Part shown: one piece after another, positions 1 through 64,000 of the stretch
How positions within the stretch are numbered: position 1 is the first letter of the stretch
Layout: every line of letters begins with the position of its first letter
NCBI GenBank assembly: GCA_018713245.1
Contig: DVFM01000034.1
Span: 3,835-67,834 of the forward strand
From: Candidatus Merdivicinus intestinavium
GTDB taxonomy: Bacteria > Bacillota > Clostridia > Oscillospirales > Ruminococcaceae
DNA: 64,000 nucleotides
Direction of reading: 5' to 3'
Notes under the pieces: model-generated
What the model saw: the letters and a program-made list of their open reading frames with translations, nothing else
What the model was told of the DNA's origin: nothing
The model's database searches: none
Program-made: the position numbers and the translations under genes

Positions 1-252
1 GCCCAGCAGCGGGGCCAGGAAGCCGAAGGGGCGGGAAAGAAGCTCCCCCGCCCGGGTGAGGGAGAGAAAATCCGAAAAGGCGAGGAATAAAAATAACGAG
101 GGGATCACCGAACGGGCGCAGAGGGCGAGCCCTTCCCGGACGCCTTCGGCCGCTTCGCCGCCGCGGGCCAGCAGGAGAAGCCCCAGAAAGAGGCAGCCGC
201 TGCACAGAAGGACGTCTGTGAGCGTTGCCCTGACCAATTTGTAGCGTTTCAT
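1..252 (-). CDS. YlbJ-like sporulation integral membrane protein (nucleoside-recognition/Gate-domain type), N-terminal fragment running off the window
   Basis: Not in the ORF track because there is no stop in the window. Minus-strand ATG at 252 overlaps the stop of the upstream yqfC-like gene (ATGA). Frame stays open to position 1: MKRYKLVRATLTDVLLCSGCLFLGLLLLARGGEAAEGVREGLALCARSVIPSLFLFLAFSDFLSLTRAGELLSRPFGFLAPLLG. The G-x-GL-x-LC-xx-VIPSLF block resembles YlbJ/Gate-domain N-termini. Confidence 0.5.
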   Translation of the reverse strand, partial: MKRYKLVRATLTDVLLCSGCLFLGLLLLARGGEAAEGVREGLALCARSVIPSLFLFLAFSDFLSLTRAGELLSRPFGFLAPLLG

Positions 253-599
253 CTGCGCGCCTCCTTCCGGCGGGGGAGGGGCTCCAGTTCCAGCGAACGG
301 ATATCCCCCGTCACGGTCAGCGTGTAGGCGGAAAAATCCATCGTCCGAAGGCCGCTGCCGAGGATTGTGAGCACCGTCTCCCCGAGCTTTAAGCGGATGA
401 TATTTTCGTCGCAGGCCAGCACCCCGGTGCAGCCGTCGATATCCAGCACCCGTCCGCCCCGCAGCTGGAGGGAAGGCCCGGTCAGCTCCTCCTCCGCGCC
501 GCGGAGCGCGCTGAGAAGGGAGGGCCGTTTCGCCCGGGACGGCTGATAGCGGTACCCTTCCGGGAACCGGTTGCGGTTTTTCTTGCTGTTCAAGGCCAT
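249..599 (-). CDS. YabP/YqfC-family sporulation protein
   Basis: 116-aa ORF. LQLRGGRVLDIDGCTGVLACDENIIRLKLGETVLTILGSGLRTMDFSAYTLTVTGDIRSLEL fits the YabP/YqfC pattern. GGAAGGGG lies just upstream of the ATG. Next to yqfD. Confidence 0.75.
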   Translation of the reverse strand: MALNSKKNRNRFPEGYRYQPSRAKRPSLLSALRGAEEELTGPSLQLRGGRVLDIDGCTGVLACDENIIRLKLGETVLTILGSGLRTMDFSAYTLTVTGDIRSLELEPLPRRKEARR

Positions 600-623
600 C
601 GCCCCTTCCGTTTGGTTACTGCA

Positions 624-652
624 TTATATTCCGCCGGCGGGGCGCATATACA
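624..652 (+). promoter_or_regulatory. Candidate sigma-E-type promoter for yqfD
   Basis: TTATATT, 14 nt, CATATACA, ending about 20 nt before ATG 673. Partial match to the sigma-E consensus as I recall it (xxATAxx-14-CATACAxT). Confidence 0.3.
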
Positions 653-672
653 TGGACGGTGGAGGTGATGGC

Positions 673-1908
673 ATGGGTTGGTGTTTTCCCGTGGTGCGGT
701 TTCGGGTGGTCAGGGGGGAGCCCCAGGGGTTCCTGGACGCCGTGCGGCGCGAGGGGCTGCCGCTGCGCCGGTTTGGCCGGGGGGCGGACGGAATGGCGGG
801 GGAAATCCCCCTGCGGCATTACCGCCGTCTCGCCCGCCTGGCCGGGGAAAACGGGGCGGTGCTGCGGGTGTCGGAGCGGCGGGGCGTCTGGTTCCGGCTG
901 CGGCGGTACCGGAAGCGGCTGGGGCTGGCGGCGGGGGCGGCGCTCTTTCTGGGGGTCACGGTGTTCGGCCAGTCCTTCCTCTGGGCCATCGATGTGGTCC
1001 CCACGGAAAACGTCACCGAGCAGCAGGTGCTGGATGTCCTGGCCCGCCACGGCGTCACCATCGGCGCCTACCTGCCCGGCACCGACCTGGAGGAGGCGGC
1101 GCTTCTGGCGAAGCTGGAGCTGCCCGGCCTCGCCTTCTTCGCCCTGAACCGCGTCGGCAGCCGCATCCAGGTGGAAATGGCCGACTCCGTGGACCCGCCG
1201 GAGGACCGGAATCCCGACGGGATCTGCAACGTGGTGGCCTCCCGCAGCGGCATTATCCGGTCGGTGGAAGCCTATTCGGGCCAGCAGATGGTAAAGCCCG
1301 GCCAGAGCGTTGCCGCCGGGATGCTGCTGGTCAGCGGCATCATCGAAAACCGGGACGGCAATATGCTTTACGTCCACGCCGACGCCAAAGTCATGGCCGA
1401 AACGGAGGTCTCCCGCACCTTCTCCATCCCCCTTTCCTACACCGAGCGGGAAATGACCGGCGAGACCAAAACCCGCTACCGGCTGGATTTGTTCGGGAAA
1501 AAGTGGCCGCTGTTCCTGGCTGCGCCGGAAAAATCGCCCTGCGAAAGCGAACGGGTGCTTTATGAGCCGCAGCTGGGGCCCTTTACCCTCCCGGTCGGCG
1601 TGGAGCGGGAAACCCTGTCCTATTACCGGGAATCCGAAAGGGAGCGGACGGAGGAGGAAGCCCTCCTCCTGCTGCGGCAGATGGCGGAGGAATACGGGGA
1701 GGAGCTGGAAAAAAGCGGCGCGCAGCTGCTGTCCGCCGAAGAAAGCGCCCGGACGGAGGGCGGGAAAATGGAGCTGACGGCGGTCTATACCCTGCTGGAG
1801 GACATCGCAAAGCCCCAGCCCATCCGGACCGGGGAAACGCTTCGGAAAACGGAGGAGAATCAAGGAACTCTGCAAAGGGCTGAGGACGGCGGCCGCCAAT
1901 TGGGTTAA
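673..1908 (+). CDS. yqfD: Sporulation protein YqfD (stage IV)
   Basis: Track ORF is 571-1908. Start moved to ATG 673, preceded by GGAGGTGAT. One TM helix (LGLAAGAALFLGVTVF), then the YqfD-type region (...RSGIIRSVEAYSGQQMVKPGQSVAAGMLLVSGIIE...). Confidence 0.8.
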   Translation: MGWCFPVVRFRVVRGEPQGFLDAVRREGLPLRRFGRGADGMAGEIPLRHYRRLARLAGENGAVLRVSERRGVWFRLRRYRKRLGLAAGAALFLGVTVFGQSFLWAIDVVPTENVTEQQVLDVLARHGVTIGAYLPGTDLEEAALLAKLELPGLAFFALNRVGSRIQVEMADSVDPPEDRNPDGICNVVASRSGIIRSVEAYSGQQMVKPGQSVAAGMLLVSGIIENRDGNMLYVHADAKVMAETEVSRTFSIPLSYTEREMTGETKTRYRLDLFGKKWPLFLAAPEKSPCESERVLYEPQLGPFTLPVGVERETLSYYRESERERTEEEALLLLRQMAEEYGEELEKSGAQLLSAEESARTEGGKMELTAVYTLLEDIAKPQPIRTGETLRKTEENQGTLQRAEDGGRQLG

Positions 1909-1998
1909 AGCGCATCGGCGGCGTTTTGGGCGGAATCGCGGCGTTTGCGGCAAACCTCCGGATTTGCTATACTGGAAGCAGACGAAGGAGGTTTTAAT

Positions 1999-2640
1999 GT
2001 GAAAAAGATCGGCCGGCTCTGCCGGGAATACGGTCCGAGAGGGTTGCTGCTTGTGGGCGGGGCCGCGGTGCTCGCCTTCGGCCTTTACAACATCCACAGC
2101 CAGTGCGACATTACGGAAGGCGGCGTGCTGGGCGCGCTGCTGCTCATCGAGCATTGGCTTCCCATATCCCCCGCCGTCAGCAGCGTGGTGCTCAACGCGG
2201 CGTGCTACGGCTTCGGGCTGCGGTATCTGGGCAAGTCCTTTGCAGTGTGCTCCGTTATTGCGACGGGGAGCTTTACGCTCTTTTACGCGCTGTTTGAGCT
2301 TTTCCCGCCTCTGCTTCCGGATTTGAGCGGCTATCCGCTTCTGGCGGCGGTGCTGGGGGGATGCTTTGTCGGCGTGGGCGTCGGGATGTCGGTGCGGGCC
2401 GGCGGCGCTTCCAGCGGCGACGATGCGCTGGCCATGGCCATTTCCAAAATCACCGGCTGCCGGGTTTCCCGGGTTTATGTGGTTTCGGATTTTCTGGTGC
2501 TGCTGCTCTCCCTGAGCTACATCCCGGTGCAGCGGATCCTGTTTTCCCTGCTGACAGTGACCATTTCTTCCTTCCTCATCGACCGGTTCCAGAAGCGCCC
2601 GCAGAAGGCCGCCCCGGCGGAAAGCTGCGGCACGGAATGA
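1999..2640 (+). CDS. YitT-family integral membrane protein
   Basis: Track ORF is 1945-2640. GTG 1999 is preceded by GAAGGAGG. Polytopic membrane protein with YitT-like blocks (GGxxSGDDALAMAISK). Confidence 0.65.
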   Translation: MKKIGRLCREYGPRGLLLVGGAAVLAFGLYNIHSQCDITEGGVLGALLLIEHWLPISPAVSSVVLNAACYGFGLRYLGKSFAVCSVIATGSFTLFYALFELFPPLLPDLSGYPLLAAVLGGCFVGVGVGMSVRAGGASSGDDALAMAISKITGCRVSRVYVVSDFLVLLLSLSYIPVQRILFSLLTVTISSFLIDRFQKRPQKAAPAESCGTE

Positions 2641-2650
2641 GCATATCAAG

Positions 2651-2696
2651 AAAAATACCCGCCGTCGGGAAAATCTCCCGGCGGCGGGCGTTTTAT
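2651..2696. terminator. Bidirectional intrinsic terminator between convergent YitT and HD genes
   Basis: 13-bp GC-rich stem, CCCGCCGTCGGGA (2658-2670) with TCCCGGCGGCGGG (2676-2688). Flanked by an A-run on the left and a T-run on the right. Confidence 0.6.
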
Positions 2697-3217
2697 ACGG
2701 TTTCGGAATGGGTTCGTGGGGCGCGCAGCGCATCTCCGCACAGCTTTTTGAGGCGGCGGTAGCGGTGCTTCCAAAGAGTTTCCGCCAGGCCGCACCCCTT
2801 GTCCACCAGACAGACCAGCAGCCCCTCCCGGCACAGCGGGGGGATGGGGGTCAGGGGGAACATGTGCCGGCGGATGATTTCCGCTTCAATCCGGTTGGCG
2901 CGCCAGTCCCTGCGGACGTTGCGCAGGGCAAAGGCGGGGTGGCGGAAGCCGTGGAACCGGTGGCCGGGATCCGGGTCGTGCCAGTCGTAGAGGAAATAGT
3001 CGTGGAGCAGCGCCCCGCTGACCAGGCTGCGGACCCGGCAGGCAATCCGCAGCCTGCGGGCCAGCCAGAGGCTGTAGTAGGCCACCGCAATGCAGTGCCA
3101 CAGGGTAGTGGTGTCGCCGTGCTGGGTAAATCCGTCCATCCGGAGCAGGCTTGTGTTGGCCGACACATGGGCCAGCATCCGGTTGAAAAGGGCGAGCTCC
3201 TCGGAAGTCAGCTGCAT
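2693..3217 (-). CDS. HD-domain phosphohydrolase
   Basis: Track ORF is 2693-3232. ATG 3217 is preceded by GGGGAGG. H...HD pattern present (TQHGD..., GALLHDYF). Sits 17 nt downstream of the hisS stop, so probably co-transcribed. Confidence 0.7.
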   Translation of the reverse strand: MQLTSEELALFNRMLAHVSANTSLLRMDGFTQHGDTTTLWHCIAVAYYSLWLARRLRIACRVRSLVSGALLHDYFLYDWHDPDPGHRFHGFRHPAFALRNVRRDWRANRIEAEIIRRHMFPLTPIPPLCREGLLVCLVDKGCGLAETLWKHRYRRLKKLCGDALRAPRTHSETV

Positions 3218-3233
3218 GACCCGCCTCCCCAAA

Positions 3234-4472
3234 TCACTGAGCCAGGGGCTTGGGCTCGCTGCTCTCTCCCAAAACGAGGAATGCGTCGAAGCCCTGCTCC
3301 TGAAGCCGGTTTAAGAACTTGCCCATCTTTTTGGGGCGGATGTAGACCGAGGCTTCCCAGCCTTCCGCGCGGAGCTCCTCCGCTTTCCGGAGGGCTTCGG
3401 TCCCTTCGCTTTCGCCGCAGAGGACGGCGGCGCGGCGGCGCTGTCCGGGGATGGAAAAGCCCTGGCTCTCGAGAATCTGGAAAATCCGCTCGAACCCGAT
3501 GGAAAATCCCACGGCGGGGACGTTTTCCCCGGTAAACTTGCCCACAAGCCCGTCGTACCGGCCGCCGCCGGCCACGGAGCCGCGGAATTTGTTGCTCTGA
3601 ATTTCAAAGACGGTGCCGGTGTAATACCCCTGCCCGCGGATGAGCAGCAGGTCAAAGACCACGTCGTATTTTCCGTCCGCCAGCCGGACGGAATCGTCCA
3701 GGATCCCCTTCAGCCGCGCGATGCTCTCCGGGTCGCCGCAGAGGGCTTCCGCCTGCTCCAGGGTGCAGCCGCCTTCCAGCAGCCTGCCGATCTGTTCCGC
3801 GGCGGCGGGGGAGACGGATTTTTCGGCAAGCTCCGCCAGCACCCCTTCCGTGCCGATTTTATCCCACTTGTCCAGGCTCACGCAGACGGTGTCCATCTGT
3901 TCCTCGGCCACCCCGGCGGTGCGCAGCACGCCCCGGAGCACCCGGCGGTCGTTGACCTTGACGGTAAAGCGGCCGATGTCCAGCTTTAACAGGGCGGCGG
4001 CGGTGGTTTGGATGAGCTCCAGCTCGCAAAGGGGGGAATCGCTGCCCAGGATGTCGATGTCGCACTGGACAAATTCCCGCATCCGGCCCTTCTGGGGGCG
4101 TTCGGCGCGGTAAGCCTTGTCAATCTGGATGCACTTGAAGGGGGTGGACAGCTTGGAGCGGTTGGCGGCGTAAAAGCGGCTCAGGGGGAGGGTCAGGTCG
4201 TAACGGAGCCCCAGATCCGCCAGATTCCGGTAGTCGCCGGCTTCCAGTGCGGCGTCCAGCTTCTCGCCGCGCTTCAGAATCTTGAACATGAGGTTTAAGT
4301 TGTCGCCGCCCTCGCTCTTTTCCAGGTTTTCCATATCCTCAATGGCGGGGGTCATAATCCGCTCAAATCCGGCGGAACGGTAGGTTTCCAGAATGATGCC
4401 CTGCAGATAATCCCGCAGAAGCGTCTGGCGCGGCAGGTAATCGGCCGTGCCTTTGACAGGCGTTGTTTTCAT
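3234..4472 (-). CDS. hisS: Histidine--tRNA ligase
   Basis: Start moved to ATG 4472 (MKTTPVKGTADYLP), preceded by AAGGATGGAG. HisRS-type blocks present: AYRAERPQKGRMREFVQCD, RGQGYYTGTVFE, GGGRYDGL. Confidence 0.85.
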   Translation of the reverse strand: MKTTPVKGTADYLPRQTLLRDYLQGIILETYRSAGFERIMTPAIEDMENLEKSEGGDNLNLMFKILKRGEKLDAALEAGDYRNLADLGLRYDLTLPLSRFYAANRSKLSTPFKCIQIDKAYRAERPQKGRMREFVQCDIDILGSDSPLCELELIQTTAAALLKLDIGRFTVKVNDRRVLRGVLRTAGVAEEQMDTVCVSLDKWDKIGTEGVLAELAEKSVSPAAAEQIGRLLEGGCTLEQAEALCGDPESIARLKGILDDSVRLADGKYDVVFDLLLIRGQGYYTGTVFEIQSNKFRGSVAGGGRYDGLVGKFTGENVPAVGFSIGFERIFQILESQGFSIPGQRRRAAVLCGESEGTEALRKAEELRAEGWEASVYIRPKKMGKFLNRLQEQGFDAFLVLGESSEPKPLAQ

Positions 4473-4512
4473 TGAATCTCCATCCTTCGTTTTATGTAGT
4501 CGGTATATTCCC

Positions 4513-4542
4513 ATGATACCTTAAAACGCCGGCCCTTGTCAA
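4513..4542 (-). promoter_or_regulatory. Candidate sigma-A promoter of hisS
   Basis: Minus strand reads TTGACA (4542-4537), 18 nt, TATCAT (4518-4513). The leader to the ATG is only about 40 nt. Confidence 0.45.
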
Positions 4543-4603
4543 GGCTTCTGCGGAAGCCGGGCGGAAGAAGGGGCGCCTTTTCCGGTTTTCGGGAGCCGGG
4601 CAC

Positions 4604-4631
4604 GGAAAAAGGGCAGGCGCAGGGCCTGCCC
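4604..4631 (-). terminator. Intrinsic terminator after galE
   Basis: GGGCAGGC / GCCTGCCC stem with a 5-nt loop, followed on the minus strand by TTTTT. Begins 13 nt after the galE stop. Confidence 0.7.
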
Positions 4632-4644
4632 TCGTTGGCGGGAA

Positions 4645-5652
4645 TTATGCGTTCTGAGAGGATTTTACCGTAAAGTTCCAGGAATCCGCGCACATCTCCT
4701 CGATGCCCATGGCCGCTTCCCAGCCCAGGACCTCTTTTGCCTTGGTGGGGTCGGCGTAGCACTCGGCGATGTCTCCCGGGCGGCGGGGCGCGATTTTGTA
4801 GTTCACCTTGCGGCCGCTGGCCTTTTCAAAGGCGGCAACCATCTGGAGCACCGAATAGCCGTGGCCGGTGCCCAGGTTGTAGGCGTCCACGCCGGCGTCT
4901 TTGCGGACCTTCGCCAGGGCTTTCAGATGGCCTTTGGCCAGGTCGACCACATGGATGTAATCCCGCACGCCGGTTCCGTCGGGGGTGGGGTAGTCGTCGC
5001 CGTAAACAGACAGGCAGGGCAGCTCCCCGGCCGCCACCTTGGCGATGTAGGGCAGGAGGTTGTTGGGGATGCCGTTGGGGTCCTCGCCGATAAGGCCGCT
5101 CTTGTGGGCGCCGATGGGGTTGAAGTACCGCAGCAGGGCGATGCTCCAGTCTTTGTCCGCCACCCACAGGTCGCGCAGGATGCCCTCAATGTAGAGCTTG
5201 GTGGAGCCGTAGGGGTTGGTGGTGGTAAGGCGGGCGTCCTCCCGGATGGGGACGCTTTCCGGCGCGCCGTAAACGGTGGCGGAGGAGCTGAACACCAGCT
5301 TTTTCACCCCGTATTTTTCCATCAGTTCGCAGAGAATGAGGGTGCCGGTGATGTTGTTGTGATAGTAGCGCAGCGGCTGGGCGACGCTTTCGCCCACAGC
5401 CTTCAGTCCGGCGAAATGGATGACCGCGTCGATCTGGTTCTGGGCGAAAACCCGGTCCAGGCCCTCCCGGTCCAGCAGGTCCACTTCATAGAATTTGAAA
5501 TCCTTCCCGGTGATTTCCCGGATGCGCTCCAGCGCCTCCGGCTTGGAATTCACAAAATTATCCACAATGACGATTTCTTCGCCGCTCTCCAGCAGCTCCA
5601 CACAGGTGTGGGAGCCGATGTACCCGGCGCCGCCGGTTACCAGTACTGCCAT
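4645..5652 (-). CDS. galE: UDP-glucose 4-epimerase
   Basis: Start moved to ATG 5652 ([15 protein letters not shown]), preceded by GGGAGGA. Rossmann GxxGxxG motif, YGSTK catalytic motif, and full-length GalE-like sequence. Confidence 0.9.
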
Positions 5653-5702
5653 ATCAATTCCTCCCTTTTCCATAGAAAGCATGTCGGCTTCTTACATTTA
5701 CC

Positions 5703-5731
5703 AGTATAAACGGAAAATTCCCGCCCGTCAA
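5703..5731 (-). promoter_or_regulatory. Candidate sigma-A promoter of galE
   Basis: Minus strand reads TTGACG (5731-5726), 17 nt, TATACT (5708-5703). Confidence 0.5.
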
Positions 5732-5862
5732 CGGATTGGGGGAATAATCCATATAAAAGCGAAAGATTAGCGGAGAAAAACGGAAGTGTCAAAGCCGGAC
5801 GGGGAAATTGGTATGGATTATAAAAATATTCAGAAAAGGTTCTACCCTTTTTGCCGTTTATA

Positions 5863-5871
5863 TGTTATAAT
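5863..5871 (+). promoter_or_regulatory. Extended -10 element (TGTTATAAT) upstream of the small ORF and M16 genes
   Basis: TGnTATAAT match. No good -35 hexamer. Confidence 0.35.
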
Positions 5872-5912
5872 AACAGTGCCTATGTGTAATTTGCCTCCGG
5901 GAGGAATGCGGG

Positions 5913-6062
5913 ATGGACGAAAAGGAAGAAGAGCTTTTTCCGGAAGCGGAGGAAGACTTACGTCAGAAAAAGAAAAAGGCGCCGGGCGGGATTGTGCTGA
6001 TTGCGGCAGGCGTCCTGCTCATTGCGGCGGCCGTGTTTTTATACTGGAGGATGCTCCGCTGA
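5913..6062 (+). CDS. Small single-pass membrane protein (49 aa), unannotated
   Basis: Too short for the ORF track. GGGAGGA lies 8 nt upstream of ATG 5913. Reads MDEKEEELFPEAEEDLRQKKKKAPGGIVLIAAGVLLIAAAVFLYWRMLR: an acidic N-terminus, a basic patch and one TM helix. The overlapping track ORF 5786-6127 is Arg/Gly-rich and less convincing. Confidence 0.4.
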   Translation: MDEKEEELFPEAEEDLRQKKKKAPGGIVLIAAGVLLIAAAVFLYWRMLR

Positions 6063-6105
6063 AAAAACCGGCCGGCGCGGTTAATGATAGAAAGGATGAA
6101 TCCGA

Positions 6106-7425
6106 TTGCATCAGGATTATCCCCTGAAACGGGAACAGATCGCGGACGGCGTTTATTTCGGCAGCATTGCCGACAGCCGTTTTAAAACCAATCTTTTGAC
6201 CTTGAACCTGACGGTGCCGCTTGCGCGGGAAACCGTCACGGAAAACGCGCTTTTGCCGCTGGTGCTGGAAAAATGCTGGGAGGAAGCGCCCACAAACCGG
6301 CAGCTTTCCAGGCAGCTGGCGCGGCTTTACGGCGCGTCGGTGGGGTCCGGCTCCATGAAGCTCGGCAATTCCCAGGTGCTGACCCTTTCCTACTCCGCCA
6401 TCGACAGCGCCTACGCCTTAAACGGCGAGGATCTTCTGGCGGAAGGGGCCCGCATCCTGACGGGGCTGCTTTTCCGGCCGGTTTTGAAAGACGGCCTGCT
6501 GGAGCCGGAAAACCTGGCCCTCCAGGTGCAGTACCTCATCGACTCCATCGAAGCGGAAATCAACGAAAAGCGCTCCTACGCGGTGGGGCAGACCATCAAG
6601 CGGATGTTTGAAGGGGAGCCCGCCGGGCTTCCGCGGCTGGGCTTTGCGGAGGACGCGCGGGGCATCACTCCCGCGTCGGAAACCGCCGCCTATGAGCGGG
6701 TGCTGCGGGAGGCGCAGGTGGAGATTCTCCACGTGGGGATGGGCGACCCTTCGGCGGCCCGGGAAATTTTTGCCGCGGCCTTTGCCGGAAAAGAGCGGCA
6801 GCCCGCCGGGCTGGTCCCTCTGGCCCTGGGAACCGCCCCCGGAACCCCCCGGCAGGAGACGGAGGAAAAGCCGGTGGCCCAGTCCAAGCTCTGCCTGGGC
6901 TTCCGCACCGGCGTGGACGCCCGCAGCCCCCGGCTCCCGGCCCTGCGGCTGATGTGCGCCGTGCTGGGCGGCTGCACCACCTCCAAACTCTTTCTGAACG
7001 TCCGGGAAAAGAGGAGCCTCTGTTATTACTGCGCCTCCCGCATCGACCGCATCCGCGGCATTATGCTCATCGACAGCGGCGTTGACCGGGAAAAGGTGGA
7101 GGAAGCGAAGGAGGCCATTCTGAACGAGCTGGAAGCGGTGCGCCGGGGGGATTTCACCGGGGAAGAGCTGGAATTCGCCCGCCTGAGCCTCCAGAATTCC
7201 TTCCGGTCGGTGGGGGATTCCGCGTCCGGGCTGGACTCCTTTTACCTGACCCAGACCCTGCTGGGCATCCCCGAAACGCCGGAGGACCAGGGGGAGCAGC
7301 TGGCCGGCGTCACCCGGGAAATGGTGATGGAAGCCGCCCGGGGCGTAACCCTTGACACGGTCTATCTGCTGACCGGCTCCGCATCCGGCGCGAAGGGAGG
7401 AAAATCAACATGCGAAAAACAGTAA
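6106..7425 (+). CDS. M16-family (insulinase-like) protein, non-catalytic subunit type (YfmF-like)
   Basis: 439 aa with a TTG start. M16 two-domain length and C-terminal blocks (SKLFLNVREKRSLCYYC). No HxxEH zinc motif anywhere in the protein. Confidence 0.75.
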   Translation: MHQDYPLKREQIADGVYFGSIADSRFKTNLLTLNLTVPLARETVTENALLPLVLEKCWEEAPTNRQLSRQLARLYGASVGSGSMKLGNSQVLTLSYSAIDSAYALNGEDLLAEGARILTGLLFRPVLKDGLLEPENLALQVQYLIDSIEAEINEKRSYAVGQTIKRMFEGEPAGLPRLGFAEDARGITPASETAAYERVLREAQVEILHVGMGDPSAAREIFAAAFAGKERQPAGLVPLALGTAPGTPRQETEEKPVAQSKLCLGFRTGVDARSPRLPALRLMCAVLGGCTTSKLFLNVREKRSLCYYCASRIDRIRGIMLIDSGVDREKVEEAKEAILNELEAVRRGDFTGEELEFARLSLQNSFRSVGDSASGLDSFYLTQTLLGIPETPEDQGEQLAGVTREMVMEAARGVTLDTVYLLTGSASGAKGGKSTCEKQ

Positions 7426-8702
7426 TCCGCAGCGAGCGGCTGGGGGAGGAATACCTGCGGCTGGAGCATGAATCCGGCCTCCGCATCCTGCTCTACCCCA
7501 TGAAGGGCTTTCGCACGGCTTACGCCGTTTTCGGGACCGATTACGGTTCCATTGACAACGAATTCCGGCTGGAAGGGGAGCGGGAGTTCCAGAAAGTGCC
7601 CGACGGCATCGCCCATTATCTGGAGCACAAGCTCTTTGAAAGCGAGGACGGCGACGCCTTTACCCTCTTTGCCCGCACCGGCGCCAGCGCCAACGCTTTT
7701 ACCTCCTTCGACAGGACCTGCTACGTTTTTTCCTGCACGGAGAACTTCGAGGAATCCTTCCGTTCCCTCCTCACCTTTGTCCAGGAGCCCTATTTTACTC
7801 CCGAAACGGTGGCCAAGGAACAGGGAATCATCGGCCAGGAAATCCGCATGTACGACGACAATCCCGGCTGGCGGGTGCTGTTTAACCTCCTGTCCGCCCT
7901 GTATGTCAATCATCCCATCCGCACCGACATCGCCGGAACGGTGGAGAGCATCGCCCAAATCACCGACAAGCTGCTCTACCGCTGCTACCGCGCTTTCTAT
8001 AATCTGTCCAACATGGCGGTGGCTGTGGCGGGGAATTTCGACCCCGCGGCGGCGGAGCGGATTCTGGAGGAGACGCTGAAGCCGCAGGCGCCGGTGAAAA
8101 TCGAGCGTCCCGCCGTCGATGAGCCGCCCCGGGCCGCCAAGCCGGAGGCGGTGCAGCGCCTGGACGTTTCGGAGCCGCTTTTCTATTTCGGCTATAAGCT
8201 CTCCCCGGACCCGGACCCCAGGCGGGAACTGCGGCATCAGGCGGTGCTCAATATCCTGTTGGACGTCCTGGCCGGCCCCGCCAGCGATTTTTACGAGGAA
8301 ATGAACCGCAAGGGGCTTCTGAACGCCGCCTTCGGGGCGGAGGTGTTCGGGGGGCGCGGCTATCTCGCCGCCCTTTTCGGAGGGGAATCCCGGGACCCGC
8401 GGGCCGTTTACGCGGCCTTCTGCCGGATGCTGGAAGAAAAGCAGCGGACCGGCCTGTCGGAGGAGGATTTCCTCTGCTGCAAAAACGCCCTTTACGGGCG
8501 GTCGCTCCGGGACATCAACGACGTGGAGGCGGCCGGCGACGCCCTGTTTGCTTATGAGCTGATGGGGCTGGGGCTGTTTGACCTGCCGGAGCTCATCGCG
8601 TCGGTGGAGCTTTCGGACCTGGAACGGTCGCTGCGGGAGGATTTCCGCCCCGACGCCCGGGCAATCTCCATCATCCTGCCCATGGATGCCGCTTCGGAAT
8701 GA
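7410..8702 (+). CDS. M16-family zinc peptidase, catalytic subunit type (YfmH-like)
   Basis: 430 aa. HxxEH motif present (GIAHYLEHKLFE). Overlaps the preceding M16 gene by 16 nt. Confidence 0.8.
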   Translation: MRKTVIRSERLGEEYLRLEHESGLRILLYPMKGFRTAYAVFGTDYGSIDNEFRLEGEREFQKVPDGIAHYLEHKLFESEDGDAFTLFARTGASANAFTSFDRTCYVFSCTENFEESFRSLLTFVQEPYFTPETVAKEQGIIGQEIRMYDDNPGWRVLFNLLSALYVNHPIRTDIAGTVESIAQITDKLLYRCYRAFYNLSNMAVAVAGNFDPAAAERILEETLKPQAPVKIERPAVDEPPRAAKPEAVQRLDVSEPLFYFGYKLSPDPDPRRELRHQAVLNILLDVLAGPASDFYEEMNRKGLLNAAFGAEVFGGRGYLAALFGGESRDPRAVYAAFCRMLEEKQRTGLSEEDFLCCKNALYGRSLRDINDVEAAGDALFAYELMGLGLFDLPELIASVELSDLERSLREDFRPDARAISIILPMDAASE

Positions 8703-8749
8703 CCGCGGGAACACCCCGGCGTCCGATTCGTCTGATAATTTTTTACTAG

Positions 8750-9913
8750 GTGGTGCATGTTTCAGTGAACACAGCAATCCTCAACACGGTCGAATTCCCG
8801 AAACTGGGCTTGGAATTTGAATTCGACTCCATCGCGTTTTCCATCGGCAACATCCATATTGCATGGTACGGAATCCTGATAGCGGCCGGCATCCTGCTTG
8901 CCATGGCCTTCGGCATATCCCAGTGCAAGCGCTTCGGCATCATCGCCGACAAACTGATGAACGCGGCCCTGGGCGGCGTAATCGGCGGCATCGTCGGCGC
9001 GCGGCTTTACTATGTGATCTTTTCCTGGGACAATTACAAGGACGACCTGATGAGCATTTTCCACACCTGGGAGGGCGGCATGGCCATTTACGGCGGCCTC
9101 ATCGGCGGCCTGGGCGTCGGCCTGCTGGTGGCAAAGCTCTGCAAAATCCGCATCCGCCCGGCGCTGGACGTGGCGAGCATGGGCTTTCTGATCGGCCAGT
9201 GCATCGGCCGGTGGGGGAATTTCATCAACGTGGAGGCCTTCGGCGGAAACACCGACCTGCCCTGGGGCATGACCTCCCCCACCATTACCGCTTACCTGCG
9301 GGAGCATATGTCCGAACTGGGCGAGCTGGGCATGAATATTGACCCTTCGGCGCCGGTTCATCCCTGCTTCCTTTATGAATCCCTCTGGTGCGCGCTGGGA
9401 TTCCTGCTGCTGTTCCTTTACCGGAAGCACCGGAAGTTCGACGGCGAGATTTTCCTGATGTACAGCGTCTGGTACGGCGCCGGCCGGTTTGTCATCGAGG
9501 GCCTGCGCACCGACAGCCTGCTCATCGGCACCATCCGGGTTTCCCAGCTGCTGGCCGGGCTGGTGGTTGTGGCCGGCGTCATCCTTTGGATTGTCATCCG
9601 CAGCCGCATCCGCACCCGTCACGACCCGGAATACCTCAAGCTCTACGTCAACACCGAAGCCTACCAGCAGGAGCTGGCGGATTATGAGGCAAAGCTCCGG
9701 AAATCCAAGGACAAATCCGGAAAGAAGAAAAAATCCGGCAAGGGCTCCGAGGACAACGGGGTTGAAGTTGTGGACCTGGGGAGCTTTTCCGGCGAAGAAA
9801 CGGTGAGCGAGCCGGTGGACGACGGAACCCGGGTTGCCGGAGAAGAGCCGCCTGCGGAAAATACCGCGGAGGAAAGCAAAGCGGACGGACAGGAATCGGA
9901 GGGAACGGAATGA
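8750..9913 (+). CDS. lgt: Prolipoprotein diacylglyceryl transferase with a long charged C-terminal extension
   Basis: Lgt blocks present: [48 protein letters not shown] start, exact start uncertain. The last ~100 aa are Lys/Glu/Ser-rich. Confidence 0.85.
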
Positions 9914-10767
9914 GCAATCTGATTGACGGGAAGGCGATTGCCGCCCGGGTGAAGGAAGAAGTGGCAAGGGAAGCCGCCGAATTGGCGCAGCGCGGCATCC
10001 GGGCGGGGCTCGCCGTCGTCATTGTGGGAGACGACCCCGCTTCCCGCATCTATGTCAACAACAAAAAGAAGGCCTGCGAGGCCTGCAATATCCGGTCTTA
10101 CGAGTACGCGCTGCCCGAAAGCACCTCGGAGGAGGACCTGCTGGCGCTGGTGGAAAAGCTCAACGCCGATCCCGCCGTCAGCGGCATTCTGGTTCAGCTC
10201 CCGCTGCCGCGCCAGATTTCGGAGCAGAAGGTCATCGCCGCGATTTCCCCGGAAAAGGACGTGGACGCCTTCCACGCGGTCAATGTGGGGAAAATCATGA
10301 TCGGCGATTTCGACTTCCTTCCCTGCACGCCGGCCGGCTGTCTGGAGCTCATCGATTCCACCGGCGTTTCGGTTGAAGGGAAGCGCTGCGTAGTCATCGG
10401 GCGCAGCAACATCGTGGGCAAGCCCATGGCCATGCTGCTGCTCCACCGGAACGGCACCGTCACCATCTGCCATTCCAAAACCCGGGGACTCCGGGAAATC
10501 TGCCGGGAGGCGGACATCCTGGTGGCGGCCGTGGGAAAACCGAAATTTGTGACGGCCGATATGGTCAAGGAAGGCGCGGTGGTTATCGACGTGGGGATGA
10601 ACCGGCTGGAAAACGGGAAGCTCTGCGGCGATGTGGATTTTGACGCCGTGCGGGAGGTTGCCGGGTGGATTACGCCGGTTCCCGGCGGAGTCGGCCCCAT
10701 GACCATCGCCATGCTGATGCGGAACACCCTTTCCGCGGCAAAGCTTCAGAATCGGGTGCAGGCATGA
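9910..10767 (+). CDS. folD: Bifunctional methylenetetrahydrofolate dehydrogenase/cyclohydrolase
   Basis: [11 protein letters not shown]..., [40 protein letters not shown]. The ATG overlaps the lgt stop (ATGA). Confidence 0.9.
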
Positions 10768-10810
10768 AACGCGCGTTTCGGGTCCTGCCCGGTAAAGGAG
10801 GAAACTGGAT

Positions 10811-12706
10811 TTGAGAGAAACTCTGTGCATGGGATGCATGCGGGACAAGGGGGAGGCCGTCGTCTGCCCTTACTGCGGCTATGAAGAGGGAACGCCTCAA
10901 TACGCCGCTTACCTGCCGCCCCGCACCATGATCGACAGCCGGTATCTGGTGGGGCGCGTGCTCAGCTACAACGGAGAAGGCGTCCTGTACATCGGCTACG
11001 ACTGCATGAGAGGGGAGCGGGTGGACATCCGGGAATTTTTCCCGGATACCCTTGCGGTCCGGGACGCGGACGGCCGGACCGTCCGGGTGCTGGACGGCCG
11101 CCAGATTCCCTTTAAAGCCAATATGAGCGATTATACGGAGATTTTGGGAAAGCTCATCCGGATGCGGACGCTCTCCTGCGTGGTGCAGGTTTTGGGCTGG
11201 GTGGAAGCGAACAACACGGTCTATGCGGTGCTGGAGCATGTGGAGGGGCTTCCGCTCCGGGAATATCTGCTGCGGAAGGGCGCCATGCTCAGCTGGCAGG
11301 AGACTTCCGACCTGCTGCTGCCCGCCATCCGGACCCTGAGCCTGCTGCATCAGGACGGGATTCTGCACCGGGGCTTAAGCGCCGACACGGTCTTTGTGAC
11401 GGCGCAGAATACCGTCAAAATCGGCGGCTTTGCGGTCAGCGCCGTCCGGGCCGCCCGGACCGAGCTGGCGGCGGAGCTGTTTCCCGGTTATTCGGCGCCG
11501 GAGCAGTATTCGTCGGTGAACCCCCACGGCCCGTGGACCGACGTTTATGCCGTCTGCGCGCTTTTGTACGCCTGCCTGACCGGACAGCGGCCGCCGGAAG
11601 CGCTGATCCGCTCGGCGGATAAGGAACTGATGCCGCCCCGGGAGCGCAACGAAACGGTGCCCGCTTATGTCTCCGACGCGATTTTGCAGGGGCTGGAGCT
11701 GGACGCCCGGAAGCGGATTCAGACCATGGACCAGCTGGCCGACGCCATAACCGGCGCCCCCTCCCAGCCGATTGTGGTCGTCCCGGCGGCCGAGCCCGCC
11801 GTGGCGGAGACGGAAACGGAGGAACCCATTCAGATTCCCCCGGTCCGCCGCCCCTCCTTCAAGAAAAAGGAGGAGAAGGAGGAAAAAACGGCCTATTACC
11901 GGCCGGCCTCCTCCCCCGCAACCCACACCCTGACCCCGGAGGAAGCGGAGGGCCGGGAGGCGGAGCGCCGCCGTTCCCGGAAGCTGGTGCTCAACAGCAT
12001 GCTGATCGCCCTTCCCATTCTGCTGCTGGCGCTGATTATCTCCTTCTGGCTGCTTTTCGGCGGCCGGGACAGCGGCCGGCAGGAAGAAGAGTCCTCCGAG
12101 CCCAGCCTGGCTTCCGAGGAATGGCTGGTGTCCTCTTACCCGGACGAGGAGTCCGGCGTGCAGTCCCGGGACGAATCTTCCCGGGAAGAATCCTCCCGCG
12201 AGGAATCGTCGGAACCGTCCCGCGAAGAATCCTCCGGAGAGGAATCCTCCGCCGCCGAATCGTCCCGTGCGGAATCTTCGGCGGAAAGCAGCGAAGCCGC
12301 CATCTTTATGGAAAACTTTGTGGGCCAGAAATACGCCGACGTGGTGGCCAGCGCGGAGTATAAGGACGTCTATATTTTCGCAACTCCGACCTACGAGTAC
12401 AGCGAGGACTATGAGGAGGGCGTCGTGATGGACCAGGACATTACGCCCGGTCTGGAAATTACGGCGGGCACCCGGGTCAACCTGACCGTCAGCCGGGGCA
12501 GCCGCTATATCCGTCTCCCCAGCTACGAAAAGCAGACGGAACAGGCTTATACAGCCCGGCTCGCCAGCCTGGGCGTCCCCTATGTCGTCGTCTACCGCGA
12601 GGACGACAACTATCCCAGCGGGTATGTGGTGGGCCTGAGCGTCAGCGACAACCTGTATGACATTACCAGCGGCGCGACTGTGGAGGTCTATGTCTCCCAG
12701 GAATAG
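10811..12706 (+). CDS. Zinc-ribbon / degenerate Hanks-type kinase (predicted pseudokinase) / TM / PASTA-repeat membrane protein
   Basis: 631 aa. AAGGAGG lies 9 nt before TTG 10811; an alternative ATG is at 10829. Contains CMGC...CPYC, a kinase-like fold with SAPE and DVYAV blocks but VDIRE, HRGLSADT and GGF where VAIK, HRDxKxxN and DFG are expected, TM helix LVLNSMLIALPILLLALIISFWLLF, a Ser/Glu spacer, and two PASTA-like repeats. Confidence 0.8.
   Translation: MRETLCMGCMRDKGEAVVCPYCGYEEGTPQYAAYLPPRTMIDSRYLVGRVLSYNGEGVLYIGYDCMRGERVDIREFFPDTLAVRDADGRTVRVLDGRQIPFKANMSDYTEILGKLIRMRTLSCVVQVLGWVEANNTVYAVLEHVEGLPLREYLLRKGAMLSWQETSDLLLPAIRTLSLLHQDGILHRGLSADTVFVTAQNTVKIGGFAVSAVRAARTELAAELFPGYSAPEQYSSVNPHGPWTDVYAVCALLYACLTGQRPPEALIRSADKELMPPRERNETVPAYVSDAILQGLELDARKRIQTMDQLADAITGAPSQPIVVVPAAEPAVAETETEEPIQIPPVRRPSFKKKEEKEEKTAYYRPASSPATHTLTPEEAEGREAERRRSRKLVLNSMLIALPILLLALIISFWLLFGGRDSGRQEEESSEPSLASEEWLVSSYPDEESGVQSRDESSREESSREESSEPSREESSGEESSAAESSRAESSAESSEAAIFMENFVGQKYADVVASAEYKDVYIFATPTYEYSEDYEEGVVMDQDITPGLEITAGTRVNLTVSRGSRYIRLPSYEKQTEQAYTARLASLGVPYVVVYREDDNYPSGYVVGLSVSDNLYDITSGATVEVYVSQE
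12085..12300 (+). repeat. Ser/Glu-rich low-complexity coding repeat (GAATC[CGT]TC-type triplet units)
   Basis: Encodes ...EEESSEPS...DESSREESSREESSEPSREESSGEESSAAESSRAESSAESSEA between the TM helix and the PASTA repeats. Confidence 0.7.
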
Positions 12707-12721
12707 CCGCCGCTCGGAAAA

Positions 12722-12757
12722 GCGCCTGCCGGCTTTGCAGACCGGCGGGCGTTTTTT
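12722..12757 (+). terminator. Intrinsic terminator after the pseudokinase gene
   Basis: CGCCTGCCGG / CCGGCGGGCG stem followed by TTTTTT. Confidence 0.7.
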
Positions 12758-12766
12758 CGCAGCTTC

Positions 12767-12795
12767 TTGTAAAAACGGAAAAATTCTGGTATGAT
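12767..12795 (+). promoter_or_regulatory. Candidate sigma-A promoter of the MBL hydrolase gene
   Basis: TTGTAA, 17 nt, TATGAT, with a TGn extension (TGGTATGAT). Confidence 0.5.
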
Positions 12796-12826
12796 GAAAG
12801 AAAACAGGCAGAAAGGTGTGTGCAGT

Positions 12827-13417
12827 ATGGCAGAACTTTTGTATCAGGGACACGGCAGTTTTCGGATGACGGGGAACAACGGCGCGGTGCTGTACCTGGA
12901 CCCCTTTGCGGGAAGCGGCTATGAGAAGCCGGCCGACATCGTTCTGGTGACCCATCAGCACGGGGACCACAACCAGATTTCCAAAGTGACCCGGGCGCCG
13001 GGCTGCCGGATAATCCAAAACTTTGACGCATTGAAGGACGGCGAATACCGCTCCTTTTCGGTCAAGGGCTTCCAAATCGAGGCCGTGCCGGCGTATAACC
13101 GCAACCACCGGCGGGAGGAATGCGTCGGTTTTTTGGTGGAAGCGGACGGGGTAAGATGCTATTTTGCGGGGGACACTTCGGAAACCGCGGAAATGGCCGG
13201 CCTTCGGGAGCGAAAGATTGACTACGCCTTTTTCCCCATTGATGGGGTCTACAACATGGACGCGGCGGAGGCGTCCCGCTGTGCGGCTGCCGTAAGGGCG
13301 CGGCATTCCGTCCCGGTTCACACCTGCCCCGGCGCGCTGTTTTCGGAGGATGCGGCGGCGGAATTCCGGGCGGAAGGGAAGCTCGTCCTTCACCCGGGAG
13401 AAGAAGTTCGGTTGTAA
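12827..13417 (+). CDS. MBL-fold metallo-hydrolase
   Basis: Start moved to ATG 12827 (MAELLYQGHGSF), because the track ATG 12791 lies inside the predicted -10. HxHxDH motif present (THQHGDH). Confidence 0.75.
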   Translation: MAELLYQGHGSFRMTGNNGAVLYLDPFAGSGYEKPADIVLVTHQHGDHNQISKVTRAPGCRIIQNFDALKDGEYRSFSVKGFQIEAVPAYNRNHRREECVGFLVEADGVRCYFAGDTSETAEMAGLRERKIDYAFFPIDGVYNMDAAEASRCAAAVRARHSVPVHTCPGALFSEDAAAEFRAEGKLVLHPGEEVRL

Positions 13418-13589
13418 CTTCTCGTTTGTTTCATAAAAATATTAAAAAATATTCGGATAAAATTGCATGATTTGACAGGATTTTTCTCTTTTCTTCTGTT
13501 TTGGCAAAAATGGCACTATCGTTTTTTCCGACTTCCCGCTACAATAAAGGGCAGGAGAGTGTATGCCCGGGCGACAGCAAGGAGGTTTT

Positions 13590-14705
13590 ATGAAGGTACT
13601 GATTTTGTCCTGCCATACCGGCGGAGGTCATGACGCGGCGGCCGCCGCCCTGGCGGAAGGTTTCCGCCTGCTGGGACACACGGCGGCGGTGCAGGACTTT
13701 TTCGCTCTGCGGAGCGAGCGGGCGGCTTCGGCTGCGTCGAGCCTTTATGTGGGGACGGTGAACCGTTCTCCCCAGCTTTTTCACGCCCTTTACCAGGTTG
13801 GGTCGGCAATCAGCAGCGCGCGGCGGCACAGCCCGGTTTATTATGTCAACGTCTGGTTTGCGCCGTCGCTGGAGGCGAAGCTCAAGGCGGAACGGTTTGA
13901 CCTGGCGGTGACCACCCATATTTTCCCCGCCCACGCTTTGACCTGGCTAAAGGCAAAGGGCCGGATTCAGATTCCCGCAGCCGGCGTGATGACCGACTAT
14001 ACCTGCATCCCCTTCTGGGCGGAGACGCGCTGCGAGGCGTACGTGACGCCCCACCCCTCGCTGACAGAGGAAATCGCGGGGAAGGACCTCCCCCGGGAAG
14101 CGCTCCTTCCCCTGGGAATCCCGGTATCCCCTTCCCTCGGCAGCGCGCCGGCGGACCGGCAGGCGCTGGGGATGGAGGAAGGAAGGCCGCTGATCGTCCT
14201 TCTGTCCGGGAGCATGGGACACGGCGACCTGGTGCCGGTGGTGGACGCGCTGCTGCAAAAGGGCGGCAGCGCACCGCAGATTGCGGTAATTACCGGGCGG
14301 AACGAGGAACTTCGGAAGGACCTGTCCCGCCAGTATTCCGCCGTTCCGCAGGTGCAGGTCAAGGGATATGAGAAGATGGGGCCCTGGCTTCGGTGCTGCG
14401 ATGTGCTGATTACCAAGCCGGGCGGCCTTACCGTCACGGAGGCGGCGGCCATGCGGGTGCCGCTGGTGCTGAGCAACGCCATTCCGGGCTGCGAGACGGA
14501 GAACCAGCGGTTTTTCGTTTCCCGCGGCATGGCCCTGGCGCCGGATACGCCGGCGGAACAGGCCGAAGCGGCGCTCCGGCTCTGCCGGGATGCGGAGGAA
14601 CGGGACCGGATGCGCGCCGCGCAGGCAGAGGCGATCCGCCCCGATAATGCGGTTCAGATCTGCCGTGCGCTGGCAGAAAAGTTCGGAGGGATGCTCCATG
14701 CGTAA
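13590..14705 (+). CDS. MGDG-synthase/GT28-family diacylglycerol glycosyltransferase (UgtP-like)
   Basis: Start moved to ATG 13590, preceded by AAGGAGG. N-terminal MKVLILSCHTGGGHDAAAAAL and a C-terminal GT28-like KPGGLTVTEAAAMRVPLV block. Confidence 0.75.
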   Translation: MKVLILSCHTGGGHDAAAAALAEGFRLLGHTAAVQDFFALRSERAASAASSLYVGTVNRSPQLFHALYQVGSAISSARRHSPVYYVNVWFAPSLEAKLKAERFDLAVTTHIFPAHALTWLKAKGRIQIPAAGVMTDYTCIPFWAETRCEAYVTPHPSLTEEIAGKDLPREALLPLGIPVSPSLGSAPADRQALGMEEGRPLIVLLSGSMGHGDLVPVVDALLQKGGSAPQIAVITGRNEELRKDLSRQYSAVPQVQVKGYEKMGPWLRCCDVLITKPGGLTVTEAAAMRVPLVLSNAIPGCETENQRFFVSRGMALAPDTPAEQAEAALRLCRDAEERDRMRAAQAEAIRPDNAVQICRALAEKFGGMLHA

Positions 14706-15390
14706 TGTTTATTGGATGTTGGGAGGCGGGATTCTGCTCGCCTTTCTGAGCGGCAGCGTGCTCTACAGCTCGATTCTGCCCCGCGCGCTCAGCAAAAAGG
14801 ACATCACCCGCATGTCCGACGACGGGAACCCCGGCGCGTTCAACGCCTTCCGCTACGCCGGCAAAGCGGTGGGCGCCCTCTGCCTGGTGTGCGATATTTT
14901 GAAGGGGGCGCTGCCGGTGATGCTGATGAGCCCGCTGTATCTGCGGCACCCGGCGCTGTTCGGGGCGCTGATTGCAGCCCCCGTTTTCGGCCACGCTTTT
15001 TCCCCCTTTGCCGGGATGCACGGCGGGAAAGGAATCGCCGTTTCCTTCGGGGTTATGCTGGGACTGTTTCCGCAGTTTCCGGAGCTTGTCTGGCTGATTG
15101 TCCTTTACCTTGGGTTTTCCCTGGTGATACGGGTGGACCCGAATCAGTGGCGCTCCGTCCTGACGTTTACCGCCTTCGCCCTGCTGGCTTTGCGGTTTGA
15201 GGAATATTTCGGAATGCGTCTGGGCGTGCTGCTGGTCTGCGCCGCGGTTTTGTACCGCCACTGCTTCGGACTGCACCGCCAGGCGATGCAGATCAGCCTT
15301 TTCCGCCGGAGATTGGTGACGCTGCGTTCCCTTCAGGAAATGGTGGAACGGCGGAGGGCGCAGAAGGACTGTTTTTCCAAGCGCCAGTGA
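14698..15390 (+). CDS. plsY: PlsY-family glycerol-3-phosphate acyltransferase (divergent)
   Basis: Start at ATG 14698, preceded by GGAGGG and overlapping the upstream gene by 8 nt. Blocks DGNPGAFNAFRYAG, CDILKGALPV and GHAFSPF..GGKGIAVSFG parallel the PlsY GNxGATN / KG / GHxFP..GGKG motifs. Confidence 0.7.
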   Translation: MRNVYWMLGGGILLAFLSGSVLYSSILPRALSKKDITRMSDDGNPGAFNAFRYAGKAVGALCLVCDILKGALPVMLMSPLYLRHPALFGALIAAPVFGHAFSPFAGMHGGKGIAVSFGVMLGLFPQFPELVWLIVLYLGFSLVIRVDPNQWRSVLTFTAFALLALRFEEYFGMRLGVLLVCAAVLYRHCFGLHRQAMQISLFRRRLVTLRSLQEMVERRRAQKDCFSKRQ

Positions 15391-15419
15391 TTGACAAATC
15401 CGGCCGGAGGGCGTATAAT
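15391..15419 (+). promoter_or_regulatory. Perfect-consensus sigma-A promoter
   Basis: TTGACA (15391-15396), exactly 17 nt, TATAAT (15414-15419). Starts immediately after the plsY stop. Confidence 0.6.
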
Positions 15420-15430
15420 AAAAACAGCGG

Positions 15431-15467
15431 CAGCCCGCATCTGCTTTCAGTGGATGCGGGCTGTTTC
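15431..15467 (+). terminator. Stem-loop in the leader of the HMA gene (plsY terminator and/or attenuator)
   Basis: 11-bp perfect stem, CAGCCCGCATC (15431-15441) with GATGCGGGCTG (15453-15463), followed by TTTC. Lies downstream of the consensus promoter and about 40 nt upstream of ATG 15509. Confidence 0.4.
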
Positions 15468-15508
15468 AGAAGGATGTGTTAGCTACAACTAATTTATGGA
15501 GGGATCAA

Positions 15509-15895
15509 ATGGAAACTCTCATTACGGCAATTGCCGTCATTGTGCTGGTTCTGGCGGGCGTGATCGCTGTGCGCAGCTACGCCAAGCGCCTGGCCTCCGG
15601 CTGCTGCGGAGGAGGCGGGCAGAAATCCGACCGGAAAGTCCGGGTGGCCGACCGGAATAAGGCGCATTATCCCTACAGCGCCGTGCTGGACATCGACGGA
15701 ATGGTCTGCGCAGCCTGCGCCAGGCGGGTGGAAAACGGCTTGAATCGGCTGGACGGCGTTTGGGCCACCGTGGATTTGGGCAAAAAGCAGGCGGCAGTCC
15801 GGATGAAAACGCCGTATCCCGAGGCGGAACTCCGCCGTGCCGTCCGGGAGAGCGGCTACACCATGCTGCGGATGCGCCAGGACCAGCCCTCCTAA
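15509..15895 (+). CDS. Membrane-anchored Cys-rich / heavy-metal-associated (HMA) domain protein
   Basis: Start moved to ATG 15509, preceded by GGAGGG. The N-terminal TM helix plus GCCGGGG resembles FeoB-associated Cys-rich membrane peptides. The C-terminal region has a ferredoxin-like HMA pattern with GMVCAAC (MxCxxC). Confidence 0.7.
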   Translation: METLITAIAVIVLVLAGVIAVRSYAKRLASGCCGGGGQKSDRKVRVADRNKAHYPYSAVLDIDGMVCAACARRVENGLNRLDGVWATVDLGKKQAAVRMKTPYPEAELRRAVRESGYTMLRMRQDQPS

Positions 15896-16177
15896 GCCGC
15901 GCCGTTCCGGCGGTGCCGGGAGAAACGCGCAGCCGCGCCGTCAACAAAAAATTGTCAAAAAGAATCAGAATCCTCCCCGAAACGGCGCAGCCTGTCGCAC
16001 CGCTCCAGCGGTAGCGGGAGAAACGCGCAGCCGCGCCGTCAGTAAAAAGAAACGTTAAAAAGAATCAGAATCCTCCCCGAAACGGCGCAGCCTGTCGCGC
16101 CGTTCCAGCGGTAGCGAGAGAAGCGCACGGTCGCGTCGTCAACAAAAAAATCGTCAACAAAAAATCGTCAATAAAAA
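15896..16177. repeat. About 2.5 copies of a 100-bp tandem repeat, ending in three 13-15-bp TCGTCAA(C/T)AAAAA mini-repeats
   Basis: Copies start near 15896, 15996 and 16096. The blocks GGGAGAAACGCGCAGCCGCGCCGTCA and AAAAAGAATCAGAATCCTCCCCGAAACGGCGCAGCCTGTCGC recur exactly 100 nt apart. Copy 3 is diverged. The mini-repeats span 16136-16177. Confidence 0.85.
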
Positions 16178-16197
16178 TATTTTCCGGAGTATCGTTT

Positions 16198-16230
16198 TGT
16201 GACCGAAATGTGACCGGCCTTTTGTATAAT
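16198..16230 (+). promoter_or_regulatory. Direct repeat TGTGAC-N5-TGTGAC (11-bp period) placed 10 nt upstream of a TATAAT; candidate response-regulator-dependent promoter
   Basis: TGTGAC at 16198-16203 and 16209-16214; TATAAT at 16225-16230. No -35 hexamer at 17-nt spacing. The opposite strand reads GTCACA twice. Confidence 0.4.
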
Positions 16231-16256
16231 AGTGATATGGAGGGGAGATGAGGACG

Positions 16257-16757
16257 ATGGTACAGGAAAAGCCGGTGCTGATTACAAGCATGGCCTCTCG
16301 GGCGCAGATCCGGGTCTGTTCTGAAAAAGGGCAGGCTCTTGCCGGATTTGTGACAAACGAGTTCCTGAACCTGACGGTGTCTTTCCGCGACGTCGTGGAG
16401 CTGCTGGCCATTTTGGAGCAGACTTTCGATTTTCTCTCCTTCCCGCAGACAACGCTGTCATATCGCTCCTTCCGTCCCGCGTCCCGCCGGGGGAAAGGGC
16501 GGCGTCCGAGGAAAGCAGGTGTCCGATTGATGGAAAAAAATCCGAAGGAACCGGAGCGCGGTGAAAAGGCGACGTTTCTGGTTCACGTTCAGTTCCGCCA
16601 GCATGCAACCTGGCAGGGGAATATTACCTGGGTGGAAAAAGGCGTCACCCAGCAGTTCCGCAGCGCGCTGGAAATGCTCCGCCTGATGAACGAGGCGGTG
16701 GAGGGCGAGGACAGCGCCCAGGTCCGTTTCGAGGACGGAAAACCCTTTATTGAATAA
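16257..16757 (+). CDS. Uncharacterised protein with two internal repeats separated by a basic linker
   Basis: Track ORF is 16248-16757; ATG 16257 has better spacing from GGAGGGGAG. Ordinary amino-acid composition. Repeat ends VSFRDVVELLAILEQ and QQFRSALEMLRLMNEA. Linker RPASRRGKGRRPRKAGVR. Confidence 0.65.
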   Translation: MVQEKPVLITSMASRAQIRVCSEKGQALAGFVTNEFLNLTVSFRDVVELLAILEQTFDFLSFPQTTLSYRSFRPASRRGKGRRPRKAGVRLMEKNPKEPERGEKATFLVHVQFRQHATWQGNITWVEKGVTQQFRSALEMLRLMNEAVEGEDSAQVRFEDGKPFIE

Positions 16758-16817
16758 CCGGCAGCGCCGGAACGGAAGGAATCGTATCCTGCCGGCGCTT
16801 CAGCCCGGACTTGCATC

Positions 16818-16855
16818 AAAACGGCCCGCGGGGAATATCCTCACGGGCCGTTTTT
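16818..16855. terminator. Bidirectional intrinsic terminator between convergent genes
   Basis: AAAACGGCCCG ... CGGGCCGTTTTT. Confidence 0.7.
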
Positions 16856-16865
16856 GCGCGGATTA

Positions 16866-18275
16866 TTATTTGGCGGCAGCGCCGCCGGTGTTGGGAAGCT
16901 GGAGCGTCAGCTCGAAAAAGCTGCCCTTTCCGAGGGTGCTCTCCAGATTGAGGGTGCCGTGGTAGAGGCTCACCAGGTGCTTGACAATGGAAAGCCCCAG
17001 CCCGGTGCCGCCGATGCCCCGGCTGCGCCCTTTGTCCACCCGGAAAAACCGCTCGAATACCCGGGATTTCATCTCCTCCGGAATGCCGATGCCGGTATCC
17101 CGGACGCCGATGCGGAGAATGTAGCCGTCCGTTTCAATCCGGACCCAGACGGAACCGTTTTCCACGTTGTACTTGACGGCGTTCTGCATCAGGTTTGCAA
17201 GAAGATTGTACAGGTGGCTGTAGGGAATGGCAATCTGGAAATTCCCGCCGGAAATTTCCATTTTGATGCCTTTGGCGCGCATATCCGGCTCCAGGGTCTC
17301 CCGGATTTCATTGGCCACCTCCAGCGCGTTGATGGGCGGCGCTTCGGTGGGTTCATCCTCGTTTTCCATCTTGGAGATGAACAGCAGGTCGTTGATAATC
17401 CGGGACATCCGGGCAGCCTCCCGGCGAATGATGCGGACGCTTTGGGTCATCTGTTCCGGATCGGAAATCAGCCCCTGCTCCATCATTTCCGAAAAGCCCA
17501 GAATGGAGGTGATGGGGGTGCGGAGTTCGTGGGAAGCGTTGGAGAAGAAGTCTTGGCGCTGCTGGAGAGCGCTGCGTTCGGCGGTGACGTCCAGCAGCAG
17601 AATGAGGATGCCGACGCGCCGGCGGGGCTCCTCCTGGCGGACCTGGCGGATCTGGATGGAGAAAATCCGGCCGTCGGGGAGATGCATGTCAAAGGGCGTC
17701 ACCTCTTCCCCCTTGAGGATGGAGGCAGTGCGCTCCAGAATGCGGCGGCTGTGGACCGCTTCCTTGAGCTCCTTGTTTTCCGCAGCGTCCGGGATGCCCA
17801 GAAGCTGCTGGGCAATGTGGTTGTAGGCCAGAACATGCTGCTTCTGGTCCAGCAGGACAAAGCCCTCCTTCAGGCTGGAAAAGATGAAGCGGAAGCGGTT
17901 TTCCCGAGCCTGGAGGCGGTAGCGCGCCAGCACCAGCCGGCTGCACAGGCCGCGGATCTCCTGGCAGAGGTCGGAAACCTCCACCGTCATGTTGTGCTGG
18001 ATGGGGTGAAAGACAAAGCGTTCCTGCTCCTCCCGAAGGAGCTTGGTGACAAGCTGAATCTCCTGACGCTGTTCCCGCTCCGCATCCCGGGTGAGGGAGC
18101 GCGCCAGAACAATCGCGAGAAGAACCAGCAGCGCTGCCGCCAGAACAATCCAGAGGACGGTGTGCAGCACGCCGCCGGCATTCCATGCGCCTGCGGCGGC
18201 CAGCGCGGCGCCCGCCCCCAGCAGCGCAGCACAGAGGCAGCGGAGAAACGGGCTGTTGACGAGGGGCTGTTTCAT
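16866..18275 (-). CDS. phoR: PhoR-like sensor histidine kinase
   Basis: Start moved to ATG 18275 (MKQPLVNS), preceded by GGAGGG. Two N-terminal TM helices, H-box FFSNASHELRTPITSILGF, and HATPase N/G boxes (NLMQNAVKY, DTGIGIP, GGTGLGLSIVK). Sits next to pstSCAB and an OmpR-type regulator. Confidence 0.8.
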   Translation of the reverse strand: MKQPLVNSPFLRCLCAALLGAGAALAAAGAWNAGGVLHTVLWIVLAAALLVLLAIVLARSLTRDAEREQRQEIQLVTKLLREEQERFVFHPIQHNMTVEVSDLCQEIRGLCSRLVLARYRLQARENRFRFIFSSLKEGFVLLDQKQHVLAYNHIAQQLLGIPDAAENKELKEAVHSRRILERTASILKGEEVTPFDMHLPDGRIFSIQIRQVRQEEPRRRVGILILLLDVTAERSALQQRQDFFSNASHELRTPITSILGFSEMMEQGLISDPEQMTQSVRIIRREAARMSRIINDLLFISKMENEDEPTEAPPINALEVANEIRETLEPDMRAKGIKMEISGGNFQIAIPYSHLYNLLANLMQNAVKYNVENGSVWVRIETDGYILRIGVRDTGIGIPEEMKSRVFERFFRVDKGRSRGIGGTGLGLSIVKHLVSLYHGTLNLESTLGKGSFFELTLQLPNTGGAAAK

Positions 18276-18308
18276 AAACGGCCCTCCTTTCCGGCAGGGG
18301 GTTGCCAT

Positions 18309-18331
18309 AAAAAATCCCGCCGCTTGGCGGG
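18309..18331 (-). terminator. Small terminator-like hairpin between the regulator and kinase genes
   Basis: Minus strand reads CCCGCC-AAGC-GGCGGG followed by ATTTTTT. Begins 13 nt after the regulator stop and ends about 35 nt before the kinase ATG. Confidence 0.4.
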
Positions 18332-18343
18332 GCGGGGGGAAGG

Positions 18344-19027
18344 TTAGCTGCAGAAGCGGTAGCCGACGCCCCGGACAGTGTGGATATAGCGGGGATTGTC
18401 GGCGTCGTCGCCCAGTTTTTGCCGAAGCGTTCGGATGTGCATATCCAGCGTGCGGGTCTCGCCTTCAAAATCGATGCCCCACACCAGATTGAGAAGCTCG
18501 GACCGGGTCATTACCCGCTCGGAATTCTCCATCAGCAGCTTCAGCAGCTCAAATTCTTTAAACGTGAGATCAATTTTCTCGCCGTTCCGGGTGACATCCC
18601 GGGTGTCGCAGTTGACCTGAAGGTCCTGGCCGGTCAGAACGGCCGGCTTGCGGCTGCGGGAAGTCCTGCGGAGCAGGGCCTGGACCCGGGCTTTCAGCTC
18701 CAGAATGCCGAAAGGCTTGGTCAGGTAATCGTCGGCGCCTGCATCCAGGCCGGTCACTTTGTCCAGCTCGGAATTTTTGGCGGTGAGAATCATAATGGGC
18801 AGGTCGGCGTAGGCTGCGTCAGCCCGGATGCGGCGGACGGCCTCGACGCCGTCCATGTCGGGCAGCATCAGGTCAAAAAGCATCAGGTCCGGCGTCGCTT
18901 CCTTCAAAGCGTCCAGCCCGCTGCCGGCGTTTTCAAACGCCTTGACCTGATAGCCGAAAGCCTGGAGCGCCGTTGCGACAAGCTGCCGGATATTTTCGTC
19001 GTCTTCCACGACGTAGATCATTGCCAT
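18344..19027 (-). CDS. phoP: OmpR/PhoB-family response regulator (PhoP-like)
   Basis: Receiver domain (MIYVVEDDENI..., DLMLPDMDG, TAK) plus a winged-helix output domain (LTFKEFELLKLL..., RTLDMHIRTLRQKL, TVRGVGYRF). GGAGGA RBS. Confidence 0.85.
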   Translation of the reverse strand: MAMIYVVEDDENIRQLVATALQAFGYQVKAFENAGSGLDALKEATPDLMLFDLMLPDMDGVEAVRRIRADAAYADLPIMILTAKNSELDKVTGLDAGADDYLTKPFGILELKARVQALLRRTSRSRKPAVLTGQDLQVNCDTRDVTRNGEKIDLTFKEFELLKLLMENSERVMTRSELLNLVWGIDFEGETRTLDMHIRTLRQKLGDDADNPRYIHTVRGVGYRFCS

Positions 19028-19071
19028 GTGGGATTCCTCCTCGAAGCAGTGTAGTTTTCGCTGCTTCTTTG

Positions 19072-19108
19072 ATTATAACACGAAGGGGACGGTTTTGTAA
19101 ACTGTAAA
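19072..19108 (-). promoter_or_regulatory. Candidate promoter of phoP-phoR with tandem TTTACA hexamers
   Basis: Minus strand reads TTTACA-g-TTTACA (19108-19096), 18 nt, TGtTATAAT (19077-19072). A GAAGCAG/CTGCTTC hairpin precedes the RBS. Confidence 0.45.
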
Positions 19109-19109
19109 A

Positions 19110-19865
19110 TCAACCGAAACGGCCCCCGATGTAATCGGCTGTCCGCTTATCCGCGGGATCGTGGAACACCTGCTGGGTTTCGCCGAACTCCACCATTTCG
19201 CCCACCAGGAAAAAGGCGGTAAAATCGGAAACGCGGGCGGCCTGCTGCATGTTATGGGTCACGATGGCCACGGTGTAGTGCTGCTTGAGCTCCAAAATCA
19301 GCTCCTCCACCTTCTGGGTGGAGATGGGGTCCAGGGCGGCGGTGGGTTCGTCCATCAGCAGGACTTCCGGCTCCACGGCCAGGGCGCGGGCAATGCACAG
19401 GCGCTGCTGCTGTCCGCCGGACAGGGAGAGGGCGGATTTCTTCAGCCGGTCCTTGATCTCGTCGAAGAGAGCGGCCCCCTGGAGGCTCTGCTCCACGATG
19501 GCGTCCAGCTCGGATTTTTTGCGGATGCCGTGGAGGCGCGGCCCGTAGGCGATGTTGTCATAGATGCTCATGGGGAAGGGATTGGGACGCTGGAAAACCA
19601 TGCCCACCCGTTTGCGCAGGGTGGTGACGTCCACCCGGGGACCGTAGATATCCTCGCCGTCCAGGAGGATGGTTCCTTCCACCCGGGTCCCCTCGATGAG
19701 GTCGTTCATCCGGTTCAGGGTGCGCAGAAAGGTGGATTTGCCGCAGCCGGAGGGGCCGATGAAGGCGGTAACGCGCCGCTCCTTGATGGGGAGGGTGACG
19801 TCCTTCAGGGCATGGGTCTGGCCGTAATAAAAATCCAGATTGGTGGCGATCATTTTATCGTTCAT
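19110..19865 (-). CDS. pstB: Phosphate ABC transporter ATP-binding protein
   Basis: Walker [10 protein letters not shown], signature LSGGQQQRL, Walker B LLMDEP, and a PstB-type N-terminus. Confidence 0.9.
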
Positions 19866-19934
19866 AATCAGGCGTTCCTTTCGTTTTATATCAGACAGAA
19901 AAAAGGGCGGCCGCCGCGGCCGCCCTGGATGGTT

Positions 19935-20831
19935 TTACGCTTTTTTGCGGCCGCCGCACAGGCGGGCAAGGAGGTTGATGGCGAGGACTACCAGAATCAG
20001 CACTGCCGCAATGGCGAAGCTGACGTCGTTGCGCCCCTGGTCCGCATACTGATAAAGCTGGACCGCGAAGGTCGCGCCGGAGGTTCCGGCATGGGTGAGC
20101 CAGTTGGAGGGGAGGTTGGCGGCGATGCCGGCCGTGAAGATGAGGGCCGCGGATTCGCCGACGATCCGCCCGATGCTCAGGATGAGAGAGGTAATGATGC
20201 CGCCTTTGCAGCAGGGGATGAGGATGGTGCGGATGGTGTGCCATTTGGAAGCGCCCAGGCCGGCTGCCCCTTCCCGATAGCCGGTGGGGACGGTGCGGAG
20301 GGCTTCCTGGGTGGTCCGGATGATGGTGGGGAGCACCATGATGGCCAGCGTCAGGCATCCGGAAATGATGGAGTAGCCGAAGCCGAAGGTGTTGTTGAAC
20401 ACCATCATGCCGAACAGGCCGTAGATGATGGAAGGAATACCGGCCAAAGCCTCGGTGGTGAACTCGATTACCTTGGTCAGGCGGCCGCGTTTGGCGTACT
20501 CATTGAGGTAGATGGCGCCGCCGACGCCCAGCGGAGCGGCAACCAGAAGGGTGATGACGATAATATAAGCGGTGTTGATGATGTTGGGCAGAATTCCGTA
20601 GGTGCGGTTGAGCGCGCTTTCCTCCGTGGTCAGGAACTTCCAGGTGACGCCGGGCAGCCCTTTGGCGAGGATGTAAACAATCAAACCGGCTACCAGAAAG
20701 AGGGTTACTGCCCCCGCCAGCACGGAAATGCACCGCAGAAAGATGTCCAGCGGACGAATGCGGGTTTCGGTGAGGGAACGGGGCCTCCGGGCAACGGCTG
20801 TTGCCTGTCTTGCGGCGGTATTGACGGTCAT
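19935..20831 (-). CDS. pstA: Phosphate ABC transporter permease PstA
   Basis: Polytopic permease with a PstA-like EAA region (QEALRTVPTGYREGAAGLGASKWHTI). Confidence 0.85.
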   Translation of the reverse strand: MTVNTAARQATAVARRPRSLTETRIRPLDIFLRCISVLAGAVTLFLVAGLIVYILAKGLPGVTWKFLTTEESALNRTYGILPNIINTAYIIVITLLVAAPLGVGGAIYLNEYAKRGRLTKVIEFTTEALAGIPSIIYGLFGMMVFNNTFGFGYSIISGCLTLAIMVLPTIIRTTQEALRTVPTGYREGAAGLGASKWHTIRTILIPCCKGGIITSLILSIGRIVGESAALIFTAGIAANLPSNWLTHAGTSGATFAVQLYQYADQGRNDVSFAIAAVLILVVLAINLLARLCGGRKKA

Positions 20832-20870
20832 ATTATCGAATCCTTTCTAAACTGGCTCTGTGTTTTTCAA

Positions 20871-21770
20871 TTACTGCTTGGCGCCTTTTTTCAGGATGCC
20901 GGTGAGAATGAGGTTGATGGCGAAGATGAAAATGAACAGGATCAGCCCGATGCTGAAGAGCGCCTCCCGGTGCAGGCCGGAAGCATAGCTCATTTCCGAG
21001 ACAATGCCGGTGGTGAGGAACCGGACGCTGCCGAACAGGTTGGGCATGTTCACCACGTTGCCGGAAACCATGATGATGGCCATGGTTTCGCCGATGGCGC
21101 GGCCCATTCCCAGGACAATGCCGGTGATAATGCCGGATTTGGCGGCGCGGATGTTCATTTTGAAGATGGAGGTCATGGAGGTCGCGCCCAGGGCCAGCGA
21201 GCCGTCATAATACTCCTGGGGCACCGCCCGCAGAGAGGTAATGGTGACGCTCACGATGGTGGGCAGGATCATGATGGCCAGCACCACAATGGAGGTGAAC
21301 AGCGACGCGCCGGAGGGCAGGTCGAACACTCCGGCCACAAAGGGGGAGAGGAGTGTGACGCCGACCAGGCCGTAGATGACCGAAGGAATGCCCGCCAGCA
21401 GCTCCACTGCCGAGGTGAGGAAGGTTTGGGTCCGTTTGGGGGCCAGATAGCAGATGAACACTGCCGTCAGCACGCCCAGCGGCACGCCGACGATTACGGC
21501 GCCCAGGGTGCCCAGAATGGACGTGAGGATCATCGGAAGAATCCCGAACTGCGGGTTTTCCGCAGTGGGGGCCCAAACGGTCCCCGTCAGGAACTCCCAG
21601 AGCCCCACCTCCCGGATGGCCGGGAGGCCGGAAACTACCATGTAAATCGTTATGGCCGCAACGCAGAGGATGGAAGCCAGGCCGCATACGAGGAACACGA
21701 TGTTCATGACCCGTTCCACTGCGCCTTTTGCTCTTTTGGCAGAGGAAAGGGCGGACTTCGTTTCTGTCAT
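20871..21770 (-). CDS. pstC: Phosphate ABC transporter permease PstC
   Basis: Polytopic permease with a PstC-like EAA region (SLRAVPQEYYDGSLALGAT). Confidence 0.85.
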   Translation of the reverse strand: MTETKSALSSAKRAKGAVERVMNIVFLVCGLASILCVAAITIYMVVSGLPAIREVGLWEFLTGTVWAPTAENPQFGILPMILTSILGTLGAVIVGVPLGVLTAVFICYLAPKRTQTFLTSAVELLAGIPSVIYGLVGVTLLSPFVAGVFDLPSGASLFTSIVVLAIMILPTIVSVTITSLRAVPQEYYDGSLALGATSMTSIFKMNIRAAKSGIITGIVLGMGRAIGETMAIIMVSGNVVNMPNLFGSVRFLTTGIVSEMSYASGLHREALFSIGLILFIFIFAINLILTGILKKGAKQ

Positions 21771-21807
21771 GGAAAAGATCCTTTCTTTTTATTAAAAGGG
21801 CTTGCTC

Positions 21808-22716
21808 TTACTGTACGGGTACCAGGCCAACCTGCTCACAGACCGCCTGGCCGTCCTCGCTCAGGGTGTAATCAAGGAACGCCTGCACCGCGTCGGAGAG
21901 CTCGGCGCCTTCTTTCGTCACCATGAGGAAGGGACGCTGGAGCAGATAAGAGCCGTCTTGAATGGTCTCGGTGGAGATTGCCACGTCGTTGATGGTCAGG
22001 GTCTTGACGGTGTCGTCGATGGAGTCAAAGGAAACGTAGCCAATGGCGCCGGGGGTAGTGGCGACGGTCGTTTTGGCAGAACCGGTGGAGGTCTGTTCGG
22101 AATCATAGGAGGCCATATCCGAGATGCCTACGATTTCTTCAAACGCATCGCGGGTGCCGGAGCCGGCTTCACGGCCAACCACGTAAATTTCCAGGTCCTC
22201 GCCGCCGACTTCGGACCAGTTGGTGATTTCGCCGGTGTAAATGTCGGCAATCTGATCCAGAGTCAGGTTTTCAACAGCATTGGCGGGGTTCACGGCCATC
22301 GCGATGCCGTCCAGAGCGATTTCATGAGGAACCAGGCCGGTTTCGTCTTCCGCAAGCTCACGGCTCACGTTGCCGATGTCGGAAACGCCTTCCAGCGCAT
22401 TCTGAATGCCGGTGGAGGAGCCGCCCAGCTGGACGTCAACCGTGACATCGGGATATACGGCGGTGAAGGCTTCGCCCAGCGCTTTGGCAACGATTTCCAT
22501 GGAGGTGGAGCCGGACATGGAAACGGTTCCGCTCAGGTCCGCGGTGGTTTCGGCAGAGGATTCTTCAGCGGAGGATTCCGCGGCAGAGGATTCGGCAGCG
22601 GAAGCTGCAGAGCTTTCAGCAGAAGCGGCGGAGGAAGAATTGTCGCCGGAGTTGCAGCTGGCTAAGGTCATGGCGGCAAGCAGGCCCGCCATCAATACAG
22701 AAGTAATCTTTTTCAT
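21808..22716 (-). CDS. pstS: Phosphate-binding lipoprotein PstS
   Basis: Lipobox LASC. Ser/Ala/Glu linker. PstS blocks GSTSME, REAGSGTRDAFEE, IGYVSF. Confidence 0.85.
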   Translation of the reverse strand: MKKITSVLMAGLLAAMTLASCNSGDNSSSAASAESSAASAAESSAAESSAEESSAETTADLSGTVSMSGSTSMEIVAKALGEAFTAVYPDVTVDVQLGGSSTGIQNALEGVSDIGNVSRELAEDETGLVPHEIALDGIAMAVNPANAVENLTLDQIADIYTGEITNWSEVGGEDLEIYVVGREAGSGTRDAFEEIVGISDMASYDSEQTSTGSAKTTVATTPGAIGYVSFDSIDDTVKTLTINDVAISTETIQDGSYLLQRPFLMVTKEGAELSDAVQAFLDYTLSEDGQAVCEQVGLVPVQ

Positions 22717-22747
22717 CTTAATCTCTCCTTTTGTTCTTTACAACTCG

Positions 22748-22810
22748 ATTATACTCAAATTTTTGTCAAGTTAAAAGCATAAAAGAGTAAGAAAATGGTC
22801 TTTCTGATGT
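22748..22810 (-). promoter_or_regulatory. pstS promoter region with TTxACA-like hexamers
   Basis: Minus strand: TATAAT (22753-22748) with TTGACA only 10 nt upstream (22769-22764). Further CTTACT and TTTACA hexamers lie about 22 and 44 nt upstream of that TTGACA. Confidence 0.4.
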
Positions 22811-22913
22811 AAAGGAAAAGTAAAGATCGGGTAGAATGGCCCCGCCTTCTCCTGCGCTATATGGTGCAGGCGCCTGCGATTTCCTTTTTTCGGTGGAAAA
22901 ATTCAAAAATGTG

Positions 22914-22922
22914 TGGTACAAT
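22914..22922 (+). promoter_or_regulatory. Extended -10 element (TGGTACAAT) upstream of the ydbS-like gene
   Basis: TGnTAcAAT match about 40 nt upstream of ATG 22964. Confidence 0.3.
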
Positions 22923-22963
22923 AAAGAAACAACGCGGAAAGCGCTGGGAGCGGAGGGTGCGGA

Positions 22964-23440
22964 ATGGAAGGGCAGATATCCAAAAAGAGCCTGGTGATCT
23001 GGGAAGCGGCGGCGGTATTGGCGGCCCTGGCTGCGGCATGGCTGGTGGATTTTTTTCTGCCGCCCCGGTGCTGGCTGTGGTACCTGCTTTTGTGGCTGGA
23101 CGGCCTGGCGCTGGTCCTGGCCGCATTTCTATACCTGCCGCTGCGGTATGAAAACTGCCGCTATATTGCGACGGACGAATATGTGGAATATCAGCGAGGG
23201 TTCATTTTTTTAACCCGGTCCCGGATTCTGCGGCGGGCGGTTCTGTATGTGACGGTGGTGCGGACGCCGTTTTCAGTGCTGCTGCGGACCCGGACGCTGG
23301 TCATCCGCTCCATGGGCGGCAGCATGACCATCCCCTGCCTTCCGATTAAAGAAGCCGAAGCCCTGCTCAAGGAGCTTACGCCCCGCCATCCGGCAATCCG
23401 CCCCCGCCTGTACGGGGAGAAAGGCGGCGGCCATGACTAA
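22964..23440 (+). CDS. YdbS-like bacterial PH-domain membrane protein
   Basis: Two TM helices followed by one bPH-type domain. Paired and overlapping with the ydbT-like gene. Confidence 0.7.
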   Translation: MEGQISKKSLVIWEAAAVLAALAAAWLVDFFLPPRCWLWYLLLWLDGLALVLAAFLYLPLRYENCRYIATDEYVEYQRGFIFLTRSRILRRAVLYVTVVRTPFSVLLRTRTLVIRSMGGSMTIPCLPIKEAEALLKELTPRHPAIRPRLYGEKGGGHD

Positions 23441-24878
23441 TTTTCAGCGCCAGCACCCCCTGTATGTGGTCCATGCCTTTTCCAAATACCTTCTCCTGCT
23501 GATCTTCCCGCTGCTCCGTTCCCTGCTGCTCCTGCGGGGGGATGTCTGGGCGTGGGTCCGGGGCACATGGTTCGACCTGCTGATCGTCGTTCTGATTATC
23601 CTTTTCGGCGTGGTGCAATGGCGCTCCATCCGGTACAGCCTGGGGGAAAAGGGCGTTTATGTGGAGAGCGGTTTTCTGGTGCAGGAGATCCGGTATCTTC
23701 CTTATAAAAACCTTTCGTCCATTGCGGTGGAGGAGCCCTTTTACCTGAGGCCCCTCCGGATTGCGCGGGTGCGGCTGGAAACGGACGGCGGAAGCCTCTC
23801 CCGGGCCGACGCTGCCCTCCTGCTCCGGCGCAGCCAGGTGGAGGAGGTGCTGGAAGCCGGGGCCGTCCGGCTGGCGGAAGGGCGCGGCGGTCCCAAAGGC
23901 GTGCGGACCTACCGCCCGAAAGCGCTTTATATCGCCATTCTTTCGCTGATTACCTCCAACACCCTGACCGGCGTCCTGTTTGCTTCCACATTTATCAGCC
24001 AGAGCGGGAAAATCCTGGGAGAGACGTTTGAAAGGCTGCTGGTGGACTCCATCGCGCGGATTATCCGCGTCCTTGCTTTCAACATCCCGCCCGCCGCGGC
24101 CATTATTGCGGCTGTGCTGCTGGGCGGCTGGGCCATCGCCTTCCTGATGACGCTTATCAGCCATCTGGGGTTCCACGCCACCCGGGAAAACCGCCTGCTT
24201 TCGGTCCGGGTGGGGATTCTCACCAAAAAGGAGGCCTATATGGCGGTGGAGCGGATCAATTACGTCCAGCTGCGCCAGAGCCTCCTGACCAAGCTGTGCG
24301 GATTCTGCTCGGCGTTTCTGAACTGCACCGGATACGGGAAGGAGAAAAACGAGCTGGCCGTGCTTTTCCCGGCGGTGGAGCAGCAGGACCTGCGGCGGAC
24401 GCTCCGGCTGATTCTGCCTGAAATTAAGGTGAGCCCCCGCCGCTACAAGCCGTATATCAAAGTGCTGACCCGTTTCCTGATTCCGCCGGTCACTCTGATA
24501 TTCGCTGCCGCGGCGGTTTTCGGGCTCGCGTGGTTTTTGTTTCCCAATTTCCGCCAGGTGAGCCTCTTTCTGGGGATTATGGCCGAGCTGCCCTCGATCT
24601 GGTGGCTTTTTGTCAAGATTGCCGCCTATTTTCATGTGGGCATCGGCGTCCGGGGGGATATTTATACCTTCCGATTTACTTTTGGCTACGCCTTTTACAC
24701 CGTGGCCCTCCACAAGGACAAAATCGCGAAGGTGGAAACCCAGCAGTCCCTCTTCCAGAAAATGTCAAAATGCTCCGATATTTTGATTTATCCCTTTTCG
24801 GAACGCGGCCGCCGCATGCGCATTCACAATATCCGCCAGAGCGAGGCGGAGGAATTCCTGCGGACGCTGGGCTGCTGA
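23433..24878 (+). CDS. YdbT-like membrane protein with repeated bacterial PH domains
   Basis: 481 aa. A TM-hairpin plus PH-like module recurs three times. Overlaps the ydbS-like gene by 8 nt. Confidence 0.7.
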   Translation: MTNFQRQHPLYVVHAFSKYLLLLIFPLLRSLLLLRGDVWAWVRGTWFDLLIVVLIILFGVVQWRSIRYSLGEKGVYVESGFLVQEIRYLPYKNLSSIAVEEPFYLRPLRIARVRLETDGGSLSRADAALLLRRSQVEEVLEAGAVRLAEGRGGPKGVRTYRPKALYIAILSLITSNTLTGVLFASTFISQSGKILGETFERLLVDSIARIIRVLAFNIPPAAAIIAAVLLGGWAIAFLMTLISHLGFHATRENRLLSVRVGILTKKEAYMAVERINYVQLRQSLLTKLCGFCSAFLNCTGYGKEKNELAVLFPAVEQQDLRRTLRLILPEIKVSPRRYKPYIKVLTRFLIPPVTLIFAAAAVFGLAWFLFPNFRQVSLFLGIMAELPSIWWLFVKIAAYFHVGIGVRGDIYTFRFTFGYAFYTVALHKDKIAKVETQQSLFQKMSKCSDILIYPFSERGRRMRIHNIRQSEAEEFLRTLGC

Positions 24879-24925
24879 TCCGACCCCGTGCGGCAGGTTC
24901 CGCCCCTTTTCGACAGCCTTCCCCA

Positions 24926-24950
24926 AAGCCCGCAGACGCGGGCTTTTTGC
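24926..24950 (+). terminator. Intrinsic terminator after the ydbT-like gene
   Basis: AAAGCCCGC-agac-GCGGGCTTTTT. Confidence 0.7.
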
Positions 24951-25041
24951 ATAGGCGGATAAATTTTCAGGAAATTATTTCCGGAAAAATGTTAAAAAAA
25001 TGTAAACGTCCGGTTTTGCTCCCGATTCGGCAAAAAAAGTA

Positions 25042-25070
25042 GTTGCAAAATCCCGCAAGAATGGTTATAA
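25042..25070 (+). promoter_or_regulatory. Candidate Pmra (dcw cluster) sigma-A promoter
   Basis: TTGCAA, 17 nt, TATAAT, about 105 nt upstream of the mraZ start. Followed by AAAGTGGTAGTGGTGAATGGCGG. Confidence 0.55.
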
Positions 25071-25175
25071 TAAAGTGGTAGTGGTGAATGGCGGTTAAAA
25101 ATGGGGAACAATACCACAAAATTGCAGGGAATCCCGCCCGCGCCGGCGGTTTCCTGAAAAAAGGGGGCGGCGGGC

Positions 25176-25598
25176 GTGCTGATCGGCGAGTATCCCTGCA
25201 TTGTCGACGTGAAGGGCCGTCTCAATTTTCCCGCAAAGCTCCGGGAGGATCTGGGGGAACGCTTCCTTTTGTCCAAAGGCCTGGGCGACCGCTGCCTGTG
25301 CGTCTATTCCCTGGAAGAATGGGAGCGGCGCCGGCAGAAGCTGTCCTCCCTCCCGTCCGCCGAAATGTACGCGCTCCAGCGTTACCTGTTTTCCAGCGCC
25401 GCCGAGGTGGAGCCGGACAAGCAGGGGCGGATCGTCATCCCCCAGGTGCTCCGGGATTTTATCCAGGTGGAGCGGGATGTGATGGTGGTCGGCGCAGACA
25501 ACCGCTGTGAAATCTGGACCAAAAAAGACTGGGAGGAAACCCAGCAGCAGCTGAGCCCCGAATACATCCGGAGCCTTATCCAAAAGGCGGGCTTCTGA
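25176..25598 (+). CDS. mraZ: Transcriptional regulator MraZ
   Basis: GTG start. Two SpoVT/AbrB-like halves. Blocks VDVKGRLNFPAKLR and DKQGRIVIPQVLR. Confidence 0.9.
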   Translation: MLIGEYPCIVDVKGRLNFPAKLREDLGERFLLSKGLGDRCLCVYSLEEWERRRQKLSSLPSAEMYALQRYLFSSAAEVEPDKQGRIVIPQVLRDFIQVERDVMVVGADNRCEIWTKKDWEETQQQLSPEYIRSLIQKAGF

Positions 25599-25622
25599 GG
25601 GGCCCCGCGGAAGGAGGAAGGT

Positions 25623-26564
25623 ATGGAGTTTCAGCATATTCCGGTCATGCTGGAAGCCTGCATGGACGGGCTGAATATCCGGCCGGACGGGATTTATGTG
25701 GACGGGACGGCCGGCGGCGGCGGGCATTCCTCCGAGATTGCGCGCAGGCTGAAGGGCGGGCGTCTCATCGCCCTGGACCAGGACCCCGACGCGGTGGCCG
25801 CCGCTTCGGAACGGCTGGCGGAGTTTCCCCAGGCGCAGGTCGTCCGGGCAAACTTCCGCGATATGCGCCAGGTGCTGGACGGGCTGGGAATTGCCCGGGC
25901 GGACGGAATCCTGCTGGATTTGGGGGTTTCGTCCCATCAGCTGGACACCGCGGAGCGCGGGTTTTCCTACCTGAAGGACGCCCCGCTGGACATGCGAATG
26001 TCTCAGGAGGGGCCCAGCGCGAAGGATTTGGTCAATTCGGCCCCGGTTTCCGAACTTGCCCGCATCCTGCGGGAGTACGGGGAGGAGAAATTCGCTCTGC
26101 GCATCGCCCAGAATATCGCCCGGCGGCGGGAGGAAGCCCCCATCGAGCGGACGCTGGAGCTGGCGGAGATTATCAAAGCCTCCATGCCCGCGGCGGCGCG
26201 GCGGGAGAAAAACCCCTGCAAGCGTTCCTTCCAGGCGCTGCGGATCGCGGTAAACTCGGAACTGGACGCGCTTTCCCAGGGGATTGACACGGCGTTCGAT
26301 TCCCTGGCGGAGGGAGGAAGGCTCTGCATCATCACCTTCCACTCGCTGGAGGACCGGATGGTCAAGCAAAAATTCGCGGCGCTGTGCCGCGGCTGCATCT
26401 GCCCGCCGGATTTCCCGGTCTGCGTCTGCGGCCACACCCCGGAGGGCCAGCTCCCCACCCGGAAGCCCATCCTCCCCGACGAAAATGAGCTGGCGGTCAA
26501 CCGCCGCAGCCAGAGCGCAAAGCTCCGGATCATCGAAAAAATCAAGGACCGTCAGCCGGACTGA
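25623..26564 (+). CDS. rsmH: 16S rRNA (cytosine1402-N4)-methyltransferase
   Basis: HIPVMLEA, DGTAGGGGHS, DLGVSSHQLD, FHSLEDRMVK. AAGGAGGAAG RBS. Confidence 0.9.
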   Translation: MEFQHIPVMLEACMDGLNIRPDGIYVDGTAGGGGHSSEIARRLKGGRLIALDQDPDAVAAASERLAEFPQAQVVRANFRDMRQVLDGLGIARADGILLDLGVSSHQLDTAERGFSYLKDAPLDMRMSQEGPSAKDLVNSAPVSELARILREYGEEKFALRIAQNIARRREEAPIERTLELAEIIKASMPAAARREKNPCKRSFQALRIAVNSELDALSQGIDTAFDSLAEGGRLCIITFHSLEDRMVKQKFAALCRGCICPPDFPVCVCGHTPEGQLPTRKPILPDENELAVNRRSQSAKLRIIEKIKDRQPD

Positions 26565-26607
26565 CCGCCCTTGCGGAATGTGACGACAGAAATGAGGCGT
26601 TTTTCGT

Positions 26608-27057
26608 ATGACACAAAAGTCCAACCTGGCTTATGATCTGCAGCGCTTTGAAGAACGGGCGCCGGAAACCAATGTGCGGGCCAGCATTACGGTCCGCCGG
26701 GAAAGAACGGTCCATCCGGTCAAAATTATCGCGGTGGCCGTCCTGGCGCTGATGATGGGGTTTACCCTCCTGTACAGCAGGGTGGTAATCACCGAGCTGA
26801 ACAGCCAGATTGCCGAAAAGCAGGCTGAGCTGGAAACGCTCAAGGCGGAAAACGTCCGGATGCAGACAGAGCTGGAAGGGCGGATGTCCCTGACGGAGAT
26901 TGAAAACACGGCCGTCGGGGAATACGGCATGGTCAAGCCCGACAACTCCCAGGTGAGCTATGTCCAGCTGGAGCAGGAAAACAAGCTGGAGGCCGCCGAG
27001 AAGGAAGAGAATATTTTTGAGAAAATCGTCAATTACGTCAAGGATCTGTTCCGGTAA
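26608..27057 (+). CDS. ftsL: Cell division protein FtsL-like
   Basis: Position between rsmH and the PBP gene. One TM helix followed by a coiled coil (ELNSQIAEKQAELETLKAEN). Confidence 0.65.
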   Translation: MTQKSNLAYDLQRFEERAPETNVRASITVRRERTVHPVKIIAVAVLALMMGFTLLYSRVVITELNSQIAEKQAELETLKAENVRMQTELEGRMSLTEIENTAVGEYGMVKPDNSQVSYVQLEQENKLEAAEKEENIFEKIVNYVKDLFR

Positions 27058-27118
27058 AGCGCAGCGCTCCCGGACAGGCCGGGCTTGCGAAAATACGGCC
27101 GGTAATTTGAAAAAGGCT

Positions 27119-27147
27119 GCATAAAAAGGCGCGCGATTCCATACATA
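27119..27147 (+). promoter_or_regulatory. Candidate sigma-E-type promoter upstream of the class B PBP gene
   Basis: GCATAAA, exactly 14 nt, CATACATA, about 75 nt upstream of ATG 27221. Good match to the sigma-E consensus as I recall it (xxATAxx-14-CATACAxT). Confidence 0.45.
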
Positions 27148-27220
27148 TCAAATGGCGGGAGGTTGAGATGGAAAAGTCTTAACCTCTTCTTGTTATCATG
27201 AATGAAAGGGGAAGTGAAGG

Positions 27221-29488
27221 ATGGCGGACGGAGCGGGGAAAAAGCTGAAGCTGCGGACCATTGCGATCTGCTGTTTCATGGTGTTGTTATTAAGCTGGGT
27301 TTTATATAACCTGGTGTACAGATCCCTCGTCACCGGAGAAGAGCTGAAGGCCCGTGCAGCGGAGCAGCAGCTCCAGGACGTGAGCATTACGGCGAACCGC
27401 GGGACAATCTATGACAGCAATATGAACGTGCTGGCCCAGAGCGCCACGGTCTGGGATGTCATCCTTTCACCCAAGGATTTTTATGCGGCGAAAAACGAAC
27501 TGAAAGGCGAGAACGGCGAGGCGGCCACCCAGGCGGAAAAGGACGCCTACGAACGCACCATGATCGAGGGGCTGGCCGAGATTCTGGATGTGGAAACCTC
27601 CTCCATCGAGGAGCATCTGACCCACACCGAGAGCATGTACCGGGAAATCAGCCGCAAGGTGGTCAAAAGCGTTGCCGACGAGGTGACGGCTTTCGTAGCG
27701 GAAAACGACATCGCCGGCGTTTACCTCCAGGTCAACACCAAACGGTTTTACCCCTACGACGACCTGGCTTCCAGCGTCATCGGCTTTACAAACTATGACA
27801 ACCAGGGCGTCTACGGCCTGGAGGCGGAATACGACGAGGTCCTCTCCGGCACCCCGGGGCGGCAGATTTCCGCCAAAAACGCGGTGGGCGAAACCATGCC
27901 CACCACCTATGAGCAGTATTATCCCGCCCAGGACGGGAATTCCCTGGTCCTCACCATCGACCAGGTCATCCAGCATTACCTGGAAAAGACGCTGGACGCC
28001 ACCATCGCCCAGCATAAGCCGGCAGAGGGCGCGGCGGGCATCGTCATGGACGTCAACACCGGCGCTATCCTGGCTATGGCTTCCATGCCCAATTACGACC
28101 TGAACGAGCCCTATATTATCACCGACGAGGCCGCTGCCGCCGCCATCGACGCCATGGAGGACGGCGAAGTCAAAACCGAGGCCCTTGCCGCCGCCCGGGA
28201 AAAGCAGTGGAAAAACAAAACGGTTACCGACATCTATGAGCCTGGCTCCGTGTTCAAGGTCGTGACGGCCTCCGCGGCGCTGGAGGAGGGCGCGGCCACC
28301 GTCAATTCTACCTACAACTGCACCGGGTCGGTGATGGTGGACGGGTGGCCCTATCCCATCCACTGTCACGACCACGCGGGCCACGGGCTCCAGAACTTTA
28401 CCGAAGCGGTGGTCAATTCCTGCAACCCCGCCTTCATCTCCATCGGCCAGGCGCTGGGTTCCGGGCGGTTTTTCCGCTATTTTGACGCCTTCGGCCTGAC
28501 CGAGCGCACCGGCATCGACCTTCCGGCGGAAGCCCAGAACAGCTACTATACCGAAGAACGGCTCAACGCCGTCAGCCTGGCTTCCTGCTCCTTCGGACAG
28601 TCCAACACCGTCACCCCCATCCAGATGATTACGGCGGCCTCCGCCGCTGTCAACGGCGGAAAACTGCTGACGCCGCACGTTGTCAGCAAAATTCTCGACT
28701 CGGATGGGAATACGGTAGAGGAATTCGGCACAGAGGTCCGCCGCCAGGTGATTTCGGAGGAAACTTCCGAGACCATGTGCGGCATCCTGGAACAGGTGGT
28801 TTCCGCCAACGGCGGCACCAACGCCTACGTGAAGGGCTACCGCATCGGCGGCAAATCGGGCACCGCCCAGAAGCTGAACAAGGAAGAGGACGTCTACATC
28901 TACTCCTTCTTCGCTTTCGCGCCGGTGGACGACCCGCAGGTGGCCTGCCTCATTCTGGTGGATGAGGCGACGTCCGGCGCCTCCTACGCGAATACGGTTG
29001 TGGCCCCCGCGGTCGCTTCCCTGATGGCGGACCTGCTGCCCTATCTGGGCGTGCAGCCCCAGTATTCCGAGGAGGATGAAAAGACCCAGGACGTCAGCGT
29101 CCCCGGCGGCCTGATCGGGCGGGATTCCGCCACGGCGGAAAGCCGGCTGCTGGCCCAGGGCCTTGACTGCACCGTTATCGGCAGCGGCACCGACGTGGTG
29201 AGCGTCTATCCCGAATCCGGCACCAAGGTGGCCGGCGGGAGCACCGTAATCCTTTACACCGACGACCGCGATATGGAAACCGTGACGGTGCCGGACGTTG
29301 TGGGGCTCACGCCGTCCCAGGCGAACCAGCAGCTCACCAACGCGGGCCTGAACATCCGCATTACCGGCGGCGCCGCCCAGAACACCAGCGCCCGGGTCGC
29401 AAGCCAGGACACCGAAGCGGGCTCCACGGTCCCCAGGGGGACGGTGGTCACCATCGAGTGCCTGATCCAGGGCGAGGACGGGGAGTAA
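27221..29488 (+). CDS. spoVD: Class B penicillin-binding protein with two C-terminal PASTA domains (SpoVD/PBP2B type)
   Basis: Transpeptidase motifs SVFK (SxxK), SCN (SxN) and KSGT (KTG-like). Two PASTA repeats at the C-terminus. The gene symbol rests on the sigma-E-like promoter and position; the product class is secure. Confidence 0.85.
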   Translation: MADGAGKKLKLRTIAICCFMVLLLSWVLYNLVYRSLVTGEELKARAAEQQLQDVSITANRGTIYDSNMNVLAQSATVWDVILSPKDFYAAKNELKGENGEAATQAEKDAYERTMIEGLAEILDVETSSIEEHLTHTESMYREISRKVVKSVADEVTAFVAENDIAGVYLQVNTKRFYPYDDLASSVIGFTNYDNQGVYGLEAEYDEVLSGTPGRQISAKNAVGETMPTTYEQYYPAQDGNSLVLTIDQVIQHYLEKTLDATIAQHKPAEGAAGIVMDVNTGAILAMASMPNYDLNEPYIITDEAAAAAIDAMEDGEVKTEALAAAREKQWKNKTVTDIYEPGSVFKVVTASAALEEGAATVNSTYNCTGSVMVDGWPYPIHCHDHAGHGLQNFTEAVVNSCNPAFISIGQALGSGRFFRYFDAFGLTERTGIDLPAEAQNSYYTEERLNAVSLASCSFGQSNTVTPIQMITAASAAVNGGKLLTPHVVSKILDSDGNTVEEFGTEVRRQVISEETSETMCGILEQVVSANGGTNAYVKGYRIGGKSGTAQKLNKEEDVYIYSFFAFAPVDDPQVACLILVDEATSGASYANTVVAPAVASLMADLLPYLGVQPQYSEEDEKTQDVSVPGGLIGRDSATAESRLLAQGLDCTVIGSGTDVVSVYPESGTKVAGGSTVILYTDDRDMETVTVPDVVGLTPSQANQQLTNAGLNIRITGGAAQNTSARVASQDTEAGSTVPRGTVVTIECLIQGEDGE

Positions 29489-29511
29489 TCCCGGCTTGAG
29501 GAGGAATATCG

Positions 29512-30951
29512 ATGAAACTTTCAGAGCTTCTTGCCAATTTGGATATCCAAAGCCCCTATGAGGACCGGGAAGTCCGGGGAATGACCTGCGATTCCCGGCA
29601 GGCGGGCCCCGGCGACGTGTTTGTCTGCATCGCAGGCGGCACGGCGGACGGCCACAGCTTTGCCGGAAAGGCCCTGGAGCAGGGCGCGGCGGCTGTTGTC
29701 TGCCAGCGGGACCTGGGGCTGGCGGAACAGATTCTGGTCCCGGACACCCGCAAAGCCTACAGCCGGATGGCGGCCAACTTTTACGGCAACCCGTCCAGGC
29801 GGCTGCGGCTCATCGGCGTCACCGGGACCAAGGGAAAAAGCACCGTCACCACCCTCATCAAGGCGGTGCTGACGGCGGCCGGGAAAAAGGTGGGGCTCAT
29901 CGGCACCATCCAGAATGAAATCGGAGACGAGGCAATCCCCGCCGACAAGACCACCCCCGACGCCATGGAGCTGGAGGCCCTTTACCGGAAAATGGCCGAC
30001 GCGGACTGCGAATACTGCGTCATGGAGGTTTCCTCCCACGCTCTGGATCAGAACCGCATCGGCGACAGCCACTACGAGGCGGCCGTCTTTACGAACCTCA
30101 GCCACGAGCATCTGGATTATCACAAAACCATGGAAAATTACTTTGAAGCCAAGAAAAAGCTCTTTTCCATCTGCGATACGGCGGTAATCAATGTGGATGA
30201 TCCTTACGGGAGGCGGCTTGCGGAAAGCTGCGGCTGCCCTGTCCTCACCTTCTCCATGCAGGAGGAGGGAGCGGGGCTGCGGGCTTTCGACGTGCGCCAT
30301 CATCCCGACAGCGTGGACTTCCGTTTTGCCTATGAAGGGGTGGAGGGGAAGCTCGCTTTTGCCATGCCGGGGGATTTTTCGGTGCGCAACGCCCTGGCGG
30401 CCATGGGGGCCTGCCTCCAGCTGGGAGTCTGCCTGGACACCATCACCGGCGCGCTCCGGGGGGTGTCCGGCGTCCGGGGGCGGAATGAAATCATCCCCAC
30501 CGGGCGGGATTTCACCGTCATCTGCGACTACGCCCATTCCCCCGACAGCATCGAGAACATCCTCTCCGCCCTGAAGCAGACGGTAAAAGGGCGGCTGGTG
30601 GCCCTGTTCGGCTGCGGCGGGGACCGGGACCGCACCAAGCGCCCCCTGATGGGCGCGGCTGCGGCGGCCAACGCGGATTTCGTCTATGTCACCTCCGACA
30701 ACCCCCGCACCGAGGACCCGGAAGCCATTATCCGGGAAATCCTGCCGGGAGTGGAGGGGCACGGCACGCCTTATGCGGTGGTGCCGGACCGCCGGGAGGC
30801 CATCTTCCGGGCAATCCGGGAGGCGCAGCCCGGGGACACCATCGTCCTGTGCGGCAAGGGCCACGAGGATTACCAGGTAATCGGCCATGAAAAGCGCCAT
30901 TTTGACGAGCGGGAGGTCGTGGCGGAAGCGCTGGCGGCCCTGGATGCGTAA
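29512..30951 (+). CDS. murE: UDP-N-acetylmuramoyl-L-alanyl-D-glutamate--2,6-diaminopimelate ligase
   Basis: GVTGTKGKST P-loop. DNPR motif (SDNPRTEDP), typical of meso-DAP-adding MurE. Confidence 0.9.
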   Translation: MKLSELLANLDIQSPYEDREVRGMTCDSRQAGPGDVFVCIAGGTADGHSFAGKALEQGAAAVVCQRDLGLAEQILVPDTRKAYSRMAANFYGNPSRRLRLIGVTGTKGKSTVTTLIKAVLTAAGKKVGLIGTIQNEIGDEAIPADKTTPDAMELEALYRKMADADCEYCVMEVSSHALDQNRIGDSHYEAAVFTNLSHEHLDYHKTMENYFEAKKKLFSICDTAVINVDDPYGRRLAESCGCPVLTFSMQEEGAGLRAFDVRHHPDSVDFRFAYEGVEGKLAFAMPGDFSVRNALAAMGACLQLGVCLDTITGALRGVSGVRGRNEIIPTGRDFTVICDYAHSPDSIENILSALKQTVKGRLVALFGCGGDRDRTKRPLMGAAAAANADFVYVTSDNPRTEDPEAIIREILPGVEGHGTPYAVVPDRREAIFRAIREAQPGDTIVLCGKGHEDYQVIGHEKRHFDEREVVAEALAALDA

Positions 30952-30983
30952 AGGAATTTCGGACAGATAAAGGAGGCTTCCCT

Positions 30984-32351
30984 TTGGAAACAATGCAGCT
31001 TCGGCAGATAGCCGCGGCAGTCGGCGCGGAATGCGGCGAGGACCGCCCGATCACCGATGTGGTGACCGATACCGCGCAGGTGACGCCGGGCAGCCTGTTT
31101 GTCGCCCTGAAGGGCGAACGGTTCGACGGGCACGATTTCATCCCCAAGGCGGCGGAAGCCGGCGCGGCGGCCGTATTGAGCGAAAAGCCGCTGGATGCCG
31201 GCATCCCGGTGCTGGAGGTCCCCTCCACCCGGAAGGCGCTGGTGGAGCTGGCCCGCTATTACCGGGGGCTGTTCCACACCTTCGTTGTGGGGGTGACGGG
31301 CAGCGTGGGCAAGACGTCCACCAAGGACATGATCTGCGCGGTATTGCAGCAAAAAGGCAAGACCCTCAAAACCCTGGGCAATCTGAACAACGACATCGGC
31401 CTGCCCAAAACCCTGTTCCGGCTGGATTCCAGCTATAAAAACGCGGTCATTGAAATGGGCATGTCCCACATGGGGGAGATTGCGGTCCTCACCCGGGCGG
31501 CGCGGCCGAACGTGGGGGTCATTACCAACATCGGTGTTTCCCACATTGAAAACCTGGGCAGCCGGGAGAACATCCTGCGGGCCAAGCTGGAAATTACCGA
31601 GGGGATGAGCTCCAACGCGCCGCTGGTCCTCAACGCCGACGACAAGCTGCTGGCCGAGGTATATAACCAGGTGGAACGGGACATCATTTATTATGGAATT
31701 GACTCCGGCGCGGCGGACGTCCAGGCCTGCAACATTGCGGAGCAGGACGGCTCCACCGTCTTTAATGTGCGCTTTTACGGCAAAACCGTCACCGCCATGA
31801 TTCCCGTCCTGGGGAAACACAACGTTTACAACGCCCTGGCGGCCTTTTCGGTGGGGCTGGCGGCGGGGATGTCGCCGGCCGACATCGTGATGGGGCTGCG
31901 CGGCTACGAACCCACCGCCATGCGCCAGGACATTCACCATCTGGACAACGGCATGACGGTCATCGTGGACTGCTACAACGCGAGCCCCGATTCCATGAAA
32001 GCCTCCCTGAGCGTGCTGGGCTCCCTTCCCGCAAAGCGCCGGGTGGCGGTTCTGGGGGAAATGCTGGAGCTTGGGGACTACTCTGCCGAAATGCACCGGC
32101 AGGTGGGCCGGTACGCGGTGGAAAACCACGCCGACGCCCTTTTCTGCTACGGTTCCCACGCCGCCGAAATGCTGGAAGGGGCCCAGGCGGCGGGACACCT
32201 CTACTGCCGCAGCTTCGACACCAAGGAGGAGATGGCGGACTACCTGAAGCTCTGGCTCAAGCCCGGCGACGCCGTCCTTTACAAAGGCAGCCGGCGGCTC
32301 CGGCTGGAGGAAGTCGTTTCGGAGGTCCACGGCATCCCCGCCGGCCATTGA
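30984..32351 (+). CDS. murF: UDP-N-acetylmuramoyl-tripeptide--D-alanyl-D-alanine ligase
   Basis: TTG start 7 nt after AGGAGG. GVTGSVGKTSTKDM, NNDIGLP, EMGMSHMGEI. Confidence 0.9.
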   Translation: METMQLRQIAAAVGAECGEDRPITDVVTDTAQVTPGSLFVALKGERFDGHDFIPKAAEAGAAAVLSEKPLDAGIPVLEVPSTRKALVELARYYRGLFHTFVVGVTGSVGKTSTKDMICAVLQQKGKTLKTLGNLNNDIGLPKTLFRLDSSYKNAVIEMGMSHMGEIAVLTRAARPNVGVITNIGVSHIENLGSRENILRAKLEITEGMSSNAPLVLNADDKLLAEVYNQVERDIIYYGIDSGAADVQACNIAEQDGSTVFNVRFYGKTVTAMIPVLGKHNVYNALAAFSVGLAAGMSPADIVMGLRGYEPTAMRQDIHHLDNGMTVIVDCYNASPDSMKASLSVLGSLPAKRRVAVLGEMLELGDYSAEMHRQVGRYAVENHADALFCYGSHAAEMLEGAQAAGHLYCRSFDTKEEMADYLKLWLKPGDAVLYKGSRRLRLEEVVSEVHGIPAGH

Positions 32352-32387
32352 CGGCAAGAACAAAAAAGATGAAGGCAGGTTGACAGT

Positions 32388-33389
32388 ATGGAGAGCATCA
32401 GCTGTTTTGCCGCGGCATTGGCCGCCTTTGCGGTCAGCGCGGTTTCCGGCAAATTCCTGATCCCCTTTTTGCGGAAAATCAAATTCGGCCAGACAATCAA
32501 GGACATCGGCCCCGTCTGGCATAAAAACAAGCAGGGCACCCCCAATATGGGCGGGTTCATGTTTATCATCGGTTCGGCGGCGGGCATCCTCATCGGGTAT
32601 CTGATTTACCGTGCAGGCGGCGGCGCGCCCCTCGGTTCGGTGGGCGGCGTGAAGCTGTTCGGCGGGCTGGGGCTGGCGCTGGGCTGCGGCTTTATCGGCT
32701 TTCTGGACGACTACATCAAGGACGTGAAGAAGCAGAACCTGGGCCTGCGGGCAAAGCAGAAGCTCGCTTTGCAGCTGGTGGTGGCGGTGGCTTACCTGGC
32801 GGCCGTCTATCTGGCGGGGGACACCTCCACCGTGGTGATTTTCCCCTTTATCGGCCAGCTGGACCTGGGGATTTTCTACTATATTCTGGCGGTGCTCTTC
32901 ATTTTATTTATCTCCAACGCCGTGAACCTCACCGACGGCATTGACGGGCTGGCGGGGTCGGTGACCTTTGTGGTCTGCCTGGCGGCGCTGGTGATGGCGG
33001 GGCTTTTGCAGCAGAACGGGATGGGCCTCTATTCCGCGGCGCTGGCCGGCGGCATCCTGGGCTTTTTGATTTACAACTTTTATCCGGCCAAGGTGTTCAT
33101 GGGGGACACCGGCTCCATGTTCCTGGGCGGGTCGGTGCTGGCGCTGGGCTTCGGGCTCAACCTCCCGGTGCTCATTGCCGTTTTCGGCATCATTTACGTC
33201 ATCGAGGCGCTGTCGGTGATTTTGCAGGTCATCAGCTTCCAGACCACCGGCAAGCGCATCTTCAAAATGAGTCCCATCCATCATCATTTTGAGATGTGCG
33301 GGTGGAGCGAAAAGAAAATCGTGGGGGTATTTTCTCTGGTGACGCTGGTGGGATGCGTGATTTCCGTCGTCGCCGTATTCAACATCTGA
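32388..33389 (+). CDS. mraY: Phospho-N-acetylmuramoyl-pentapeptide transferase
   Basis: KQGTPNMGG, NAVNLTDGIDGLA, VFMGDTGS, PIHHHFE. Confidence 0.9.
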   Translation: MESISCFAAALAAFAVSAVSGKFLIPFLRKIKFGQTIKDIGPVWHKNKQGTPNMGGFMFIIGSAAGILIGYLIYRAGGGAPLGSVGGVKLFGGLGLALGCGFIGFLDDYIKDVKKQNLGLRAKQKLALQLVVAVAYLAAVYLAGDTSTVVIFPFIGQLDLGIFYYILAVLFILFISNAVNLTDGIDGLAGSVTFVVCLAALVMAGLLQQNGMGLYSAALAGGILGFLIYNFYPAKVFMGDTGSMFLGGSVLALGFGLNLPVLIAVFGIIYVIEALSVILQVISFQTTGKRIFKMSPIHHHFEMCGWSEKKIVGVFSLVTLVGCVISVVAVFNI

Positions 33390-33422
33390 CCCCCCCAGAG
33401 CCTGTGAAGAGGAGGGAAACCA

Positions 33423-34709
33423 TTGATTCATTCCAATGCACGCCGGGAGAGTGCCCGAAGCAGAAAGCGGAAGGCGCCTCCCGCCATGAAAAAGCCGCGC
33501 CGCTCCGGTCTGACCGGCCTGCTGAACCTTTCCGCCCGGGAAGGGGAAGAAGCGCCCAAGCGCGGGCGGATGGATATTTCCTTCTTTTTCCTGGTCATTG
33601 TGCTCCAGACCATCGGGCTCATCATGCTGTTTTCGGCCAGCTATGTGACCGCCCTCCGGGAGGAGGGGAGCAGCCTTTACTACGTTTTCCGCCAGTCCGT
33701 CTATGTGATCGTGGGGTTTATCGCCATGATCGCCCTGTCCTACTTTGACTACCACTGGTGGCGGAAGCTCAAATGGCTCGCCTACGGGGTGGGCATGGTG
33801 CTGATGGTGGCGGCGCTCTTTTTCAAAGGCGTCGCAGGCGCGAAGCGGTGGGTGTATATCGGGCCGCTCAGCATCCAGCCCTCCGAGATTATGAAATTCG
33901 TCGTGGCGGTGGTCTGCGCCCACCTGATTGCCGCCAATTATAAGCGGATGAAGCAGCTTCGGTACGGCTTCTGGCCCTTTGTCATTGTCCTTGCGCCGGT
34001 GCTGGGGCTGATGCTGCTCCAGCGCCACCTGTCGGGCTTGGTGATTATCGCCCTCATCGCCGGGACGATGATGTTCATCGGCGGCAGCCGGTTCCGGTGG
34101 TTTGCCACCATTATCGCCATCGCCGCGGTGGGTCTCGGGCTGCTGACGGTGTTTGTGGGCTTCGGCACCATGTTCGGCTATGTGGAGCCCCGGCTGGAAG
34201 CCTGGCTGGACCCGCTGTCCGGCAGCATCCAGGGCACCAAATGGCAGACGGCCCAGGGCCTTTTCGCCATCGGCTCCGGCGGCCTGTTCGGCGTGGGGCT
34301 GGGCAATTCCACCCAGAAGCACCTGTACGTCTCCGAACCGCAGAACGACATGATTTTTTCCATTGTCTGCGAGGAGCTGGGCTTTGTGGGAGCGGTCGTC
34401 ATCATCCTGCTGTTTATCCTGCTGGTGTATTCCGGCTTTTCCATCGCCATGCGCGCCCCCGACAAGTTCGGCTGCATGCTGGCCATCGGCCTGACTTCTC
34501 AGGTGGGATGGCAGGCGCTGCTCAATATCGCCGTTGTGACCAACTCCATCCCCAATACCGGCATTTCCCTCCCCTTCTTCAGCGCGGGGGGGTCGGCCCT
34601 GACCATGCTGCTGGCGCAGATGGGGGTCATCCTCAACATCTCCCGGTACTGCCGAAAGAGCGGCGAACCGGAGGAAGAGGAGAAGGCGAAGGACAAAATT
34701 GTGAAATAA
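33423..34709 (+). CDS. ftsW: FtsW/SpoVE-family peptidoglycan glycosyltransferase (SEDS)
   Basis: TTG start after GGAGGG. SEDS blocks QPSEIMKF, GLGNSTQK, LPEPQNDMIF-like (SEPQNDMIFS), PNTGISLPFFSAGGSA. Confidence 0.85.
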   Translation: MIHSNARRESARSRKRKAPPAMKKPRRSGLTGLLNLSAREGEEAPKRGRMDISFFFLVIVLQTIGLIMLFSASYVTALREEGSSLYYVFRQSVYVIVGFIAMIALSYFDYHWWRKLKWLAYGVGMVLMVAALFFKGVAGAKRWVYIGPLSIQPSEIMKFVVAVVCAHLIAANYKRMKQLRYGFWPFVIVLAPVLGLMLLQRHLSGLVIIALIAGTMMFIGGSRFRWFATIIAIAAVGLGLLTVFVGFGTMFGYVEPRLEAWLDPLSGSIQGTKWQTAQGLFAIGSGGLFGVGLGNSTQKHLYVSEPQNDMIFSIVCEELGFVGAVVIILLFILLVYSGFSIAMRAPDKFGCMLAIGLTSQVGWQALLNIAVVTNSIPNTGISLPFFSAGGSALTMLLAQMGVILNISRYCRKSGEPEEEEKAKDKIVK

Positions 34710-34719
34710 GGTGAACGCT

Positions 34720-35847
34720 ATGAGAGTGATAATGGTGGGCGGCGGCACCGGCGGGCATATCAACCCCGCCATCGCCATCGCCAATGAAATCAAGGGCAGC
34801 TGCCCCGACGCCGAGATTCTGTTTATCGCCAACCCGGACGGGATGGAAAACACGCTGGTCCCCAAAGCCGGCTATCCGGTGGCCCACATCCGGGTCACCG
34901 GGTTTTACCGCGGGCTGAACCCCAAAAATATCCTCCACAACCTGAAAACGGTCTCCTACCTGGCGGGGGCGGATTTCAAGGCGCGGAAGGTCCTGCGGGA
35001 ATTCAAACCCGACGCCGTCATCGGCACGGGGGGCTACCTGAGCGGCCCCATCATGATGGAGGCGCAGAAAATGGGCGTTCCCACCTACCTGCACGAGCAG
35101 AACGCCTTTCCCGGCGTCACCAACAAGCTGCTGGCCAAAAAAGCCTCCATCGTCTTTCTGGCTTTTGAGGAAGCGAAGAAGTACCTGCCCGCCGGCGTGC
35201 GCTGCGAGGTTGTGGGGAACCCGGTGCGCCAGAGCTTCCTCACCGCGGACCGCGCCGCGGCCCGGAAAAAGCTGGGGCTGGACGGCGGATTCACCATCTT
35301 TTCGGTGGGCGGGAGCCTGGGCGCCAACAAAATCAACGAAATGGCCGCCGACCTCATGGCCTGGCACGCGCCGGGGGGGAAGGTGAACCACATCCACGGA
35401 TACGGCCGCCACGGACGGGAAAATTTCCCGAAGCTCCTGGAAGAGCGCGGGCTGGACCTTGCAAAATACCCCCGCATCCGGGCGATGGAGTACATCGACC
35501 AGATGGAGCAGTGCATGACCGCCGCCGACCTCATCATTTCCCGGGCCGGGGCCATCACCATCAGCGAGCTGGAGGTGGTGGGGAAGGCGTCCGTCCTGGT
35601 GCCTTACCCTTACGCGGCGGAAAACCACCAGTATTACAACGCCAAGGTGCTGGAGGACCACGGCGCGGCCGTCCTCATTGAAGAAAAGGACTACAGCCGG
35701 GAGAAGCTCCTGGGGCTGGTGGAGGAAATGGCTGCGGACCCCGCGCGGACCGAAGCCCTCGGGCGGAACGCCGCCTCCCTGGCGGTATATGACACGGCGG
35801 AGCGGATCTGCCGGACGATTCTTGCCGATCTGCGGCAGAAAAAGTAA
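34720..35847 (+). CDS. murG: UDP-N-acetylglucosamine--LPS-independent lipid I transferase MurG
   Basis: Start at ATG 34720 (MRVIMVGGGTGGHINPAIA). C-terminal SRAGAITISEL block. Confidence 0.9.
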   Translation: MRVIMVGGGTGGHINPAIAIANEIKGSCPDAEILFIANPDGMENTLVPKAGYPVAHIRVTGFYRGLNPKNILHNLKTVSYLAGADFKARKVLREFKPDAVIGTGGYLSGPIMMEAQKMGVPTYLHEQNAFPGVTNKLLAKKASIVFLAFEEAKKYLPAGVRCEVVGNPVRQSFLTADRAAARKKLGLDGGFTIFSVGGSLGANKINEMAADLMAWHAPGGKVNHIHGYGRHGRENFPKLLEERGLDLAKYPRIRAMEYIDQMEQCMTAADLIISRAGAITISELEVVGKASVLVPYPYAAENHQYYNAKVLEDHGAAVLIEEKDYSREKLLGLVEEMAADPARTEALGRNAASLAVYDTAERICRTILADLRQKK

Positions 35848-35968
35848 CCGGGCGCGGCCCGGTTATTGCCGGCATTCGCGGCGGACAAGCCCCCCGGGAA
35901 CCACTTCCGGGGCGGATGCATAGGATGGCTTGTAGGAAACCGCGCAATGCTTGGAAGGGAGTGTTTCA

Positions 35969-37228
35969 ATGGAACGGCTGATGATTACCGGACAGGTCCC
36001 GCTGAGGGGCGAGGTGGAGGTCCACGGGGCGAAAAACAGCTCGCTGCCCCTGCTGGCAGCCGCTGTCCTTTGCCGCGGCCAGACGGTTTTACATAACTGT
36101 CCGGACCTGTCGGATGTTTCGGCGGCCTGCGAAATCCTGTCCTACCTGGGGTGCCGGGTGGAACGGGAAGGGCGGACCGTGATAATTGATACGGAGGGGC
36201 TGTGCCGCCACAGCGTGCCGGACAGCCTGATGCGGGAGATGCGCTCGTCCATCGTGTTTCTGGGGGCCATCGCCGCCCGGATGGGCCAGGCGGAGCTGAG
36301 CTTCCCCGGCGGCTGCGAGCTGGGGCCGCGCCCCATCGACCTGCACCTGTCCGCCCTGCGCAAGCTGGGGCTTCAGATTGAGGAGCAGCACGGCGGGCTT
36401 CTCTGCCGCTCGGAGGGGCGGATGCGGGGGACGCAGCTTACGCTGTCTTTCCCCAGCGTCGGGGCCACCGAGAATATCCTCCTGGCGGCGGCGACCGCTA
36501 GGGGGCGGACCGTCCTCAACAACGCCGCCCGGGAGCCGGAGATTACCGACCTTGCGGATTTTCTGAACGACTGCGGCGCCAAAATCAGCGGGGCCGGGGA
36601 GGGCGTGATTGTCATCGACGGGGTGGAAACCCTGACCGGCTGTGAGCACCGGGTCATCCCGGACCGCATCGTGGCGGCAACCTTTTTGAGCTGCGCCGCC
36701 TGCACCGGCGGGGATGTGCGGGTCCGGAAGGTGGAACCCGCCCACCTGGCGGGGGTTCTGCCCATATTCGAGGAGATGGGCTGCCGGCTGGAATGCGGCG
36801 CGGACTCGGTCCGCCTCCGCGCTCCGGAACGGCTCCGGGCTGTGCGGGATGTCCGCACCATGCCGTATCCCGGCTTCCCCACCGACGCGCAGGCCCCCGT
36901 GATGGCTGCGGCGGCCCTGGCGGAGGGAACCTCCGTCTTTGTGGAGAACATCTTTGAAAGCCGCTACAAGCATGCCGCGGAACTGCGGCGGATGGGCGCG
37001 CAGATCAAGCTGGAGGGCCGTGTGGCGCTGGTGGAAGGCGTGCCGAAGCTGTACGGTGCGGAGGTGTTCTGCACCGACCTGCGTGGCGGGGCGGCGCTGG
37101 TGGCCGCCGGGCTTGCCGCCGAAGGGACCACGGTCCTGCGGGATATCCACCACATCGACCGGGGCTATGAGCGCATCGAGGAAGCGCTCCGTCCGCTGGG
37201 CGCCCGGATTGTCCGGGAACAGGACTGA
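35969..37228 (+). CDS. murA: UDP-N-acetylglucosamine 1-carboxyvinyltransferase
   Basis: Start at ATG 35969 (MERLMITG). GAKNSSLPLLAAAVL. Active-site loop GGCELGPRPIDLH retains the Cys. Confidence 0.9.
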   Translation: MERLMITGQVPLRGEVEVHGAKNSSLPLLAAAVLCRGQTVLHNCPDLSDVSAACEILSYLGCRVEREGRTVIIDTEGLCRHSVPDSLMREMRSSIVFLGAIAARMGQAELSFPGGCELGPRPIDLHLSALRKLGLQIEEQHGGLLCRSEGRMRGTQLTLSFPSVGATENILLAAATARGRTVLNNAAREPEITDLADFLNDCGAKISGAGEGVIVIDGVETLTGCEHRVIPDRIVAATFLSCAACTGGDVRVRKVEPAHLAGVLPIFEEMGCRLECGADSVRLRAPERLRAVRDVRTMPYPGFPTDAQAPVMAAAALAEGTSVFVENIFESRYKHAAELRRMGAQIKLEGRVALVEGVPKLYGAEVFCTDLRGGAALVAAGLAAEGTTVLRDIHHIDRGYERIEEALRPLGARIVREQD

Positions 37229-37263
37229 GCGGAAAAATTTTAGGAGAAGGGAGGGCGGTAAGG

Positions 37264-38538
37264 ATGCCCCAGAAAAAGCAGAAGCGGCCGCCGCGCAGGC
37301 AGGCGGCCGGGCAGCCGCCCGCCCGGGGTACTCATCAGCCGCCCCGGCGCAGCCCGCCGCCCCGTCCTCCCGCCTCCCGGCAGTCCGGACGGAGGCCCCC
37401 GCCCCAGCAGCCCCCCCGCCGTCCCAGGCGGGCAGAGCCGGCCAGGTCCGAAAGCATCCGCCAGGTGCAGAAGCACCGCCGCCAGAAACGGAAGCGCAAT
37501 TACACCCTTTACTACATCCTGCTTTTCCTGTTTTTGAGCACCACCGGCATCGTGCTCTCCCTCACCGTGTTTTTCAACATTGAATCCATCCGGGTGGAGG
37601 GGAGTGCCCTTTACGGCGAGGAGGAGGTCCTCTCCCTTCTGGAAATCAAAACAGGGGACAACCTCCTCCGTGTGGACACCGGTTCGGCGGAGGACGCCCT
37701 TCTCGGGGCGCTGACCCGGGCGGACAGCGTGAAGGTCAGCCGTTCCTTCCCCAACGCCCTGACCGTCACCATCACCGACGGCGTCCCTTCCGCCCAGCTT
37801 TCCAGCGGCGGGCAGTGCTTCGTTGTCAGCCAGAGCGGCCGCATCCTTTCCGTCGGGAGCGAGCCGGAACCCGGGAGCGGCATCCTGATTATGGGCGTGG
37901 ACCTGACCGGCGCGGCGGAAGGAGATTACGTGGAAAAGGTCCAGCAGCGCAATTGGGAGGAGGCTTCCGCGCTGGCGGAGGAAAACGACGAGCCGGAGCC
38001 GGAAATGCCGGACGACCTTCAGAATGTCCGGACCTTTTTCGCGGCGCTCCGGCAGGCGGAGTACAGCGGCGTAACGGCGGTGGACCTCACCGACAGCCTC
38101 TCGCTGACGCTTTACTGGGAAAACCGCATCGAGATTCAGCTGGGTTCCTTTTCGGAGCTCTCGTACAAGCTCGCTTTCGCCAAGACGCTGCTGACAGACC
38201 CGCAGTACGCGGATATTATCACGCCGGAGTCCACGGGAGTTCTGGACGTGCAGGATACGGCGTCCGGCGTCCAGTTTTTCCCCAGCGAGGAGATGACGGT
38301 TCCCGGGGACGGGGTCAGCGTCTGGAACTGGGACGACGGCCGGGAGGAAGAAAATGCGCCGGAGGGCGGGGAGGAATCCTCTCCGGCGGAATCTTCCGCA
38401 GAGGAGCCCGCGGAGAGTTCCGCCGCGGAGGAGACGCCGGATGAGGGGGAAAATCCCTCCTCCCTGCCGGCGGAATCCGCCGGCGGGGAGCCTTCCGGAG
38501 GGGATGTTTCCCAGGACACCCCTTCTTCGACCGCTTAG
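37264..38538 (+). CDS. ftsQ: FtsQ/DivIB-type cell division protein with an Arg/Pro-rich N-tail and an acidic C-tail
   Basis: TM helix YYILLFLFLSTTGIVLSLTVFF, followed by a POTRA-like region (IESIRVEGSALYGEEEVLSLLEIKTGDNLL). Position immediately before ftsZ. Confidence 0.7.
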   Translation: MPQKKQKRPPRRQAAGQPPARGTHQPPRRSPPPRPPASRQSGRRPPPQQPPRRPRRAEPARSESIRQVQKHRRQKRKRNYTLYYILLFLFLSTTGIVLSLTVFFNIESIRVEGSALYGEEEVLSLLEIKTGDNLLRVDTGSAEDALLGALTRADSVKVSRSFPNALTVTITDGVPSAQLSSGGQCFVVSQSGRILSVGSEPEPGSGILIMGVDLTGAAEGDYVEKVQQRNWEEASALAEENDEPEPEMPDDLQNVRTFFAALRQAEYSGVTAVDLTDSLSLTLYWENRIEIQLGSFSELSYKLAFAKTLLTDPQYADIITPESTGVLDVQDTASGVQFFPSEEMTVPGDGVSVWNWDDGREEENAPEGGEESSPAESSAEEPAESSAAEETPDEGENPSSLPAESAGGEPSGGDVSQDTPSSTA

Positions 38539-38546
38539 AACAAAAG

Positions 38547-38583
38547 AAATGCGGATTTTCCAGAATAAAATCGCATTTTTCTA
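38547..38583 (+). terminator. Terminator-like hairpin after ftsQ
   Basis: AAATGCGGATTTT / AAAATCGCATTT stem with one bulge, then a T-run. Confidence 0.55.
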
Positions 38584-38595
38584 TTGAATTTTCGG

Positions 38596-38624
38596 TTGAA
38601 ATCTGCTACGATTATATTTAGAAT
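38596..38624 (+). promoter_or_regulatory. Candidate sigma-A promoter of ftsZ
   Basis: TTGAAA, 17 nt, TAGAAT, about 80 nt upstream of ATG 38705. Confidence 0.55.
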
Positions 38625-38704
38625 ATTTTTCGGGATGTTCTGCAAAAAAATGAATACGGTACAGCGAAAGCAGTCGCTTTCCCATAAACTAGGAGGACGT
38701 AGGA

Positions 38705-39820
38705 ATGCCTTTTACTTTAGAAAATGATATGCAGAGGACAGTGGATATCAAGGTGATCGGCGTGGGCGGCGCCGGCGGCAATGCGGTCAACCGGATGGTG
38801 GACGACGGCGTCAAGGACGTTGATTTTATCGCGGTCAATACCGACCGCCAGGTTTTGGATATTTCCCGTGCGGAGTATAAGATTCAGATCGGTGAAAAAA
38901 CCTCCAAGGGCCAGGGCGCGGGCGGCAACCCCGAGCGCGGGGCCCAGTCGGCCGAGGAAAGCCGCGAGGAAATCGCCGCAGCCATGAAGGGCGCGCAGAT
39001 GGTCTTTATCACCGCCGGCATGGGCGGCGGCACCGGCACGGGCGCAGCTCCCGTCGTGGCGGATATTGCCCGGGAGATGGGCATCCTGACCATCGGCGTC
39101 GTGACCAAGCCCTTCAGCTATGAGGGCAAACGCCGGATGAAATACGCCGAAGAGGGCATCGCCGCCTTGAGCAAGGTGGTGGACTCCCTGGTGATTATCC
39201 CCAACGACCGCATCCGCCAGGTCATCGACCAGAAGACCTCCTTTAAGGACGCCTTCAAGGTTGTGGACGGCGTGCTCAAGCAGGGCATCCAGAGCATTTC
39301 CGACCTTATCAACACCGACGGCTTCGTCAATCTGGACTTTGCGGACCTCTGCTCCGTCATGCGGGACGCCGGCATCGCCCACATGGGCGTCGGCTACGCC
39401 AGCGGCAAGGACAAGGCGGAGGCTGCCGCCGATATGGCCATCTCCAGCCCCCTGCTGGAAACCTCCATTACCGGCGCGAAGGCGGTCATTATCAATATCT
39501 GCGCCTCCAACGACCTGCTTTACGAAGATGCGGAGTTTGTCTCCACCATGATCGAAAAAGCGGCCCATCCGGACGCGGCGATTTACTGGGGCCTTGTGTT
39601 CGACGACAGCATGAACGACGAGATCCGCGTCACGGTTATCGCCACCGGCTTTGACGAGGACTACACCTCCGGCCTGGAGGATAAGTCCAAAGCCCGGGTA
39701 GGCGGCGGAAACGCCAAGGAAGCGCCCGCCGGAGAAGGGGAAGCTGCGCCGAAAAAGGCTGCGCCCACCACTCTGGACGACGATTTCGACGCGATTTTGA
39801 ACATTTTCAATTCCAAATAA
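38705..39820 (+). CDS. ftsZ: Cell division GTPase FtsZ
   Basis: [13 protein letters not shown] and the tubulin signature [20 protein letters not shown]. Confidence 0.95.
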
Positions 39821-39964
39821 TCACGAATGAACGGCGGCAAGAGGATCAGGCGTCCTTTTGCCGCCTGTGAACACGAAAGGACGGCAGTCCGGTATCCTTC
39901 CTTGTGACGGGCGAGGGAGGATATTTTTCTATGATTTCTGCCCGGTGGAAAGGATGGAACGAAT

Positions 39965-41896
39965 TTGTGCGGATTTGTAGGGATGTTTGACTGGAAGCGG
40001 GAAGCGGACGCGGAGAAGATGATGACGGGTATGTCTACGGCGATCCGGCACCGCGGCCCCGACGACAGCCAGTACCTGCGGAAGGACGGCTTCCACATCG
40101 CCTTCCGGCGGCTGTCCATTATCGACCTGGATACGGGTGCGCAGCCGTTTACGTCGGAGGACGGCCGGTTTACGGCGGTGTTCAACGGGGAGATTTACAA
40201 CTACCGCGACCTGCGCAAACCCCTGATGGAGGAGGGCGTCGAATTCCGGACCAATTCGGAAATCGAGGTCATTGTAGCCCTTTACCGGAAATACGGCCCG
40301 GATTTTATCGGCATGCTGCGGGGGATGTTTGCCATCCTCATTTACGATTCCGAGGAAAAGAGCGTCTTTGCCGGACGGGACTACTTCGGCATCAAGCCCC
40401 TCTATTACCGCGTCGCGGACGGGGCGGTGCTGTTTGCGTCGGAACTCAAGGCGTTTCTGTTTGACGAGGAATACGGCGAATTCCGGGTGGACCCTTCCAT
40501 GCTCCAGCATTATTTCACCTTCCAGTATGTCCCGGAACCCCACACCCTCACCCCCGGCATCAGCGTGCTGGAGGCCGCCCATTATATGACGGTGAGCAGC
40601 AACGGCCGGGTGCAGACCAAGCGCTATTTCTCCCCGGACTTCCAGAAGCCTTCGGAGGAGAGCTTCGAGGAAAAGGCCAGGAAGCTGCGGAAGGTGCTCA
40701 CCGAGTCGGTGGAGTACCATATGATTTCCGATGTGGAGGTGGGGACCTTCCTGTCCAGCGGCATCGACTCCGCCGTCATCACCGCCATCGCCAGCCGGCT
40801 GAATCCCGGCATCAAGGCGCTGACCGTGGGCTTTGACGTGGCCTCCTACAGCGAGGTGGACGACGCCCACGAGATCGCCAAGCACCTGAACGTGGAGCAC
40901 ATTGTCCTCAAGGGCAACTGCCGTCAGTTCCAGGACGCCTTTGAAAAGGTGGTGTTCGCCCTGGATTCGCCGGTGGCGGACCCCTCCACCGTGGCCATTT
41001 ATATGATTGCCCGGGAGTCGGCGCGGCATGTGAAGGTGATGCTCTCCGGCGAGGGTTCCGACGAGCTGTTCGCCGGCTATAAGACCTACCGGGATTCCCT
41101 GGGCGCCGGGCGGTTCGAGGATGCGCCGGGCTTTGTGAAAGCCGCCTGCCGGGGGCTGTCCCATGTGATCCCGGAGGGCGTGAAGGGGAAAAACTTCCTC
41201 ATGCGCGCCGGGATGCCGCTGGAGGAGCGGTATGTGGGCAACGCCTTCCTGTTTAACGAAAAGCAGAAAAAGGCGTTTCTCAAATGCTGGAACCCGAACC
41301 AGAGCTACACGGAGCTCACCCGCCCCTACTACGAGCAGGTGGCGGACCGGGACCCCCTCATCAAAATGCAGCATATCGACATTGCCACCTGGCTCAAGGG
41401 GGATATCCTGGTGAAGGGGGACCGCCTGAGCATGGGCAATTCCCTGGAGGTGCGGGTTCCCTTTCTGGACAAGGAGGTTTTCAAATTCGCCTCCACCCTG
41501 AAGGACACCGACAAGCTCCAGAACGGCACCACCAAATATATCCTCCGCTATGCGTTCCAGGACTATGTGGATCCGGCCACCTTCATGCGCCCCAAGCTGG
41601 GCTACCCGGTGCCGGTGCGGGTCTGGCTCAAAAACGAGCTGTACGAATGGGCCCGGGACATCATCCGGAGCTCCAAAGCGGACGACTATATTGACAGGCA
41701 GGCGGCGCTGAAGATGCTGGAGGACCACCGCACGGGGAAAGCGGACAATTACCGCAAGCTCTGGTCCATCCTGGTGTTCATCACCTGGCACCGCCTTTAT
41801 ATCGCCGAGGCGGACAAAACGCGGGAGCGCATCCTCCGCGGCGAGCTTTCCTACTCCCAGCGCAACGCCTGGTTTGACCGCGGGGAAATTCACTGA
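39965..41896 (+). CDS. asnB: Asparagine synthase (glutamine-hydrolysing)
   Basis: TTG start gives the obligatory N-terminal Met-Cys-Gly of class II amidotransferases (MCGFVGMF). SGGIDSS-like PP-loop (LSSGIDSAV). Confidence 0.9.
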   Translation: MCGFVGMFDWKREADAEKMMTGMSTAIRHRGPDDSQYLRKDGFHIAFRRLSIIDLDTGAQPFTSEDGRFTAVFNGEIYNYRDLRKPLMEEGVEFRTNSEIEVIVALYRKYGPDFIGMLRGMFAILIYDSEEKSVFAGRDYFGIKPLYYRVADGAVLFASELKAFLFDEEYGEFRVDPSMLQHYFTFQYVPEPHTLTPGISVLEAAHYMTVSSNGRVQTKRYFSPDFQKPSEESFEEKARKLRKVLTESVEYHMISDVEVGTFLSSGIDSAVITAIASRLNPGIKALTVGFDVASYSEVDDAHEIAKHLNVEHIVLKGNCRQFQDAFEKVVFALDSPVADPSTVAIYMIARESARHVKVMLSGEGSDELFAGYKTYRDSLGAGRFEDAPGFVKAACRGLSHVIPEGVKGKNFLMRAGMPLEERYVGNAFLFNEKQKKAFLKCWNPNQSYTELTRPYYEQVADRDPLIKMQHIDIATWLKGDILVKGDRLSMGNSLEVRVPFLDKEVFKFASTLKDTDKLQNGTTKYILRYAFQDYVDPATFMRPKLGYPVPVRVWLKNELYEWARDIIRSSKADDYIDRQAALKMLEDHRTGKADNYRKLWSILVFITWHRLYIAEADKTRERILRGELSYSQRNAWFDRGEIH

Positions 41897-41916
41897 CTGA
41901 AAGAAAGGACGACATC

Positions 41917-43074
41917 ATGTTACTGATACACGGCAACATTCTGACCATGGAGGAACTGAACTATCCGGACGGCTATCTTCAGATCGAGGGCGGCGTCATC
42001 AAGGCCATCGGCCCCATGTCTGAGGTGCCCGCCGATGAAACAGTGGTGGATCTGGACGGCAAGACCGTCCTGCCGGGCTTTGTGGACGCCCACAGCCATC
42101 TGGGCATGTGGGAGGACGGCCTGGGCTTTGAGGGGGACGACGGCAACGAAAGCACCGATCCCGTCACCCCCCAGCTTCGCGCCATCGATGCCCTGAACCC
42201 CCTGGACCGCACCTTTGAGGAGGCCCGCCGCGGCGGCGTCACCACCGTCCTCACCGGCCCCGGCAGCGCCAACCCCATCTCCGGCCAGTGGGCCGCCGTC
42301 AAAACCTGGGGCCGCCGCATCGACGATATGGTTCTGGACCCCGCCATCGGCATGAAGTTTGCCCTGGGCGAAAACCCCAAGACCGTTTACAACGACAAAA
42401 ATACCGCCCCCATGACTCGGATGGCCACCGCTTCCCTGATCCGCGACCAGCTCCGGAAGGCGGAGCGCTATCTGGACGACAAGGAGCGCGCCGACGAGGA
42501 CGAGGATTTCGACCTTCCCGAGTACGACGCCAAGTGCGAGGCGCTGATCCCGGTGCTGGAGCGGGAGCAGAAAGCCTTCTTCCACGCCCACCGCGCCGAC
42601 GACATTTTTACCGCCATCCGCATCGCCAGGGAGTTTAAGCTGGACCTGGTAATCGTCCACTGTACCGAAGGGCACCTGGTGCGGGATATCCTGGCGGCCG
42701 AAGGGGTCAAGGCCATTGCCGGCCCCGTTTTGTGCGACCGATCCAAGCCGGAGCTTCGGAACCTCTTGGTGGAGGGCCCCGCCCTCCTGCACGAAGCGGG
42801 CATCCACGCGGCGCTGTGCACCGACCACCCGGTGATCCCCATCCAGTACCTCCCCCTCTGCGCCGGGCTCACCATCGGCGCCGGGCTGGACCGGGAGGAG
42901 GCCCTCAAATCCATCACCATCTATGCGGCGGAGGTTGCCGGAATTTCCGACAGGGTGGGTTCCCTGGCCCCCGGCAAGGACGCGGACCTGGTCATTTATG
43001 ACGAGGACGCCGACCCCTGCGGCCCCTACGCCCACCCCTGTATGGTCTTTATCAACGGGCAGCAGGTGGTCTGA
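41917..43074 (+). CDS. Amidohydrolase-superfamily metallo-hydrolase
   Basis: N-terminal beta-sandwich plus the PGFVDAHSHLG metal-binding motif; later HxxxD-type blocks. Confidence 0.75.
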   Translation: MLLIHGNILTMEELNYPDGYLQIEGGVIKAIGPMSEVPADETVVDLDGKTVLPGFVDAHSHLGMWEDGLGFEGDDGNESTDPVTPQLRAIDALNPLDRTFEEARRGGVTTVLTGPGSANPISGQWAAVKTWGRRIDDMVLDPAIGMKFALGENPKTVYNDKNTAPMTRMATASLIRDQLRKAERYLDDKERADEDEDFDLPEYDAKCEALIPVLEREQKAFFHAHRADDIFTAIRIAREFKLDLVIVHCTEGHLVRDILAAEGVKAIAGPVLCDRSKPELRNLLVEGPALLHEAGIHAALCTDHPVIPIQYLPLCAGLTIGAGLDREEALKSITIYAAEVAGISDRVGSLAPGKDADLVIYDEDADPCGPYAHPCMVFINGQQVV

Positions 43075-43156
43075 GCCGGGCTCCGAGGAAACTGTGAACT
43101 TTTTGCGCTTCTTTTCCGAAAAAATTTAAAATACGCTGGATTTTTCTGTGGAAATA

Positions 43157-43165
43157 TGGTATAAT
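43157..43165 (+). promoter_or_regulatory. Extended -10 element (TGGTATAAT) upstream of hpf
   Basis: TGnTATAAT match about 50 nt upstream of ATG 43215. Confidence 0.4.
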
Positions 43166-43214
43166 GGTATCACAGGAAAGGAATCCTTTCCAAAATGGAT
43201 TAGGAGGCATGAAG

Positions 43215-43736
43215 ATGAACACAGCTTACATTGCAAGAAAAGTGACCCTATCCGATTCGTTCAAGGAACGCGCTGAGATGAAGCTCAGAAAGCTGGACAA
43301 GTTTTTTGACGACGTCAAGACGCAGATCACCGTGTCGGCGCAGAAAGATGTGGCGACCGTGGAGCTCACCGTCTGGGCCAACGGGATGATTTTCCGTGCC
43401 GAGGCCCAAAACGCCGATAAGCTGGATGCTTTGGACGAAGCCATCGAGAACCTGATCCGTCGTATCCGTAAAAACAAGACCCGGTTGCAGAAAAAAGTGA
43501 AGGCGTCTGGCTTTGAGATTCCGGGAGAAGCCCCCGTGGAGGAAGAAGTCGATTACGACGTCATCCGCACAAAGGAGGTTTCCCTGCGGCCCATGACGCT
43601 GGAGGAAGCGATTTTGCAGATGAACATGCTGGGACACACCTTCTTTGTATTTCTGAACGGGGAAACGGGCGCGGTCAATGTGGTTTATCGCCGGAACAAC
43701 GGCGGCTGCGGGGTTATCGTGCCGGTCAAGGAATAA
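43215..43736 (+). CDS. hpf: Ribosome hibernation-promoting factor, long form
   Basis: Start at ATG 43215, 7 nt after AGGAGG. N-terminal S30AE fold and a C-terminal dimerisation block (KPMTLEEAILQMNMLGHTFFVFLNGETGAVNVVYRR). Confidence 0.85.
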   Translation: MNTAYIARKVTLSDSFKERAEMKLRKLDKFFDDVKTQITVSAQKDVATVELTVWANGMIFRAEAQNADKLDALDEAIENLIRRIRKNKTRLQKKVKASGFEIPGEAPVEEEVDYDVIRTKEVSLRPMTLEEAILQMNMLGHTFFVFLNGETGAVNVVYRRNNGGCGVIVPVKE

Positions 43737-43767
43737 CCTCCGGTCCGGCGAAAGCCGGCTGGATTCA

Positions 43768-43800
43768 AACGGGCGGAGGCGCTGTCTCCGCCCGTTTTTT
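43768..43800 (+). terminator. Intrinsic terminator after hpf
   Basis: AAACGGGCGGAG-gcgctgt-CTCCGCCCGTTTTTT. Confidence 0.75.
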
Positions 43801-43831
43801 GCGTTTTCCCCTTTTCGGGAGGGGATTTTTC

Positions 43832-43840
43832 TGGTATAAT
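43832..43840 (+). promoter_or_regulatory. Extended -10 element (TGGTATAAT) upstream of the THUMP methyltransferase gene
   Basis: TGnTATAAT match. Confidence 0.35.
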
Positions 43841-43896
43841 AGGAAAAGAAAACGCCCTGCGGCGGGCGGCTAAATTCTGACAGAATGGAGAAGAAT

Positions 43897-45039
43897 ATGG
43901 AATATCAATACACGGCGCCCTGCCATTTCGGGCTGGAAAGCGTCCTGGCCGGCGAACTGAAGCGGATGGGGGCGGGGAATGTTTCCGCCTGCGACGGGAG
44001 GGTGTCCTTTACCGGGGATTTTTCCATCCTGGCGCGGGCCAACCTCGGGCTGCGCACGGCGGAGAGGGTGCTGCTCTGCCTGGGCGAATTCGAGGCGCGC
44101 TCCTTTGCGGAGCTGTTCGACGGGGTGCGGGCGCTGCCTTTTGAGGAATTCATCGGGAAACAAGACGCTTTCCCCGTCAAGGGACATTCGGTCCATTCCC
44201 AGCTGCACAGCATCCCGGACTGCCAGTCCATTATCAAAAAAGCGGCGGTGGAGCGGATGAAGGAGCATTACGGCGTGGGATGGTTTGAAGAAACCGGGCC
44301 CGTCCATCAGATTCAGTTTACCATCCTGAAAGACCGGGTGAGCATTTATCTGGACACCTCCGGCGCGGGGCTCCACAAGCGGGGCTACCGGAAAAACGGC
44401 AACGAAGCCCCCATCAAGGAGACCCTCGCCGCCGGAATCCTCGACCTGATGCGGGTGCGGCGGGACAGCGTTTTTTACGACCCCTTCTGCGGCTCCGGGA
44501 CCTTTCTCATCGAGGCGGCGCTGAAGGCGGCCAATATCCCCGCCGGCATCGGCCGGAATTTCGCGGCCCAGAGCTGGGGCTGCATCCCCGCGAAAGTCTG
44601 GGCGGAGGAGCGGACCCGCGGGCTGGATCTTGTGCGGCGGGACGCGAAATTTGCAGGCTACGGCAGCGATATTGACCCCAAAGCGGTGGAGCTGGCGCTG
44701 TTTAACGCCAACAAGGCGGGAGTGGCGCCGCGCGTGCGCATCCGCACCCGCTCCATCCGGGAATTCCGCACCGTGACCGAGGAGGGGATTGTGGTGACCA
44801 ATCCGCCTTACGGCGAGCGCCTGCTGGACGTGGAAAAGGCGCGGCAGATTTACCGGGAGATGGGGAAGGTATTCGTGCGGCGGGAGGGCTTTACCTATGC
44901 GGTCATTTCTCCGGACGAAAAATTTGAGCAATATTTCGGCCGGCGGGCCTCCAAACGCCGGAAGCTGTACAACGGGATGCTGAAATGCAACCTTTACTGC
45001 TATGTCCCCCGGCCCGGCGCCGCAGCCCCGCAGCGGTAG
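43897..45039 (+). CDS. THUMP-domain class I SAM-dependent RNA methyltransferase (RlmL/YpsC-like)
   Basis: Start is either ATG 43897 or ATG 43885. THUMP-like N-terminus, SAM motif DPFCGSGTFLIEAA, catalytic NPPYGERL. Confidence 0.8.
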   Translation: MEYQYTAPCHFGLESVLAGELKRMGAGNVSACDGRVSFTGDFSILARANLGLRTAERVLLCLGEFEARSFAELFDGVRALPFEEFIGKQDAFPVKGHSVHSQLHSIPDCQSIIKKAAVERMKEHYGVGWFEETGPVHQIQFTILKDRVSIYLDTSGAGLHKRGYRKNGNEAPIKETLAAGILDLMRVRRDSVFYDPFCGSGTFLIEAALKAANIPAGIGRNFAAQSWGCIPAKVWAEERTRGLDLVRRDAKFAGYGSDIDPKAVELALFNANKAGVAPRVRIRTRSIREFRTVTEEGIVVTNPPYGERLLDVEKARQIYREMGKVFVRREGFTYAVISPDEKFEQYFGRRASKRRKLYNGMLKCNLYCYVPRPGAAAPQR

Positions 45040-45112
45040 GGAAAGAGCGCAGAACAGTCCGGCCGGCGCAGGAATTTCCGGATATTCCGATTTTGGTGAG
45101 GAGGAACCGTCC

Positions 45113-46375
45113 ATGACCCCTGATGAAGCATTGAACGCCATCCACAGCCGTCCCAGAGGGACGGAAAGAACCCTGTCCCGCATCCGCGCCCTGATGGGGC
45201 GGCTGGAAAATCCCCAGGACCGGCTTCGCTTCCTGCATGTCGCCGGAAGCAACGGCAAGGGCTCCTGCGCGGCGATGCTGGCGTCCGCATTGACGGCGGG
45301 GGGCTACCGCACCGGGCTTTTTATCTCCCCCTACATCCTGGAATTCCGGGAGCGCTTTCAAATCGACGGGCAGATGATCCCGCAGGAGGAGTTCGCCGCC
45401 TGTGCGGAGAAGGTGCTGGACCGGGCGGCTGCCCTGGACCGGGAAGGGGTTTGCTGCACGGAATTCGAGTGCTGCACGGCGCTGGCGCTTTGCTGGTTTG
45501 CCGAAAAAGGATGCGAGGCCGTGGTGCTGGAAGCCGGGCTGGGCGGAAAAAACGACGCCACCAACGTCATTCCCTGTCCGGCCGTTTCGGTCATTATGGC
45601 GCTTTCGCTGGAGCACACCGCGCTGCTGGGAAATACGCTGGAAGAAATCGCCGCCGAGAAAGCCGGCATCATCAAAGGCGGGCAGGCGGTGCTGTATCCC
45701 CTCCAGGAGCCGGAAGCGGCGGCGGAGATTTACGCCCGCTGCGCCCGGGTGGGGGCGGTGCTCCATTCCCCCAGCCCCCACGCGGTGCGGATTTTGGAAA
45801 TGGGCCGCCGGGGCAGCCGATTTGAATGGGAAGGGGAGGAATACCGCATCCCGCTGGCCGGGAGGCATCAGGTTTGGAACGCCGTGACCGCTCTGGAAGC
45901 GCTGCGGGCGGTGTCCGGCGTCCTGCCCGTATCCCGCCGGGACATCCGGGAAGGGCTGGAAAGCGTCCGTTTCCCCGTGCGGTTTGAGACGGTGAAGGAA
46001 AACCCCGCCGTGGTGCTGGACGGCGCGCACAATCCCCAGGGCGCGCAGGTGCTGGCGGAACTGCTGGACGCCTGCCCGGAGAAGCCGCGGATCGGGGTGA
46101 TCGGGATGCTGGCGGACAAGGACTGGCGGCGGACGGTGGGGCTGCTGGCTGCGCGGCTGGACGCGGTATTGGCGGTCCCTGTTCCCAACCCGCGCCCCAG
46201 CGTGGAGCCGGCGGAGCTGGCGGCGGAGGCGTCGAAATCCTGCCGCGCGGAGCGTTTCGGCGGGCTGGAGGAGGCGCTTGCGCGGGCGGCGGAGCTGGCG
46301 GGACAGGATGGACTTGTCTGCTGCGCCGGGTCGCTTTTTCTGGCGGCGGAGGCGCGGAAACTTTTGGAAAACTGA
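45113..46375 (+). CDS. folC: Folylpolyglutamate synthase / dihydrofolate synthase
   Basis: Start at ATG 45113, preceded by GAGGAGG. P-loop HVAGSNGKGS. Mur-ligase fold blocks. Confidence 0.85.
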   Translation: MTPDEALNAIHSRPRGTERTLSRIRALMGRLENPQDRLRFLHVAGSNGKGSCAAMLASALTAGGYRTGLFISPYILEFRERFQIDGQMIPQEEFAACAEKVLDRAAALDREGVCCTEFECCTALALCWFAEKGCEAVVLEAGLGGKNDATNVIPCPAVSVIMALSLEHTALLGNTLEEIAAEKAGIIKGGQAVLYPLQEPEAAAEIYARCARVGAVLHSPSPHAVRILEMGRRGSRFEWEGEEYRIPLAGRHQVWNAVTALEALRAVSGVLPVSRRDIREGLESVRFPVRFETVKENPAVVLDGAHNPQGAQVLAELLDACPEKPRIGVIGMLADKDWRRTVGLLAARLDAVLAVPVPNPRPSVEPAELAAEASKSCRAERFGGLEEALARAAELAGQDGLVCCAGSLFLAAEARKLLEN

Positions 46376-46440
46376 GGGGGAAAGGCTCCGGGAGCCGTTT
46401 CCTAAGCAGAGAATGAAACTGAGAAAGGAAATGGGTTGGC

Positions 46441-48312
46441 ATGCGGGGGTTTTTCCGGGAAAATTTACGGCTGCTGGCAAACGGGAGAGGGCTGTTCCGG
46501 TTCGAGCTGTTTTATAAGCTGGCCGGGATTGCGGTGCTGGTGCCGACGATGCTGGTGATGCTCAACGCTTCCATCCATCTTGCGGGCCTCACCTACCTCA
46601 CCAACGACAACATTTTCCGTTATCTGCGCCATCCGGCCGGCTTCCTGTTTGCCCTGTGCGGGCTGGCGGCGGTGTCCTTTTACCTGCTGGCGGAGCTGGC
46701 GGCGCTGTCGCTGTATTTTTACGCCAAAAAGCAGGGGAGGCTGCTCACGGCCCGGCAGATGTTCGTGGCGGGGTTCCGGCGCGCGGTCCGGATGTTCCGC
46801 CCCCGGAACCTGGGGATGATTTTTTATCTGGCGCTGGTAACGCCGCTGACCAGTATCCCCCTGATCTTCATTTACCTTGCCACCATCCAGATTCCGGAAT
46901 TTATCCTGCGGTATATCGGGGCGCGTTCCTATCTGGTAGCGGCTGCCGCCGTGCTGGCGGCGGTGCTGCTGATCCTGTCGGTCTGGCTGCTGTTTGGGGT
47001 CCATTTCTTCGCGCTGGAAGGGGAAGCCTTCCTCCCGGCCTGCCGGAGCAGCATCCGGCTCAACCGGAAAAAGGCCATGCGGACGGCCCTTTGGCTTTTT
47101 TGCTGGCAGATGGCGGTGATGGGCCTGTTTCTGGCGGGATATCTGGCGTTTCTGGGAGCGGCGCTGCTGGTTTCCAAAATCTTTATCCCGGGGACGGCGG
47201 CCATGGAACTGTTCCTGACGCTGTTCCAATGGATGAATCTGCTGGCGCTGCTGGCGGGGCTCAGCATTGCGGCTCCGGCGGTAAGCACCGCGGCCAGCAC
47301 CCTGTTTTTCCGGCTGAAAAAGGAGAAGCGGGAAAAGCTCGTCCCCCTCAAGTCGCTGGAGCTCCCGCGGGGAAGGGCCATGGATAAGCGGCTGAAATGG
47401 GGGACCATGTCGGTGGTGGCGGCGCTGGCGGTAATGAATGTGGGATACATTTTCCCCGGGATGGACCGCGGAACGCTGGGCGTCATCGAGGGGCTGCAGA
47501 AACCGCTTGTGACCGCCCACCGGGGCGATTCCCAGCGCGCGCCGGAAAACACCATTGCCGCTTTTCAGTCGGCGCTGGAAAGCGGGGCGGATATGGTAGA
47601 GCTGGACGTCCAGCAGCTGGGGGACGGGACGCTCATCGTCATGCACGACAGCAATTTCCTGCGGACGGCCGGCGTGGACCTGGACGTCTGGGAAGCCGGC
47701 TGGGCGGATGTGGAGCAGATGGACGCGGGAAGCTGGTTCTCGGAGGAATTCGCCGGGGAAAAGATCCCGACGCTGGAGGAAGCGCTCCGTTTTGCCGAGG
47801 AAAACGGGCTGCGCCTGAACATTGAACTCAAGTCCACCGGCCACGAGGATTCGCTGGTGGAGTCGGTGACGGCGCTCATACGGGAGCACAATTTCGGCGA
47901 TCAGTGCATCATCACCTCCCTGCAGTACAGCCTGCTCCGCCAGGTCAAGGAACTGGACAGCAGCCTGATGACCGGCTATGTCCTGTCGGTGGCCTACGGC
48001 CCGTTTTACGACATGGAGGATGTCGATATGTTCAGCGTCCGGGCGGATTTCGTGACGCCGGCTATGGTGCGGGCAATTCACAACCGCGGCAAGCGGCTCC
48101 TGGTCTGGACGGTCAACGATGAGGACCTGATGGAGCAGCTCCGGGAGTGGAATGTGGATAACCTCATCACGGACAACGCCCTCCTGGCCCGTTCCATCGT
48201 GGATGAGCCGAACACCAACTCGATTCTGCTGCGGGCTTTTGAGGAGTTTTTTACCGGAGACAGCTTTTCCACCAGCGCCAAACGCTTCTGGAAAGCCGCT
48301 TTCCGGCCGTAA
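46441..48312 (+). CDS. Membrane-anchored glycerophosphodiester phosphodiesterase
   Basis: About 330 aa of polytopic membrane domain, then a GDPD domain (VTAHRGDSQRAPENT, VELDVQQLGDGTLIVMHD, NIELK). Confidence 0.8.
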   Translation: MRGFFRENLRLLANGRGLFRFELFYKLAGIAVLVPTMLVMLNASIHLAGLTYLTNDNIFRYLRHPAGFLFALCGLAAVSFYLLAELAALSLYFYAKKQGRLLTARQMFVAGFRRAVRMFRPRNLGMIFYLALVTPLTSIPLIFIYLATIQIPEFILRYIGARSYLVAAAAVLAAVLLILSVWLLFGVHFFALEGEAFLPACRSSIRLNRKKAMRTALWLFCWQMAVMGLFLAGYLAFLGAALLVSKIFIPGTAAMELFLTLFQWMNLLALLAGLSIAAPAVSTAASTLFFRLKKEKREKLVPLKSLELPRGRAMDKRLKWGTMSVVAALAVMNVGYIFPGMDRGTLGVIEGLQKPLVTAHRGDSQRAPENTIAAFQSALESGADMVELDVQQLGDGTLIVMHDSNFLRTAGVDLDVWEAGWADVEQMDAGSWFSEEFAGEKIPTLEEALRFAEENGLRLNIELKSTGHEDSLVESVTALIREHNFGDQCIITSLQYSLLRQVKELDSSLMTGYVLSVAYGPFYDMEDVDMFSVRADFVTPAMVRAIHNRGKRLLVWTVNDEDLMEQLREWNVDNLITDNALLARSIVDEPNTNSILLRAFEEFFTGDSFSTSAKRFWKAAFRP

Positions 48313-48336
48313 TTTTCGGGGAAAGAGGGGAAGAAC

Positions 48337-48762
48337 ATGCCGGAACACGTTCCGAATCCGGAAGAGCTCTCCGCCCTGCTGGGGCAGGAGCTGTACGGCG
48401 TATGGCGGGAGCTGTGCGCCGTGATTGAAGCGGAATACGATATGGAGAAGGTCTGGGCCAAAGGGGGCCGGGCGTGGACTTATGAGCTGAAGTACCGCCG
48501 GGGCGGCAGAACCCTCTGCGCCCTGGAAGTGCGGGAGGGCCTTTTCGGCGTTCTCATCGTCCTCGGGAAGGCGGAGCGGGAGCGGTTTGAGGCGGACCCC
48601 GGGCGGTTTTCCGAGGAGGTGCGGAAAATCTACGCGGAAACGTGGACGTATCACGACGGCAAGTGGCTCCTGCTGGCGCCCGCCGGCCCTTCCCTCTTCG
48701 GGGACATCCGGGAGCTTCTGCACCTCAAACGCCGTCCGAACCGGAAGGCGCCGGTCGGCTGA
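48337..48762 (+). CDS. DUF3788-like protein
   Basis: 141 aa with a good RBS. The pattern ...WAKGGRAWTYELKYRRGGRTLCAL...GKWLLL... matches my recollection of DUF3788. Confidence 0.55.
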   Translation: MPEHVPNPEELSALLGQELYGVWRELCAVIEAEYDMEKVWAKGGRAWTYELKYRRGGRTLCALEVREGLFGVLIVLGKAERERFEADPGRFSEEVRKIYAETWTYHDGKWLLLAPAGPSLFGDIRELLHLKRRPNRKAPVG

Positions 48763-48805
48763 AAGCCTGCCGGAACGGCGGCCCTGCGCCGCAGCTTTCC
48801 CCGCG

Positions 48806-48852
48806 AAAAAATATCGGGCCGGACCCCATCGGCAGGGGTCCGGCCCGATTTG
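48806..48852. terminator. Bidirectional intrinsic terminator
   Basis: About 14-bp stem, TCGGGCCGGACCCC with GGGGTCCGGCCCGA. An A-run precedes it and TTT follows it. Confidence 0.75.
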
Positions 48853-48854
48853 CG

Positions 48855-50072
48855 TCATTGGTTGTCGGCGGTCCAGGTGTCGTAAAGGATGTCAAAATCC
48901 TCAAATTCCGGGCCGTTTACATAATAGAAGGTGCCCCGGGTCAGCAAATCCGGCTTTTGGGGATCATAAAACCGGGCGGTGCGGCCCCCTAAAAGCTCCA
49001 GGTACCCGTCCGGGTCGTTGTCCTTGAGCCACTGCCAGGCGTAGGATATCCATTCCTTCCGGTACCATTTGGGCTGATTCGCAAACCAGCTGACTTCATC
49101 ATAGCCCCAGGGATAGTAGTCCACCTGGGTGTTCAAAAGCTCCGGCGGCTGGCAGCCGTAGTTGTCGATCTCCACGAAATAGGGGAGATGTTCGCACTCC
49201 CAGCCGCTGTGGGTGAGGCCGCCCATGCTCCGGTTGTAAATGGAGTTTCCCCAGCCGCTTACAAGGCGGCACCGCTGGGGGTTGTGCTCCGTCGCCACAT
49301 GGGGCGGGTCCTCGGCGAAGGCCACCGGACGGGCAGGGTAGGCGTGGAAATCAAAAAGCAGTTTGCCGTCGGTCCCCACAATGCCGTGGGTGTGGGCGTT
49401 CAGGAGGACAAAATGCCGCCGGGCGTGGGTTTTGGCGTAGTCCCGCAGCAGGTTCATGACCCGGGTCCAGCAGGCGTACTGTTCGTCGGTTTCCCCCATG
49501 AGCAGCACCTGGCCGCAGTGGATGGCCTCAAAGCCCAGGTCGATGTACAGGCAGCCCCGGAAGTAGAAAAACATCTGGGTTTCCGGCCGGGTCATATCCG
49601 GGACGCTGCCGTCCTTTTCCCAGTGGTCCACATACCGGCCGTCGGGAAAGAGCATATCTTTATACCGGAAATTCCGGTTTTCCGGCGGAAACCCGAAGGC
49701 CTCGAAGACATGGGCCGGGATGGCGAACTCCTCAAAGGAGGGGTAGGCCGTTTCAAAGATGCAGGCTTCCAGGATTACCTCCGGGTCGGCGGCGTGAAGG
49801 GCGTCCGCCGCCTGCTTCATCTCCTCCCAGCGGGAAATTTCCTTTCCGTTCGGAATCCAGGCACAGGCCGCCCGGGCGATGTATTTTGCGCCGCTTTGGG
49901 TGATGAGCCGGATGGCTTCCTCCGTCATCTTTTCCGGCGGGACGCCGTATTCGCTGCCGCTGTCGAAAAAGCTCAGCACCATGGAACGGGACAGATAGTT
50001 CCGGAGCACCTGCTCCGAAATGCGCCCCTCAAAGGCATAGTCCCGGCCAAGGTTTGCGGGATGTTGGTTCAT
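48855..50072 (-). CDS. Uncharacterised cytoplasmic protein co-translated with the GH36 alpha-galactosidase (possible TIM-barrel glycoside-hydrolase-like fold)
   Basis: 405 aa with normal composition and no signal peptide. Its ATG overlaps the GH36 stop (ATGA). I recognise no family. Confidence 0.75.
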   Translation of the reverse strand: MNQHPANLGRDYAFEGRISEQVLRNYLSRSMVLSFFDSGSEYGVPPEKMTEEAIRLITQSGAKYIARAACAWIPNGKEISRWEEMKQAADALHAADPEVILEACIFETAYPSFEEFAIPAHVFEAFGFPPENRNFRYKDMLFPDGRYVDHWEKDGSVPDMTRPETQMFFYFRGCLYIDLGFEAIHCGQVLLMGETDEQYACWTRVMNLLRDYAKTHARRHFVLLNAHTHGIVGTDGKLLFDFHAYPARPVAFAEDPPHVATEHNPQRCRLVSGWGNSIYNRSMGGLTHSGWECEHLPYFVEIDNYGCQPPELLNTQVDYYPWGYDEVSWFANQPKWYRKEWISYAWQWLKDNDPDGYLELLGGRTARFYDPQKPDLLTRGTFYYVNGPEFEDFDILYDTWTADNQ

Positions 50073-52264
50073 GCTTTGACCTCCTTCAAATGGATCAGCA
50101 CGCTTTCCCCGTCGCGGTAGGAGCGGGAGAGGTTCAGGCCGGCGTTCATCAGGGTGTCGCCGGACAGGACGCGGCCGGTGGATTCGTCCAGATATTTTTT
50201 CCGGGGGTCTAGTCCCGCCAGACGCAGGTAGCTGTTGAAGTTTACGCGGGTGCGGGGAACCACAAAGGTGACCAGCGCTTCGCTCTTGTCGGCCGAAACG
50301 CTCATCCAGGCGCAGCGGTTTTCGTCCTCAAAGGGGCTGATGAGCCGGTAGAAATCGCCGTCCTGCACCAGGGGCGCATAGGCGTGGTACTGGGCCACCT
50401 GCTTTTTCACCAGTTCCTTTTCCTCGGCGGTGAGCTTGGTCAGGTCCAGCTCGTAGCCGAAGGCCCCGGCCATGGCCACATTGCCCCGGGTTTCAAAGCT
50501 GGTGACGCGGCCGGTCTGATGGTTGGGCACGGCCGAAACGTGGGCGCTGATGGAGGAGGGCGGGTAAACGAGGGAGGTGCCGTACTGGATGCGGCAGCGC
50601 TCGATGGCGTCGGTGTCGTCGCTGGTCCAGATCTGGGGGGAATAATAGAGCATGGCCGGGTCGAACCGTCCGCCGCCGCCGGAGCAGCCTTCAAAAAGCA
50701 CGTGGGGGAAGGCGGAGGTCAGCCGCTCCAGCAGGCTGTACAGCCCCAGCACATAGCGGTGGAAAGTTTCCTTCCGGCGCTCGGGGGGGAGTTCCGCGCT
50801 GGCCGCTTCGGACAGGTTCCGGTTGAAGTCCCACTTGACATAGGCGATGTTGGCGCCGGACAGGACGCCGGAAATGACATCGAACAGGTAGTCCTGCACA
50901 TCCTTCCGGCTCATGTCCAGCACATACTGATGCCGGCCGATAGAAGGCTCCCGGCCAGGGGCGCAGAGGGTCCACTCTGGATGGGCGCGGTAGAGGTTGG
51001 AGTCCGGGGAAATCATTTCCGGCTCAAACCAGATGCCGAATTTGAGCCCCAGGGCGTTGACCTTTTCCACCAGGGGCTTTAAGCCGCCCTTGAGCTTCTC
51101 CTCGTTGACAAACCAGTCGCCCAGGGAGGAGCGGTCGTCGTTGCGCTTGCCGAACCAGCCGTCGTCCATGACCAGCATTTCAATGCCGAGGTCGGCGGCG
51201 TCTTTGGCGATGGCCAGCAGCTTTTCTTCGTTGAAATCGAAGTAGGTCGCCTCCCAGTTGTTGACCAGGATGGGGCGGATTTTTTCTTTCCACTCGCCGC
51301 GGCAGAGGTGGCTTCGGTAGAGCTTGTGGTAGGTCCGGGACATGCCGCCCAGCCCCTCGTCCGAGTAAACCAGGACCGCTTCGGGGGTGGTGAACAGCTC
51401 GCCGGGGTTCAGGGTCCACGCGAAATCGATGGGGTTGATGCCCATGACCAGGCGGGCGGTTTCCAGGGAGTCGCACTCCGTTTCAATGGCGAAGTTGCCG
51501 CTGTAAACAAGGCTCGCGCCGTAGGCTTCGCCGGAGGTTTCGCCGGCGTTTCTGGACACCAGGGCGGCGAAGGGGTTGTGGGCGTGGCTGGAGGCTCCCC
51601 GCTTGCTGGCGACGGTGCGGATGTCGTGGGTGAGGGGGGCGCGGCAGATCTGGCGTTCCCCGGCCCACTGGCCGTAAAGGTGCACCAGGTCAAAGTCCAT
51701 GGTGGGGAAATCCACCGCGGCGCTGGCGGCTTTCTCAATGACAAAGGGGGACTGGCCGCTGTTGCGGATGACAGCCGCCCGGGTAATGGCGCTGTACCGG
51801 TCCAGGACGCCGTAAAGGAGATGGACTTCCGCCCCGGTGAGGGGGTCCTCCATCAGAACGTCCAGGGTTTCCGCCTCATCCTCGGCGGCGTAAACCGCCG
51901 GCAGGCCGTCGAGGGCATATTTCCCGCGGCGGATGGTGTGGCTGCGGTAGCGCAGGGTGGTGGCGGAAGAGCCGTTTTCCCCGCGGATGGCCAAAGCAGC
52001 CACCCGGTAATCCCCGGTTCCGTTCACCGGGTACTCCTGGAAGGCCGTGTCCAGGGAAAAGGCGCTGTCGTCCCCCTCGGGAGGGTTGGGGGAGAAGGAG
52101 CCGGTATTCAGCGCGCTTTGCAGGTAGCCCAGGTCGGTGTCCGAAATTCTGGCGCCGTAATACAGGTGGAGCAGCTGCCCCCAGGGGCCGACGCAGAAAG
52201 CGTAGCTGGACGAGCCGGCGTCCAGGCGGAACACTTTCCGCTCGGTATCAAACAAAATTGACAT
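50069..52264 (-). CDS. Alpha-galactosidase, GH36
   Basis: Start probably ATG 52264 (MSILFD), 9 nt after AAAGG; the track start is 52273. GH36 blocks KWDFNR, EGCSGGGGRFD, NNWEATYFDF. Confidence 0.9.
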   Translation of the reverse strand: MSILFDTERKVFRLDAGSSSYAFCVGPWGQLLHLYYGARISDTDLGYLQSALNTGSFSPNPPEGDDSAFSLDTAFQEYPVNGTGDYRVAALAIRGENGSSATTLRYRSHTIRRGKYALDGLPAVYAAEDEAETLDVLMEDPLTGAEVHLLYGVLDRYSAITRAAVIRNSGQSPFVIEKAASAAVDFPTMDFDLVHLYGQWAGERQICRAPLTHDIRTVASKRGASSHAHNPFAALVSRNAGETSGEAYGASLVYSGNFAIETECDSLETARLVMGINPIDFAWTLNPGELFTTPEAVLVYSDEGLGGMSRTYHKLYRSHLCRGEWKEKIRPILVNNWEATYFDFNEEKLLAIAKDAADLGIEMLVMDDGWFGKRNDDRSSLGDWFVNEEKLKGGLKPLVEKVNALGLKFGIWFEPEMISPDSNLYRAHPEWTLCAPGREPSIGRHQYVLDMSRKDVQDYLFDVISGVLSGANIAYVKWDFNRNLSEAASAELPPERRKETFHRYVLGLYSLLERLTSAFPHVLFEGCSGGGGRFDPAMLYYSPQIWTSDDTDAIERCRIQYGTSLVYPPSSISAHVSAVPNHQTGRVTSFETRGNVAMAGAFGYELDLTKLTAEEKELVKKQVAQYHAYAPLVQDGDFYRLISPFEDENRCAWMSVSADKSEALVTFVVPRTRVNFNSYLRLAGLDPRKKYLDESTGRVLSGDTLMNAGLNLSRSYRDGESVLIHLKEVKA

Positions 52265-52312
52265 GGAAATCATCCTTTCGGTTCGATGGTCGCACAGGTG
52301 CGGTTTGGTTTG

Positions 52313-52341
52313 ATTTTAGCACACATCGCCCGTTTTGACAA
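52313..52341 (-). promoter_or_regulatory. Candidate sigma-A promoter of the GH36 operon
   Basis: Minus strand reads TTGTCA (52341-52336), 17 nt, TGcTAAAAT (-10 hexamer at 52318-52313). Confidence 0.55.
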
Positions 52342-52437
52342 CCGGCTTCCCGCACAGCTGCAAGAAAAATCTATGTTTTTGGCAAATCCGGTTAGGAAAA
52401 TTCCCAAATAAAGTCCTTTTCAAACCGCTTTTTTTAT

Positions 52438-52473
52438 TGTATAATAAGATCATAGCCCGATTGAAACGTTTCA
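52438..52473 (+). promoter_or_regulatory. rha operon -10 (TGTATAAT) followed by a perfect 12-bp palindrome TGAAACGTTTCA (candidate operator)
   Basis: TATAAT at 52440-52445. Palindrome at 52462-52473, 16 nt downstream of the -10. Confidence 0.45.
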
Positions 52474-52551
52474 GGCCCGTTCCTCTTCCGGAAGGGGCGG
52501 CCGGAAACGCTTTCGGACCATCAGTCTATCGACAGAAAAGGGGAATGTTCA

Positions 52552-53976
52552 ATGGGAATCACCTACACACTGGCAGTGGATATCGGCGCCTCCAGCGGCC
52601 GGCATATCCTCGGCTCCGTCCAGGACGGAAAGATCGTACTGGAGGAGGTTTACCGCTTTGAAAACGGCTATACGGAGAAAAACGGCCACTTCTGCTGGGA
52701 TTTCGACCGGCTGTTCGCCGAAATCCTGAACGGCATGAAGCGCTGCGGGGAGCTGGGCAAGACGCCCGTTTCCATGGGCATTGATACCTGGGGCGTCGAT
52801 TTCGTCCTGCTGGACGAAAACGGAAAGGTCCTGGGGGACACCGTCGCTTACCGCGACAGCCGCACCGCGGGGATGGATGAGGAAGTGGCCCGCCTGATCT
52901 CCCCGGAGGAGCTCTACGCCCGCACCGGCATCCAGAAGCAGAGCTACAACACCATCTATCAGCTCATGGCGGTCAAAAAGGAGCATCCGGACTATCTGGA
53001 GAAGGCGCAGCGCCTGCTGATGACGCCGGAGTATTTCCACTATCTCCTGACGGGCAAAGCGGTGAACGAATACACCATGGCCACCACCACCCAGCTGGTC
53101 AACGCCAAGGCCAGAACCTGGGACCTGGAGCTGCTGGAAAAGCTCGGGTATCCCGCCCGGATTTTCGGGGAGCTGAATCTGCCCGGCACCAAAGTGGGAA
53201 GCCTCAAGCCGGAGATTGCAAAACAGGTCGGGTATTCCTGCGACGTCGTCCTCCCCGGCACCCACGACACCGCCTCCGCCGTGCTGGCTGTGCCGAAAAC
53301 CGAGGAAAACGCCATGTACATCAGCTCCGGCACCTGGTCTTTAATCGGGGTGGAGCGGATGGAGCCCGACTGCTCCGAAAAGAGCCGCAGGCTCAACTTC
53401 GCCAATGAGGGCGGCTACGGCTACCGCTTCCGCTACCTGAAAAATATCATGGGCCTTTGGATGATCCAGTCGGTCCGCCGCGAATTCAAAGCCCAGGGGA
53501 CGCAGTACAGCTTCGACGACCTGTGCGACCTTGCCATCAAAGCGGACGATTTCCCCTCCCGCGTGGATGTGGCCGACGACTGCTTCCTGGCGCCGAAAAG
53601 CATGATTGAGGAAGTGAAGGATTTCTGCGCCCGCACCGGCCAGCGGGTCCCCGTGAACAATGAGGAGCTGATGGCCTGCATTTACCGGAGCCTTGCCGAC
53701 GGGTACCGCAAGGCGGTCCGGGAAATGGAGGACGTGGTGGGAATTCCGGTGCCCTGCATCCACATTGTGGGCGGCGGCAGCAAGGACTGGTACTTAAACG
53801 AGCTGACCGCACGGGCCACCGGCAAGACCGTGTACGCCGGCCCGTCCGAAGCCACCGCGCTGGGCAATATCCTGGCCCAGATGATCGCCGCCGGGCAGTA
53901 TAGCACGATTACGGAGGCCCGCCGGGCGGTTGCCGACTCCTTCGCCGTCAAAAAAATCAGCGCCGAAGCCAATTGA
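52552..53976 (+). CDS. rhaB: Rhamnulokinase
   Basis: FGGY-kinase N-terminus ([11 protein letters not shown]) and full-length RhaB-like sequence. Followed by rhaA and rhaD. Confidence 0.9.
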
Positions 53977-54002
53977 CCCCCAGAATCAAGGAGGAATCTG
54001 CC

Positions 54003-55244
54003 ATGTCCACCTGTTATGAATCCGCCAGAGAGCTGTACGCCGCTTTGGGCGTCGATACGGAAAAAGCCATGGAGCAGCTCTCCGGCGTCAAAATCTCCCT
54101 CCACTGCTGGCAGGGCGACGACGTCCTGGGCTTTGAGAACACCGGTTCCCTTTCCGGCGGCATCGCCACCACCGGGAATTATCCCGGGCGCGCCCGCAAT
54201 TTCGACGAACTGACCGCCGACCTGGATGAAGCGCTGAAGCTGATCCCCGGCAGGCATAAAATCAATCTTCACGCCAGCTACTCCGTTGCAGACCGCCCCG
54301 TGGAGCGCAATTCCCTCATCCCCGCGGACTTCAGCGCCTGGGTGGACTACGCGAAGGACCGGGGACTGGGGCTGGATTTCAATCCCACCCTGTTCTCTCA
54401 CCCCATGGCTGAGGACAGCCTCACCCTGTCGAGCCCCGACCCGGCGAAGCGCCGCTACTGGATTGACCACTGCAAATGCTCCCGGAAAATCGCCGAGAGC
54501 TTCGGAAAGGCGCTGGGGCAGCCGGCGCTTGACAACATCTGGATCCCCGACGGCTATAAGGAGGTCCCCGCCGACCGGCTGGGGCCCCGGATGCGGCTGA
54601 AAGAGTCCCTGGACGAAATTTTCTCCGAGAAGCTGGACGGCAGCGTCCTCTATGATTCGGTGGAATCCAAGGTGTTCGGGCTGGGGCTGGAAGCCTACAC
54701 CGTGGGCTCCCACGAATTCTACATGAACTACGCCGCCAAAAACGGCCTGCTCTGCCTTCTGGACAACGGGCACTACCACCCCACCGAGATGGTCTCGGAT
54801 AAAATCCCCGCCATGCTGCTGTTCTCCGAAAAGCTGGCCCTCCATGTCACCCGGCCCATGCGCTGGGACTCCGACCATGTGGTCCGCTTTGACGACGAGG
54901 TGCGGGAAATTGCGGCCGAGATCGTCCGCTGCGGCGCGCTGGACCGGGTGTTCATCGGCCTGGATTACTTTGACGCAAGCCTCAACCGGGTGGCGGCCTG
55001 GGTCATCGGGATGCGCAACATGCAGAAGGCCCTGCTCACCGCGCTGCTCACGCCCCATGCCCGGCTGAAATCTTACCAGGACGAGGGGGATTTCACCTCC
55101 ATGCTGGCGATGCAGGAGGAGCTCAAATTCTACCCCTTCGCCGCCGTCTGGGACGAGTTCTGCGAGCGCCAGGGCGTCCCGGTGCGGGAAAGCTGGCTTG
55201 CCGAAGTGCGGCGGTACGAAAAGGACGTCCTTCTGAAACGCTGA
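54003..55244 (+). CDS. rhaA: L-rhamnose isomerase
   Basis: Start at ATG 54003, preceded by [17 protein letters not shown] block and RhaA length. Confidence 0.9.
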
Positions 55245-55335
55245 GCCCGGCACGGGCCGGCAAACCGACGCGGCCGCCCGGCGGCGGCTGCACAATTTTC
55301 CATGAAAAAAGAACCGGAAAGAGGATTTATTCGCT

Positions 55336-56157
55336 ATGGAAATTTTACGGGAACCATTTATGCAGGGCTTTATCCGCCTCACCGACGACGCCTTCCGCAA
55401 GGGCTGGCACGAAAGAAACGGCGGAAACTACTCCTACCGCATCAAGCCTGAGGAGGCGGAGGCGGTCAGGGCCGCGTTTTCCTGCGGCCGGGATTGGCAG
55501 GATATCGGCGTGGAGGTGAAAAACCTCGCCGGGGAATACTTCCTGGTGACCGGCTCCGGGAAATACATGCGCAACGTCATCCTGGACCCGCCCGCCAACA
55601 TCTGCATCGTGGAGGTGGACGAAACCGGCACGAAATTCCGCATCGTATGGGGCCTCACCGAAGGGGGCCGCCCCACCAGCGAGCTTCCCACCCACCTGAT
55701 GAACCATTCCATCAAGAAGGAGCTCACCGGCGGCAGACACCGGGTGATCCTCCACGCCCACACCACCAACGTCATCGCCCTGACCTTTGTCCTGCCCCTG
55801 AAGGACGAGGTGTTTACCCGGGAGCTGTGGGAGATGGCCACCGAGTGCCCCGTGGTGTTCCCCGAGGGCGTGGGCGTCGTTCCCTGGATGGTCCCCGGCG
55901 GGCGGGACATCGCCCTGGCCACTGCGGAGCTGATGAAAAAGTACAACGTCGCCATCTGGGCCCACCACGGCATCTTCTGCTCCGGCGCCGATTTCGACGA
56001 GACCTTCGGGCTGATGGATACGGTGGAGAAATCCGCCGAGATTCTGGTGAAGGTCCTCTCCATGGGAGGCAAGTGCCAGAGCATTACCGCCCAGAATTTC
56101 CGCGACCTGGCGGCAGATTTTCACGTCACCCTGCCGGAGCGCTTTCTTTACGAATAG
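55336..56157 (+). CDS. rhaD: Rhamnulose-1-phosphate aldolase
   Basis: N-terminus FMQGFIRLTDDAFRKGWHERNGGN parallels the E. coli RhaD N-terminus. Class II aldolase His cluster present. Confidence 0.85.
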   Translation: MEILREPFMQGFIRLTDDAFRKGWHERNGGNYSYRIKPEEAEAVRAAFSCGRDWQDIGVEVKNLAGEYFLVTGSGKYMRNVILDPPANICIVEVDETGTKFRIVWGLTEGGRPTSELPTHLMNHSIKKELTGGRHRVILHAHTTNVIALTFVLPLKDEVFTRELWEMATECPVVFPEGVGVVPWMVPGGRDIALATAELMKKYNVAIWAHHGIFCSGADFDETFGLMDTVEKSAEILVKVLSMGGKCQSITAQNFRDLAADFHVTLPERFLYE

Positions 56158-56205
56158 GGATTGTGAATTTTTTGCCAATAGAAAGGAAAAAATCTGAAAA
56201 TCCCC

Positions 56206-56234
56206 TTGAATTTTGGGCAAGAGTGCGGTATAAT
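56206..56234 (+). promoter_or_regulatory. Candidate sigma-A promoter directly upstream of fucO
   Basis: TTGAAT, 17 nt, TATAAT. Confidence 0.6.
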
Positions 56235-56284
56235 CGTTTTAGGTTCTGATTTTAGACCACAACAAAGGAAAGGAATGTTGTCCC

Positions 56285-57433
56285 ATGAACAGAATGATTC
56301 TGAATGAAACTTCCTATTTCGGCGCAGGCTGCATCTCCGCCATCGTTGACGAGGCCAAAGGCCGCGGCTTCAAAAAGGCGCTGGTTGTAACCGACCCCGA
56401 CCTGATTAAATTCGGCGTCTCCACCAAGGTGACCTCCCTGCTGGACAAAAACGGCATGGCTTACGAGGTTTACAGCGATGTGAAGGCCAACCCCACCATT
56501 AAAAACGTGCAGGACGGCGTCGCTGCGTTCAAAGCGGCGGGCGCGGACTACCTCATCGCCATCGGCGGCGGCTCCGCCATGGATACCTCCAAGGGCATCG
56601 GCATCATCATCGCCAACCCCGAGTTTGCGGATGTTGTTTCCCTGGAAGGCGCGGTTGCTACCCCCAATAAGTCCATCCCCATGTTCGCCGTTCCCACCAC
56701 CGCCGGCACCGCTGCGGAAGTTACCATCAACTACGTCATCACCGACGTGGAGAAAAACCGCAAGTTTGTCTGCGTTGACCCCCACGACATCCCCGTGGTT
56801 GCTTTCATCGACGCGGATATGATGTCCTCTATGCCCAAGGGCCTCACCGCCGCCACCGGCATGGACGCCCTGACCCACGCCATCGAAGGCTATATCACCA
56901 AGGGCGCCTGGGAAATGACCGACATGATGCACCTCAAAGCCATTGAGATTATTTCCAGATCTCTCCGGGGCGCCGTTGCGGGCACTCCCGAAGGCCGGGA
57001 AGGCATGGCTCTGGGCCAGTATGTTGCCGGCATGGGCTTCTCCAACGTCGGCCTGGGCATCGTTCACTCCATGGCGCATCCTCTGGGCGCTGTGTATGAC
57101 ACCCCCCACGGCGTTGCCAACGCCATCATCCTCCCCACCGTTATGGAATACAACGCCGACGCTACCGGCGAGAAATACCGCGAGATCGCCCGCGCCATGG
57201 GCGTCGAGGGTGTGGATTCCATGACCCAGGAAGAGTACCGCAAAGCCGCTGTTGACGCGGTGAAGAAGCTCTCCAAAGATGTGGGCATTCCCGAAAACCT
57301 CACTGCTGTCGGCGTGAAGGAAGAGGACATCCCCTTCCTGGCCCAGTCCGCCATGGACGACGCCTGCCGCCCCGGCAACCCCAAGGATCCCACCCTGGAG
57401 GACATCAAAGCCCTTTACAAATCCATGCTGTAA
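56285..57433 (+). CDS. fucO: Lactaldehyde reductase (iron-containing alcohol dehydrogenase, 1,2-propanediol oxidoreductase)
   Basis: MNRMILNETSYFGAG..., GGGSAMDTSK, PTTAGTAAEVT, and a His cluster. Context after rhaBAD. Confidence 0.85.
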   Translation: MNRMILNETSYFGAGCISAIVDEAKGRGFKKALVVTDPDLIKFGVSTKVTSLLDKNGMAYEVYSDVKANPTIKNVQDGVAAFKAAGADYLIAIGGGSAMDTSKGIGIIIANPEFADVVSLEGAVATPNKSIPMFAVPTTAGTAAEVTINYVITDVEKNRKFVCVDPHDIPVVAFIDADMMSSMPKGLTAATGMDALTHAIEGYITKGAWEMTDMMHLKAIEIISRSLRGAVAGTPEGREGMALGQYVAGMGFSNVGLGIVHSMAHPLGAVYDTPHGVANAIILPTVMEYNADATGEKYREIARAMGVEGVDSMTQEEYRKAAVDAVKKLSKDVGIPENLTAVGVKEEDIPFLAQSAMDDACRPGNPKDPTLEDIKALYKSML

Positions 57434-57440
57434 GCATTGG

Positions 57441-57476
57441 CGCAGGCAGTCCCGGCGCAGACACCCCGTCTGTGCC
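57441..57476 (+). terminator. Intrinsic terminator after fucO
   Basis: CCCGGCGCAGAC-acccc-GTCTGTGCCGGG followed by ATTTTT. Confidence 0.7.
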
Positions 57477-57562
57477 GGGATTTTTGCTGCATTCGTTTTC
57501 TCGCAGGCGCCGCGGCGAGCTTTTTTTGAACGAAAACCGGCCTTGCGCCGGGGCGGCGGGTC

Positions 57563-57571
57563 TGGTATGAT
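57563..57571 (+). promoter_or_regulatory. Extended -10 element (TGGTATGAT)
   Basis: TGnTATGAT match about 40 nt upstream of ATG 57613. Confidence 0.35.
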
Positions 57572-57612
57572 AAAGGTAAGCCGTACGGATACAATGCAGA
57601 AAGGGTGATTCG

Positions 57613-58644
57613 ATGCAAACGACACCGCAGAAAATTTTGGATTGGACGATTCAGAAAATCAACCGGGATTATCCCGGCCAAATCTGCCTCCTGGTGGAAA
57701 ACAGCAATCTCCGCATTCCCGGATACCCGGAAAACGGGGTGGACTACTTTATTCCGGAGGATGGGTTCCGGGACACGCTGTCCCGCACCTTTATCATCGG
57801 CGGCGTGGGCTACGATTTGTATCCCCGCTCCTGGGAACGGATGGAAACCATGGTGAATCTGGACGACTACAACACCACCTGCCTGGCGGACGCCCGAATC
57901 GCGTGGGCCCGCTCCGATGCGGACCGGGAACGCTTTGAGGATTTGCAGCGCCGTCTTGCGGAGAACCTGCGCAATGGCGAATTCATGTACCGCAAGGCGC
58001 TGGAAAAGCTGGACGCCGCCCAGCAGCTTTCCCAAAAGCTGTTTCTGGAGGAAAATCTGGGACAGGCGCGGCTGGCGGCAGGATATACGGCGGATTATCT
58101 TGCCCAGGCCGTCGCCTGCCTGAACCATACGTTTTTCCATTACAGCCAGTACCGCCAGCTGGAAGAGCTGGAGCGGATGGAGAAGCCGGCCGGCTTTTCC
58201 GAAACCTATGAAAAAATCCTCTTTGCCAAAACGGCGGAGGAGCTCTGCGGGCTGGCCCGGGAGCTGGTCCGGATGGTCCGGCGCTTTCTCGAGGAACGCC
58301 GCCCGCCCCGGCCGGAAGCGCCTGCGCCCGGCTTTCAGGGGCTGGCCGACTGGTATCAGGAGCTTTGCTACACCTGGCTGCGGATCTACACCTATGCCGG
58401 GGCGGGGGACGCCCGCCGCACATTCGGCGCCGCCGTTTATCTCCAGGAGGAGCTGAACATTGCAGCGGAGGAGCACCGCTTCCCGCCCATGGACCTGCTT
58501 TCCTGCTACGATCCCGAAAATCTTTCCGGGATTTCCTCCCGCGCCCGGGAGCTGGAAGGGGAGGTGCGGCGGATCATCGCGGAGCACGGAGCAAAGCTGG
58601 CCGAATATCGGGACTTTGCGGAGTTCGCGTCCTGCAACCCCTGA
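57613..58644 (+). CDS. Uncharacterised 343-aa protein (alpha/beta N-terminal part plus helical C-terminal part)
   Basis: Good codon usage and composition, unlike the Arg/Gly/Pro-rich antisense ORF 57415-58686. AAAGGGTGA RBS. I recognise no catalytic motif. Confidence 0.7.
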   Translation: MQTTPQKILDWTIQKINRDYPGQICLLVENSNLRIPGYPENGVDYFIPEDGFRDTLSRTFIIGGVGYDLYPRSWERMETMVNLDDYNTTCLADARIAWARSDADRERFEDLQRRLAENLRNGEFMYRKALEKLDAAQQLSQKLFLEENLGQARLAAGYTADYLAQAVACLNHTFFHYSQYRQLEELERMEKPAGFSETYEKILFAKTAEELCGLARELVRMVRRFLEERRPPRPEAPAPGFQGLADWYQELCYTWLRIYTYAGAGDARRTFGAAVYLQEELNIAAEEHRFPPMDLLSCYDPENLSGISSRARELEGEVRRIIAEHGAKLAEYRDFAEFASCNP

Positions 58645-58660
58645 GAGCGGGGTGGATGGG

Positions 58661-58921
58661 ATGAAATATCGGAACGCTTCGGACATTCTGCCCGACCGGC
58701 TGCTGCGGGAGCTCCAGCAATACGCCCCCGGCGAGACCCTCTATATCCCTTCCCCGGAAAAGCGCCGGCCCTGGGGCGAGCGCTCCGGCACCCGCACCTT
58801 TTACGCCCAGCGCAACGGGGACATCCGCCGGAAGTATTTCCAGGGCGCGCGGCTGGAGGAACTGGCGGAGGAATACGCCCTCTCGCCGGAAACCGTCCGG
58901 AAGATCGTGTATAAGAAATAA
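58661..58921 (+). CDS. CD3324-family-like small HTH protein (Mor-like), 86 aa
   Basis: ATG 58661 lies 16 nt after the upstream stop. MKYRNASDILPDRLLRELQQY..GETLYIP....R.WGERSG...RN..I...Y..G....ELAEEY.LS..TVRKIVY matches my recollection of this family. Confidence 0.6.
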   Translation: MKYRNASDILPDRLLRELQQYAPGETLYIPSPEKRRPWGERSGTRTFYAQRNGDIRRKYFQGARLEELAEEYALSPETVRKIVYKK

Positions 58922-58960
58922 AAAAACAGAGCGGAAGCGGGGTGCTTTCGCTCTGTTTCT
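58922..58960. terminator. Bidirectional intrinsic terminator
   Basis: ACAGAGCGGAAGC-ggggt-GCTTTCGCTCTGT, with an A-run before it and a T-rich tract after it. Confidence 0.7.
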
Positions 58961-58972
58961 GCGCGGAGGATT

Positions 58973-60319
58973 TTACTCCCGGGTGACGTTCCGGATCCAC
59001 TTGTCCCCCCGCAGCCGGAAAAAGGCGATGATCCATTTGAAGCACTGGTCGATGCGGGTGCACAGGTAAACCACCGGCAGCGGGAGCTTGAGGACAAATC
59101 CCGCCAGGAAGGTCAGCGGGATCACCACCAGCCACCCGCAGATCATGTCCACCTTCATGACGAATTTTCCGTCGCCTGCGCCGCGGTTGATGCCGGTGAA
59201 GCAGGCGGCGTGGTAGCAGGTCCCCAGGTGGGTGAACGCGCCGATGAGCAGGAAGGTGGAGGCGAGGCTCCGGGTTTCCTCCGTCACATTATAAATATAC
59301 GGCACTGTGAAGCTCATCGCCACCACAACCCCGGCCACCAAGACCCCCAGGCAGGCAAAGAGCAGCTGGATGGTGTTGGAATACTGGCGGGTGCGGGCGT
59401 AGTCCTTCTGGCCCACGCTCTTGCCCACCACCACGCAGGCCCCGTTGGACAGGCCGTTGGTGAAAATCAGCGCCAGGGAAAGGAAGGTGTCGGCGATGGA
59501 ATTGGCGGAAACCATGGTCACGCCCAGCCGTCCGATGAGCATCGCCTTGGCCGTCCCCACCAGGCCCCACTGGGAATCCCCGGCGATGACGGGCAGGGCG
59601 TGGCGGAAAAAGTCCTCCGACATTTCCCGGTCATGGGTAAAGAAGTCCCGCAGCCGGAACCGCACCCGCTTTTCCCGGACAAACAGGTAATACGCCGCGA
59701 CGCAGAGCTCCACCGCCCGCGCAATCACGGTGGCGATGGCAGCGCCCCGGGCGCCCAGGGCCGGGAAGCCGAACTTGCCGAAAATCAGCAGATAGTTGAA
59801 GCAGAAATTGCACACCAGCGAGATGGAGGAGACAATCAGCCCGATGCGGACGATTTCCATCCACCGCAGCATGACCACCATGGTGTTGGATATGGCAAAC
59901 AGCGGGTAGGAGAAGCAGACAATCCGCACGTATTTGGCTCCCTCCCGGATCATGTCCGCATCGCTGGTGAAAATCCGCATGACCTGCTCCGGGAACAGCG
60001 CCGCCAGGGCGCAGACAACCAGCGAGACCACCGCCGCAAACCGCAGGATCACCCCGAAGATGCGCCGGATGCGGACGTAGTCCTGTTTTCCCCAATACTG
60101 GGAGATGAGGACGGCTGCGCCCCCGCCGATGCCGTTGACGATGAAGGTGAACAGGTTGGTGGCCTGGTTCGCCAGGGAGACCGACGCCAGCGTCACATCC
60201 CCCAGGGAGCCCACCATCACATTGTCCAGCATGTTTACCCCCATGGAGATCAGCCCCTGGAAAGCCGCCGGCAGCGCCACAATAAAGAGCGACCGGTAAA
60301 ATTCTTTGTCCTTGACCAT
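58973..60319 (-). CDS. MATE-family efflux transporter
   Basis: Start moved to ATG 60319 (MVKDKEFYRSLF). 12-TM MATE pattern (ALPAAFQGLISMGVNMLDNVMVG). Confidence 0.85.
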   Translation of the reverse strand: MVKDKEFYRSLFIVALPAAFQGLISMGVNMLDNVMVGSLGDVTLASVSLANQATNLFTFIVNGIGGGAAVLISQYWGKQDYVRIRRIFGVILRFAAVVSLVVCALAALFPEQVMRIFTSDADMIREGAKYVRIVCFSYPLFAISNTMVVMLRWMEIVRIGLIVSSISLVCNFCFNYLLIFGKFGFPALGARGAAIATVIARAVELCVAAYYLFVREKRVRFRLRDFFTHDREMSEDFFRHALPVIAGDSQWGLVGTAKAMLIGRLGVTMVSANSIADTFLSLALIFTNGLSNGACVVVGKSVGQKDYARTRQYSNTIQLLFACLGVLVAGVVVAMSFTVPYIYNVTEETRSLASTFLLIGAFTHLGTCYHAACFTGINRGAGDGKFVMKVDMICGWLVVIPLTFLAGFVLKLPLPVVYLCTRIDQCFKWIIAFFRLRGDKWIRNVTRE

Positions 60320-60524
60320 GGAAAAACCGCCTTTCCTCGAAATATGCGCCGAGATTGTTGCTTTCTCCATTATAACACACCGTCTTGTGAAAAACTATCC
60401 TTTCGTCCAAAAACAGTGGAATTCTACAGGATTCCGGTAAAAAAGCAAAGCGGGCGGCACGGCTTTACAAACTGCGCGGATTATGATACACTGAAAGCAG
60501 AAAATGCCGCACGGAAAGGCCGGG

Positions 60525-61469
60525 ATGAGATTGGAAAACCTGATAATCAGCGCCAACGCGGTGCTGCCGCTTATGATCTGCATGGCTGTGGGATATATCG
60601 CCCGGCTGATGAAGTGGGGGGACGATGCGTTTTACATAAAGTGCAACTCCTTCTGCTTCAAGGTATTTATGTCCATGATGATGTTCAACAATATCTACCA
60701 CGCCGATCTGCGGACCGCCTTCCAGCCGAAACTCATCCTTTTTACCGTGGTTTCGGTGCTGGCGGTTGCTTTCGGCTCCTTTTTTGCAGTCCGGCTGCTG
60801 GTTCAGGACGGGAGCCGCCGCGCGGTCCTGACCCAGGGGATTTTCCGCAGCAACTATGTGATTTTCGGGCTGCCGGTTGCCATCAATATTTATGGGGAGG
60901 GGAACGTCGCCACGGCGGCCCTCCTTTCGGCGGTGGCGGTGCCGATGTTCAACGTCCTGGCGGTGTTTGCGCTGGAATACTATTCCGCCAAGAGGACCGG
61001 CATTCTGTCGGTGCTCAAGGGCGTGGCGACGAACCCCCTGATTCTCGGGGCCGCTGCGGCGGTGGTTTTCAAGCTCCTTTCCATCCCGCTGCCCTATGCG
61101 CTGGATGAGGCGGTGGCGGACCTGGGAAATGTGGCGACTCCGCTGTCGCTGGTGCTCCTGGGGGCCACCTTCCGCTTCGGCGAGGTGAGGAAGAATCTCC
61201 GCTATCTCGCCATCGGGCTTTTGGGAAGAATTGTGGTGGTGCCGGCTGTTATGATCCCCATTGCGGTGCTGCTGGGCTTCCGCGGCATCTCTCTGCTCTC
61301 CCTCACCATCCTGTTTGCCTCCCCGACGGCGGTTTCTTCCTTTACAATGGCGCAGGCGGCGGGGCATGACGGCGAGCTTGCCGCCCAGCAGGTGGTTTTT
61401 TCCAGCATCCTGTCCCTCTTCAGCGTGTTCCTCTGGATTTTTGCCCTGAAATCCCTGGCGCTGATCTGA
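60525..61469 (+). CDS. AEC (auxin efflux carrier) family transporter
   Basis: Start at ATG 60525 (MRLENLII). About 10 TM helices in a typical AEC two-half architecture. Confidence 0.8.
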   Translation: MRLENLIISANAVLPLMICMAVGYIARLMKWGDDAFYIKCNSFCFKVFMSMMMFNNIYHADLRTAFQPKLILFTVVSVLAVAFGSFFAVRLLVQDGSRRAVLTQGIFRSNYVIFGLPVAINIYGEGNVATAALLSAVAVPMFNVLAVFALEYYSAKRTGILSVLKGVATNPLILGAAAAVVFKLLSIPLPYALDEAVADLGNVATPLSLVLLGATFRFGEVRKNLRYLAIGLLGRIVVVPAVMIPIAVLLGFRGISLLSLTILFASPTAVSSFTMAQAAGHDGELAAQQVVFSSILSLFSVFLWIFALKSLALI

Positions 61470-61913
61470 GGAAAGGCGGCTTTTTGCAGGAAGCGCCCGG
61501 TTTAGCTTCATTTTGGAACGGAAAAACGCCGGTTTCGTTTTTGTGAAAAACGTGGAAAATCGCGAACCCTGTCGGATTTGTGAAAAAATCCGCCTGATTT
61601 CTGTTTGAAAAGGAAAATTGACGCGGCTGGCGGCTGAATCGGCGGTCAATATTGAATATTTGAGTAAAATAAAGAATAAACGCGAGTAATATTCATGAAA
61701 ATGCCATAAAACATGCAAGAGTTTTGCGCTGTAAAGCAGTATCGGTGCAAATAGGCAGTTTACAAAAGCAGAAAAGAATGTTAATTTTTGAAAACGAAAT
61801 AATAAACAAATGAAAGCGCCTTCAACTGTATAAAATATTCTAAACTTTTTTGAATCATTGATTTTTTGCACAAAACGCTGGGATGTAAGTAGAACTAACT
61901 GCCGAAGAAGATG

Positions 61914-61942
61914 TTGCAATTTTTACTTGTTTCGTGTATAAT
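61914..61942 (+). promoter_or_regulatory. Candidate sigma-A promoter of the substrate-binding protein gene
   Basis: TTGCAA, 17 nt, TATAAT, 32 nt upstream of ATG 61975. Confidence 0.55.
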
Positions 61943-61974
61943 AAGTAAAACACTTGCAAGGAGGATTTTACAAG

Positions 61975-64000
61975 ATGAAAAAAATGTTGGCTTTGCTGCT
62001 GGCATTGTCTGCAACCGCTTCGCTGACCCTTGCATCCTGCAACAGCGATTCCGGTGCGTCTTCTTCTGAAGACAGCAGCGCAGACGGCGCCAGCTCCGCT
62101 ACCGAAAGCAGCGAGGAGGACGAGCCCACTGCAATTCAGGGCGGAGAGCTCGTTATCGGTTCCGTTTCCGACGTGGCCGCGGATATGTTCCCCGGCTGGA
62201 CCGCTTCGGCAGAAAACCAGGCGATCTGGCGCCTGATTTACGGCTACAGCACCGTCGATCTGACTCAGGAGGCCACTTATGAATACGATCCTCAGGTCGT
62301 GGTCAACCACACTGAGACCGAAAACGAGGATGGCACCAAGACTTTCCAGATTGAGATCGCCGACGACCTGACCTGGACCGACGGCACCCCCATCACCGCG
62401 AAAGACTATGTGTTCGGCGCGATGCTCATCAGCTCCTATGAGTACGGCGAGATACAGGCGGACAACACCGCCGGTTCCGACTATGTGGGCTTTGAGGCGT
62501 GGAACTCCGGCGAAAGCGACACCTTTGCCGGCCTGAACCTCATCGATGAGCACACCTTCTCCGTCACCGTAAAAGCGGAGAGCCTGCCCTACCACTATGA
62601 GGTGACCTACGCTTCCTTCACTCCTTACCCCATGCATGTCATCGCCCCCGGCTGCGACATCACCGACGACGGCAGCGGCGCGACCATGTCCGCGGAGTTC
62701 ACCACCGATCTGCTGAACGAAACCATCAATAACACCGAGACCGGCGTGCGCTACAACCCCACCGTCACCTCCGGCCAGTACAAATTCGTGAGCTTCGACA
62801 ACTCCAACTATGAGGCGGTTCTGGAGCGCAATGAAAACTTCAAAGGCCAGTGGGCGGAAGCTTACAAGCCCAACATCGACCGCATCGTTATTAAGAAAGT
62901 AAACGCCGATACGGCAATGGACGAGCTGGAACAGGGCACCATCGACCTCTATGCCGGCGTTTCCGGCGGCACCGAAATCAACCGCGGCCTGGACCTCTAT
63001 GAGGAAGGCAAAGTCTCCTTCGCCAACTGGAGCCGCGCGGGCTACGGCAAGATCGCGTTCCACTGCGACGTAGGCCCCACCGCTTCCACCGCTGTCCGCC
63101 AGGCTGTTTCCTACATCCTGGACAAGAACGAGTTCATGAACCAGTACACCCAGGGCTACGGCACGCTGGTGTACGGCGCTTACGGAATCGCGCAGGCTGA
63201 GTACAAGGCCAACCGCGAGGCTGTTGAGACCGAGCTCAACCATTATGATTACAACATCGAGACCGCGAAGGAAATCCTGATTGCCGACGGCTGGACCCTG
63301 AACGCCAACGGCGGCGAATTCGTGGAAGGCACCGACGACATCCGTTACAAACAGATGGAAGACGGCACCCTCCAGCCTCTGGTCATCAAATGGGCCTGCA
63401 CCCCCGACAACCCCGTCGTGGACCTGCTGAACACCATGCTGGTTCCCAACGCGCCTCAGGTCGGCATGCGCATTGAGCCCACCGTGATGGACTTTAACCA
63501 GATGCTGACGGAGCTCCAGACCCCCGGTTCCGAGTACAACATGTTCAACCTGGCTGTCAGCTACTATCCCATCATTCAGCCCTGGTATACCTACTCCACG
63601 GACGACGCCTATATGGGCCTCATCAACAGCAACATCATCAAGGATGAGGAGCTTGCCACCGTCACCAACGACATGCGCTACATCCTGGATGAGGACGAGT
63701 GGAACGCCAAGTGGCTGGAATACCAGAAGCGCTTCAACGAGCTCTGCCTGGACATCCCGCTGTACTCCGACCTCTACCATGCTTTCTTCACTCCCACCCT
63801 GCAGAACTATCATCCCGACTCCATGCATCAGTGGGATCAGACCCTGCTGTACGCCTGGATCGACCCCGAAGCAACCGAGCCCACCTCCTATGAGGAAGCC
63901 GACGTGCAGGCCGCTGAGGAGGCTGCTGCCGCAGAAAGCTCTGAAGCAACTGAAAGCTCTGAAGCTGTTGAAAACTCTGAAGCTGCCGAAAGCTCTGAAG
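61975..64000 (+). CDS. ABC transporter substrate-binding lipoprotein, family 5 (peptide/oligosaccharide/nickel type), 3' end beyond the window
   Basis: Absent from the ORF track because there is no stop in the window. AAGGAGGA RBS. MKKMLALLLALSATASLTLASC lipobox. I translated the frame codon by codon and it stays open to 64000. SBP_bac_5-like blocks (GGELVIG..., WTDGTPITAKDYVF, NENFKG, IDLYAG). Acidic Ser/Glu tail at the window edge. Confidence 0.8.
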   Translation, partial: MKKMLALLLALSATASLTLASCNSDSGASSSEDSSADGASSATESSEEDEPTAIQGGELVIGSVSDVAADMFPGWTASAENQAIWRLIYGYSTVDLTQEATYEYDPQVVVNHTETENEDGTKTFQIEIADDLTWTDGTPITAKDYVFGAMLISSYEYGEIQADNTAGSDYVGFEAWNSGESDTFAGLNLIDEHTFSVTVKAESLPYHYEVTYASFTPYPMHVIAPGCDITDDGSGATMSAEFTTDLLNETINNTETGVRYNPTVTSGQYKFVSFDNSNYEAVLERNENFKGQWAEAYKPNIDRIVIKKVNADTAMDELEQGTIDLYAGVSGGTEINRGLDLYEEGKVSFANWSRAGYGKIAFHCDVGPTASTAVRQAVSYILDKNEFMNQYTQGYGTLVYGAYGIAQAEYKANREAVETELNHYDYNIETAKEILIADGWTLNANGGEFVEGTDDIRYKQMEDGTLQPLVIKWACTPDNPVVDLLNTMLVPNAPQVGMRIEPTVMDFNQMLTELQTPGSEYNMFNLAVSYYPIIQPWYTYSTDDAYMGLINSNIIKDEELATVTNDMRYILDEDEWNAKWLEYQKRFNELCLDIPLYSDLYHAFFTPTLQNYHPDSMHQWDQTLLYAWIDPEATEPTSYEEADVQAAEEAAAAESSEATESSEAVENSEAAESSE

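Follow-up and report, generated by a model that had tools for sequence, protein, structure and literature searches.

What does a protein with the layout of a PASTA kinase do when its kinase fold has lost the residues of phosphotransfer? The question is raised by a gene in a 64,000-nt stretch of DNA from Candidatus Merdivicinus intestinavium (the whole of which is called the window below), whose 631-aa product had been described in a first-pass annotation, made from the sequence alone, as PrkC-like in topology with a dead catalytic core. In Gram-positive bacteria PASTA kinases have a central part in regulating wall synthesis, division, beta-lactam tolerance and spore germination, and it is debated what share of their function needs phosphotransfer and what share needs PASTA-dependent localisation or scaffolding only. 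The reading that we favour, to which we give a probability of about 0.6, is that the protein is a membrane receptor which senses a wall precursor or muropeptide and signals by protein-protein contact without phosphotransfer.

A 100%-identical protein (P0001) is present on 8 independent contigs, where gene callers annotated the same 631-aa product. The GC3 of the gene is 0.80 and that of the neighbouring genes is alike. The gene had been credited with its own ribosome-binding site and terminator, and both were found (Table 1). The terminator hairpin 3' of the stop codon folds with -37.7 kcal/mol (z = -4.37, with 0 of 200 shuffles as stable); its loop is longer than a simple terminator scan allows, so that it was missed there and was confirmed by folding. 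On the 5' side a gap of 43 nt separates folD from the gene and holds the ribosome-binding site, and a promoter scan of this gap found no sigma-70-like promoter; because of this, co-transcription with lgt-folD is possible. The genes upstream are M16, M16, lgt and folD, and those downstream encode an MBL-fold protein, an MGDG-synthase-like glycosyltransferase and PlsY. As had been noted in the first pass, no PP2C phosphatase gene lies beside the gene, and none was found among the ten flanking genes.

Table 1. Features of the pseudokinase gene and of its product, with positions in the window
Feature	Position	Strand	Basis or remark
Ribosome-binding site AAAGGAGG	10796..10803	+	Read from sequence; 7 nt upstream of TTG
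Coding sequence, zinc-ribbon / pseudokinase / TM / PASTA protein	10811..12706	+	ORF list; start TTG, stop codon included
Zinc ribbon C6-x2-C9-x9-C19-x2-C22, cytoplasmic	10826..10876	+	4 Cys conserved; pLDDT 89-95
Pseudokinase domain, residues ~40-315, Hanks-type fold	10928..11755	+	Pfam, PDB sequence matches, AlphaFold2, Foldseek
Altered Gly-rich loop Y53-N-G-E-G-V-L-Y60	10967..10990	+	Active relatives: x-G-G-F-G-[IV]-T-Y
Arg74, beta3 VAIK Lys column	11030..11032	+	Aligned to Lys of PpkA IKE and K40 of PknB
Catalytic-loop remnant H186-R-G-L-S-A-D-T193	11366..11389	+	Aligned to PknB HRDVKPAN and PpkA HRDISLDN
Activation segment, G206-F-A208 (DFG remnant) to A229-P-E231	11426..11503	+	KIGGFAV against PknB KVMDFGI; R213 and T217-E218 clade-specific
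Disordered juxtamembrane segment, residues 320-391, Pro/Glu/Lys-rich, RRRSRK at end	11768..11983	+	pLDDT <50 for 332-374
Single TM helix, residues 392-417, predicted N-in / C-out	11984..12061	+	Hydropathy; model helix 376-416
Extracellular Ser/Glu-rich low-complexity spacer, residues 417-496	12059..12298	+	Composition; pLDDT <50
Two extracellular PASTA repeats, residues ~497-562 and 563-631	12299..12703	+	Pfam; pLDDT 95-98
Intrinsic terminator, GC-rich hairpin then UUUUUU	12712..12760	+	Strand folding

The product starts with a four-cysteine zinc ribbon, which is followed by a kinase fold of Hanks type, a single TM helix, a Ser/Glu-rich linker of 80 aa and a pair of PASTA repeats, five parts in all. 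Pfam, AlphaFold2, Foldseek and hydropathy agree on the kinase fold, the single TM helix and the PASTA repeats. The likeness to PrkC holds for topology only. Each cysteine of the ribbon is kept in 112-117 of 120 homologues, and in the active relatives too; the two CxxC knuckles are as first described, but the spacing between them is 9 residues and not 10. Pfam Pkinase (PF00069) matched residues 121-304 with 58.6 bits against a cutoff of 31.7, and as this match spans profile positions 57-253 only, the N-lobe is divergent. Sequence matches of the kinase domain in the PDB were PpkA (E 8e-24) and PknB (E 2e-14). Structure prediction and superposition, which the first-pass annotation had proposed as a check, bore out the fold, with AlphaFold2 pLDDT >90 for the kinase and PASTA parts and Foldseek target-normalised TM-scores (TMt) of 0.79 to PpkA (5x1r) and 0.77-0.78 to the kinase domains of PknB and Stk1. 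Residues 392-417 are the sole hydrophobic segment in 19-residue windows (Kyte-Doolittle >1.6), and because the basic cluster RRRSRK lies just N-terminal to them, the positive-inside rule would place the N-terminus inside and the C-terminus outside. The Ser/Glu spacer, first given as ~70 aa, is present; its 80 residues include 26 Ser and 22 Glu and are unconserved in the family consensus. Two PASTA-like repeats had been recognised, and Pfam PASTA found both (61.1 bits, E 1e-16, 2 stretches), the nearest solved sequences being the S. aureus kinase ectodomains 3py9 and 3m9g (E 1e-8).

Catalytic columns were assigned from HMMER alignments to PpkA (5hnv) and PknB (3f61), in which IRE of the query pairs with IKE, HRGLSADT with HRDISLDN of PpkA and HRDVKPAN of PknB, and KIGGFAV with KVMDFGI of PknB. 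Profile, pairwise and structural alignments agree that R74 takes the column of the VAIK Lys, G188 that of the HRD Asp, T193 that of the Mg-binding Asn and G206 that of the DFG Asp. The profile alignment had been set beforehand as the test able to overturn the claim of a dead core, and it left the catalytic columns without K/D/N/D; the replacements of Lys by Arg74, Asp by Gly188, Asn by Thr193 and Asp by Gly206 are real and not an error of register. With all three residues of the triad substituted, the protein falls within the sequence definition of a pseudokinase, for which the VAIK Lys, the HRD Asp or the DFG Asp must be missing (bioRxiv 10.1101/2025.01.12.632604). The annotation by eye was right on the Arg at the VAIK Lys and on HRGLSADT for HRDxKxxN, and needed correction elsewhere. 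Its statement that every residue of phosphotransfer is replaced holds for K/D/N/D but not for Ser190 at the K of HRDxK, which is ancestral and no loss, because the active relatives and PpkA have Ser there. Loss at the DFG site was correctly seen, but the equivalent residues are G206-F207-A208, and the GGF that had been read lies too far left by one residue. The Gly-rich loop is degenerate for two of the three canonical glycines, reading S-Y-N-G-E-G against G-x-G-G-F-G in active relatives; the substituting N54 and E56 are themselves conserved in 86% and 91% of the pseudokinase clade, while Gly and Phe stand there in 6 of 6 active relatives compared.

Elsewhere in the fold, T193 is conserved in 73% of the clade, G206 in 74%, R213 in 96%, Thr or Ser at 217 in 90% and the APE Glu in 100%, in line with the APE landmark already described as kept. 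At the beta3 column the family has R in 62%, K in 26% and H in 6%. The alphaC Glu column is Ile or Leu in the clade, a loss that the first-pass annotation did not contain. Residues of the adenine pocket differ between the clade and the active relatives as well, with beta2 Ile replaced by A/V/I and with the VAIK Ala (Asp72 in the query) and the gatekeeper Met both variable. Because the alphaC Glu and three adenine-pocket residues are no longer conserved, ATP binding has probably been lost from the family too. Among the residues of the back-to-back dimer interface of PknB, R10 corresponds to R44, which is 94% conserved, L33 falls in a variable column, and D76 is matched by Asp in 64% of members and by Gly in the query.

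The substitutions are properties of a family and were followed in the 120 closest homologues, in 80 loci from different genomes and in 137 further top-150 representatives of 50%-identity clusters. HRG, with G188, is present in 120 of the 120 closest homologues; Gly or Ala occupies the HRD Asp position in 74 of the 80 loci, and in some three quarters of the kinase modules detected among the 137 further representatives. About 80-85% of the family lack the DFG Asp and about 70-75% the beta3 Lys; a basic beta3 residue remains in 88% of members, and DFG Asp or Asn is kept in 14-17%. Seventy sequences, 31-81% identical to the query, have 36 invariant columns in common, and conservation extends to APE, the WTD motif of alphaF, HR, the Phe of DFG and the zinc ribbon, a pattern that reads as a non-catalytic fold under purifying selection. 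Conserved residues specific to the clade (R44, N54, E56, W162, R213 and T/S217) suggest a new function. Species-representative genomes yielded 575 confirmed places with relatives; of the 80 loci inspected, almost all carry the label Ruminococcus, Oscillospiraceae, Acutalibacteraceae or unclassified Clostridia. The HRG pseudokinases are a large conserved family, found almost only in Oscillospirales-type Clostridia.

As to ligand, partner and physiological role, we infer the following. The two PASTA repeats would bind a ligand derived from peptidoglycan, lipid II or a muropeptide for instance, to judge from their homology to the repeats of PknB, PrkC and Stk1; lipid II or muropeptides are bound by the PASTA ectodomains of PknB (PMC6428115), and peptidoglycan fragments are sensed by PASTA kinases (PMC7286690). 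The flexible, acidic Ser/Glu linker would hold the repeats off the membrane, and inside the cell the zinc ribbon would be packed on a Hanks-type fold unable to transfer phosphate. Since phosphotransfer and probably ATP binding are lost, signalling would pass through protein-protein contacts of the intact C-lobe and the activation segment. Two forms seem the likeliest. The protein might work alongside an active Hanks kinase (either PrkC of the canonical type or an active paralogue with a zinc ribbon), as its partner, its regulator or a decoy substrate, with the conserved Thr/Ser217 as a possible phosphorylation site; or it might act as a scaffold on which proteins of the cell wall or of division rely. 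The allosteric or scaffolding signalling proposed in the first pass would be a reasonable reading.

For the way in which a dead kinase could act beside PrkC, the best functional precedent is C. difficile CD2148, a C-terminally membrane-anchored atypical Hanks kinase or possible pseudokinase without the catalytic-loop Asp and Asn, for which autophosphorylation was undetected and which modulates PrkC-dependent phosphorylation and cell separation (PMC9674922, PMC8262956). Compared by its published description, CD2148 lacks the PASTA ectodomain of the query (PMC8262956) and, judged from residue numbering (S134 / S139), the N-terminal zinc ribbon as well.

Some observations speak against a dead receptor. 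Sequence-defined pseudokinases in some cases still bind ATP or catalyse other reactions, and in the present family the beta3 residue is basic in 88% of members and Lys in 26%, with DFG Asp or Asn retained in 14-17%, and the conserved Asn and Glu of the G-loop could in principle be part of an unconventional active site. A conserved gene neighbour that would point to a partner was not found, and residues of the PknB-type back-to-back dimer interface are kept in part only.

These retained residues bear on two readings in which the nucleotide site still matters. The fold could be a non-catalytic switch, in which ATP sets a conformation read by partners, as in some eukaryotic pseudokinases. The basic beta3 residue of most members, the one remaining G-loop Gly and the DFG Phe would suit such a switch, and a review of bacterial pseudokinases argues that the DYD and DLHK families bind ATP even though the Lys is lost (PMC12599244). 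We nevertheless consider it unlikely, given that the adenine-pocket residues are relaxed, that Asp72 sits at the VAIK-Ala position of the query and that the Phe at the tip of the G-loop has become Glu.

Distinctly unlikely, too, is an unconventional active enzyme that still binds a nucleotide and performs phosphotransfer or other nucleotide-dependent chemistry through relocated residues (Asn54/Glu56, the beta3 Arg/Lys and Arg213). Precedents exist in WNK, with its relocated Lys, and in SelO and SidJ, with their other chemistries; moreover N54, E56 and R213 are conserved in the clade and absent from the active relatives, the beta3 residue is mostly basic, and the His-Arg of HRD, the DFG Phe and the APE motif are kept. 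The catalytic-base carboxylate, however, is present in 0 of 120 homologues, the Mg ligands Asn and Asp are gone in most members, the alphaC Glu is lost, and the VAIK Ala, gatekeeper and beta2 Ile positions are relaxed to the point of admitting charged residues, which is the opposite of a conserved nucleotide site. A bolder idea, which we also hold to be quite doubtful, is that N54/E56, the beta3 Arg, R213 and T/S217 might make up a rebuilt active or ligand site, the protein being a PASTA-gated enzyme or small-molecule receptor whose chemistry or ligand differs from those of ATP-dependent protein phosphorylation; in a related form, it might have replaced the canonical PrkC as the only PASTA receptor in some Oscillospirales. 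If that replacement were true, PASTA-receptor wall sensing could work without any kinase activity.

By the ancestry of its kinase domain, the protein stands outside the canonical PASTA kinases. The query belongs with what we informally call the zinc-ribbon Hanks kinases of Clostridia, a lineage delimited here by the motifs CxxC-x(9-10)-CxxC, I[KR]E[YF]xP after beta3, HR[DG][IL]S and GxWTD[VI]Y in alphaF, all of which are found in the query and are common to active relatives that read HRDISPDN and keep K/D/N/D and the GGFG loop. In a neighbour-joining tree, crude and without bootstrap, all HRG/HRA sequences form one clade nested among the active K/D/N/D zinc-ribbon kinases, and the pseudokinases appear to have a single origin within that active family. 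PASTA is present in 6 of 6 pseudokinase members scanned (the query and five others), while the active zinc-ribbon kinases carry TcaA-like, TPR, Big_6 or LRR ectodomains and PASTA in one case (L070). PpkA (5hnv / 5x1r), a kinase that works in type VI secretion of Gram-negative bacteria, is the best match of the query in both sequence and structure, and I[KR]E[YF]xP, HR[DG]IS and GPWTD[IV]Y are common to it, the query and the clostridial zinc-ribbon kinases; in contrast to the active clostridial relatives, which share the CxxC...CxxC ribbon with the query, the aligned part of PpkA contains no zinc ribbon. By its sequence affinities, the kinase domain is not of the PrkC/PknB lineage.

A canonical PrkC/PknB orthologue, active or recently decayed, whose changes were overstated by alignment by eye, is very improbable, and we consider it refuted by profile score, affinity to PpkA and family-wide substitution. 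It is true that the query has the same topology as the PASTA kinases (M. tuberculosis PknB, B. subtilis PrkC, S. aureus Stk1/PknB, S. pneumoniae StkP; NF033483) and that its best NCBIfam match is the Stk1-family PASTA kinase model, with a TM helix and extracellular PASTA as in that family. Yet the NF033483 score is 153.8 bits against a 450-bit cutoff, and K/D/N/D and the alphaC Glu are replaced, as is most of the G-loop. The query further differs in its N-terminal zinc ribbon, in its IxE[YF]xP and GxWTDxY motifs, which mark a different kinase lineage, in having two PASTA repeats where PASTA kinases usually have three or four, and in lacking an adjacent PP2C gene (stp / prpC), a neighbour that is typical of PASTA kinases and not strictly defining, and which is missing beside the gene in Fumia xinanensis too; an stp / rsgA-type operon context was not found around the gene. 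The nearest solved relative is PpkA and not PknB, and recent decay is excluded because hundreds of sequences, the most distant at about 30% identity, share the substitutions in fixed form.

An anti-phage defence kinase of PD-T4-6 or MADS MAD6 type can hardly be credited and was rejected: although PADLOC PD-T4-6 models (best E 4e-28) and mad6 were matched and NCBIfam MADS6 scored 85.7 bits, these matches reflect generic kinase-domain similarity and the MADS6 score is far below its cutoff of 460 bits, the PADLOC matches span the kinase domain only, the needed catalytic residues are absent, the flanks hold housekeeping and envelope genes and no defence island, and the ectodomain is PASTA.

Published catalogues describe several families of Hanks folds with conserved motif loss like that of the query, namely ActPs1-3 (including MviN), GLW, CP1, DYD, DLHK and EssB/YukC, and many catalogued bacterial pseudokinases are anchored by a C-terminal TM helix (bioRxiv 10.1101/2025.01.12.632604; PMC12599244). 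The ActPs families are actinobacterial. DYD pseudokinases keep HRD and have DYD for DFG and a beta3 Arg, whereas the query has HRG and G-F-A and shares only the beta3 Arg, which places it outside that family (PMC12599244). It is likewise no member of GLW, which is proteobacterial with GLW for HRD and a poly-Leu beta3 (PMC12599244), as against HRG, V-D-I-R-E and Clostridia. No Firmicutes family with HRG for HRD and none linked to PASTA was found in the bacterial pseudokinase catalogues consulted, the atlas assigning PASTA to the canonical KAPD family only (bioRxiv 10.1101/2025.01.12.632604), and the searchable literature yielded no prior description of an HRG zinc-ribbon PASTA family. The HRG family would extend the short list of bacterial pseudokinase families by one from Firmicutes that is linked to PASTA, and it suggests that Hanks kinases are regulated through partners in abundant gut commensals.

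Searches for a partner covered the window and the 80 loci. A second kinase was not found in the 64-kb window by phmmer with the query's own domains or by tblastn with PknB, and an Rfam scan of the window gave zero matches. The window does hold a second PASTA protein, the class B PBP of the dcw (division and cell wall) cluster, in which Pfam finds two PASTA repeats; phmmer with the query PASTA missed them, and that negative is a failure of sensitivity. De novo clustering of flanking ORFs in the 80 loci found no neighbour conserved in more than 10 of them. A distant member sits amid unrelated housekeeping genes with no PP2C phosphatase gene adjacent to it, and the flanking genes of the window recur only in the closest relatives (L001, Fumia xinanensis), the order M16-M16-lgt-folD-pseudokinase being present in Fumia xinanensis. 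SpoIIE, a PP2C-type phosphatase, was tried as a partner and rejected: its gene lies convergently downstream in Fumia xinanensis and is absent from the window and from all other loci, and we take the adjacency to be coincidental; no link to sporulation was found.

The HRG family appears to be a naturally occurring, conserved PASTA receptor with a dead kinase, and would offer a ready-made separation-of-function experiment. The hypothesis is testable because a member of the family occurs in Ruminococcus callidus ATCC 27760, a cultured type strain.

The 631-aa open reading frame was recovered as the first-pass annotation had described it, and gene calls on eight independent contigs, which stem from several sequencing runs, gave an identical product. 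An RBS, AAAGGAGG, lies 7 nt upstream of the TTG start codon and a GC-rich hairpin followed by six U residues is found just past the stop codon, so that the gene does have its own RBS and terminator, as had been proposed. RNA folding of the hairpin gave -37.7 kcal/mol (z = -4.4 against shuffles); a simple pattern scan had failed to pick it up, as its loop exceeds the length permitted there. The same scan detected nothing resembling a promoter in the short gap upstream of the frame, which starts 43 nt after the folD stop codon, and the gene may be transcribed together with lgt-folD.

Pfam scored the protein-kinase domain at 58.6 bits (cutoff 31.7) and the two PASTA stretches at 61.1 bits; the kinase match spans profile positions 57-253 only, the N-lobe thus being too divergent to match. 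The sole hydrophobic segment, a predicted TM helix at residues 392-417, is immediately preceded by RRRSRK, which indicates an N-in/C-out topology, and is followed by an 80-residue linker containing 26 Ser and 22 Glu. An AlphaFold2 model, for which an alignment of 70 family members served as input, reached pLDDT values above 90 for residues 1-320 and of 95-98 for residues 497-631, with values below 50 in the juxtamembrane segment and linker. Foldseek placed this model nearest to the kinase domain of PpkA (TMt 0.79), followed by PknB, Stk1 and PknA (TMt up to 0.78), while the solved sequences nearest to the PASTA region were the S. aureus PASTA-kinase ectodomains 3py9 and 3m9g (E 1e-8). The N-terminal zinc knuckles are present, although their spacing is 9 residues and not 10.

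The register of the catalytic columns was established using HMMER alignments against solved structures and a MAFFT alignment including PknB. The query segment rvdIREffP aligned to tiaIKEymP of PpkA, HRGLSADT to HRDISLDN of PpkA and HRDVKPAN of PknB, and KIGGFAV to KVMDFGI of PknB. Both methods gave the same equivalences between PknB and the query (K40 = R74, D138 = G188, N143 = T193 and D156 = G206), and the substitutions first read by eye are therefore not a register error. The DFG motif is indeed replaced, but its remnant is G206-F207-A208 and not the 'GGF' originally named. The Ser at the 'K' of HRDxK had been counted among the inactivating changes; PpkA and every active relative (the latter reading HRDISPDN) have it too, which makes it ancestral and no part of the inactivation. 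The Gly-rich loop is degenerate as claimed, reading S-Y-N-G-E-G against G-x-G-G-F-G in active relatives, with Asn54 and Glu56 each about 90% conserved in the pseudokinase family. The column of the alphaC Glu holds Ile in the query and Leu in 71% of the family, an acidic residue lying one position earlier.

These substitutions are fixed across a large family. Searching 5.8 billion proteins gave 775 matches; of the best 120, all have kinase Pfam domains and 116 also have PASTA, the four others being short and probably truncated. The HRG motif is invariant among these 120, Ser190 is kept in 116 and Gly206 in 98, and the four Cys of the zinc ribbon are found in 112-117 each. When 1.84 billion cluster representatives were searched exhaustively with HMMER, 6,622 proteins reached E <= 1e-30, with Gly/Ala at the HRD Asp position in about three quarters of the kinase modules of 137 further representatives among the top 150. 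Among GTDB species, each represented by one genome, relatives were confirmed at no fewer than 575 places; the 80 loci retained from among them are nearly all labelled Oscillospiraceae, Ruminococcus, Acutalibacteraceae or unclassified Clostridia, and include Ruminococcus callidus ATCC 27760 and Bittarella massiliensis, with Fumia xinanensis a further named host from the protein search. Gly/Ala replaces the HRD Asp in 74 of the 80, and the other six encode canonical kinases (catalytic Lys, Asp, Asn and DFG Asp all present; K/D/N/D) that have a GGFG loop and share the zinc ribbon. On a crude neighbour-joining tree, rooted on PknB and drawn with no bootstrap, all HRG/HRA sequences formed one clade nested among active zinc-ribbon kinases, which is consistent with the catalytic Asp having been lost once and the other residues having decayed to varying extents later; the canonical Lys is still kept in 26% of the pseudokinase family, the Asn in 17% and the DFG Asp in 14%. 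PASTA was found in all six pseudokinase members scanned, the query included; ectodomains of the active relatives carry a TcaA NTF2-like domain, TPR or Big_6, and PASTA in one (locus L070).

Tandem [zinc ribbon + kinase] modules also occur in single polypeptides of the zinc-ribbon kinase family (P0121, P0153, P0229, P0246 and P0248), which mix active and degenerate modules. Of the four modules in P0121, two are active and two dead, and P0153 has one active and one HRA-dead module followed by a TM helix and leucine-rich repeats; at another relative's locus, L066, four active kinase genes lie in tandem. The recurrence of dead with active modules in such arrays suggests that they work together.

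In a comparison with 22 active modules, of which 82-100% conserve them, three adenine-pocket residues prove to be relaxed in the pseudokinase clade: position 58 in beta2 is Ile/Val in active relatives and A, V or I in the clade, the VAIK Ala at position 72 is variable (Asp in the query), and the gatekeeper Met at position 141 is replaced by F, Y, L or S. Taken with the loss of the alphaC Glu and the presence of Glu at the G-loop tip, these changes argue that the clade gave up ATP binding as well as catalysis, and a switch that binds ATP is accordingly an unlikely alternative. An enzyme of unconventional kind is slightly less probable again, with the catalytic columns altered as described. The C-lobe is nonetheless strongly constrained (APE, the alphaF WTD motif, the PPEAxxR segment and R302), as are the HRD His-Arg, the DFG Phe and the zinc ribbon, and R44, N54, E56, W162, R213, Thr/Ser217 (90%) and P284 are conserved solely in the pseudokinase clade. 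That the protein is a canonical PrkC is highly improbable. A defence kinase is the least credible reading of all.

The first observation is confirmed with minor corrections, and its structural interpretation (PrkC-like topology, dead kinase core) is upheld, although the kinase domain comes from a lineage other than PrkC. We favour, with a probability of about 0.6, a PASTA receptor for a wall precursor or muropeptide, whose kinase-dead and probably nucleotide-free Hanks fold would relay the signal by protein contacts, perhaps as partner or substrate of an active Hanks kinase. The data show the architecture, the substitutions, how these became fixed in the family and where the clade arose, whereas the ligand, the partner and the physiological role are inferred. 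Its activation segment may be phosphorylated in trans, as a conserved hydroxyl residue there and the retained HRD Arg suggest. Of the PknB residues that form the back-to-back dimer interface, the query retains counterparts only in part. The best functional precedent, by analogy, is C. difficile CD2148, a membrane-anchored atypical kinase without the catalytic-loop Asp and Asn, which does not autophosphorylate, is phosphorylated by PrkC in vitro and modulates both PrkC-dependent phosphorylation of the hydrolase CwlA and cell separation (PMC9674922, PMC8262956); unlike the query with its two PASTA stretches, it lacks PASTA. The 2025 bacterial Ser/Thr kinase atlas and its accompanying review (bioRxiv 10.1101/2025.01.12.632604; PMC12599244) list seven bacterial pseudokinase families (ActPs1-3, GLW, CP1, DYD and DLHK) and assign PASTA to the canonical KAPD family only; none of the seven matches the Firmicutes HRG and PASTA family. 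A full-text literature search, with a coverage that excludes the 2019 survey of Kwon et al., found no description of a PASTA-linked pseudokinase of this kind, and public annotation names members only 'protein kinase domain-containing protein' or 'PASTA domain-containing protein'. The family should interest researchers on PASTA kinases and bacterial pseudokinases, and the hypothesis is open to experiment in a cultured Ruminococcus strain.

Coordinates of the pseudokinase gene, its surroundings and loci of relatives
Feature	Location	Strand	Remark
M16-like peptidase, M16 peptidase, lgt, folD	window 6106-10767	+	precede pseudokinase
Same gene order, relative's locus L001	5267-10000		precede pseudokinase
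Same gene order, Fumia xinanensis locus L081	4994-9564		precede pseudokinase
Pseudokinase	window 10811-12706	+	631 aa
Pseudokinase terminator	window 12712-12760		hairpin and U-run
plsY (mechanical ORF)	window 14590-15390	+	116-nt overlap with preceding glycosyltransferase gene
169-aa ORF	window 16248-16757	+
Histidine-kinase gene	window 16866-18308	-
dcw (division and cell wall) cluster	window 25176-39820	+	complete
Class B PBP of dcw cluster	window 27221-29488	+	two PASTA repeats
Four active kinase genes, locus L066	4466-13575		in tandem
spoIIE, Fumia xinanensis locus L081	12443-14749	-	convergent

The two M16 peptidase-like genes, lgt and folD upstream of the pseudokinase keep their order in the closest relatives, down to Fumia xinanensis (protein 47% identical), but not in more distant family members, and no operon partner is therefore indicated. 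Downstream lie genes for an MBL-fold hydrolase, an MGDG-synthase-like glycosyltransferase, PlsY and an HMA-domain protein; as first noted, no PP2C gene is among the flanking genes, and no second kinase was found in the 64-kb window. The dcw cluster begins about 12.5 kb downstream (mraZ, rsmH, ftsL/divIC, class B PBP, murE, murF, mraY, ftsW, murG, murA, ftsQ, ftsZ), and the PASTA repeats of its PBP are divergent from those of the pseudokinase, since phmmer with the latter as query missed them. In Fumia xinanensis, SpoIIE, a PP2C-type sporulation phosphatase, is encoded about 650 bp downstream of the pseudokinase, with integrase, HTH and antirepressor genes of prophage-like appearance beyond it; as SpoIIE is missing from the window and the other 80 loci, the adjacency was taken as coincidental. 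PlsY starts later in gene calls on identical contigs (230 aa, at about window position 14697), which removes most of the overlap of its mechanical ORF. An Rfam scan of window positions 1-64000 found no family at gathering score, and no tRNA, rRNA or riboswitch. The 169-aa ORF has gene-like codon bias and no Pfam match, and the adjoining histidine-kinase gene converges on it.
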